Shown in pieces: positions 1 through 20,963 of a stretch of DNA of 20,963 bases. The stretch comes from an uncultured Lachnospiraceae bacterium. Its GTDB lineage: Bacteria; Bacillota; Clostridia; Lachnospirales; Lachnospiraceae. The translations under genes were made by a program, and so were the position numbers. The notes under the pieces were generated by a model that was given only the letters and a program-made list of their open reading frames with translations, was not told the DNA's origin and did no database searches. The stretch is from positions 1 through 20,963 of the forward strand of contig CANQGL010000041.1 of assembly GCA_947623185.1 (NCBI GenBank), given 5' to 3'. How positions within the stretch are numbered: the first letter of the stretch is position 1; each line of letters opens with the position of its first letter.

Positions 1-602
1 TTGCCCCCATTGAGGGCATACTTACAAAACCAAGCCCGAAAAATAGTAATAGCCTGCTGAAGTAAATTATTGTTTATCACATTGTTGAATTGAATTTTAT
101 TTTCCAAATTATCCATGAAATTAGCTATTTTCTTTTGTTTGAGTAAATCTGGAAAATTAACCTCTACCTCACATATACGATTTGGAGATGTGTGATGAAC
201 TGTAGTGCCAGATGAGCTTCCTGCAATCGTTCGCTGATAGCTCTGTGTTCTCATGTACCAGTACAAGAAATGTTTATCCAAATCTGTTCTATGAATGGTA
301 ACTAGTCCTATTCGTTGGTTGTGCAAATAAACTCTGTTAGACTTAGGGACTAAAGCGCTGTAACCTAATGTATCCATCTCTTTGCTTAAATCTGTCATAG
401 TAACAATGAGATCATCAGGTGACAAAACGTATTCTTCAGAATACTGTCCAGTAAAAAATTTGCATTTTTCTTCCTTGAATCCCCCGCCGATCGCAAAATT
501 TCCAGGGGTAACAAGGACTACGCCATTATCCTTAGTTGTTATGCTATCTCCCGAAAAAGCGTAACCGTGTTTGATTGAAATGTAATCCCCCATTACAGTC
601 AT
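1..602 (-). CDS. hsdS: Type I restriction-modification specificity subunit HsdS (5' part; runs off the window start)
   Basis: I translated the minus strand by hand from the ATG at 602-600. It stays open to position 1: MTVMGDYISIKHGYAFSGDS...NQRIGLV...YWYMRTQSYQRTIAGSSSGTTVHHTSPNRI...FPDLLKQKKIANFMDNLENKIQ. This is a typical HsdS target-recognition domain followed by the central conserved helix. The start overlaps the hsdM stop in an ATGA arrangement, which suggests translational coupling. It is absent from the ORF track because it is truncated by the window edge. Confidence 0.85.
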   Translation of the reverse strand, partial: MTVMGDYISIKHGYAFSGDSITTKDNGVVLVTPGNFAIGGGFKEEKCKFFTGQYSEEYVLSPDDLIVTMTDLSKEMDTLGYSALVPKSNRVYLHNQRIGLVTIHRTDLDKHFLYWYMRTQSYQRTIAGSSSGTTVHHTSPNRICEVEVNFPDLLKQKKIANFMDNLENKIQFNNVINNNLLQQAITIFRAWFCKYALNGG

Positions 603-2119
603 TTTTTCACCACCTTAATTTCATACCCTATCGCCCCCAGCTTCTTTCGGATTTCGTCCTCCAATTCGTGGGACCTTGCGAACATCTCGGACAATTCAGC
701 GGTCAAGCGTGTCATTTTTTCCTCGAACGGCTCGCCATCGTCCTCCTGTTCCTCAATGCCCACATACCTGCCCGGTGTCAGAATAAAATCCTGCTTTTCA
801 ATTTCTGCAAGGTCAGCGATAGCACAAAAGCCTTTGATTTCTTCCAACGTTCCATTTTGGAACTGCTCAAAAGTGTCTGCAAGCTTCTGTATATCTTCAT
901 CGGTGAAATCCCTGTGTTTGCGGTCTACCATATGACCCATTTTGCGGGCGTCGATAAAGAGTGTTTTTCCTTTCTGCTTTTTGTTCTTTGAGATAAACCA
1001 AAGGGTAACGGGAATGGTCACACTATAAAACAGCTGCGTGGGCAAAGCAACAATGCCTTCTACAAGGTCAGCCTGAATGATATTTTTACGGATTTCACCT
1101 TCGCCGCTACTCTGCGAGGAAAGAGCTCCGTTTGCGAGTACCAAACCGATCTTGCCGTTTGGGGCGAGGTGGTGGATCATATGCTGTATCCACGCATAGT
1201 TGGCATTTCCGGCAGGCGGGGTTCCGAATTTCCAGCGAACGTCATCTTTCAGTTTGTCACCGCCCCAGTTGGAGAGATTGAATGGCGGATTTGCCATTAT
1301 GAAATCAGCTTTCAGGGTGGGATGAAGGTCGTTGAAGAAGGTGTCCGCTTGATACGGGCCGAAATCGGCATCGATACCACGGATTGCCATATTCATCTTT
1401 GCCATTTTCCAAGTATCAGCGTTGCTTTCCTGCCCGTAAACTGATACTCCAAACCTATTTCCGGCGTGTTCACGGATAAACTTCACGGATTGCACGAACA
1501 TACCGCCCGAACCGCAGCAAGGGTCATAAACACGGCAGTTAGAAAACGGTTTCAGGATAGCGACTATTGTTTTAACAATGCTGGATGGCGTATAAAATTC
1601 GCCGCCCTTCACGCCTTCATAAGCCGCAAACTGAGCAATACAGTATTCGTAGGTTCTGCCGAGCAAATCCTTGCTTTCCTCGGTATCGCCCATATCCATA
1701 TTGGTAAAGAGGTCAACCACATCACCCAAAACACGCTTGTCCAAATCGGGGCTTGCGTAGTTCTTCGGCAGCACATTCTTTAAGCTCTTGTTTTCCGCTT
1801 CGATTGCTCGCATGGCATCGTCAATCACGGTGCCGATTTCGGGCGTATGAGCGGATGAAGCGATTTTATTCCATCGGGCGTTTTCGGGGACAAAAAAGAT
1901 GTTGTCCTCCAAATAGGCGTCTCTGTCGTCCTCAAAGCCGTCGCCTTCCTCCTTCAGTTCATTGTACCGCTTCTCAAATGCGCTGGATATGTAACGCAGA
2001 AAGATAAGACCTACAATAACTTTTCTGTATTCAGCTGCAGGGATATGCCCCCAAAGAACACAGGCTGCGTCCCAAATTTGTTTTTCAAAGCCGATGTTGG
2101 CGTTGTTTTTTTCAGCCAT
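599..2119 (-). CDS. hsdM: Type I restriction-modification DNA methyltransferase subunit HsdM (N6-adenine, gamma class)
   Basis: This is the 509-aa ORF in the track. It has AdoMet motif I (DPCCGSGGMF), catalytic motif IV (NPPF, in IMANPPFNLSNWGG) and an HsdM N-terminal domain (FEKQIWDAACVLWGHIPAAEYRKVIVGLIFLRYIS). The track start at 2128 is a GTG directly abutting the RBS. The ATG at 2119 (MAEKNN...) lies 8 nt after GGAGG and is preferred. Confidence 0.95.
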   Translation of the reverse strand: MAEKNNANIGFEKQIWDAACVLWGHIPAAEYRKVIVGLIFLRYISSAFEKRYNELKEEGDGFEDDRDAYLEDNIFFVPENARWNKIASSAHTPEIGTVIDDAMRAIEAENKSLKNVLPKNYASPDLDKRVLGDVVDLFTNMDMGDTEESKDLLGRTYEYCIAQFAAYEGVKGGEFYTPSSIVKTIVAILKPFSNCRVYDPCCGSGGMFVQSVKFIREHAGNRFGVSVYGQESNADTWKMAKMNMAIRGIDADFGPYQADTFFNDLHPTLKADFIMANPPFNLSNWGGDKLKDDVRWKFGTPPAGNANYAWIQHMIHHLAPNGKIGLVLANGALSSQSSGEGEIRKNIIQADLVEGIVALPTQLFYSVTIPVTLWFISKNKKQKGKTLFIDARKMGHMVDRKHRDFTDEDIQKLADTFEQFQNGTLEEIKGFCAIADLAEIEKQDFILTPGRYVGIEEQEDDGEPFEEKMTRLTAELSEMFARSHELEDEIRKKLGAIGYEIKVVKK

Positions 2120-2183
2120 GGTCAGCACCTCCGGTTATAGTTAAGCAATCATATCATAATGGTTTTAGTATCCAAAACCAAAC

Positions 2184-2396
2184 TTATTCTTTTCCTTCCG
2201 GCAGAACTTCCATAATGTCGTCCATCGTGCAGCCAAGGCAGTTGCATATCTTCACCAATACTTCCACCTGTACGGACTCATTTTTGCCAAGCTTTGCCAT
2301 AGCGTTCGATGAAATGCCCGCCTGTGAGCGCAGCTTCGTTTTATTTATGTTTTTATCAATCATCAGCTTCCATAATTTATTATATGAGATGGGCAT
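2184..2396 (-). CDS. Small XRE/Cro-C1-type helix-turn-helix DNA-binding protein (about 70 aa), possible controller of the downstream hsdMS genes
   Basis: The sequence MPISYNKLWKLMIDKNINKTKLRSQAGISSNAMAKLGKNESVQVEVLVKICNCLGCTMDDIMEVL is the typical short HTH of the Cro/C1 family. The start at 2396 is preceded by GGAGGAGAATTG. The longer track ORF (start 2435) has no RBS and would run through the leader inverted repeat. Confidence 0.85.
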   Translation of the reverse strand: MPISYNKLWKLMIDKNINKTKLRSQAGISSNAMAKLGKNESVQVEVLVKICNCLGCTMDDIMEVLPEGKE

Positions 2397-2447
2397 CAAT
2401 TCTCCTCCGTTCGGCAGTGCTGTAAAATGATACATAAAATCATTTTC

Positions 2448-2476
2448 ATCATACCGTAAAACCCTTGATTTTTCAA
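2448..2476 (-). promoter_or_regulatory. Sigma-70-type promoter for the HTH gene (and probably hsdM-hsdS)
   Basis: Read on the minus strand: TTGAAA (2476-2471), a 17-nt spacer, then TATGAT (2453-2448). It lies about 50 nt upstream of the HTH start codon. Confidence 0.45.
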
Positions 2477-2489
2477 CTTGATTGTCAAG
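2465..2489. promoter_or_regulatory. Two adjacent palindromes sharing the TTGA/TCAA half-site (candidate operators)
   Basis: Plus strand: TTGA-tttt-TCAA (2465-2476) is immediately followed by CTTGA-ttg-TCAAG (2477-2489). The first overlaps the predicted -35 and the second lies just upstream of it. A further 8-bp inverted repeat, AAAATGAT/ATCATTTT (2424-2446), sits in the leader. Confidence 0.4.
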
Positions 2490-2680
2490 ATTTCAAAAAA
2501 ATATTTCACTTTTCAACCAAGATATAGAGAGCAGAATTATTCCCCTTCGCATTTCCGGTGCAAATGAATTTTTATGTCTATTTTGGAGCGGAAGTGTTAG
2601 TTGCCTATGACCAAGGAAGAATACGCCGACTTCACTAAACGGCTTGTCGCTGTCGGGAAGCCGACCGCCAAATGCGGAAA

Positions 2681-2711
2681 GGCCGGGTACTGAATCCAAT
2701 CAGTCCCGGCC
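2681..2711 (-). terminator. Hairpin downstream of the radical SAM gene; probable terminator of the ddh-MATE-radical SAM unit
   Basis: GGCCGGG(T)ACTGA - atccaa - TCAGTCCCGGCC forms 7+5 bp with one bulge. On the minus-strand transcript it is followed by UUUCCGCAUUU, a weak U tract. It also marks the GC-content transition into the AT-rich island. Confidence 0.4.
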
Positions 2712-2736
2712 TTAAAAATATTTCTATGATTCCGCC

Positions 2737-3609
2737 TCAGATATGCCTTCTCCACTCCTCCATGCGGTACCGCTTCGCGGCTTTTACGGCTTCCAGCCGC
2801 TTGAGCATCGCAGGAATGTCGTCGTTCAGCGTTCCGGCGAGGACCACATAGTTTGACGCGTGGTTGGTGCGGAATACCGTTCCCGGCGAATCGACGTGCC
2901 CCAGGAACAGTTCCATCTCCTCGACGATCTCGTCCGGCGTGATGAGTTCCATCTCGCCGCGGCGCACCTCCTCGTTCATCTGCGTCCCCTCGTAGAGCCG
3001 CAGCGTCAGAAACGAAGCGTACTCCGGGTTCATGCCGCTTATCAGCTCCGCAGACCGAAGGGCGTGTTCGCGGATCCCTTTCCGTCCGCCAAGTCCGGAT
3101 ATCAGCGTCACCGATGTTTTCAGCCCGCAGCGCTTCAGTTTCCGTCCGGCTTCGACGATCTCCGCCGCCGTCACTTCCTTGTTGATATGTTCCAGAACGC
3201 GGTCGTCGCCCGATTCCGCGCCCAGATAGATCAGTTCGAGTCCAGCCTGCGCCAGCGCACGCAGTTCATCCTCGGATTTTCTCAGAACGTCCTTTGCCGT
3301 CCCGTATGAGGATATCCGCTCGGCAAAGGGGAAGTTCTCGTGCGTATACGCGAGCAGCTCCAGAAGCGTCTCCGTTTTTACGACCAGCGCGTCCCCGTCC
3401 GCAAAGAACACGCGGCGGACCATCGGGCCGTACATCGCCCGCGCCTCGTCGAGGTCGCGCATGATCTCTTCCTTTGTCCGCACGCGGAACTTCTTTTCGC
3501 GGTACATATTGCAGAACGTGCACCGGTTGTGCGCGCATCCGATCGTGACCTGAATGATCAGGCTGTACGCCTCGCTCGGCGGGCGGTAAAGCGTCCCTTC
3601 ATATTCCAT
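2737..3609 (-). CDS. Radical SAM family protein (290 aa), function unknown
   Basis: YRPPSEAYSLIIQVTIGCAHNRCTFCNMY carries the cluster-binding Cys triad followed by an aromatic residue. A GGD-like FFADGDAL segment and the TIM-barrel-style pattern are typical of radical SAM enzymes. The ATG is preceded by GGGAGA. Confidence 0.85.
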   Translation of the reverse strand: MEYEGTLYRPPSEAYSLIIQVTIGCAHNRCTFCNMYREKKFRVRTKEEIMRDLDEARAMYGPMVRRVFFADGDALVVKTETLLELLAYTHENFPFAERISSYGTAKDVLRKSEDELRALAQAGLELIYLGAESGDDRVLEHINKEVTAAEIVEAGRKLKRCGLKTSVTLISGLGGRKGIREHALRSAELISGMNPEYASFLTLRLYEGTQMNEEVRRGEMELITPDEIVEEMELFLGHVDSPGTVFRTNHASNYVVLAGTLNDDIPAMLKRLEAVKAAKRYRMEEWRRHI

Positions 3610-3622
3610 ATCCGTTCTCCCG

Positions 3623-5059
3623 TCAGAATGTTCCCATGCCGGTGATCCCCAGTTTCTTGATCTTGCGCATACCGCTGAACCGGTAATAGTAGATCACAAA
3701 CATGACCGAGGTGACCGACCATGTAATCGGATAGCTGGAAAGGATCGTGTAAAAGCCCGGATGGATCACTCCGGCCGTAAAGATCCAGACGATCCTTAAC
3801 AGGCAGGTCCCGAAGCAGATGATCATCATCGGGGCAAACGCGTCGCCGATGCCGCGCAGTACGCAGGGGAATACGCCTGCCATGACATAGGTGAGCCAGA
3901 ACGGGACCAGGAAATGGATGATGTTCACGCTCTCGGAAAGGACCGCCTCGTCGCTTGTGAACAGCAGTCCCAGGAGCGGCCCGAAGTTCATCATCAGAAC
4001 GCCGAGCCCGGCCGTGATGGCCGCGGTCAGGCCGATACCCACATAGGTGCCCCGAAGCAGCCGGTCCGTCTTTCCCGCTCCGAAATTCTGTCCGGAGAAC
4101 GTCGTGATCGAGATACCCATCGCATCCAAGGTCATCCAGAACAGGCCGTCGATCTTTCCGTACACCGCCCACGCGGCGATCGTGTTCGTTCCGAATCCGT
4201 TGATGTTGGTCTGGATCAGGACGTTGGAGATCGCGTACATCGTGGACTGCAGACCGGCCGGAAGGCCGATGTGGATGATTCGGCGCAGGAAACGGCTGTC
4301 GCAGCGCAGGGCCTTGAGCTCGAACCGGTATGCTTCCTTCGAGCGGGTCAGCGTTATCATGACCAGCATGGCCGAAAGGAGCTGGGACAGGATCGTGGCG
4401 ACCGCCACGCCCATGACCTCAAGTTTCAGGCCGACGACAAACGCCAAATCGAGCGCGATGTTCGTCAGGCAGCTCGCGATCAGGAAGTAGAGCGGCCGTC
4501 TGGAATCGCCCACCGCGCGCAGGATCGACGCACCCATGTTGTAGAGCAGGTTCGGGATCACGCCCATAAAGTAGATCCGCAGGTAAGTGACCGCGTACCC
4601 GACGATCTCATCCGGCACGCCCATCATGCGGATCGCCCACGGGGAAAGGATCTCCCCGATGATCATCAGCGCAACTCCCCCGCCCAGCGCCAGGCAGAAC
4701 GCGGTATGGACCGCCGTCCGCACATTGTCGTCGCGGCGCGCGCCGAAATACTGGGAGACGACGACTCCCGCTCCGGAAGAAAGACCGACGAAAAAGCCGA
4801 CCAGGAGGTTGATCAGTGTCCCCGTCGTTCCCCCGACGGCTGACAGCGCCTCCTTGCCGACAAATTTTCCGACGATCATCGCGTCCGCAGTATTATAAAG
4901 CTGCTGAAAAAATGTCCCGAACAGGATCGGGAAGAAGAACAGCAGCATCTGCTGCCAGATAACTCCTTCCGTGATCCCATTGTATTTCTGTACTCCGCCG
5001 GTCCTCTGGTCTGCGGGACTCTTCTTCAGACCGGCCTTTTTTTGCCATGCAGCGACCAT
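3623..5059 (-). CDS. MATE family efflux transporter
   Basis: The 478-aa protein is polytopic and hydrophobic, with a typical MATE N-terminus (IWQQMLLFFFPILFGTFFQQLYNTADAMIVGKFVGKEALSAVGG). Repeated 6+6 TM organisation is apparent. The RBS is AAGGGA. Confidence 0.9.
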   Translation of the reverse strand: MVAAWQKKAGLKKSPADQRTGGVQKYNGITEGVIWQQMLLFFFPILFGTFFQQLYNTADAMIVGKFVGKEALSAVGGTTGTLINLLVGFFVGLSSGAGVVVSQYFGARRDDNVRTAVHTAFCLALGGGVALMIIGEILSPWAIRMMGVPDEIVGYAVTYLRIYFMGVIPNLLYNMGASILRAVGDSRRPLYFLIASCLTNIALDLAFVVGLKLEVMGVAVATILSQLLSAMLVMITLTRSKEAYRFELKALRCDSRFLRRIIHIGLPAGLQSTMYAISNVLIQTNINGFGTNTIAAWAVYGKIDGLFWMTLDAMGISITTFSGQNFGAGKTDRLLRGTYVGIGLTAAITAGLGVLMMNFGPLLGLLFTSDEAVLSESVNIIHFLVPFWLTYVMAGVFPCVLRGIGDAFAPMMIICFGTCLLRIVWIFTAGVIHPGFYTILSSYPITWSVTSVMFVIYYYRFSGMRKIKKLGITGMGTF

Positions 5060-5086
5060 AAATGATCCCTTTCGGGAAAAACCTCC

Positions 5087-6073
5087 TTACAGCAATTCCT
5101 TCCGGAGCTGCTCTCCGCTTTTGGCGGAAAGATATGCAGGCGGAATGTCGAGAATCGTCTTGCAGCCGCTTACGCCCTCCTGTTTCATGCGGTATGCGGC
5201 GCGTGCACACGCCACGATGACCGAGGTGGTGAACTCCGGATTGGAGTCGAGCTTTAAGCTGTACTCGATCACATGATTATGTTCCAGGTTCCAGCCGGTC
5301 TTTCCGTTCCGGATCACAAACCCGCCGTGCGGAAGCCCCGCGTGATCGCGTTTCAGCTCTTCCTCGGTGATGAAGTGCACCGTGGTATCGTATTCGTCAA
5401 AATAGTTCGGCATGGTAACGATCTCATGCTCGATCCTTGCTTTGTCTGCGCCTTCTTCGGCCACCACAAAGCACTCTCTCGTATGTTTCTCGCGCGTCGT
5501 GAGCTTCGGCGTCTTTCCGGCGCGGATCTGCTCGAGCGCGCTGTCGACCGGGATCGTATACTGTCTTGCGTCTTTGACCCCTTTGATGCGGCGGATCGCG
5601 TCGGAGTGTCCCTGGCTCACGCCCTTGCCCCAGAACGTGTAATCGGTCCCGTTCGGAAGAACGGCGTTCGCATACGCGCGGTTTAGGGAGAACATGCCCG
5701 GATCCCAGCCTGCCGAGATCACGGCGATCTTTCCGGCCTCCTTCGCCGCCTTATCGACGTTCGCGAAGTGCTCCGGGATCTTTGCGTGCGTGTCAAAGCT
5801 GTCGACCACGTTGAAGTATTTCGCGTATTCCGGCGTCTGCACCGGCAGATCGGTCGCGCTGCCGCCGCAGAGGATCAGAACGTCGATCCGATCCGTCATA
5901 TTTTTCGCCTCATCGGCCCGGTACACCGGAACTCCTTCGGTTAGGATCTTCACGCTCTTCGGGTCGCGTCTCGTGAACACCGCGGCGAGCTCCATATCCG
6001 GATTCTGTTTGACGGCGCACTCCACGCCGCGTCCCAGGTTTCCGTATCCCATGATTCCAATCCTGATCGTCAT
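5087..6073 (-). CDS. ddh: meso-Diaminopimelate D-dehydrogenase
   Basis: MTIRIGIMGYGNLGRGVE...GSATD...AGWDPGMFSLNR...FWGKGVSQGHSDAIRRI...HTRECFVV...GLPHGGFVI...LKLDSNPEFT aligns by eye along its whole length with Corynebacterium-type Ddh. The start at 6073 is preceded by AGGAGAG. The longer track ORF (to 6211) would run through the promoter and is rejected. Confidence 0.93.
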   Translation of the reverse strand: MTIRIGIMGYGNLGRGVECAVKQNPDMELAAVFTRRDPKSVKILTEGVPVYRADEAKNMTDRIDVLILCGGSATDLPVQTPEYAKYFNVVDSFDTHAKIPEHFANVDKAAKEAGKIAVISAGWDPGMFSLNRAYANAVLPNGTDYTFWGKGVSQGHSDAIRRIKGVKDARQYTIPVDSALEQIRAGKTPKLTTREKHTRECFVVAEEGADKARIEHEIVTMPNYFDEYDTTVHFITEEELKRDHAGLPHGGFVIRNGKTGWNLEHNHVIEYSLKLDSNPEFTTSVIVACARAAYRMKQEGVSGCKTILDIPPAYLSAKSGEQLRKELL

Positions 6074-6182
6074 TTCCCCATCTCTCCTGTCTTTATTTCC
6101 GCGGTCGATGATCCGGCTGCCCTTTTCCCGCGCGGATCCCCGGCAGACGCCGCGGAATGTCTGATCTGCCGTAAGCAGGTAT

Positions 6183-6211
6183 ATTCTATCAGCAGGACTT
6201 TCCGATGTCAA
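6183..6211 (-). promoter_or_regulatory. Strong sigma-70-type promoter upstream of ddh
   Basis: Read on the minus strand: TTGACA (6211-6206), a 17-nt spacer, then TAGAAT (6188-6183) with a TG at the extended -10 position (TGATAGAAT). It predicts a leader of about 105-110 nt before ddh. Confidence 0.6.
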
Positions 6212-6319
6212 CCATAATTTTTCTTATCCTGCTCCGGGGGATTTTCGCGCCTGTTCCCGGCCGATTTTACCGGTCTTTATGCGGTTTCCGATCCCTCCGG
6301 TCTCAACTCCCGGCGCGCC

Positions 6320-7489
6320 TTAGTTCAGATACTTCGCCAGTTCATAGACACGCTCCCTTGTCATCTCGGCCGCGCGTGTGTTTATAGCCAGGGACTGCAT
6401 GGTCCCACCGTCTTCCCCGGCCTTCTTCGCACTCTGTTCCTTTTCCGTGATCCATGCGCGCTCCTCGGCCGTGAGCGCCTCCATGGTCTCCGGATCGAGC
6501 TTCTCCTTTAACATTGCCCAGACCGTATTCAGGGTATTATCCCATTCGGTATAGATCTGCATGGAGATCTCGTTCATATCGGCCTGCGTATGCGCGGCCT
6601 GCAGTTGGCCTTCCAGCACGCCGGTGTATTCCTCTGTCGCGGCGATCTCTTCCGCCGCCTGCTCCGGCATACTCAGCGACGAATAATCGCTGCTGGAGAA
6701 TCCCTCCTGCTCAGTCACGTTGTAGAGTCCGTAAAACGGCAGTTTTGTCTCCGCCGCCGTATCCAGATTGTAGTATCCGACCCATCCGCGATACTCCTCC
6801 GGCAGGTCGGCAAGCTCGGAACCGGGCAGATAGAAAAGCAGTTCCTCCGCTCCGTCGAGGCCGTACGCCGTGGCGTAATAATAATGGACTCCGTCTATGA
6901 TCTCATCCCCGTCGCCGAGGGGATATTCGATGGATTCGATCGTCGTCCGATAGGTCAGATCGTCGATTTTTTCAAGCTCCGCGAATTTCCCGGAGAATTC
7001 GCTGTAATAAACGGTCCCGTCCGGGTAGCCTTCCCCGACGTCACCCATGTCGCTGTCCTGGAAATATCCGCTGAACGTCCCGTCCTCGTTGATATAGAGG
7101 GAGGTGTGCCAGGCGCCCGCGCCGCTGCTGAAATAAAACTCCCAGTTTTTAAGATCCGCGTAGGTGAACCCTGCGCCGTCGGGAAGTTCGGCTTCATCCG
7201 GCTGCGCATCGCCTTCCGCCTCCGGGGACGCTCCCGGCTCCTGTCCGGCCGCGGATCCCGGTTGCGCCGCGTTTTCAGGCTGTTCCGCGCTTTCCGGCTC
7301 TGCCGCGGGGCCTGCCGGTTCGATCGTTATCGTACCGGATCTCCCGGCGGTATCTTCCTGTTCCGTTCCCGCTGTGGCAGGTCCCGCCGTCTCGCCGCCG
7401 CTCTTTTTTCCGCATCCGGCCAGCAGAGACGCCGCGATCAGGATCATAACCGCTCCGGCACAGATCCGTTCCAAAGTTCTCTTTTTCAT
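6320..7489 (-). CDS. Lipoprotein with a low-complexity Pro/Glu/Ala linker and a C-terminal DUF1311 (LprI-like) domain
   Basis: It has a signal peptide plus lipobox (MKKRTLERICAGAVMILIAASLLAGC). The acidic PAAEPESAEQPENAAQPGSAAGQEPGASPEAEGD linker follows. The C-terminus (LNTVWAMLKEKLDPETMEALTAEERAWITEKE...RERVYELAKYL) resembles DUF1311. The start at 7489 follows GAAGGAGG. Confidence 0.75.
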   Translation of the reverse strand: MKKRTLERICAGAVMILIAASLLAGCGKKSGGETAGPATAGTEQEDTAGRSGTITIEPAGPAAEPESAEQPENAAQPGSAAGQEPGASPEAEGDAQPDEAELPDGAGFTYADLKNWEFYFSSGAGAWHTSLYINEDGTFSGYFQDSDMGDVGEGYPDGTVYYSEFSGKFAELEKIDDLTYRTTIESIEYPLGDGDEIIDGVHYYYATAYGLDGAEELLFYLPGSELADLPEEYRGWVGYYNLDTAAETKLPFYGLYNVTEQEGFSSSDYSSLSMPEQAAEEIAATEEYTGVLEGQLQAAHTQADMNEISMQIYTEWDNTLNTVWAMLKEKLDPETMEALTAEERAWITEKEQSAKKAGEDGGTMQSLAINTRAAEMTRERVYELAKYLN

Positions 7490-7575
7490 AGCGCTGCCTC
7501 CTTCTATCATTCAAACCGTCGTATCTTCGTTCCGCTTTCCGGGCACCTCACTGCCCGCGGGTTTCCTCCGGTCAT

Positions 7576-8466
7576 TTAACTCTCCGACGGTTCTTTTTCG
7601 TTCATTCCGCTATCCAGGCGGTCCGCCAGTTCCGCAAACTGTTCGAGCGTCAGCGCTTCCCCGCGCACCGCCGCCGGCAGTCCCATCTCCGCAAGCGCCC
7701 CGGCGACCTGCTCTTTCGTAAGGGAAAGGTCCGCCGCGTTGCAAAGGCTGTTCTGCAGCGTCTTTCTCCGCTGGTTGAAGGACGCGCGGATCAGGCTAAA
7801 CATGTACTCCGCATTTCGCACGCTGACGGGCGGCGTCTCGTGTCTTTTCAGGCGGATCACCGCCGATCCCACGTTCGGCCGCGGGATAAAACAGTTCGGC
7901 GGTACGTTCGCCACGATCTCCGGTTTCGCGTAATACTGCACGGCCAGTGACAGCGCCCCGTAGTCCTTTGTGCCGGGGCCAGCCTGCATCCGCCCTGCGA
8001 CCTCCTTCTGCACCATGACCGTCACGCTGCCGACCGGCGCGCCGCTCTCAAACAGGCTCATGATGATCGGCGTCGTAATGTAATACGGCAGGTTCGCCAC
8101 GACCTTCAGCGGCCTCCCTCCATTATGATCCGCCGCCAGTTGATTTATGTCAACCTTAAGGATGTCGTCGTTGATGATCGTTATGTTGTCGTACTCCGCC
8201 AACGTTTCCTGCAGGATGGGGATCAGCCCGCGGTCGATCTCCACCGCGATCACATGCCCGGCCGCTTCGGCCAGATACTGCGTCATCGTTCCGATCCCCG
8301 GCCCGATCTCCAGCACGCAGTCGTCTTTTGTCAGCTCCGCGGCGGCCGTGATCTTTTCGAGCACATGCGTATCGATCAGGAAATTCTGGCCGAATTTCTT
8401 GCGGAACGAAAAATTGTATTTCTGTATGATCTCAATGGTATTCCTTGGATTTCCCAGGTTCGCCAT
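7576..8466 (-). CDS. rsmA: 16S rRNA (adenine1518/1519-N6)-dimethyltransferase
   Basis: KKFGQNFLIDTHVLEKI...VLEIGPGIGTMTQYL...VANLPYYITTPI are classic KsgA/RsmA motifs. The start MANLGN at 8466 is preceded by AGGAGG. Confidence 0.93.
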   Translation of the reverse strand: MANLGNPRNTIEIIQKYNFSFRKKFGQNFLIDTHVLEKITAAAELTKDDCVLEIGPGIGTMTQYLAEAAGHVIAVEIDRGLIPILQETLAEYDNITIINDDILKVDINQLAADHNGGRPLKVVANLPYYITTPIIMSLFESGAPVGSVTVMVQKEVAGRMQAGPGTKDYGALSLAVQYYAKPEIVANVPPNCFIPRPNVGSAVIRLKRHETPPVSVRNAEYMFSLIRASFNQRRKTLQNSLCNAADLSLTKEQVAGALAEMGLPAAVRGEALTLEQFAELADRLDSGMNEKEPSES

Positions 8467-8584
8467 CCGTACCTCCTGTCTGCATGATCCATCAATGCGG
8501 GCCGCCTGCACGAATCGTCTGCGCGCGCCGCCTTTTAAGGCTTTTGCCCGGGGCCGCTTTCACCAGCTCTATTGCAATCCGGTT

Positions 8585-9406
8585 CTATTGCAGCCGCTCA
8601 TCCAGCCGGTATAATCTTCTCGCATTCTCCGCCGTCGCCCGGATGATCTCCTCTTCCGTCATCCCTTTCAGCTGCGCCATCACCGCGACGACCGCCGGAA
8701 GATACAGCGACGAATTCCGCTTTCCGCGGTTCGGGACCGGCGTCAGGTACGGACTGTCCGTCTCCAGAACGAGCCGGTCGAGCGGAGCGTACTCCACCAC
8801 CTCGAGCAGCTTTTTGGCGTTTTTGTAGGTCAGAACGCCGCCGATCCCCAGATAGTAGCCCATATCCAGATACTCTCTGGCGATCTCGACGCCGTAGGAA
8901 AAACAGTGGATCACGCCGCCGGTCTCCCCCGCGTGTTCCGCCTTCATAATGTCAAGCGTGTCTTTCGCCGCCTCGCGGCTGTGAATGATCACCGGATAGC
9001 CGGTCTCCTTCGCGAGCGCGAGCTGGCGCACGAACCACTTTTTCTGGATCCCGCGTTCCGGCTCGTCCCAATAATAGTCGAGGCCGATCTCTCCGAGCGC
9101 GACGGTTTTCTCTTCGTTCAGCAGTTCGCGGACGCGGGAAAGCGGATCGACCGCCGCGGCACGGTTCCCATCCTCGTTTTCCAGAGTTTCAAGCTCCGCG
9201 GTCTCCGTCGGATGGACGCCGACCGCCGCGTAAATGAACGGGTACGCTTTGGCCAGAGCGACCGTCGTTTCGCAGGATGACAGGCTGGCCGCCACATTGA
9301 CGACCGTTCCGACGCCGTTTTCCGCAAAGCTCGCAAGAAGCGCATCCCGGTCGTCGTCGAACGTCTCGTCGTCGTAATGCGCGTGCGTGTCAAAAATCAG
9401 TTCCAT
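8585..9406 (-). CDS. tatD: TatD family metal-dependent hydrolase/deoxyribonuclease
   Basis: FDTHAHYDD...AVGVHP...GEIGLDYY...IHSREA...HCFSY...ETDSPYLTP is the TatD/YabD signature set. It sits in the conserved metG-tatD-rsmA arrangement of Firmicutes. Confidence 0.9.
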   Translation of the reverse strand: MELIFDTHAHYDDETFDDDRDALLASFAENGVGTVVNVAASLSSCETTVALAKAYPFIYAAVGVHPTETAELETLENEDGNRAAAVDPLSRVRELLNEEKTVALGEIGLDYYWDEPERGIQKKWFVRQLALAKETGYPVIIHSREAAKDTLDIMKAEHAGETGGVIHCFSYGVEIAREYLDMGYYLGIGGVLTYKNAKKLLEVVEYAPLDRLVLETDSPYLTPVPNRGKRNSSLYLPAVVAVMAQLKGMTEEEIIRATAENARRLYRLDERLQ

Positions 9407-9579
9407 GTTCTTTCTCCATGCTATTTGAGTTTACATAAGTCTAAGTTCGCTGAACCCGGGGCAAAGTGCCCGCGATGCCGACTGCCCGGCCGCCGCGCGC
9501 AGAGTGTACAACAGCCACACGTCCCTGCGGACGCATGGCTGTATTGATCGTTTTCCGTCGGAGCCGTTTCCGGCCGGGA

Positions 9580-11580
9580 TCAGCAGACCTCGGAGCCGGA
9601 CTTGATGTCCTTTTCCGGGCTCATTAACGCCAGATTCCCCTCGTCGTCCTCCGCGCAGAGCAACATTCCCTCGGACATCATGCCCGCCAGTTTCGCGGGC
9701 TTTAAGTTGACCGCGACCATGACCTTGCGGCCGACCATATCCTCGGGTTTGTACCATTTCTTGATGCCGCTTAGGATCTGTCTGGTCTCGCTGCCGATCT
9801 TCACCTGCGAGCAGAGCAGCTTCTTCGACTTCGGCACTTCCTCACACTTTACGATCTCGCCGATGCGGAATTCCAGCTTTGCGAAATCGTCGTACTCGAT
9901 CTCCGGCTTGTGTTCCGGAACGATCTCACCAGGCGCACTCTCGGCGGGCGCTTCGCCGTCGGCCGCACCGTCAGTATTTCCGGCCGCTTTCTCCTCCGCC
10001 GCGTGCATCGCCTCGACCTTTGCAAGCACTTCCTTGATGTCCATGCGCGCAAAGAGGATCTCCGGTTTTTCCGTTACCTTATTGCCGTCCGGATAGAGCC
10101 CGAAACGATCCATGTCGGAGAGGGCGCGCTTTTCGGTATTTAACTGCGCCAGGATCTTTTCGGAGGTCTCCGGCATGAACGAGTACAGCAGGGACGCGCC
10201 GATCGTGATCGCCTCGGTCAGGTTGTAGAGCACCGTCGCCAGACGGTCCTTCTTCGCCTCATCCTTGGCCAGCGTCCACGGCATCGTCTCGTCGATATAT
10301 TTGTTGCTGCGGCGGAAGATCCCGAAGATCTCGGTGATCGCGTCCGCGACGCGCAGCTTGTCCATCTTTTCGTCGGCCTTCTTTACGGCCTCAAGAACCG
10401 TATTCTTCAGGTCCTCGTCGAACTCCCCGCTTACGCCCTTATTCTCCACAACGCCGCCGAAATACTTGTTCGTCATCGACACGGTGCGGTTGACAAGGTT
10501 TCCGAGAATGTTCGCCAGATCGGAGTTCATGCGCTCGACCATCAGCTCCCACGAGATCACGCCGTCGTTGTCGAACGGCATCTCATGCAGCACGAAATAG
10601 CGGACCGCGTCCACGCCGAAGAAATCCACCAGCGTGTCGGCGTAGAGCACGTTGCCCCTGGATTTGCTCATCTTGCCATCGCCCTGAAGGAGCCACGGGT
10701 GTCCGAATACCTGTTTCGGAAGCGGCACGCCGAGGGCCATCAGAAAGATCGGCCAGTAGATCGTATGGAAACGGATGATGTCCTTTCCGATCAGATGGAG
10801 GTCCGCGGGCCAGTATTTCTTATACCGCTCCCCGTGGTTGCCGTCGCAGTCGTAGCCGATGCCGGTAATGTAGTTGGTGAGCGCGTCGAGCCAGACGTAG
10901 GTGACGTGCTTCGGGTCGAAGTCGACCGGGATTCCCCACTTGAACGACGTTCTCGAAACGCAGAGGTCCTGAAGGCCCGGAAGCAGGAAATTGTTCATCA
11001 TCTCGTTCTTGCGCGATACGGGTTGGATGAATTCCGGATGCGTGTTTATATGGTCGATCAAACGCTGCGCATATTTACTCATACGGAAGAAATACGCTTC
11101 TTCCTTCGCAGGCTGGAGCGGCCTTCCGCAGTCGGGACATTTTCCGTCAACCACCTGGGACGGAGTCCAGAACGACTCGCACGGCGTGCAGTAAAGGCCC
11201 TCGTACTCGCCCTTGTAGATGTCTCCCTGCTCGTAGAGCTTGCGGAAGATCTTCTGCACCTGTTTCTCGTGGTCTTCGTCCGTGGTGCGGATAAACTTGT
11301 CGTAGGAGGTGTTCATCAGATCCCAGATCCGTTTGATCTCCCCGGCGACGTTGTCGACGAATTCCTTCGGCGTGATCCCGGCCTCCTGCGCCTTTAACTC
11401 GATCTTCTGGCCGTGCTCGTCCGTTCCGGTCTGGAAGAAGACGTCATAGCCCTGTTCTCTTTTATTGCGCGCGATCGCGTCCGCAAGAACGATCTCGTAG
11501 GTGTTGCCGATATGCGGCTTGCCCGAGGTGTATGCGATCGCGGTCGTTATATAATACGGCTGACTGCACTTTTTGCACAT
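9580..11580 (-). CDS. metG: Methionine--tRNA ligase with a C-terminal tRNA-binding (Trbp111/EMAP-like) domain
   Basis: It has a HIGH-type motif (GKPHIGNTYE), a KMSKS motif (DGKMSKSRGN), a Zn knuckle (CTPCESF...CPDCGRP) and a C-terminal FAKLEFRIGEIVKCEEVPKSKKLL...VNLKPAKLAGMMSEGML OB-fold. The RBS is AGGAGG. Confidence 0.96.
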   Translation of the reverse strand: MCKKCSQPYYITTAIAYTSGKPHIGNTYEIVLADAIARNKREQGYDVFFQTGTDEHGQKIELKAQEAGITPKEFVDNVAGEIKRIWDLMNTSYDKFIRTTDEDHEKQVQKIFRKLYEQGDIYKGEYEGLYCTPCESFWTPSQVVDGKCPDCGRPLQPAKEEAYFFRMSKYAQRLIDHINTHPEFIQPVSRKNEMMNNFLLPGLQDLCVSRTSFKWGIPVDFDPKHVTYVWLDALTNYITGIGYDCDGNHGERYKKYWPADLHLIGKDIIRFHTIYWPIFLMALGVPLPKQVFGHPWLLQGDGKMSKSRGNVLYADTLVDFFGVDAVRYFVLHEMPFDNDGVISWELMVERMNSDLANILGNLVNRTVSMTNKYFGGVVENKGVSGEFDEDLKNTVLEAVKKADEKMDKLRVADAITEIFGIFRRSNKYIDETMPWTLAKDEAKKDRLATVLYNLTEAITIGASLLYSFMPETSEKILAQLNTEKRALSDMDRFGLYPDGNKVTEKPEILFARMDIKEVLAKVEAMHAAEEKAAGNTDGAADGEAPAESAPGEIVPEHKPEIEYDDFAKLEFRIGEIVKCEEVPKSKKLLCSQVKIGSETRQILSGIKKWYKPEDMVGRKVMVAVNLKPAKLAGMMSEGMLLCAEDDEGNLALMSPEKDIKSGSEVC

Positions 11581-11612
11581 TTTCGTGTCCTCCTGAATAT
11601 TCTGCTTTCTCT

Positions 11613-11641
11613 AGCCTATCCTTTTCATACCATTTTGTCAA
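11613..11641 (-). promoter_or_regulatory. Candidate sigma-70 promoter for metG
   Basis: Read on the minus strand: TTGACA (11641-11636), a 17-nt spacer, then TAGGCT (11618-11613). It lies in the 74-nt gap between the rpoN stop and the metG start. Confidence 0.4.
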
Positions 11642-11654
11642 GCACGGTCCTGCC

Positions 11655-12995
11655 TTAACCCGGCTCCCTGCGGCGGAACGCGCCGCCGATCCCCATCTCG
11701 GTCCGGTATTTTGCGACCGTCCTGCGGGACACCGAGACCCCGTCTTCCCCCAACAGGCGGGTGATCTGCTCGTCGCTGTAGGGCCGGGTCTTGTCCTCCC
11801 CGTCCACGATGGCCTTGAGCCTGGTCTTGACCGTGTTCCGGCTCACGTCCCCGTTTTCTCCGCTGTTCTTTCCCGAACTGATCCCCGACGTGAACAGATC
11901 GCGCATCAGGATGCATCCGGATGGAAACAGCAGGTATTTGTCGCGCACGGCGCGGCTCACCGTCGATTTATGGATCTCCCGCTCCTCGGCGATCTCCTCG
12001 AGCGTCATCGGCTTTAACGGCTCGCGGCCGAGGAAAAAGCCCTCCTGGCGTTTCACGATGCTCACCGTGATCCCCTCGAGCGTCTGCCGTCTCTGCTCGA
12101 CGGCGCCTGTAATAAAGCGGGCGCGTTTCAGCTTTTCCTCAAAATACGTTTTCAGCGTCTCGTCGTGCGCCGTCTCCATCATATGGACGTAAAACTCGTT
12201 GATCCCGAGCGCTCCCGCCCATTTGTCGTTCAGGCTAACGATCCACTGTCCGTCCTGGCGCTGAACAAGAATATCCGGCACGATATACTGGGTCCGGTCG
12301 CCGCCGAATCCGTTTAACGGCCGCGGGTTCAGCTCCTTAATAATATGGATCAGTTTGCGCACGTCGATGGATGAGAGCTTCATGTCGCGGGAAATGCTGC
12401 TGATCCTTCCGTCCGCCACATCCTGCAGGTGGTTTCGGATCATCCGTTCCAGCAGCTCGCCGTTGTCGGCGTCCCGGATCTGGAGGATCAGGCATTCCTC
12501 GAGCCCCGACGCGAAGATCCCCTTCGGTTCGAGCTTTTTCAGCTCCGCGAGGACGCGCATGACCTGCGCCGGTTTTCTCCCGAGTGTTTCCGCGATCTCA
12601 TCCGGCGACATCGTGAGGTATCCGTTCTGATCCAGCGAGTGGATACAGAATTCCACGATCTCGCGCTCGTTCTCTCCCATCCTCTTTCCGGGGATCTGAT
12701 TCATGATCAGCTCCTCGACCGACTGCCCGTCGTTCTCGACCTGATAGATCTCGCCGTTTCCCTCGTCGATCGGCGAAACCTTTCCGTAAAAACGGTCATA
12801 CTCTCTGTAAACAACGGGGGCGCTTTCCTCATGCATCCCTGACGAATATTCGACAAGTGGATTCTCGATCTCCTCGTTCTGCAGAAATTCGTGCAGTTCC
12901 GAGGCCGACATACTGAGAATTTTCAGTGATTCCATCTGAACCTGCGACAAGATCTGTTTCGTCTGAACAGAAATTCCCGGTTTGATATCCAACAT
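11655..12995 (-). CDS. rpoN: RNA polymerase sigma-54 factor
   Basis: Region I is Gln/Leu-rich (QTKQILSQVQMESLKILSMSASELHEFLQNEEIENPLVE). A core-binding region follows, then a C-terminal HTH and RpoN box (SVSRRTVAKYRTEMGI). The 446-aa length is typical. Confidence 0.93.
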   Translation of the reverse strand: MLDIKPGISVQTKQILSQVQMESLKILSMSASELHEFLQNEEIENPLVEYSSGMHEESAPVVYREYDRFYGKVSPIDEGNGEIYQVENDGQSVEELIMNQIPGKRMGENEREIVEFCIHSLDQNGYLTMSPDEIAETLGRKPAQVMRVLAELKKLEPKGIFASGLEECLILQIRDADNGELLERMIRNHLQDVADGRISSISRDMKLSSIDVRKLIHIIKELNPRPLNGFGGDRTQYIVPDILVQRQDGQWIVSLNDKWAGALGINEFYVHMMETAHDETLKTYFEEKLKRARFITGAVEQRRQTLEGITVSIVKRQEGFFLGREPLKPMTLEEIAEEREIHKSTVSRAVRDKYLLFPSGCILMRDLFTSGISSGKNSGENGDVSRNTVKTRLKAIVDGEDKTRPYSDEQITRLLGEDGVSVSRRTVAKYRTEMGIGGAFRRREPG

Positions 12996-13016
12996 GATTT
13001 ACCGCCTTTCCCGTCC

Positions 13017-13046
13017 AGTATAGCACAATTCCCCCTTTTTCTGCAA
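13017..13046 (-). promoter_or_regulatory. Candidate sigma-70 promoter for rpoN (extended -10)
   Basis: Read on the minus strand: TTGCAG (13046-13041), an 18-nt spacer, then TGCTATACT (-10 TATACT at 13022-17 with an upstream TG). It lies about 20 nt upstream of the rpoN RBS. Confidence 0.45.
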
Positions 13047-13089
13047 CAGAAAAGAAAACCGCCTTAAGACCCTGCGGTCCCAAGGCGGT
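13045..13089 (-). terminator. Intrinsic terminator ending the eight-gene operon, upstream of rpoN
   Basis: The minus-strand transcript reads ACCGCCUU-gg-GACC-gcag-GGUC-uu-AAGGCGGU, an 8-bp outer plus 4-bp inner stem at 13058-13089. It is followed by UUUCUUUUCUGUU. It lies 20 nt after the crotonase stop. Confidence 0.65.
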
Positions 13090-13108
13090 GTCGCTCCTTT
13101 ATATTCGG

Positions 13109-13888
13109 TTATTTCCCCGTGTATTCGCGGTGCGGGCGCTTTTCAAGGAACGCCGTCGTCGCTTCGAGATGGTCCGCCGTCCCGAAGCAGTCCGCGAACA
13201 GCCCCGTCTCGTTCTCAAGGCTCTCGGAAAGCCCGGCCTCCATCGCGGCGTTGATCGACTTCTTCATGCAGCTCACGCCGAACGGAGCCATATCGGTGAT
13301 GATGTCGGCCAGCTCCATCGCCTTCTCCATCAGCTTCTCCGGTTCCACCACATATTCCACGAGCCCGAGCCGCAACGCTTCCTCCGCGTCGACGCTTCTG
13401 CCGGTATACAGAAGCTCCTTCGCGCGCGACGCGCCGACCGTTCTCGGCAGGAGCACGGTGCAGCCCCATCCGGGGATCCCGCCCAGCTTGATCGTCGGAA
13501 CGCCGATCTTCGCGTCGGTCGCCGCCACCGTGATATCGCTCGCAAGAATGATCTCCATTCCGCCGCCGAGCGCATAGCCGCGGACGGCGCTGATGACCGG
13601 TACCCTGTGGTTCAGGATGGAAAGGATGCACTTCTTTCCGCGGCCGGAGAACGCGCGGGCCGTCTCGGGATTCAGTTTCACTTCCTCCTTGATGTCTCCG
13701 CCTGCGGTGAACGCTCTCTCGCCCGCCGCCGTGATGATCACGCAGCGCACGTCGTGATCGTTCTCCGCCGTCTCCAGCGCTTCCGTCAGCTCATCTAACA
13801 TCTGGGAATTGAACGCGTTGAGCGCTCTCGGGCGGTTGATCGTGATGACCGCGGTGCGGTTTTTCTTTTCGTAAAGCATGAATTCCAT
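13109..13888 (-). CDS. Enoyl-CoA hydratase/isomerase (crotonase) family protein
   Basis: AVITINRPRALNAF...VIITAAGERAFTAGGDIKE...AVRGYALGGGMEIILASD has the oxyanion-hole motifs of crotonases. The preferred start is the third Met (MEFMLYEKK), 6 nt after AGGAGA. The track start is 13894. Confidence 0.9.
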   Translation of the reverse strand: MEFMLYEKKNRTAVITINRPRALNAFNSQMLDELTEALETAENDHDVRCVIITAAGERAFTAGGDIKEEVKLNPETARAFSGRGKKCILSILNHRVPVISAVRGYALGGGMEIILASDITVAATDAKIGVPTIKLGGIPGWGCTVLLPRTVGASRAKELLYTGRSVDAEEALRLGLVEYVVEPEKLMEKAMELADIITDMAPFGVSCMKKSINAAMEAGLSESLENETGLFADCFGTADHLEATTAFLEKRPHREYTGK

Positions 13889-13938
13889 AATCATTCTCCT
13901 CTTTTCATAATTGTATTATCCACGGCGCGGATACGCCG

Positions 13939-15414
13939 TTACTGATCATCCGGCAGATCTTTGTAGATCGTCTTTCCCGCTTCGTTCTTCGGGATCTTTT
14001 CGATCGGGAGGACCCGGATCCCCCGCGGGTGGATCCCTGTCTTTTCGGACAGCCACGCCGCCGCCCGCTCGCAGAAGTCTTCGTCGGCCCCGGCCGCGTA
14101 GATCCTCATGGCGTCGTCCTTTCCGGTACAGGCCACGTCGATCTCCCCGAAACCGGCCTTGAGCATCTGCTCGATCTCATCCATGTTGACGCGCTTTCCG
14201 AACATCTTCAGGAACCGCTTTTTGCGGCCGGTAATATAATAGAAGCCTTCCGCGTCGCGTTTCGCCATGTCGCCGGTGAAAAGGATTCCTCCGCGTTCGT
14301 CGCCCTTTGAAAGATCCGCGCGGCAGGCCGCGTAGCCCATCGTGACGTTTTCTCCCTCGTAGACCAGCTCGCCGACCGTATCGGCCTCCAGGATCTCCGT
14401 CTTTTCGTCCTCCATCAGGCGGAACCGTCCGCCCGGGATCGCGATCCCCATGCTGCCGCATTTTCTGAGCGCGTCCTTTGCGGGCAGATAGCCCATGCGG
14501 GCGGTCGCCTCGGTCTGGCCGTACATGACGATAAACCGCCGTCCGGTCGCCTGCGCGTATTCCGCGAATTTCTTATGGAGCGCCGGGGACAGCTTTCCGC
14601 CCGCCTGCGTCATGGTGCGCAGCGAAGGCAGATCCATGCCGAAAAACGACAACCGGTTCAGCATCTCGTAGGTATACGGCACGCCCGCGATCGATGTGGC
14701 TCCTTCCTTCCGGAAGAAGTCCCAGAACTCCCGCTCGAACAGTGTATGTTTCGTCAGGAGGACCGTCGCACCGGCCAGTATGTGGCTGTTGATGACCGAC
14801 AGCCCATAGGTATAGTTCATCGGGAGCGTGGTGATCGGCCGCTCCGTCTCGTCAAGTTCAAGATATTCCGCGATCGCCGCCGCGTTTGACTGGATATTCC
14901 GCCTGCTCTGGCGGACCAGTTTCGGGCTGCCGGTGCTGCCGGAGGTCGTAAGCAGAAGCGCCAGCTCGCTGTTTAAGCCGTCTGCAGCGGCATCGTGTGC
15001 CGCCTCCGAGCGAAAGATCCGATAGCCGAACCGCTCCGTCTCTTCCGATGCGACGGGCGCGGCTTCCTCCGCCGGGCCATGCTCCCCCTCGCCGCCTCTC
15101 CCGCACATCCGCTCCTCCATATCCGCGGGGAACGCGAGGTATTCGGGCCGGTAGGTCCCGATCAGACCGGCCAGCAAATGTCTGTCCAGGTTCCGCTCCA
15201 GAAGTAACGGCACCACGTTTCTCCGCAAGCAGGTCAGATACAGGGCGACCGCTCCGATGCTGTTCTCACAGAGCAGGAACATTAACGTCCCGGGCCGCAA
15301 AAGCCCGGAGACCGATTCGTAAAACCGTTCAAATTCGCCGTAGGTGAGCCGTCCTCCGCCGTCTTCGACTAACATCGTCCGGCTGCTTTTCGACGGGTCC
15401 GTATCGTAAAACAC
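13939..15414 (-). CDS. ANL-superfamily adenylate-forming enzyme (acyl-CoA/acyl-carrier-protein ligase-like)
   Basis: Core motifs are LLLTTSGSTGSPK (A3), MYGQTE (A5), FTGD (A7), GRKKRFLKMFGKRV (A8) and PKNEAGK (A10). The GTG start at 15414 lies 7 nt after AAAGGAGG. An acidic/Gly-rich insertion (about residues 100-150) precedes A3. Confidence 0.88.
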   Translation of the reverse strand: MFYDTDPSKSSRTMLVEDGGGRLTYGEFERFYESVSGLLRPGTLMFLLCENSIGAVALYLTCLRRNVVPLLLERNLDRHLLAGLIGTYRPEYLAFPADMEERMCGRGGEGEHGPAEEAAPVASEETERFGYRIFRSEAAHDAAADGLNSELALLLTTSGSTGSPKLVRQSRRNIQSNAAAIAEYLELDETERPITTLPMNYTYGLSVINSHILAGATVLLTKHTLFEREFWDFFRKEGATSIAGVPYTYEMLNRLSFFGMDLPSLRTMTQAGGKLSPALHKKFAEYAQATGRRFIVMYGQTEATARMGYLPAKDALRKCGSMGIAIPGGRFRLMEDEKTEILEADTVGELVYEGENVTMGYAACRADLSKGDERGGILFTGDMAKRDAEGFYYITGRKKRFLKMFGKRVNMDEIEQMLKAGFGEIDVACTGKDDAMRIYAAGADEDFCERAAAWLSEKTGIHPRGIRVLPIEKIPKNEAGKTIYKDLPDDQ

Positions 15415-15429
15415 AGGATCCCCTCCTTT

Positions 15430-16638
15430 TCATGTCAAGGTCCGTGAAAGTTCTGCGATCATATCTTTTCCATCCCAGACCGGATCCATCCGGAGCGCCT
15501 GTCCCACAGGCACGACGCGGTGAACGCCTTTCAGCCTGTGGCGCAGGACCAGCTCCCGAAGGTCGGCTTCCCGAATGCCGAAGCAGGTGACGGACTGCGT
15601 CTTTTCCGACACCGCCTCCGTCCATTCGTCGCCGTTTTGCATGTGATATTCCAAAAAGCTTCCGAACTGCATCCGGTTTTCAGAAGCGATTTTTGGGACA
15701 TCGCTGCATTCCAGCACATACAGGCGGTTGCTCAGGCGCCTGATGCGCCGGAGGTTCGCACCGAACCCCATGCACTCCCAGAGTGCACCGTATTTTTGAC
15801 TGACTTTTATCTCTGAAAGCGCATAGCGCTTCGATGCCTCAAAAACGGCGTTCCAGAACCGATCCGCGGCCTCCTGTCCGGTCCGCTCATCCGGCTCCCG
15901 CCAGAATACCGCTTTCGGACAGGAGCAGGCATTCTGGTCCATCGCGTAGGTATCGTTGTAGAACCGGACCGCGAGCAAGCCGAGTTCTTCTTCGGAAAGC
16001 GCCAGGACCGCTTCGGCGTCAAGCACCGCCAGCGAATTGCGGTCCGGGAACACCAGCTCGACGGCGGACGGTTTCAGCGGTACGGCCCGTATCCTTGAAA
16101 CGGTCTCGTCGCCGCCCCAGATGATCCGCGCGTCGCATTCCGCGCTGAAACGTTCCGTCAGGTCCGTCCTCCCGCTGTCGTAGGAGATGATCGAGACCCG
16201 GTTTTGCATCCCGGCGAACCGCTCCTCGTTAAGCAGGCCGCCCAGCAGGCCGCAGAGAAGTTCCCCTTCCCGGGTCCGGACGCGCTCCGAGACCCTCACG
16301 CGGCAGGTATTTCCCGCCAGAAGACCGATCGCGCAGGTATAGACGAACATCAGCGGGACGTTCGCGGGCGCGATGTGGAAGCTCTGCCCAAGTCCGATAT
16401 TGCCCGGCCGGTCGTATTTTTCCTTCAGTTCCATCAGGTGCGCGCGCCGAAGCCAGAAGCCCAGCGCCCGGACTTCCTCGCCGGCCTCGTTCCGCGGCAG
16501 TCTGCGGATCGATTCCGCAAGCGCCGAGAGCAGGTCGAGCACGGGTTCGGAAAAGGTGATCTCCGGCCTGTCATCCGTTTCAAACGCTCCCGCAAGAAGC
16601 GTGATCCCTTCCGGGATCCGGTCGCATTCAGCCTTCAT
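15430..16638 (-). CDS. LuxC-like acyl-CoA (acyl-thioester) reductase family protein
   Basis: At 402 aa, FHIAPANVPLMFVYTCAIGLLAGN...RVS and the putative catalytic-Cys segment YAMDQNACSCPKAVFW resemble the LuxC/aldehyde-dehydrogenase-like reductase family. The start overlaps the preceding gene by 11 nt. The assignment is by eye and needs an HMM check. Confidence 0.72.
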   Translation of the reverse strand: MKAECDRIPEGITLLAGAFETDDRPEITFSEPVLDLLSALAESIRRLPRNEAGEEVRALGFWLRRAHLMELKEKYDRPGNIGLGQSFHIAPANVPLMFVYTCAIGLLAGNTCRVRVSERVRTREGELLCGLLGGLLNEERFAGMQNRVSIISYDSGRTDLTERFSAECDARIIWGGDETVSRIRAVPLKPSAVELVFPDRNSLAVLDAEAVLALSEEELGLLAVRFYNDTYAMDQNACSCPKAVFWREPDERTGQEAADRFWNAVFEASKRYALSEIKVSQKYGALWECMGFGANLRRIRRLSNRLYVLECSDVPKIASENRMQFGSFLEYHMQNGDEWTEAVSEKTQSVTCFGIREADLRELVLRHRLKGVHRVVPVGQALRMDPVWDGKDMIAELSRTLT

Positions 16639-17701
16639 AGGTATCGCTGCACCCCCTGATCTCCGCTTTCGGTATCCGGCCCGTTATCGCGAAATATTTT
16701 CCCTTCCGTCCGCAGGGGCAGTCGTCCTCCCCGAGGATCATCCCCTTGTCCTCCGTCAGGATCGAATGGCCGGGATACGACCACGCCATCGGTGTGATGA
16801 CCTGGATCACGCCCTCTTTCCCCGTCTCGCAGACGGAGAAGTCCTCCATATCCCGGATCAGGATCTCCGAATAGTCGCTGACGTGCAGATGTCCGCATTC
16901 ACATTCCATATAGATGCATCCGGTCTGCTCCGCCATGCCGTAATAGTTCCTCACATCACGGATCCCGCAGACCTCAAAAAGCCCGTCCCTGAAATCTTCG
17001 GCGGAGACCGCTTCGTTCTGCAGCTTCTTCCAGCCGCCGCCGTGGATCAGAAAGCCGTTCTCCAGAGGCAGCCGGAGGCCGGATTCCTTAAGGGGCCTGT
17101 AAAAATACTTCCATATCATATAAGTAAAGCCGAACACGAGGACCGGTCCGCCGGCCGCCTTCTCAAGGAACGACCGGACCGCCTCCGTATCCAGCTCCAT
17201 ATTCTCATTTAAGGCATACTGTCGTTTTGCCCCGAAGATCGAAAAGCCGAGTATACCGGCGCCCCGCGCGGAAAACAGGTTCCTGTCGTGCAGGACGTTC
17301 GGAGAATCGACGATCAGCATCGGGATCCGCTTTTCGCCGATGTAGCTGCTGACGATCCGCTGTAAAGTCCTCTGCTGCCATTCCGCCGTCTTCCGGTCCA
17401 GAAAGATCCTTGACGGCTGCTGCCCGGTCGTCCCGGAGGATGTCATGGTCTTGAACACTTCCTCCGCGGGCACGCTGCAGAGCTCCGCCTTCTTAAACAA
17501 AGAGACCGGCACCATCGGGACCGTTTCCGGGCTGCGCCGCATCCCGCGCCTGTCTCCCAGTAGCTCGCAGCAGCGGTCATACGGAGCGCAGCATTCCCTG
17601 TGCCGGTCAGTCAGATCGCTCAGAAGTTCGCTGTAAACCTCCCGTTTCTCCGCCGAGCCGAGTTCATATGGGCCGCGCTGTAAAAGTTCGTCATAAGTCA
17701 T
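16628..17701 (-). CDS. LuxE-like acyl-protein synthetase (adenylating, PaaK/LuxE family)
   Basis: At 357 aa, FKTMTSSGTTGQQPSRIFLD (the P-loop-like ANL motif as found in LuxE), HGGGWKKL, YYGMAEQ and the C-terminal GRIPKAEIRGCSD are characteristic of the LuxE family. There are 11-nt overlaps with both neighbours. Confidence 0.78.
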   Translation of the reverse strand: MTYDELLQRGPYELGSAEKREVYSELLSDLTDRHRECCAPYDRCCELLGDRRGMRRSPETVPMVPVSLFKKAELCSVPAEEVFKTMTSSGTTGQQPSRIFLDRKTAEWQQRTLQRIVSSYIGEKRIPMLIVDSPNVLHDRNLFSARGAGILGFSIFGAKRQYALNENMELDTEAVRSFLEKAAGGPVLVFGFTYMIWKYFYRPLKESGLRLPLENGFLIHGGGWKKLQNEAVSAEDFRDGLFEVCGIRDVRNYYGMAEQTGCIYMECECGHLHVSDYSEILIRDMEDFSVCETGKEGVIQVITPMAWSYPGHSILTEDKGMILGEDDCPCGRKGKYFAITGRIPKAEIRGCSDTYEG

Positions 17702-18377
17702 GGCGGATCCTCACTTCCTCATCCATCCGATACGGCTCTCCGTGTCCCGGCAGGATCCACATCCCGTCCGGGATCGTGCGAAGCCACGGTTTCGCGTACC
17801 GCTCGTACTCCTCCTCGCTCCCTCCGGGCAGCCGGGTCAAAACCCTGTCGCCGGGAAGCAGATAGTCGCCGACAAACAGCAGATCGCCGAAGCGGATCAC
17901 GCTGCTGCCGTGCGTATGTCCGGGCAGCGAGACAAATTCCAGCAGGCCGTCCGCAAACGGGACCGCCATGCTGTCTCCGAACTGCAGATCCGGCGGATCG
18001 CAGGTAAACGGTCTGTAATGGACAAAAGTCTTTTCACCGCTCTTATAATAAAGAAACGTTTCCATCAGACGCGACATGTTCTCCTTGGCGCTCTGCATCC
18101 CGCGGGCGCACGCGCTGCTTCCGATCACGACCGTGCGGTACCGCTCCCGCAGAGCGTTGAGCCCGCCGATATGGTCGCAGTGCTCGTGCGTCAGAAGGAC
18201 CACGTCCGGAGTCATGTTGCGTTTTTGCAACGCCTCTTCCAGCAGTTCAAAATTATTGGGATCAATCACCGCCAGACGGCCTTCCCGCACCAGCAAATAG
18301 CAGTTGCTGTCCGTCACCGGGTCCACGATCCTCGCCGGAAAAAGTCCGTTTTCCATGTCCTCAGATCTCGACGCCAT
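17691..18377 (-). CDS. Metallo-beta-lactamase-fold hydrolase (glyoxalase II-like; possible thioesterase)
   Basis: NCYLLVREGRLAVIDP...VLLTHEHCDHIGGL (HxHxDH) plus downstream His/Asp ligands (LPGHTHGS, VGDYL, LPGHG). The start is ambiguous. The ATG at 18377 overlaps the ACP gene by 17 nt. The alternative ATG at 18356 lies 4 nt after the ACP stop. Confidence 0.85.
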   Translation of the reverse strand: MASRSEDMENGLFPARIVDPVTDSNCYLLVREGRLAVIDPNNFELLEEALQKRNMTPDVVLLTHEHCDHIGGLNALRERYRTVVIGSSACARGMQSAKENMSRLMETFLYYKSGEKTFVHYRPFTCDPPDLQFGDSMAVPFADGLLEFVSLPGHTHGSSVIRFGDLLFVGDYLLPGDRVLTRLPGGSEEEYERYAKPWLRTIPDGMWILPGHGEPYRMDEEVRIRHDL

Positions 18378-18597
18378 AACGTCTTAAAACTTCTTTTCCC
18401 TTCTCGTAGGACGTAAAGTCCAGAACATCCTGCGTCTCGATGCGGATATCGAAGGTCTCCTCCAGCTCTCCCATCAGATCCATATGGCCGATGGAATCCC
18501 AGAGCGCGATCCCGCGGTATTTAAGCGCCGGCAGCTCTTCATCGGTCTTGCGGAACATTCCGCGGAAGATCTTGTTATATTTTTCCAGGTTCGTCAT
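18361..18597 (-). CDS. Acyl carrier protein (stand-alone, 78 aa)
   Basis: It is a four-helix-sized protein with the phosphopantetheine attachment motif WDSIGHMDLMGELEETF (the DS(I/L) serine). It sits between dehydratase and adenylating-enzyme genes. Confidence 0.8.
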   Translation of the reverse strand: MTNLEKYNKIFRGMFRKTDEELPALKYRGIALWDSIGHMDLMGELEETFDIRIETQDVLDFTSYEKGKEVLRRYGVEI

Positions 18598-18630
18598 ATC
18601 ATTCCAACTCCTTTTTCTGTTTATGTTTCT

Positions 18631-19437
18631 TTATTCCCAGTATCCGGCCGCCTCGGGAAGCTCCGCGGTCTCCTGCGGATTCTCGACCGTAAACAGTTCC
18701 TTCGGCATCAGCTGCCGGCATTTGGCGGCCGATACGACCTCTCCGTTCTGATTGACGCAGATCCCGTAAAACGTCCCGACATACTGGTCCTTCCCCTCGC
18801 GGCAGGCCGAAAGCATGATCTTAGCCGTGACCATATCGCCGTAAAACACCGGTTTCAGGAAACGGATCTGTTCCTCGATCAGAACGGTCCCCTCTCCGGG
18901 CAGCTTCGTTCCCATCGCGGTCGAGATCAGGCTCGCCGCCAGCACCCCGTGGACCACGGGGCGTCCGTAAACTGACCGCTTCGCAAATTCCGCATCCGTA
19001 TGCAGGCGGCTCGTGTCTCCGGTCAGCGCGGCAAAGCGGTCCACGTCGTCCTTAAAGAACGTCTTCGTGTATTCCGCGGTATCGCCCACGCGGAGCGTCC
19101 GTTTCTCCGGTCCGTTTTCCGTCGCCGCACCGTCCTGTTGCAGATCTGAAACAGAGCTCTCCGCAGCTTCTTTTTCGCGCTCCTCACGCAGATAGGTATG
19201 CACCTGCACGAAGCTGCGCTCGGTCGGCAGCACGAAAATGCGCTTGGTCGCGATCAGACCCTCCGTCGACGCGCAGGCGCGCATACAGCCGCAAGCCACG
19301 ATCCAGACGTCGCAGGTATTCCCCTCCGCCGCCGTGCGGTAAGTATGTTCCGGAAACTTTTCCTTGAGCAAATTGACCTGCCGGCCGCGGTTATATACGG
19401 AATTGCACCCGCCGCAATATTTCACACCGATTATCAT
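18631..19437 (-). CDS. Fusion protein: N-terminal six-cysteine domain plus C-terminal MaoC-like (R)-specific enoyl-thioester hydratase (hot-dog fold)
   Basis: The N-terminal 60 aa carry Cys at residues 8, 11, 42, 49, 51 and 55 (YCGGCN...TCDVWIVACGCMRAC). An acidic linker follows. The MaoC core is LRVGDTAEY...FAALTGDTSRLHTDAEFAKRSVYGRPVVHGVLAASLIS...LPGEGTVLIEEQIRFLKPVFYGDMV. The RBS AGGAGA lies 5 nt before the ATG. Confidence 0.85.
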   Translation of the reverse strand: MIIGVKYCGGCNSVYNRGRQVNLLKEKFPEHTYRTAAEGNTCDVWIVACGCMRACASTEGLIATKRIFVLPTERSFVQVHTYLREEREKEAAESSVSDLQQDGAATENGPEKRTLRVGDTAEYTKTFFKDDVDRFAALTGDTSRLHTDAEFAKRSVYGRPVVHGVLAASLISTAMGTKLPGEGTVLIEEQIRFLKPVFYGDMVTAKIMLSACREGKDQYVGTFYGICVNQNGEVVSAAKCRQLMPKELFTVENPQETAELPEAAGYWE

Positions 19438-19446
19438 ACGGATCTC

Positions 19447-19740
19447 CTATACCTGATGGCTCAAAAGCTTTTTCGCAAAATCAAGGATCTCCGGGTCCAT
19501 TTCATTGACAAGCACCACGTCCTTGATTTCAGGGATCTCATCCATTAAGGGCTTTCCGATCAGCTCTTCCGTCGTTACCAGCGCGGAGGGACATCCCGCG
19601 CAGTGCCCGGTAAGCCGGATCTTGAGGGCCCCGTCCTCAAACGAGAGGATCTCGACATCCCCCTCGTGTTCCATCAGGGATGGACGCACCTTTTCTTCCA
19701 TGACCGTTTTGATCCTCTGCAGCAGTTCTTCGTTCATCAT
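19447..19740 (-). CDS. Nfu/NifU C-terminal-domain Fe-S cluster carrier protein
   Basis: LLQRIKTVMEEKVRPSLMEHEGDVEILSFEDGALKIRLTGHCAGCPSALVTTEELI has the CxxC Nfu signature. The track ORF begins at a TTG (19767). The ATG-ATG pair at 19740/19737, following AAAGGAG, is preferred. Confidence 0.85.
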   Translation of the reverse strand: MMNEELLQRIKTVMEEKVRPSLMEHEGDVEILSFEDGALKIRLTGHCAGCPSALVTTEELIGKPLMDEIPEIKDVVLVNEMDPEILDFAKKLLSHQV

Positions 19741-19789
19741 CCCGCTCCTTTCTGTCATTACGGACAATCATCCTCTACCATATTATAAA

Positions 19790-19804
19790 GCAATTTCCGT
19801 GCCA
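19790..19804 (-). promoter_or_regulatory. Sigma-54 (-24/-12) promoter driving the eight-gene minus-strand operon
   Basis: The minus strand reads TTTGGCACGGAAATTGCTTT, i.e. TGGCAC-N5-TTGC with the exact consensus spacing. It lies about 50 nt upstream of the Nfu start codon. Confidence 0.78.
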
Positions 19805-19928
19805 AAGGAAGCAGAACTGAAACAAACTTTTCCTTTTTCGCCCGGCTTACCGCATTTATGCCGTTTTTACGCGGTCTTTTCCGGAAACGAACCGATTTCG
19901 AAACACGTCGGTCCGGGGAAATCCGTGC

Positions 19929-19969
19929 CGTTTTTGCAACAAAATGTCTTTTGTTTCGTTTTTGCAACA
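19929..19969. promoter_or_regulatory. Direct repeat CGTTTTTGCAACA x2 (candidate enhancer/UAS for a sigma-54 activator)
   Basis: Identical 13-mers sit at 19929-19941 and 19957-19969 (28-bp period), flanking a 7-bp inverted repeat AACAAAA-tgtc-TTTTGTT (19939-19956). Degenerate copies are CCGTTTTTACGC (19861-) and CCGTTTTACAA (19981-). They lie about 140-205 bp from each sigma-54 promoter. Confidence 0.4.
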
Positions 19970-20132
19970 TATTTTGGGCTCCGTTTTACAATTTTTATAC
20001 CTGAAACCTTTGTTCAAAAAAAATATAAAAAAATTAATGTTTCCTGAAAATGCCCGATTTCCTTACAATTTTCGAGTCTGGCTTTTCAAAAATTTTATCC
20101 TTTCGTTAAAAAGTTTCCAGTTTTTTTATTTT

Positions 20133-20147
20133 TGGCACGCAAATTGC
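20133..20147 (+). promoter_or_regulatory. Sigma-54 (-24/-12) promoter driving abfD
   Basis: The plus strand reads TTTGGCACGCAAATTGCTAT, i.e. TGGCAC-N5-TTGC. The -12 element ends 55 nt before the abfD ATG. The RBS AAAGGAAG lies at about 20186-20193. Confidence 0.8.
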
Positions 20148-20201
20148 TATTAATAAATGATAGCAGTAAAAATATCTTTAAAAGAAAGGAAGTACAAAAC
20201 T

Positions 20202-20963
20202 ATGGCATTAATGACAGGCGAACAGTATGTTGAAAGCATGAGGAAACTGCATCTTCAGGTTTACATGTTCGGAAAGAAGGTCGAGAATCCGGTCGACGAT
20301 CCGATCCTTCGTCCCTCCCTTAACTCTGTAAAGGCCACCTATGACCTTGCTCAGATGCCGGAGTATGAAGACCTGATGACCACGACCTCCTCCCTTACCG
20401 GGAAGAAGATCAACCGCTTTGCTCACATCCACCAGAGCACCGATGACCTTATCAAGAAGGTCAAGATGCAGCGTCTTTGCGGACAGAAGACCGCGGCCTG
20501 CTTCCAGCGCTGCGTAGGTATGGACGCATTCAACGCAGTTTACAGCACGACTTATGATACCGATGAGAAGTACGGCACTCACTATCATGAGAACTTCAAG
20601 AAGTTCCTTGAGTACGTTCAGGAAAACGACCTCACCGTTGACGGCGCTATGACGGACCCGAAGGGTGACCGTTCTCTTGCTCCGCACGCACAGGCTGATC
20701 CGGATCTGTATCTGCATGTTGTTGAGAGACGTCCCGACGGTATCGTTGTCCGCGGTGCGAAAGCTCACCAGACCGGTTTCGTAAACTCTCACGAAGTCAT
20801 CGTTATGCCGACCCAGTCCATGGGCGAAGATGACAAGGATTACGCTGTTTCCTTCGCGGTTCCGACCGATGCGGAAGGCATCTTCCTGATCGTTGGCCGT
20901 CAGTCCTGCGATACCAGAAAGCTGGAAGGCAGCGAGATCGATGTCGGTAACTCCCAGTACGGC
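20202..20963 (+). CDS. abfD: 4-Hydroxybutyryl-CoA dehydratase / vinylacetyl-CoA delta-isomerase (N-terminal 254 aa; runs off the window end)
   Basis: My hand translation gives MALMTGEQYVESMRKLHLQVYMFGKKVENPVDDPILRPSLNSV...INRFAHIHQSTDDLIKKVKMQRLCGQKTAACFQRCVGMDAFNAV...DGAMTDPKGDRSLAP...GIVVRGAKAHQTG...DKDYAVSFAVP...GRQSCDTRK. This is near-collinear with Clostridium aminobutyricum AbfD as I recall it, including the CxxxC [4Fe-4S] ligand pair. It is missing from the ORF track because it is truncated. Confidence 0.9.
   Translation, partial: MALMTGEQYVESMRKLHLQVYMFGKKVENPVDDPILRPSLNSVKATYDLAQMPEYEDLMTTTSSLTGKKINRFAHIHQSTDDLIKKVKMQRLCGQKTAACFQRCVGMDAFNAVYSTTYDTDEKYGTHYHENFKKFLEYVQENDLTVDGAMTDPKGDRSLAPHAQADPDLYLHVVERRPDGIVVRGAKAHQTGFVNSHEVIVMPTQSMGEDDKDYAVSFAVPTDAEGIFLIVGRQSCDTRKLEGSEIDVGNSQYG

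Follow-up and report, generated by a model that had tools for sequence, protein, structure and literature searches.

What pathway is served by an operon-like gene set that joins an acyl carrier protein (ACP) and a LuxE/LuxC pair to an ANL ligase, two kinds of hydratase, and an Fe-S carrier? The question is raised by a contig of an uncultured Lachnospiraceae bacterium, of which a 20,963-nucleotide stretch (the window) was analyzed here. A preliminary description had presented eight co-directional genes as a self-contained unit matching no recognized pathway. All eight lie on the minus strand and encode Nfu, a Cys-rich MaoC protein, ACP, an MBL-fold hydrolase, LuxE-like and LuxC-like proteins, an ANL ligase, and a crotonase (Table 1). 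Pfam searches matched every one of the family assignments, among them the placement of the two Lux-like proteins, and all the quoted motifs were found in the translations. ACP scored 19.2 bits, slightly below the cut-off of 20.8, and retains the DSIGH serine.

The reading frames are as tightly packed as had been described, with gaps of 9 nt (Nfu/MaoC), 33 nt (MaoC/ACP), 15 nt (LuxC/ANL), and 44 nt (ANL/crotonase), and overlaps of 11 nt at both MBL/LuxE and LuxE/LuxC. The suspected 17-nt overlap of ACP and MBL was also seen, unless MBL starts at ATG 18356, which leaves a 4-nt gap. Each gene is preceded by an RBS-like purine run, and the more likely start of Nfu is ATG 19740 (RBS GAAAGGAG, 97 aa) rather than TTG 19767. 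The -24/-12 promoter claimed upstream is one of only two exact TGGCAC-N5-TTGCW matches in the window, a motif that appeared in none of 100 shuffles, and the claimed terminator is the sole strong one within the scanned region (11500 to 20963). The eight genes are predicted to form a single sigma-54-controlled operon. Just past the terminator, rpoN is a separate gene whose product carries three Sigma54 Pfam domains; it adjoins the module in none of 81 related loci.

Table 1. Features of the eight-gene operon and its divergent control region (window coordinates)
Feature	Position	Strand	Evidence
rpoN (sigma-54)	11655..12995	-	TIGR02395 3.3e-111, above cut-off
Intrinsic terminator	13048..13089	-	14-bp stem (8 GC; stem-loop 13058-13089), 4-nt loop, T-run
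Crotonase-family enoyl-CoA hydratase, accessory	13109..13894	-	ECH_1 2.3e-65
ANL adenylating ligase	13939..15414	-	AMP-binding 1.1e-45; TTSGSTGSPK, YGQTE, GRKKRFLK
LuxC-like acyl-thioester reductase	15430..16638	-	Pfam LuxC 1.1e-28
LuxE-like acyl-protein synthetase	16628..17701	-	Pfam LuxE 6.4e-52
MBL-fold hydrolase, glyoxalase II-like, accessory	17691..18377	-	Lactamase_B 7e-21; HEHCDH
Third UAS-like 16-mer, within MBL coding sequence	18216..18231	-	GTTGCAAAAACGCAAC, perfect GTTGC-N6-GCAAC palindrome
Acyl carrier protein, 78 aa	18361..18597	-	PP-binding 0.0015; DSIGH serine
Two-domain Cys-rich MaoC protein	18631..19437	-	MaoC_dehydratas 1.4e-17
Nfu/NifU C-terminal-domain Fe-S carrier	19447..19767	-	Pfam NifU 7.9e-21; CAGC
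Sigma-54 -24/-12 promoter, eight-gene operon	19789..19804	-	TGGCACGGAAATTGCT, exact TGGCAC-N5-TTGCW
UAS-like site 2 (putative enhancer)	19925..19940	-	GTTGCAAAAACGGCAC, starts 28 bp from the start of site 1
UAS-like site 1 (putative enhancer)	19953..19968	-	GTTGCAAAAACGAAAC, resembles XanR motif GTTGCA-N4-TGCAAC
Sigma-54 -24/-12 promoter of abfD	20133..20148	+	TGGCACGCAAATTGCT, exact motif, start codon 53 nt downstream
abfD 5' part, 4-hydroxybutyryl-CoA dehydratase/vinylacetyl-CoA isomerase	20202..20963	+	254 codons, leaves window edge

The eight genes do not stand alone but make up one arm of a divergent sigma-54 regulon; abfD, which has an exact -24/-12 promoter of its own, opens the other. 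The abfD product has an HpaB-family NCBIfam match and is 91% identical to the AbfD of a related locus (L001), which in turn matches Clostridium aminobutyricum AbfD (1U8V) at 4.4e-249. Between the two promoters lie two UAS-like sites that resemble the published XanR motif (PMC6615313, Table S3); paired sites recur with the same 28-bp spacing in L001, L005, L006, L008, and L050, and with a spacing of 30 to 31 bp in L003 and L007. The earlier reading had missed the abfD promoter and both enhancer-like sites, as well as rpoN just downstream. Divergent exact promoter pairs in the same arrangement were found in nine related loci (Lachnospiraceae, Clostridium cadaveris, and Treponema vincentii), and loci of this layout have the motif 1.02 times per 10 kb, versus 0.03 to 0.05 times in the remaining loci, a 20- to 30-fold higher density. 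In related loci, the genes that follow abfD encode a CoA-transferase for 4-hydroxybutyrate, a membrane protein, and an enhancer-binding protein of the PAS/AAA+ type, and genes combining PAS and Sigma54_activat domains were found. Sigma-54 regulation of the operon is thus well supported.

We surveyed the neighborhoods of the 81 related loci, 29 of this layout (class A) and 52 of glycan type. Both abfD and a CoA-transferase were found, each within 10 kb, in 26 of the 29 versus none of the 52, and the CoA-transferase matches 4-hydroxybutyrate CoA-transferases at 4.3e-166. Thiolase, Hbd, Bcd, and Etf genes also occur in these loci. About half of the class-A loci (15) have a linked Fe-ADH gene, usually adjoining abfD and a SucD-like gene, as expected of 4hbD, and a SucD-like ALDH is linked in 10. 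The gene set is therefore a regular companion of the 4-hydroxybutyrate/succinate branch of butyrate synthesis, and its genomic coupling to 4-hydroxybutyrate genes is well supported; in many gut anaerobes the module stands back to back with genes converting 4-hydroxybutyrate to a butyrate precursor. The eight genes do not form a conserved set. The core comprises Nfu (25/29), Cys-MaoC, ACP, LuxE, LuxC, and ANL, while MBL (17/29, and 14/52 glycan-type loci, every time inside the module) and crotonase (11/29) are accessory. ACP, 45 to 91% identical, adjoins LuxE in all 29 class-A loci and in 42 of the glycan-type ones. T. vincentii has ACP-MBL-LuxE, with LuxC and ANL absent within 10 kb. The LuxE and LuxC of the 52 glycan-decoration loci form a separate clade; that sister clade is embedded in capsule/O-antigen-type loci and the present one is not.

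The statement that the set matches no pathway was also too strong in view of the literature. The sigma-54-type XanR regulon of Clostridium, already published, includes abfD-nifU-hyp-ach-golB and acp-caiC-luxEC with the same UAS motif, and Nie et al. placed it under “Butyrate/Butanol synthesis” (PMC6615313). There, nifU, “hyp,” and golB (the MBL) accompany abfD and not acp (PMC6615313), so that the function of Nfu, MaoC, and MBL may lie with the CoA arm instead of the ACP arm. The regulation had thus been predicted before, in clostridia; neither a characterized pathway nor biochemistry for the set was found in the searchable literature. In gut metagenomes, abfD reads outnumber those of other 4-aminobutyrate-pathway genes (PMC3994512), an excess that fits genomes having abfD but needing another source of 4-hydroxybutyrate.

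The individual proteins give some indication of the chemistry. Among proteins of solved structure, the eight closest to the ANL are all CoA ligases for oxalate or malonate (5IE0, 2.8e-25; 3NYQ, 1.1e-23), the likeness being modest at about 90 bits. The LuxE-like protein aligns end to end with Photobacterium phosphoreum LuxE (7XC6_E, 4.1e-18), an alignment that takes in the GCS cysteine at the C terminus (C351, invariant), and a profile of 20 LuxC-like relatives matches LuxC (7XC6_A) at 1.2e-9, with DQNAC(238) aligned to DQQAC. Cys-MaoC (AF2 model pLDDT, 92.7; Foldseek to 1IQ6, TM 0.93, rmsd 1.3 Å) has an N-terminal 4-Cys domain (PF27236, “AF_0334”; C8, C11, C51, and C55 invariant), for which no structural relatives were found, and a PhaJ-like (R)-specific enoyl-thioester hydratase as the remainder. 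The closest solved relatives of the MBL are hydroxyacylglutathione hydrolases (2XF4, 1.7e-10), i.e., glyoxalase II thioesterases, and the top NCBIfam match of the crotonase, under the cut-off, is a short-chain enoyl-CoA hydratase.

Our tentative reading, to which we give somewhat less than an even chance, is that a carrier-tethered C4 dicarboxylate is reduced toward 4-hydroxybutyrate, feeding AbfT/AbfD under XanR-type divergent control. The PAS/AAA+ protein, encoded past the window edge, would bind the paired sites and thereby activate both the carrier-protein operon and, on the opposite strand, abfD (then abfT and a transporter in related loci). The ANL would load the dicarboxylate, most likely succinate or alternatively malate or fumarate, on holo-ACP via one carboxyl; LuxE would adenylate the free carboxyl and pass it through its own C-terminal cysteine to the LuxC catalytic cysteine, where NAD(P)H-dependent reduction would yield the omega-aldehyde. 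Formation of 4-hydroxybutyryl-ACP would then fall to an alcohol dehydrogenase whose gene lies outside the window, none being present within it, and the MBL may free, or proofread, the thioester. In the divergent arm, AbfT would form the CoA ester and AbfD dehydrate it to crotonyl-CoA; the MaoC domain and crotonase may hydrate crotonyl thioesters, and Nfu may provide Fe-S clusters for the 4-Cys domain and/or AbfD. The sequences themselves show the gene families, catalytic cysteines, promoters, UAS-like sites, conserved abfD/abfT linkage, and separate clade; we infer the substrate, step order, flux direction, and what MBL, MaoC, and Nfu each do.

A terminal electron sink, in which butyrate, crotonate, or 4-hydroxybutyrate would be activated as an acyl-ACP or acyl-LuxE thioester, reduced by LuxC to butanal or 4-hydroxybutanal, and turned by an alcohol dehydrogenase into butanol or 1,4-butanediol to dispose of reducing equivalents, seems unlikely. 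By homology, LuxE plus LuxC amount to an ATP/NADPH acid reductase, and both the published filing of the regulon and the 15 linked Fe-ADH genes are in its favor; however, the position of most of these genes fits 4hbD, the constant ACP and a second, dicarboxylate-ligase-like adenylating enzyme would be left unexplained, and we found no literature report of such alcohols made via these genes. It is distinctly unlikely that the module makes a short hydroxyacyl-ACP donor (e.g., 3- or 4-hydroxybutyryl-ACP) for a sugar, lipid, protein, or small signal, with the abfD/abfT arm and hydratases supplying or trimming the C4 unit. The glycan-type loci, with their DegT, NeuB, PglD-like, and GT2 genes, the Aeromonas flagellar glycosylation islands, and tetronate synthesis in Vibrio cholerae provide precedents, and the parallel with glycan-locus modules drawn earlier was borne out. 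Yet acyltransferase, aminotransferase, and glycosyltransferase genes are absent from the window and non-recurrent in class-A loci (KS/PKS/NRPS and luciferase, as had been noted, are likewise absent from the window), class-A LuxE and LuxC form their own clade, and the module shares its control, by a PAS-type activator or a LysR regulator, with catabolic butyrate genes.

Salvage or quality control of the 4-hydroxybutyrate pathway, with the MBL hydrolyzing gamma-butyrolactone (from cyclized 4-hydroxybutyryl thioesters) or mis-acylated thiols and the hydratases and LuxCE/ACP recapturing succinic semialdehyde or vinylacetyl thioesters, appears improbable. Such thioesters readily lactonize, lactonases occur among MBL-fold enzymes, MBL and crotonase are only accessory, and the Clostridium golB belongs to the abfD operon; but the MBL resembles glyoxalase II rather than AiiA-type lactonases, it also adjoins ACP in glycan-type loci without abfD, and an ATP-driven four-protein set would be elaborate for repair. 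The original picture of a stand-alone unit that tethers an unspecified short acyl group, (de)hydrates it, and then reduces or hydrolyzes it outside any known pathway has an equally slim chance: its family calls and packing were correct and no characterized counterpart emerged, but the control region shared with abfD, the abfD/abfT linkage, the two dispensable genes, and the previously described regulon all speak against it.

Returning to the dicarboxylate route, it would be costly for a fermenter, because it takes two adenylations (ATP to AMP) and two reductions. Clostridium kluyveri spends no ATP when it converts succinate to 4-hydroxybutyrate by CoA-transferase, SucD, and 4HbD. Since SucD-like ALDH and Fe-ADH genes stand beside the LuxCE set in class-A loci, the module is no simple replacement for them. 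The T. vincentii arrangement, the modest likeness of the ANL to dicarboxylate ligases, and the company that nifU, “hyp,” and golB keep in Clostridium also weigh against the route. In its favor, the window proteins keep both cysteines of the solved LuxC-LuxE complex, the acyl-cysteine and the catalytic one, and the modeled MaoC domain superposes on its nearest solved relative, PhaJ, a C4-C6 enzyme. For the rival acyl-donor reading, ACP, ANL, LuxE, LuxC, a MaoC-type hydratase, and MBL are a toolbox common to this layout and the 52 glycan-type loci, and the Aeromonas islands show the order ACP-SDR-ANL-LuxE-LuxC. As for the C4 unit of the dicarboxylate route, one product alone among those linked to LuxE/ACP/ANL sets has been chemically defined, tetronate (2,4-dihydroxybutyrate) in V. 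cholerae O1, and it too is a C4 omega-hydroxy acid.

The compact minus-strand operon set out in the preliminary description (nfu, Cys-maoC, acp, mbl, luxE-like, luxC-like, the ANL ligase gene, and the crotonase gene ech) was recovered as eight open reading frames where it had placed them, with gaps of 9, 33, 15, and 44 nt and overlaps of 17, 11, and 11 nt. Pfam profile searches bore out all eight family calls, the LuxE-like and LuxC-like proteins both being placed in their families, and every motif cited for them was found in the translations. The -24/-12 promoter is an exact match to TGGCAC-N5-TTGCW, and the terminator is the sole strong one in the scanned interval (11500-20963). A sigma-70 promoter (TTGGCA-17-TATGGT, 9/12) was rejected as the main one, being a poor match whose position coincides in part with the conserved -24/-12 element. 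Nfu probably starts at the ATG at 19740, with the ribosome-binding site GAAAGGAG in front. Rfam and tRNA scans of the window gave no match.

Features located in the window, with profile matches of the operon proteins
Feature	Coordinates	Strand	Evidence or remark
HsdM type I methylase	599-2128
Cro/C1-type HTH gene	2184-2435
DAP dehydrogenase ORF	5087-6211	-	listed with a TTG start
108-aa ORF	9431-9757	-	overlaps metG 3' end
rpoN	11655-12995	-	TIGR02395 3.3e-111, above cut-off
Operon terminator	13058-13089	-	14-pair stem and T-run
ECH_1 (crotonase)			Pfam 2.3e-65
AMP-binding (ANL)			Pfam 1.1e-45
LuxC			Pfam 1.1e-28, residues 80-265
LuxE			Pfam 6.4e-52
Lactamase_B (MBL)			Pfam 7e-21
Third UAS-like 16-mer GTTGCAAAAACGCAAC	18216-18231	-	inside MBL coding sequence, 1.57 kb downstream of promoter
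PP-binding (ACP)			Pfam 0.0015, slightly below cut-off
MaoC_dehydratas			Pfam 1.4e-17, residues 122-220
4-Cys domain PF27236 'AF_0334'	19144-19437	-	residues 1-97 of MaoC protein; PF27236 from precomputed annotations
NifU			Pfam 7.9e-21
Operon promoter TGGCACGGAAATTGCT	19789-19804	-	sigma-54, -24/-12
UAS-like site 2 GTTGCAAAAACGGCAC	19925-19940	-	resembles XanR motif
UAS-like site 1 GTTGCAAAAACGAAAC	19953-19968	-	resembles XanR motif
Second sigma-54 promoter, TGGCAC-N5-TTGCT	20133-20148	+	divergent, 53 nt ahead of abfD

The observation and the families of the preliminary description stood, and its interpretation proved too narrow, since the operon makes up one of the arms of a sigma-54/XanR-type regulon linked to abfD. 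Exactly two exact -24/-12 motifs occur in the window (0 in 100 window shuffles), and the plus-strand gene behind the second is abfD, encoding 4-hydroxybutyryl-CoA dehydratase, which extends past the window end. The fragment is 91% identical to the full-length AbfD of L001, a related locus, and the latter matches the crystallized Clostridium aminobutyricum enzyme (1U8V) at 4.4e-249. No gene for 4-hydroxybutyrate CoA-transferase, 4-hydroxybutyrate dehydrogenase, or succinate-semialdehyde dehydrogenase lies inside the window, which ends within abfD.

Directly past the operon terminator lies rpoN. Not one of the 81 related loci carries rpoN at a distance of 10 kb or less, so this adjacency is particular to this genome. 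The other genes of the window are housekeeping ones (metG, tatD, rsmA, an LprI-domain lipoprotein, DAP dehydrogenase, a MATE pump, and a radical-SAM protein). The TTG start listed for DAP dehydrogenase adds some 46 N-terminal residues, and translation probably begins at the ATG preceding MTIRIGIMGYGNLGRG; the 108-aa frame over the end of metG looks spurious. Within positions 1-2700, where the methylase and HTH genes are found, the GC content falls from about 0.58 to 0.40-0.47, and this stretch resembles the border of a restriction-modification island gained by horizontal transfer.

We scanned one genome per species for relatives of the window LuxE-like protein. This protein has thousands of relatives, the nearest 74 to 80% identical, and no record matched its exact sequence; at least 587 genomes in the scan carried one, and the best 80 loci were fetched. 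With L001 these gave 81 nonredundant loci, the window and three duplicate loci being left out. Sorting by tblastn with the window proteins and by de novo ORF clustering with Pfam annotation separated 29 abfD-linked loci (class A) from 52 glycan-type loci (class B). About one-third of the best 80 loci have the abfD-linked layout. Anaerostipes, Flavonifractor, Lacrimispora, Hungatella, Clostridium cadaveris, and Treponema vincentii are all represented in class A. Besides Cys-MaoC (the 4-Cys domain fused to a MaoC hydratase), ACP, and LuxE, the 29 loci encode Nfu (25), LuxC (28), ANL (28), MBL (17), and crotonase (11). Both abfD and a CoA-transferase gene lie at most 10 kb away in 26 of them, and the class-A CoA-transferase matches 4-hydroxybutyrate CoA-transferases at 4.3e-166 (3EH7). 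Fe-ADH was found in 15 related loci and an acylating ALDH in 10, both below the NCBIfam cut-offs and of putative specificity.

Two layouts were distinguished within class A. The first, carried by the window, its nearest relatives, Anaerostipes, C. cadaveris, and T. vincentii, has paired UAS (enhancer-like) sites flanked by divergent sigma-54 promoters; abfD, abfT (the CoA-transferase gene), a membrane-protein gene, and a sigma-54 activator (bEBP) gene follow on one side, and nfu, Cys-maoC, acp, mbl, luxE, luxC, the ANL gene, and sometimes ech on the other. In the second, a LysR layout (Lacrimispora, Hungatella, and C. aerotolerans), the module separates a sucD-like gene, Fe-ADH, abfD, and a pair of CoA-transferase genes from thl-crt-hbd, genes for a lactate racemase-like protein and an FAD oxidase, bcd, and etf. 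The T. vincentii OMZ 806 chromosome (L036, ca. 3900-11100) shows the divergent sigma-54 pair in a spirochaete. One side holds abfD, Fe-ADH, and genes for membrane proteins, and the other a gene for a membrane protein together with nfu, Cys-maoC, abfT, acp, mbl, and luxE; no LuxC or ANL was found within 10 kb, and the enhancer-like sites differ, being of the GGTTCATTTATGAACC type. Another locus (L005, CAVIYT010000175.1), labeled Paludibacteraceae, closely matches Clostridium sp. AM30-24 (L006) in gene order and sequence and is probably a mis-binned contig in a Paludibacteraceae MAG.

The glycan-locus context raised earlier applies to class B and not to class A. Class-B loci follow the order ACP-(SDR/MBL)-ANL-LuxE-LuxC next to genes for DegT aminotransferases, a split transketolase, GDP-mannose-dehydratase-like proteins, KAS III, NeuB, PglD-like proteins, FkbM, and GT2, while no sugar aminotransferase, acyltransferase, or glycosyltransferase gene recurs in the 29 class-A loci or is present in the 21-kb window. 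Conversely, abfD, Nfu, and the 4-Cys domain were absent from all 52 class-B loci. The hosts of class B are Gastranaerophilales, gut Alphaproteobacteria, Bacteroidales, Selenomonas, Fretibacterium, and Clostridia. In several of its loci (e.g., L018, L022, L056, L061, and L080) the transketolase with separate N and C halves, SDR, KAS III, and Ldh/Mdh-like genes recur, a set that points to what may be an unusual short hydroxy- or keto-acyl decoration. Neighbor-joining trees of LuxE and of LuxC, built from class-A and class-B loci, set class A apart from class B. LuxC identity was 34 to 35% across the classes versus 40 to 48% within class A; LuxE, ANL, and ACP were 55%, 50%, and ca. 50% identical across them. 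Since class-B modules, too, may contain MBLs and MaoC proteins of the stand-alone kind, ACP, ANL, LuxE, LuxC, MaoC, and MBL form a common toolbox.

No locus with the sigma-54 layout lacks the sigma-54 motif, which was counted 24 times over 12 loci (1.02 per 10 kb), against densities of 0.03 and 0.05 per 10 kb in the other class-A loci and in class B, respectively, and the divergent pair is the same in nine related loci. Between the promoters, related loci carry two 16-mers resembling GTTGCA-N4-TGCAAC, usually spaced by 28 bp, and the sites are perfect at this spacing in L050, L078, L011, and L005/6; those of the window have two to three mismatches in the second half-site. The same sequence is the UAS motif assigned to the enhancer-binding protein XanR (Nie et al., PMC6615313). 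In the nearest relatives, L001, L005, L006, and L008, a gene with PAS and Sigma54_activat domains follows abfD-abfT-transporter; in L003 such a gene follows that of the ANL ligase. No activator gene lies within the window, which ends inside abfD, and presumably the bEBP gene sits just beyond its edge in the source genome. Because of the promoter pair, the UAS motif, the published XanR regulon, and the bEBP gene in relatives, the predicted sigma-54 control of the operon is well supported, and it is not new.

A third UAS-like 16-mer lies within the operon itself. It is a perfect GTTGC-N6-GCAAC palindrome (GTTGCAAAAACGCAAC) and a closer match than both intergenic sites. Such MBL-internal 16-mers occupy the same codons in L005 and L007 and are offset by 15 nt in L001, and a luxE-internal 16-mer (+868) is present in L001 and L005-L008; as background, class-B loci totaling 855 kb gave eight UAS-like matches. 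A search downstream of these intragenic sites showed no internal sigma-54 promoter at a conserved position.

At the level of single enzymes, the LuxE-like protein aligns end to end with Photobacterium phosphoreum LuxE (7XC6_E, 4.1e-18), including the C-terminal GCS cysteine, and this residue (C351) is invariant in relatives. A LuxC profile of 20 proteins matched 7XC6_A at 1.2e-9, placing DQNAC on DQQAC, with C238 invariant in the 20 sequences. Their NCBIfam equivalog scores (64.3 against a cut-off of 550 for LuxE, 24.5 against 750 for LuxC) are so far below the cut-offs that both must be regarded as relatives of the luminescence enzymes, not orthologues. Each of the eight closest solved relatives of the ANL ligase is an oxalate- or malonate-CoA ligase, and those of the MBL are glyoxalase II thioester hydrolases. 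As the preliminary description had it, Pfam detected no glycosyltransferase, acyltransferase, ketosynthase, or luciferase among the window proteins.

In its structural model, the MaoC domain superposes on Aeromonas caviae PhaJ with a TM score of 0.93 and an rmsd of 1.3 Å (37% identity). It retains a D141/H146 pair, which we take to be equivalent to the PhaJ catalytic dyad. The 4-Cys domain preceding it is a small alpha/beta domain with four invariant cysteines, C8 and C11 (CGGC) and C51 and C55 (CxxxC); abfD-linked loci invariably have it fused to the PhaJ-like hydratase, usually beside Nfu. The domain probably forms a metal or Fe-S site. It had no match in the local Pfam library and no PDB sequence match, and a Foldseek search with its AF2 model (pLDDT 81.8) returned only insignificant flavodoxin- or PurE-like matches (E ≥ 0.06, TM ≤ 0.48). 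Proteins in which PF27236 seemed to stand alone look like fusion proteins that have been truncated or frameshifted.

The two contexts both point to C4 omega-hydroxy acids, because the one chemically defined product of the glycan context is tetronate and the class-A partners are specific for 4-hydroxybutyrate. Given, in addition, a ligase resembling dicarboxylate ligases and another adenylating enzyme that is coupled to a thioester reductase, the simplest interpretation would have a C4 dicarboxylate tethered, reduced to 4-hydroxybutyrate, and fed to AbfT/AbfD. ACP would hold the dicarboxylate through one carboxyl while LuxE/LuxC reduced the other; an alcohol dehydrogenase and thioester cleavage would then yield 4-hydroxybutyrate, which would enter AbfT/AbfD. 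A supporting hint comes from gut metagenomes, in which abfD is overrepresented relative to the other 4-aminobutyrate-pathway genes, and from a distinct group of Lachnospiraceae crotonases that lacks synteny with the acetyl-CoA pathway (Vital et al., PMC3994512). The main objections are the ATP cost, the SucD-like and 4HbD-like genes that co-occur in some loci, and the fact that nifU, 'hyp', and MBL travel with abfD in Clostridium. We propose only tentatively, and with more doubt than confidence, that the abfD-linked LuxE/LuxC/ACP/ANL clade is an unrecognized ATP-driven carrier-protein entry into butyrate synthesis, which would reduce succinate or another C4 dicarboxylate abundant in the gut to 4-hydroxybutyrate, replace or supplement the CoA-dependent SucD/4HbD, and have the 4-Cys protein as a new (probably Fe-S) hydratase partner.

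Other roles were weighed against the same evidence. An acid-to-alcohol sink at the end of the pathway seems unlikely to us. The toolbox shared with class B brings to mind a biosynthetic role as acyl donor, which is distinctly unlikely. A salvage of reactive by-products has a slim chance. No Pfam family for a ketosynthase, acyltransferase, or condensation domain of type II FAS, PKS, or NRPS was detected in any window protein. The fatty-acid-amide clusters of gut Clostridia were rejected as a model, as they use a stand-alone condensation domain (OaaC) absent from the window.

Butyrate is a key gut metabolite, and the catalogues of its pathways count abfD and 4Hbt, not these conserved neighbors (Vital 2014, PMC3994512). 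A carrier-protein entry, if true, would be a new succinate-to-butyrate variant in Lachnospiraceae, Oscillospiraceae, Clostridium, and Treponema, and would explain the abfD excess over the rest of the '4-aminobutyrate' pathway in gut metagenomes. Metagenomic succinate-to-butyrate predictions would need revision if the module supplies or processes 4-hydroxybutyrate, and carrier-protein dicarboxylate reduction, if true, would offer a useful enzyme set for 4-hydroxybutyrate or butanediol. If otherwise, the module is still a widely conserved, coregulated partner of the radical enzyme AbfD. Given the same toolbox in glycan loci, solving one system will probably explain the other.

Among the closest known systems is the XanR regulon of C. 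beijerinckii, C. kluyveri, and C. tyrobutyricum, which comprises abfD-nifU-hyp-ach-golB and acp-caiC-luxEC and was filed under 'Butyrate/Butanol synthesis' by comparative genomics only, without biochemistry (Nie et al. 2019, BMC Genomics 20:565, PMC6615313). Both share abfD, nifU, ACP, ANL ('caiC'), luxE, and luxC, and probably MBL ('golB') and Cys-MaoC ('hyp'), together with sigma-54 promoters ahead of both units, the UAS motif, and, in related loci, a PAS-type activator; the entire XanR gene content is in the window except the CoA-transferase (ach), whose gene would lie past the window edge and is found in 26 of the 29 related loci. Unlike in the XanR regulon, nifU, Cys-MaoC, and MBL belong to the ACP operon, the order is ACP-MBL-LuxE-LuxC-ANL instead of acp-caiC-luxEC with a crotonase added, the host is Lachnospiraceae-like, and rpoN is adjacent. 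The regulon is widespread in gut anaerobes and already described by comparative genomics, and we found no biochemical study of the abfD-linked module in the searchable literature.

With the Lux reductase LuxC-LuxE(-LuxD) (cryo-EM 7XC6, PMC9157457) the operon has in common the LuxE acyl-cysteine and the LuxC DQxAC cysteine, and by analogy its LuxE/LuxC would be expected to convert acid, ATP, and NAD(P)H to an aldehyde. In contrast to that system, no LuxD or luciferase family is found in any window protein, LuxC is ca. 75 residues shorter, and the operon adds its own ACP, another ligase, and hydratases; it probably acts on a short-chain substrate, not on C14. ACP, ANL, LuxE, and LuxC also recur in the Vibrio cholerae O1 tetronate genes VC0248-VC0252 (WbeK-O/RfbK-O) and in group II of the Aeromonas flagellar glycosylation islands, which the class-B loci match (PMC7874193), and glycan modules often include an MBL and a MaoC-type hydratase as well. 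Of the products linked to a LuxE-domain/ACP/ligase set, just one, tetronate (2,4-dihydroxybutyrate) of V. cholerae O1, is defined chemically; its pathway is homology based, with wbeL genetically required. Glycan modules have DegT aminotransferases, NeuB, PglD-like acyltransferases, glycosyltransferases, SDR, and split transketolase, whereas the window has Nfu, the 4-Cys domain, abfD, and sigma-54 motifs, and its LuxE and LuxC belong to a clade separate from that of class B. CoA-only routes are Cat1-SucD-4HbD-Cat2-AbfD in C. kluyveri and AbfH-AbfT-AbfD in C. aminobutyricum. What the operon shares with this succinate/4-aminobutyrate route is abfD, which the window contains, abfT, which related loci have, frequently along with SucD-like and 4HbD-like genes, and the proposed outcome (C4 acid to crotonyl-CoA), but the classical route uses CoA thioesters only and needs no ACP, LuxE, LuxC, ANL, MBL, or Nfu. 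Compared with the Lux reductase, the tetronate-type modules, and the CoA-only succinate route, what is new here is that a known carrier-protein module for acid reduction has apparently been drawn into butyrate metabolism, where a new 4-Cys hydratase and Nfu accompany it.

Follow-up and report, generated by a model that had tools for sequence, protein, structure and literature searches.

A cysteine-rich AF_0334 module, a putative companion of 4-hydroxybutyryl-CoA dehydratase, is fused to a PhaJ-type hydratase behind an Nfu-type carrier gene in a Lachnospiraceae genome

4-Hydroxybutyryl-CoA dehydratase (AbfD), a radical enzyme with [4Fe-4S] and FAD that is sensitive to oxygen, is the key enzyme in the route from 4-aminobutyrate or succinate to butyrate in gut anaerobes. 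The enzyme also operates in archaeal 4-hydroxybutyrate CO2-fixation cycles, and engineered C4 pathways have made use of it, although oxygen inactivates it readily and good expression is difficult to achieve. Encoding an Fe-S carrier beside its specific client is a known arrangement, and we know of no AF_0334-type partner, the subject of this report, in any known Nfu system. In the literature searched, no description of a role for Nfu in AbfD maturation was found, and searches on PF27236 or AF_0334 and on abfD-nifU operons returned no characterization, the string AF0334 matching fungal accession numbers only. The closest described gene set is the sigma-54 XanR regulon of Clostridium, for which co-regulation of abfD, nifU, a small gene named hyp, a CoA-transferase, and acp-caiC-luxEC has been proposed (Nie, Dong and Yang 2019, PMC6615313).

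The DNA analyzed here (the window, 20,963 nucleotides of a contig from an uncultured Lachnospiraceae bacterium; locus L009) carries abfD divergently adjacent to an operon that begins with an nfu gene and a gene fusion. The relevant features, in window coordinates, are as follows.

18361-18597, minus strand: acyl carrier protein (ACP) gene, 78 aa, with a WDSIGH serine motif and a weak PP-binding match, directly downstream of the fused gene
18631-19437, minus strand: fused module-hydratase gene, open reading frame of 268 aa
18679-19101, minus strand: residues 113-253, predicted (R)-specific enoyl-thioester hydratase domain of the PhaJ type with a MaoC hot-dog fold (PF01575, 63.8 bits)
19102-19182, minus strand: acidic variable-length linker, residues 86-112, a helical extension and then a disordered stretch (homologue comparison, AF2)
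19183-19437, minus strand: AF_0334 (PF27236) module, residues 1-85 (precomputed Pfam on homologues, conservation, AF2)
19438-19446, minus strand: 9-nt spacer between the Nfu gene and the fused gene, read from the sequence
19447-19767, minus strand: first gene of the operon, for an Nfu-type Fe-S carrier of 106 aa whose NifU C-terminal domain contains GHCAGCP (CAGC motif; Pfam NifU PF01106, 74.4 bits)
19790-19804, minus strand: sigma-54 -24/-12 element upstream of the Nfu gene (TGGCACGGAAATTGC; TGGCAC-N5-TTGC), exact match to TGGCAY-N5-TTGC
20133-20147, plus strand: divergent twin sigma-54 element for abfD (TGGCACGCAAATTGC), exact match to the consensus
20202-20963, plus strand: 5' part of abfD, with the CFQRC cluster-ligand motif and 88% identity to the AbfD of locus L001

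In the 268-aa fused protein, a Cys-rich module occupies the N terminus and is joined through an acidic, disordered linker to a PhaJ-type hot-dog domain of the MaoC family that is intact; the translation places Cys8, Cys11, Cys42, Cys49, Cys51, and Cys55 in the module (YCGGCN ... TCDVWIVACGCMRAC). Coordinates bear out the earlier placement of the Nfu gene at the head of the operon with the fused gene starting 9 nt after its stop: the Nfu stop codon is a TAG at 19447-19449 and the fused gene begins with an ATG at 19437. The Shine-Dalgarno sequence of the fused gene (AGGAG) overlaps that stop codon (coding strand TAGGAGATCCGTATG), which suggests coupled translation of the two genes. Downstream of the ACP gene the window encodes MBL, LuxE, LuxC, AMP-ligase, and crotonase proteins. 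On the other side, abfD continues on contig C17 (YHRQSYGGC) and is followed there by abfT; because both the C-x3-C and the H-x6-C ligand motifs are present across the window and C17, the AbfD of this locus reads as a genuine Fe-S enzyme. The paired sigma-54 promoters make it most likely that the nfu-fusion operon and the divergent abfD-abfT genes are co-regulated.

A sequence-only reading of this locus had described a six-cysteine module that could not be assigned with confidence to a named family. All six cysteines are present, but only four belong to the family as a whole. Every one of 26 fused sequences and of a stand-alone set of 76 has C8, C11, and C51, and C55 is found in 26/26 and 75/76, respectively. 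C49 occurs in 25 of 26 fused proteins versus 47 of 76 in the stand-alone set, and C42, typical of the fused clade, in 20 of 26 versus 4 of 76, with tyrosine the usual residue there instead. Other conserved module residues are G9, G10, N12, Y15, R17, and G50 (G9, G10, and R17 being invariant), and the family motif is CGGCNxxYxR...GCxxxC, or CGGCN-x2-Y-x-R ... G-C-x3-C in full. The pattern is conserved across fused and stand-alone proteins and is therefore selected rather than a product of chance. The sequence-only reading would have been refuted by cysteines that varied among orthologues; four of them are kept.

The module also has a family name. Precomputed Pfam annotation assigns PF27236 (AF_0334), an uncharacterized family of small proteins, to a 98%-identical cluster (P0001), to all fused homologues, and to 111 stand-alone matches, and by this route residues 1-85 are placed in that family. 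An hmmscan of residues 1-95 returned no Pfam-A family at E ≤ 10, because the library copy scanned lacked the PF27236 model, and an NCBIfam scan of the same residues gave no match. Ferredoxin-type families, including thioredoxin-like [2Fe-2S] ferredoxins, were not matched by residues 1-95 in Pfam-A at E ≤ 10, and a module profile run against PDB sequences retrieved nothing relevant. As a query on its own, the 90-aa module recovered only 9 near relatives; the 111 stand-alone matches came from a profile of stand-alone members. This survey also answers whether the module occurs alone or on other enzymes: it is mostly stand-alone, in proteins of 80 to 100 aa, and that form is the majority of the family (494 representative clusters, most of 75 to 100 aa). 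The genome under study has a single copy, at this locus. A resemblance to small CGGC-type domains, also remarked on from the sequence, did not hold up: there was no HMM match to the CGGC domain (PF08821) at E ≤ 10 and no member in this genome, and when two true members were compared with the module by hhalign, the probabilities were 21.7% and 0.3%, with one alignment covering 25 columns.

The rest of the fused protein is as the sequence-only reading had it, an acidic linker (residues 86-112) followed by a complete MaoC domain. MaoC_dehydratas (PF01575), whose cut-off is 27, scores 63.8 bits over residues 122-220, and the C-terminal domain aligns with PhaJ (PDB 1IQ6, E = 5e-22) and HTD2 (3IR3, E = 4e-21), with ALSEDFNPLH aligned to ALTGDTSRLH. 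D141 and H146 correspond to the catalytic D31 and H36 of PhaJ; all of 26 homologues have H146, and at least 90% of them have D141. Because the catalytic Asp and His of PhaJ are conserved, the hydratase is predicted to be intact. PhaJ-type hydratases require no metal or cofactor, as the sequence-only reading had also noted from established knowledge.

In a tree, the fused N-terminal domains form a single clade (SH-aLRT 95) nested within stand-alone diversity, and this topology indicates that the MaoC fusion arose once. Hosts of the fused clade are Lachnospiraceae (e.g., Otoolea, C. symbiosum, Lacrimispora, and Anaerostipes) and Megasphaera. Together with nfu, the fusion heads an ACP-(MBL)-LuxE-LuxC-ligase operon, divergent from abfD-abfT, in the five fused loci examined, at 34 to 54% identity, and the same context is found in 38 of 40 loci scored as fused. 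In the relatives L057 and L064, the module sits at the head of the operon and MaoC is absent. In another genome (L028), the open frame of the module runs on directly into that of a crotonase, an arrangement seen once in 61 genomes of its order.

As the sequence-only reading suggested among several roles, the module could serve the hydratase itself as a control or cofactor site, responding to redox state or oxygen or transferring electrons, with Nfu loading it. The fusion is real and its two covalently joined domains are conserved together in at least 42 species-level genomes, and the enrichment of C42 and C49 in the fused clade likewise favors such a role. However, AF2 predicts two confident domains (both with pLDDT >90) at a pTM of 0.59, without confident packing between them, and a linker that is disordered at residues 100-110 (pLDDT <50 at residues 100-106) and whose length in homologues lies anywhere between about 10 and 90 aa. 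From the pTM and the disordered linker, the module and the hydratase are modeled as independent domains. The module is also ancestrally stand-alone, follows abfD rather than MaoC, and is retained where L057 and L064 lose the MaoC domain, and the hydratase class needs no cofactor. A sensor or cofactor site serving the hydratase is thus very improbable, and the module is more likely a helper of AbfD.

The distribution of the module is best seen in a phylum sample of 400 genomes, in which true AbfD was scored at 57% identity or more. There, the module was present in 26 of 47 genomes with abfD versus 0 of 354 without it, and abfD lay within 1.5 kb of the module in 26 of 29 loci. Stand-alone contexts include NifU-AbfD-module-AbfT-FeADH and AbfD-NifU-module-AbfT orders, and an AbfD-module-thiolase order in Desulfovibrio. 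By this comparative genomics, the AF_0334 family behaves as a dedicated companion of AbfD, and usually also of an Nfu-type carrier. About 45% of the abfD genomes in the sample have no module, and recombinant AbfD has been obtained in active form from E. coli lacking it, so the module is not essential for AbfD activity.

Pairing with Nfu is tight in part of this range. Of the best 80 loci from named genomes, 74 encode a NifU-domain protein at most 3 kb from the module; in the broad phylum sample, no more than about 10 of 29 loci have an adjacent Nfu gene. The nfu and module genes are coupled or overlapping, with 4 nt of overlap in L007 and L046 and 14 to 17 nt in L045 and L047, compared with the Shine-Dalgarno-over-stop arrangement here, and this genome has a single PF01106 gene, at this locus. 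The functional tie between module and Nfu gene proposed from the sequence thus extends to a conserved pair, found also where MaoC is absent.

The module is predicted as a small alpha/beta fold of about 85 aa in the order b-a-b-b-b-a (AF2, pLDDT 87.6). In this confident model, the four invariant cysteines fall in loops following strand 1 (CGGC) and strand 3 (GCxxxC). A metal or Fe-S site is plausible from these residues, and we infer that the four cysteines would form a metal site, most likely for an Fe-S cluster. A Foldseek search against the PDB gave no significant match for the module (best E-value, 0.2); the nonsignificant matches were to flavodoxin-like proteins and chains of hydrogenase complexes, and these are a lead only.

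Two other roles for the cysteines bear on the same data. The module could be a small ferredoxin-like electron carrier that keeps the FAD and [4Fe-4S] cluster of AbfD redox-competent, or connects AbfD with a further redox partner, rather than a delivery factor. Four invariant cysteines within a predicted flavodoxin-like alpha/beta fold, the hydrogenase-complex and flavodoxin chains among the weak Foldseek matches, and an adjacency to AbfD (26/29) that is broader than that to Nfu (about 10/29) in the phylum sample all speak for it. However, those structural matches are not significant, no ferredoxin family in Pfam was matched even at E ≤ 10, the AbfD reaction is by established knowledge redox-neutral overall, and the 74/80 pairing with Nfu favors cluster trafficking over electron transfer; we consider an electron carrier unlikely. 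Alternatively, a CxxC...CxxxC arrangement could equally suit a Zn(Cys)4 site, and a structural zinc or metal-free docking domain could recruit Nfu, the hydratase, or carrier-protein enzymes to AbfD. The flexible linker to the hydratase, the arrangement in L057 and L064, where the module leads the operon unaccompanied by MaoC, and the single genome in which it reads into a crotonase are what an adaptor would lead one to expect. Against this, the crotonase fusion occurs once in 61 genomes, all named hosts listed come from groups known as anaerobes, the module gene is paired with an Fe-S carrier gene, and the secondary structure of the model puts the cysteines in loops that follow parallel strands, unlike the geometry of a zinc knuckle, making an adaptor of this kind rather improbable.

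The explanation that we prefer is that the module is probably a metal-binding, and probably Fe-S-binding, partner of Nfu and AbfD, tethered at this locus to a hydratase that would act on the AbfD product. In this mechanism, Nfu would assemble or carry a cluster and pass it to, or share it with, the four-Cys module; the module would dock on AbfD and install, repair, or redox-poise its cluster; and the hydratase, itself requiring no metal, would be held beside AbfD and take its product, a crotonyl thioester. By Rosetta-stone-type reasoning, the fusion may serve to bring the hydratase to AbfD. We hold with modest confidence to the account as a whole, in which a four-Cys AF_0334 companion of AbfD and Nfu, fused once to an intact hydratase, would combine cluster help with tethering. 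A more specific form of it is offered tentatively, as a possibility that may well prove wrong: Nfu and AF_0334 could be a hitherto unrecognized, dedicated maturation, repair, or activating pair for AbfD, with the fused module also tethering a metabolon of AbfD and hydratase, possibly including the carrier protein, that channels the crotonyl thioester.

If this is true, the Nfu and four-Cys pair would provide a concrete handle on installing or repairing the AbfD cluster, and the hydratase fusion would hint, in the manner of a natural Rosetta stone, at physical contact between the helper and enzymes of the pathway. The results also supply a functional context for Pfam PF27236, a family previously without one, and indicate that the annotation "MaoC family dehydratase" conceals a second domain in the fused proteins.

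Compared with known systems, the upstream gene resembles the Nfu-type [4Fe-4S] carriers such as NfuA in encoding a bona fide NifU-domain protein with a CxxC motif. PhaJ of Aeromonas caviae (1IQ6) and human HTD2 (3IR3) align over the whole hot-dog domain and have the same Asp/His motif, but neither has the N-terminal Cys module that the fused protein carries, the substrate of which may be borne by CoA or by the ACP encoded next to it. The CGGC domain (PF08821) shares a local "beta-strand plus CGGC" motif with the module, although CGGC is central there and N-terminal here. Stand-alone AF_0334 proteins of about 90 aa have the same motif, predicted fold, and nfu/abfD neighborhood as the module, and correspond to the hyp gene of abfD-nifU-hyp-ach-golB operons (PMC6615313). 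In contrast to these, the module here makes up the N-terminal part of a protein with two domains and belongs to a clade enriched in C42 and C49. Its gene has left the abfD operon and now stands first, after nfu, in a divergent carrier-protein operon. In the XanR regulon, the small hyp protein is separate and lies in the abfD operon, and a MaoC fusion is not listed (PMC6615313); what is new at this locus is the fusion of the AF_0334 module to a hydratase.

The N-terminal module of the window protein (residues 1 to 85) is near-exclusively tied to abfD, the gene for 4-hydroxybutyryl-CoA dehydratase, and is often paired with nfu, which encodes a NifU C-terminal-domain Fe-S carrier. In a sample of 400 genomes of the same phylum, the module was present in 26, including the window's own genome, and true AbfD (57% identity or more, with a clear gap to paralogues at 50% or less) in 47; all 26 module genomes were among these 47 and none of the 354 sampled genomes lacking AbfD carried the module, figures that are counts and not statistics, since kin are not independent. 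By tblastn, abfD lay within 1.5 kb of the module in 26 of 29 foreign loci. With one genome taken per species, a pattern scan returned at least 537 encoding loci, in Lachnospiraceae (Otoolea muris, [Clostridium] symbiosum, Lacrimispora, Hungatella, Anaerostipes, and Faecalicatena) and in Megasphaera, Sedimentibacter, Fusobacterium, Anaerovorax, Clostridium, and a Spirochaetaceae MAG. A NifU-domain gene was found within 3 kb of the module in 74 of the best 80 of these loci, and the two genes often overlap, by 4 nt in loci L007 and L046 and by 14 to 17 nt in L045 and L047. Stand-alone members lie within 4-hydroxybutyrate gene clusters, for example:

Anaerovoracaceae MAG: NifU-AbfD-module-AbfT-FeADH
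Second stand-alone locus: AbfD-NifU-module-AbfT-FeADH-ACAD-ETF
Desulfovibrio: AbfD-module-thiolase-crotonase-HBD

Features of the window and of C17, another contig of the same genome (G000):

13109-18597, minus strand: ACP-MBL-LuxE-LuxC-AMP-ligase-crotonase set, which accompanies abfD/abfT in many genomes
18631-19437, minus strand: module-MaoC fusion gene, 268 aa, beginning MIIGVKYCGGCNSVYNRGRQ...TCDVWIVACGCMRAC
19447-19767, minus strand: Nfu (NifU-domain) gene with CAGC motif, upstream of the fusion gene (Pfam and translation)
19790-19804, minus strand: sigma-54 -24/-12 element (sequence match)
20133-20147, plus strand: divergent twin sigma-54 element before abfD (sequence match)
20157-20963, plus strand: 5' piece of abfD, broken by the contig end; the other piece, which overlaps it in sequence, is at G000:C17:36425-37186
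C17 (locus L048, 6400-7761), minus strand: 453-aa protein without a Pfam match, directly after abfT (Pfam scan)

The sequence-only reading had described a six-cysteine N terminus fused to MaoC, 9 nt past an Nfu gene, and the open reading frames, Pfam domains, and junction sequence confirm this. The cysteines are residues 8, 11, 42, 49, 51, and 55 of the translation, and the fusion-gene ATG lies 9 nt from the Nfu TAG stop. The coding-strand junction is TAGGAGATCCGTATG, so the ribosome-binding site of the fusion gene overlaps the Nfu stop. The two abfD pieces share overlapping sequence (…IVGRQSCDTRKLEGSEIDVGNSQYG), and the window's contig and C17 are therefore adjacent in the genome. Past abfD, C17 continues with abfT, the 453-aa protein, and a sigma-54 activator. 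The 453-aa protein has a conserved counterpart (456 aa) at this position in L001, and in L046 the slot after abfT holds a 480-aa protein without Pfam matches. AbfD of this genome carries C-x3-C and H-x6-C motifs, which correspond to the [4Fe-4S] ligands of the clostridial enzyme. The 2.75-Mb assembly (97.6% complete) contains one module copy and one NifU-domain (PF01106) gene, both in this operon; the only Nfu carrier of the genome is thus preceded by a sigma-54 promoter, and its expression may be conditional. No sucD or cat1 was seen in the fused-type loci examined, and it is pure speculation that the ACP-to-crotonase set provides a carrier-protein route to an aldehyde (e.g., succinate semialdehyde) feeding the 4-hydroxybutyrate pathway.

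Residues 1 to 95 had no match in copies of Pfam and NCBIfam that lack PF27236. In precomputed annotation of a large protein collection, every homologue is assigned to PF27236, named "AF_0334"; the module belongs to this family, and the earlier view that it had no confident family was not borne out. An exhaustive phmmer search with residues 1 to 90 matched 494 representative clusters, most of them stand-alone proteins of 75 to 100 aa, with MaoC fusions (220 to 300 aa) a minority. A profile of stand-alone members added 111 proteins, all PF27236 only and nearly all labeled "hypothetical protein." A suggested resemblance to the CGGC domain PF08821 was dropped: there was no HMM match, and hhalign against two true members gave a probability of 21.7% for one, over 25 columns around CGGC, and of 0.3% for the other.

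Alignments of 26 full-length fused homologues (39 to 72% identity to the window protein) and of 76 stand-alone-set sequences separated the cysteines. C8, C11, and C51 were invariant in both sets, and C55 was present in 26/26 fused and 75/76 stand-alone sequences. The proposed six-cysteine module therefore holds for these four but not for C49 (25/26 and 47/76) or C42 (20/26 and 4/76, usually Tyr), which are not family-wide. G9, G10, N12, Y15, R17, and G50 are likewise conserved, both alignments give the motif C-G-G-C-N-x2-Y-x-R ... G-C-x3-C, and the module is a four-cysteine one. That the module is a zinc domain or an adaptor only is unlikely. The four cysteines probably bind a metal, with an Fe-S cluster the likeliest, because the named hosts come from anaerobic groups, an Fe-S carrier gene is coupled to the module gene, and the presumed client is a labile [4Fe-4S] enzyme.

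AlphaFold2, run on the 76-sequence alignment, predicted with confidence a small alpha/beta domain (pLDDT 87.6, pTM 0.77; E2-7, H17-27, E32-35, E41-48, E62-70, H76-89), with CGGC after strand 1 and (C)GCxxxC after the long central strand. The two Cys loops would meet if these strands lie side by side and run parallel, as they do in flavodoxin-like folds. Foldseek against the PDB gave no significant relative (best E-value, 0.2); its weak matches were flavodoxin-like folds and chains of hydrogenase complexes, and the module profile found nothing among PDB sequences. That the module is a ferredoxin-like redox partner is unlikely.

All 26 fused forms fell in one clade (SH-aLRT 95) nested in stand-alone diversity in a tree of 101 N-domains, and this placement points to a single fusion event. 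The clade also holds two sequences lacking the MaoC part, beside fused P0037 and one of them from a 530-bp contig, that are taken to be truncated relatives. Five of five fused loci (34 to 54% identity to the window protein) share the order AbfT<-AbfD and, divergently, NifU->module-MaoC->ACP->(MBL)->LuxE->LuxC->AMP-ligase, with a sigma-54 activator, and often rpoN, nearby. Among the best 80 of the at least 537 loci, a script scored 40 as fused, and ACP and LuxE follow in 38 of these; inspection of the frames by eye brings in L101 (frame continuous) and L074 (parts split by a linker frameshift). In the most divergent fused-type cluster (L045, 10160-12517), LuxE and LuxC form one 785-aa product and the MBL gene is absent. 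Six Megasphaera (Negativicutes) loci (L072, L077, L083, L085, L089, and L091) have the fused gene and operon architecture of Lachnospiraceae, pointing to lateral transfer of the double operon as a whole. In L028 (613-1686, minus strand, genome G285), the frame of an AF_0334 module runs on, with no stop between them, into an entire ECH_1 crotonase (358-aa frame, P0357). It occurs once among 61 genomes of that order and may be a genuine fusion, which would make it a second type of hydratase fusion, or an artefact of assembly or mutation.

Two loci have NifU, a stand-alone AF_0334 gene, then ACP and LuxE, with no MaoC:

L057, about 3001-3270: uncultured Pelosinus sp. MAG, isolate UMGS1260
L064, about 3001-3273: Lachnotalea glycerini DSM 28816

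This order looks like a pre-fusion state or secondary loss. The module's presence at the operon head is independent of the hydratase in these loci. It is very improbable that the module is a regulatory site of the hydratase it is fused to.

The hydratase is an intact, independent domain on a flexible tether. MaoC_dehydratas spans residues 122 to 220 (63.8 bits versus a cutoff of 27), and among solved structures the protein comes closest to Aeromonas PhaJ (1IQ6, E = 5e-22) and human HTD2 (3IR3, E = 4e-21). The catalytic Asp and His of PhaJ, in ALSEDFNPLH, are conserved here in ALTGDTSRLH as D141 and H146. Linker length ranges from about 10 to 90 residues among the 26 homologues. In the full-length model confidence is high for each of the two domains (pLDDT 90.9), but pTM is 0.59 and residues 100 to 106 are disordered; the two domains behave as beads on a string.

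We slightly favor a reading in which the four cysteines bind a metal, most likely as an Fe-S cluster, the Nfu/module pair serves AbfD, and the fusion keeps a crotonyl-thioester hydratase close to it. The pair could act in cluster insertion, repair, or redox poise, and the fusion would hold the hydratase beside the enzyme that makes crotonyl-CoA. Hydratases of crotonyl-CoA regularly adjoin abfD, as a separate upstream MaoC gene in Megasphaera cerevisiae (L086) and as crotonases in the Desulfovibrio cluster and at the end of the window operon. Against this reading, the module is missing from about 45% of the sampled genomes that have abfD, AbfD can be obtained active in E. coli without it, and the metal could be zinc.

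A literature search found no functional study of the module gene. In the XanR sigma-54 regulon of Clostridium it was treated as "hyp" or "hypothetical protein" (Nie, Dong and Yang 2019, PMC6615313), and the C. difficile operon cat1-sucD-abfD-CD630_23400-cat2-4hbD has a hypothetical gene in the same slot (PMC6311696), from which we infer that CD630_23400 is a PF27236 member. PF27236 is already in Pfam but uncharacterised, and public databases name the fusion protein "MaoC family dehydratase" only. New here are the restriction of the module to abfD-bearing genomes (26/47 with, 0/354 without), the reduction of six cysteines to four conserved ones, the placement of the MaoC fusion in a single clade, and the move of the nfu-module pair to the head of a carrier-protein operon.

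Follow-up and report, generated by a model that had tools for sequence, protein, structure and literature searches.

Divergent sigma-54 promoters flanking a palindrome pair between abfD and a carrier-protein operon: a predicted XanR-type control region in an uncultured Lachnospiraceae bacterium

Gene organization of the locus

The window (the whole stretch of 20,963 bp analysed here) carries near its right end the beginning of abfD, back to back with a minus-strand unit that starts with nfu, continues through genes for a carrier protein, LuxE- and LuxC-like proteins and an AMP-binding ligase, and is closed by a terminator-like hairpin after a crotonase gene (Table 1). The abfD gene is a marker of the 4-hydroxybutyrate/succinate/GABA route by which gut anaerobes make butyrate, and AbfD is a [4Fe-4S] flavoenzyme. 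The full-length AbfD encoded on a contig of the same species scores 820 bits to PDB 1U8V, the 4-hydroxybutyryl-CoA dehydratase of Clostridium aminobutyricum, and co-expression of the Fe-S carrier Nfu with AbfD is a plausible reason for the link between nfu and abfD. The small carrier protein of the operon has a counterpart that has been called 'acp' (PMC6615313). Past the terminator of the nfu-led unit lies rpoN, the gene for sigma-54, which has a sigma-70-like promoter of its own (TTGCAG-17-TGnTATACT) and encodes all three Pfam domains of the protein (activator-interacting, core-binding, and DNA-binding). Beyond rpoN follow the housekeeping genes metG, tatD, and rsmA.

Table 1. Positions of genes and regulatory features in the 20,963-bp window.
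Feature	Position	Strand	Details
abfD (4-hydroxybutyryl-CoA dehydratase/vinylacetyl-CoA isomerase), first 254 codons, cut by window edge	20202..20963	+	Pfam HpaB_N, 326 bits
Shared control region, nfu start codon to abfD start codon	19741..20201		461 bp
Predicted sigma-54 (-24/-12) promoter, abfD-facing	20131..20148	+	TTTGGCACGCAAATTGCT
UAS-2, candidate activator site	19953..19968		GTTTCGTTTTTGCAAC; 10/12 specified positions of GTTGCA-N4-TGCAAC
UAS-1, candidate activator site	19925..19940		GTGCCGTTTTTGCAAC; 9/12 specified positions of GTTGCA-N4-TGCAAC
Predicted sigma-54 (-24/-12) promoter, nfu-facing	19790..19807	-	TTTGGCACGGAAATTGCT
nfu (NifU-like Fe-S carrier), first gene of minus-strand unit	19447..19740	-	
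MaoC-like dehydratase	18631..19437	-	N-terminal Cys-rich AF_0334 domain
Acyl-carrier-like protein, 78 aa	18361..18597	-	Serine motif LWDSIGHMDL; weak ACP and DltC matches
Third XanR-like palindrome, within MBL hydrolase gene	18216..18231		GTTGCGTTTTTGCAAC; 11/12
Metallo-beta-lactamase (MBL)-fold hydrolase	17691..18377	-	
LuxE-like acyl-protein synthetase	16628..17701	-	177 bits
LuxC-like acyl-CoA/acyl-protein reductase	15430..16638	-	101 bits
AMP-binding ligase	13939..15414	-	'caiC' in PMC6615313
Enoyl-CoA hydratase (crotonase), last gene of nfu-led unit	13109..13894	-	
Intrinsic-terminator-like hairpin and T-run, closing nfu-led unit	13058..13089	-	14 pairs, 8 G-C
rpoN (sigma-54)	11655..12995	-	TIGR02395, 372 bits (cut-off 277)

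The control region shared by the two units spans 461 bp and not the 434 bp of the original prediction, a figure that came from assuming a TTG start for nfu at 19767. This TTG lies only 22 nt past the TTGC element of the nfu-facing promoter, which contradicts the 50-nt leader of that same prediction. The ATG-ATG at 19740/19737 has a GGAG ribosome-binding site upstream, and the corresponding 96-aa form of Nfu was chosen by gene callers on four contigs of the same species. The abfD-side arm of the region contains 25-32% GC with long A/T tracts, an AT-richness that may help DNA looping, and the nfu-side arm contains 40-49% GC. A 70-aa ORF (19758-19970, minus strand), which spans the nfu promoter and both central palindromes and was called by gene finders, is regarded as spurious because it has no homologue beyond the same species and lies in a region rich in indels. 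An Rfam search of the window detected no known RNA element.

The sigma-54 promoter pair

Two 18-mers with the -24/-12 organization of sigma-54 promoters lie near the ends of the control region, one facing nfu and the other facing abfD, and position 10 is their sole mismatch. The description of the pair in the original prediction holds: both 18-mers occur where they had been placed and differ only in the spacer; both match TGGCAC-N5-TTGC exactly (19790-19804 on the minus strand, 20133-20147 on the plus strand), and these are the only two matches to that pattern in the window; the TTGC elements precede the start codons of nfu and abfD by 49 and 54 nt, where 50-55 nt had been given; and the -24 elements (19804 and 20133) are separated by 329 bp, which agrees with the ∼340 bp proposed. 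The two promoters point outward, and both extend to TTGGCACG-N4-TTGCT. Only 0.03 matches to TGGCAC-N5-TTGC would be expected in the window according to dinucleotide-preserving shuffles, and none of 100 shuffles contained two. When two mismatches were allowed, 13 matches were found in the window vs 15.3 expected, and since the 11 besides the promoter pair are thus at chance level, no further credible sigma-54 site is recognized there. Transcription starts would be predicted at ∼19778 on the minus strand and ∼20159 on the plus strand. The exact spacing of the elements, their excess over chance, the presence of rpoN, the GAFTGA-bearing enhancer-binding protein (EBP) described below, and the distance to the candidate activator sites together support both sites as predicted sigma-54 promoters that are real and conserved.

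A scan of genomes that used a MaoC-like protein alignment as query gave 80 loci, all from different species, and in 27 of them abfD and nfu are divergent neighbors, including 22 genome loci with a spacer of at most 700 bp. In these short divergent spacers, a sigma-54 site faces nfu in 19/22 and abfD in 21/22 cases, and the outward promoter pair together with the central palindrome pair recurs in ∼20 species-level relatives; taxa with the divergent promoter pair include Lachnospiraceae MAGs, Otoolea muris, C. symbiosum, C. transplantifaecale, Anaerostipes, and several Megasphaera. Strict sites (TTGGCA[CT]-N5-TTGC[TA]) occur 48 times in related loci totalling 1.36 Mb vs 0.45 expected (∼100-fold), and 43 of the 48 lie at most 330 nt upstream of, and are co-oriented with, abfD, nfu, the MaoC gene, or the carrier gene, which bears out the earlier identification of the sites as sigma-54 promoters. 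In an alignment of the spacers of eight species, which has a mean column identity of 38% and many indels, the blocks that stay invariant are both -24/-12 elements, both palindromes, and the abfD ribosome-binding site.

It is extremely improbable that the 18-mers match by chance or are left over from an inverted duplication, such as mobile-element terminal inverted repeats, and that sigma-70 promoters in the AT-rich spacer drive transcription instead. The arms of the inverted repeat do reach 34 nt at 76% complementarity, and the spacer has a few weak sigma-70-like hexamer pairs, but the latter score 9/12 without conservation, and the low number of sigma-54 matches expected in the window speaks against coincidence. 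The promoter pair recurs at orthologous positions in different families, and because the N5 spacers and flanks of the two promoters are not alike in other species, the likeness of the two 18-mers here reflects the sigma-54 consensus and not duplication. Neither a transposase nor a target duplication is present, the interior is conserved regulatory DNA, and a reading of the 34-nt arms as mobile-element inverted repeats is rejected because of the conservation.

Functional linkage of abfD to the carrier-protein genes had also been proposed, and it is upheld by synteny: abfD is linked to the carrier, LuxE, LuxC, and ligase genes in 42 loci. The linkage persists in Lacrimispora and Hungatella, where both sigma-54 sites and the EBP are lacking, which makes the functional link independent of how the units are regulated.

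Paired palindromes between the promoters

Midway between the promoters, the exact 13-nt direct repeat CGTTTTTGCAACA occurs in two copies 28 bp apart, which read as 16-mers are the palindrome-like sites UAS-1 and UAS-2 (Table 1). Their pattern, GTTGCA-N4-TGCAAC, is that of XanR, an EBP group predicted in Clostridium only, for which Table S3 of the published study gives sites such as GTTGCGTTTTTGCAAC, GATGCATAATTGCAAC, GTTGCAATTATGCAAT and similar at -123 to -287 from the start codon (Nie, Dong and Yang, 2019, BMC Genomics 20:565; PMC6615313). Both sites in the window are degenerate in one half-site and weaker than those of several relatives, which match at 12/12, and UAS-1 aligns with an invariant block of the spacer alignment (A2). 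The midpoint of the pair is 143.5 bp from the -24 element on the nfu side and 187.5 bp from that on the abfD side, inside the ∼80-250 bp over which activator sites are expected upstream of a sigma-54 promoter.

Palindromes matching at 10/12 or better number 30 in the 11.1 kb of the 22 short spacers (2.7 per kb) vs 0.10 per kb in the remainder of these loci, a 27-fold enrichment, and shuffled spacers gave 0.27 matches in total. In most spacers the palindromes are paired 28-34 bp apart; eight related genome loci have the 28-bp spacing, and most Megasphaera have one of 33-34 bp. The pair lies between the promoters at median distances to the -24 element of 179 bp on the abfD side and 121 bp on the nfu side. 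The third XanR-like palindrome of the window, inside the MBL hydrolase gene, is identical in sequence to a published C. beijerinckii XanR site; considered as a potential internal enhancer, it is kept in the nearest clade only, at a poorly conserved part of the MBL protein, and no sigma-54 site lies downstream of it in the window. Its membership in the system is uncertain.

The linked enhancer-binding protein

A search of the window for ORFs with a GAFTGA motif and Walker-A found no EBP gene, and the same combination was found in ORFs of 32 related loci. The EBPs examined have PAS, Sigma54_activat, and HTH_8 domains. The EBP gene follows abfD, abfT, and a membrane-protein gene in the closest relatives and follows rpoN in Megasphaera; it stands between the two units in L040 and L075 and between co-directional operons in Clostridium-type loci. 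All but one of the cluster-linked EBPs share at least 50% full-length identity and the C-terminal signature GNVRxAAxxLGxxxSTFVRKRKxY, the exception being L038, which has a different EBP.

For the window species, the EBP gene was placed by joining short contigs one after another at 99% identity, all of them from a single study but from different samples. An exact 35-mer from the right end of the window had no match among metagenome contigs, and an exact look-up of the MaoC-like protein yielded just one 2.4-kb contig; the window could be extended only through the carrier protein and an EBP homologue. Over 2.66 kb, contig L082 has 99.2% identity with the window; it carries abfD in full and, behind it, a gene for an abfT-type CoA-transferase, and it overlaps L088, from samples of the same study, with 99.0% identity over 314 nt. 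The order in L088 is abfT, a gene for a 453-aa membrane protein, a hairpin terminator, a sigma-70-like promoter, and a gene for a 472-aa EBP, which has the GAFTGA motif and the same HTH signature as the other cluster-linked EBPs. In virtual window coordinates this gene lies at ∼24.7-26.1 kb, ∼3.7 kb past the right edge, and no sigma-54 or UAS sites were found ahead of it. Searches of Pfam and NCBIfam left the 453-aa membrane protein unnamed.

Among NCBIfam models, the L088 EBP matches PrdR best, but with a score (409 bits) far below the model cut-off (795), so the protein is not PrdR. It shares 51-55% full-length identity with the EBPs of L056, L057, L069, L070, L076, and L077. Of these, L077 (a Clostridium MAG) has flanking sigma-54 and UAS sites that are identical to the published sites of CKL_3020 and CKL_3027, and since these are C. 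kluyveri entries of the XanR regulon, the clade is tied to XanR. The EBP of the window species would accordingly be of the XanR type, its link to Cbei_2099 and CKL_3021, which together with CTK_RS03630 are the EBPs named for the group (PMC6615313), being an indirect one by way of L077.

The palindrome is present in 23/30 EBP-positive vs 5/28 EBP-negative abfD loci (Fisher p = 8e-6), and four of the five EBP-negative loci with a palindrome are of the sigma-54 type, with a sequence that ends where close relatives carry the EBP gene. This association makes it very unlikely that another regulator, for example a repressor, binds the palindromes while the EBP binds elsewhere or is unneeded for one unit. 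Palindrome-like copies inside coding sequence, as in the MBL hydrolase gene, would suit such a regulator, but the motif equals the one assigned to XanR, it is almost absent from abfD clusters without the EBP, its copies lie 65-255 bp upstream of the -24 elements as expected of enhancers, and no DNA-binding regulator gene other than that of the EBP is consistently linked in the loci. The conserved palindrome pair between the promoters, which tracks the presence of the EBP, supports the original suggestion that one activator could serve both units.

A partitioned enhancer, in which UAS-1 would serve nfu only and UAS-2 abfD only, or in which looping would favor one side, with unequal or separate regulation as the outcome, is improbable, although several features are compatible with it. 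The two arms of the control region are unlike in length as well as in GC content and A/T tracts; one of the two control-region copies in L002 has the palindrome pair with one promoter only; and the operons of Clostridium have separate sites for each. (Pfam gave no match for a 493-aa protein in the extra unit of L002.) Against partitioning, the close pairing of the palindromes in most spacers is typical of one oligomer on two sites, the palindromes are never split toward the two promoters, and the same type of EBP is the sole activator seen in the loci.

Linkage of rpoN to the cluster

The rpoN gene is found at most 10 kb away in 11/25 sigma-54-controlled loci vs 0/17 loci without sigma-54 control. 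In Megasphaera it directly follows the target operon, with gaps of 26-80 bp (tblastn coordinates, six loci), and in the one Megasphaera locus that was scanned (L015) no terminator was detected before it, so that rpoN there would seem to end an operon that itself depends on sigma-54. If this is true, sigma-54 in Megasphaera would be made from its own sigma-54-dependent promoter, which would amount to an autocatalytic switch. The cluster-linked RpoN proteins are 31-65% identical to one another, and AbfD is 74-92% identical across the divergent loci. A tentative and rather doubtful extension is that in many lineages rpoN, the EBP gene, and both units travel together as a self-contained sigma-54 cassette, with sigma-54 used mainly or only for this pathway. 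The linkage of rpoN to the cluster is the most novel lead of the analysis.

Proposed mechanism and significance

What was obtained directly is the set of sites with their excess over chance, their conservation, and their geometry, as well as the occurrence of rpoN and an activator gene, and from these a model may be drawn that covers binding, looping, co-activation, start sites, and signal. Most probably, the 461-bp spacer acts as a bidirectional sigma-54 control region from which one XanR-type EBP would co-induce both units. Sigma-54 holoenzyme, with the rpoN product of the window, would be poised in closed complexes on both outward promoters. The abfD-facing promoter would serve abfD, abfT, and the membrane-protein gene, and the nfu-facing promoter would serve nfu and the genes for the MaoC-like dehydratase, carrier protein, MBL hydrolase, LuxE, LuxC, AMP-ligase, and crotonase, with transcription stopping at the hairpin at 13089-13058. 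A single PAS/AAA+/HTH EBP of the XanR type, made from its own sigma-70-like promoter behind its own terminator after the abfD unit, would bind UAS-1 and UAS-2. On sensing a metabolite through its PAS domain, the EBP would loop the DNA to either side, and its ATP hydrolysis would open both promoters, so that the abfD unit and the carrier operon are induced jointly. Because one hexamer cannot contact both promoters simultaneously, joint induction here means response to the same signal, perhaps with unequal or non-simultaneous output.

If this mechanism is true, the PAS ligand would help to tell when gut Lachnospiraceae and Megasphaera use the abfD route. The association, which holds in 42 loci despite differing regulation, also provides a strong guilt-by-association hint as to what the operon for the carrier protein, LuxE, LuxC, and AMP-ligase does. 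In addition, a prediction made for Clostridium only is extended to gut Lachnospiraceae and Negativicutes, and the control region offers a compact natural bidirectional sigma-54 switch; knowledge of sigma-54 mechanisms is unchanged.

Comparison with known systems

The closest known system is the XanR regulon, whose predicted targets are the units 'abfD-nifU-hyp-ach-golB' and 'acp-caiC-luxEC' (PMC6615313). Both target units, a UAS motif upstream of a sigma-54 site, and one EBP clade are found in the present loci. The cluster of the window species likewise has abfD, nifU/nfu, a CoA-transferase gene ('ach'), and acp-caiC-luxE-luxC. The UAS palindrome GTTGCA-N4-TGCAAC is common to both, and the window shares CGTTTTTGCAAC with a C. 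beijerinckii site. The promoters are also of one type, TTGGCA(C/T)-N5-TTGCT at 50-75 nt before the start codon, as in the published sigma-54 sites, for example TTGGCACGCTTATTGCTTT, at -55 to -73 (PMC6615313). The PAS-AAA+-HTH architecture and the HTH signature of the EBP are alike as well, and both systems are predictions; the six fragments tested by EMSA in the published study did not include XanR promoters (PMC6615313). The layouts differ. In Clostridium the operons are co-directional, each with its own UAS, and nifU follows abfD, whereas in the window species the units are divergent with one common pair of sites, nfu heads the carrier operon, genes for the MaoC-like protein, MBL hydrolase, and crotonase are added, the EBP gene comes after the abfD unit, and rpoN lies next to the cluster.

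Divergent sigma-54 promoters in one intergenic region under a single EBP, ZraR, are known from zraP/zraSR (PMC4987338). Like the window, this system has two outward sigma-54 promoters in one spacer; in the window the candidate activator sites lie between the promoters. A second divergent example is hycA.../hypA... in enterobacteria, where the sites of FhlA lie between hyc and hyp. These two systems differ from the window in having unrelated EBPs (a response regulator and a formate-sensing protein, respectively), other motifs and targets, and another phylum, and they are proven experimentally whereas the window system is predicted. Among clostridial EBPs, CrbR, XcgR, and AhcR (butyrate genes) and PrdR (proline reductase) are similarly one-component PAS proteins, which switch on fermentation or amino-acid-catabolism operons close to the gene of the EBP itself, but these groups mostly have TGT-N10-12-ACA motifs, and the XanR motif is listed as distinct. 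Sigma-54 control of COG2368 (4-hydroxybutyryl-CoA dehydratase) in Clostridia has also been noted (PMC12316311). Literature searches found no work on a pathway that combines abfD with LuxE/LuxC and no experimental work on XanR. By its genes, sites, and activator, the system of the window is best described as a predicted XanR regulon, already put forward for Clostridium in 2019, in a new taxon and with a new layout.

Linkage of rpoN to the abfD and Carrier Genes

Of 25 sigma-54-controlled loci, 11 carry the sigma-54 gene, rpoN, in physical linkage with the abfD/carrier cluster, as against none of the 17 loci that lack such control (loci listed for the linkage: L013, L015, L017, L018, L020, L028, L032, L034, L035, L065, L004, and L006). 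The carrier operon of the window ends in a terminator, which is followed by rpoN with its own sigma-70-like promoter. In Megasphaera, the AMP-ligase gene is followed after a gap of 26–80 bp by rpoN and then by the gene for the enhancer-binding protein (EBP), and no terminator was detected between the AMP-ligase gene and rpoN in L015, the sole Megasphaera locus scanned. The cluster-linked RpoN proteins share just 31–65% identity with the RpoN of the window.

Loci of the Lacrimispora/Hungatella type (L019, L021-L025, L027, L029, L031, L033, L037, L053, L054, and L064) contain abfD at most ~6 kb from the carrier/LuxE/LuxC/ligase operon, with nfu on the opposite strand, and have neither an EBP nor a sigma-54 site ahead of the abfD unit or the carrier operon. 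A match to TGGCATGAAGATTGC recurs in these loci antisense within luxE at a single fixed position, where it probably reflects coding constraint.

Coordinates of features in the window and in related loci
Feature	Locus	Position	Remarks
hsdM	Window	599-2128	Type I restriction-modification methylase
Small Cro/C1-type HTH gene	Window	2184-2435	Precedes hsdM
rpoN	Window	11655-12995
Region adjoining rpoN	Window	13016-13089
XanR-like palindrome GTTGCGTTTTTGCAAC	Window	18216-18231	Within MBL hydrolase gene; 11/12 motif positions
MaoC-like dehydratase	Window	18631-19437	Cys-rich domain PF27236 AF_0334 in N-terminal ~60 residues
70-aa Lys/Arg-rich ORF	Window	19758-19970	On the minus strand; annotated publicly on L082 and L083 (same species)
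Duplicated control region with inserted unit	L002	3824-9691
453-aa multi-pass membrane protein	L088 (same species)	1117-2478	~23.1-24.5 kb from window start
453-aa multi-pass membrane protein	L003	2158-3519

At the far left of the window, hsdM and its neighboring HTH gene bear no relation to the sigma-54 finding.

Gene Content of the Divergent Units

The Cys-rich domain of the MaoC-like dehydratase has a CGGCN motif and four invariant cysteines (C8, C11, C51, and C55); it is a possible binding site for a metal or an Fe-S cluster, and such binding could be connected with the adjoining nfu gene. In some lineages (L039-L051), the match to the query is confined to the C-terminal MaoC part. The 70-aa ORF overlaps the nfu promoter and both spacer palindromes and was rejected as a spurious call, having no homologue in any related locus.

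In the abfD unit, abfT is followed by the conserved membrane protein (83% identity between L088 and L003), which has no match in Pfam or NCBIfam and may be a transporter for the pathway substrate. The closest genome relative, L002, carries two copies of the control region, and a third sigma-54-driven unit with its own promoter and palindrome pair is inserted there between abfD and nfu. The products of this unit are a FeoA-domain protein, an Fe-type alcohol dehydrogenase that may be a 4-hydroxybutyrate dehydrogenase, and three proteins that match nothing in Pfam (one of 493 aa and two small ones).

A Third XanR-Like Palindrome

The palindrome within the MBL hydrolase gene scores above both spacer palindromes on the XanR motif, shares the 12-mer CGTTTTTGCAAC with both, and has no sigma-54 site downstream. 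It is retained in the nearest clade (L002, L005, and L012) despite variation in the encoded residues, and is absent from L007 and more distant loci. In relatives, comparable palindromes lie inside the genes for MaoC and LuxE. One published site of the C. beijerinckii XanR, a member of an EBP group predicted in Clostridium (PMC6615313), has the same sequence, GTTGCGTTTTTGCAAC, as the in-gene palindrome of the window.
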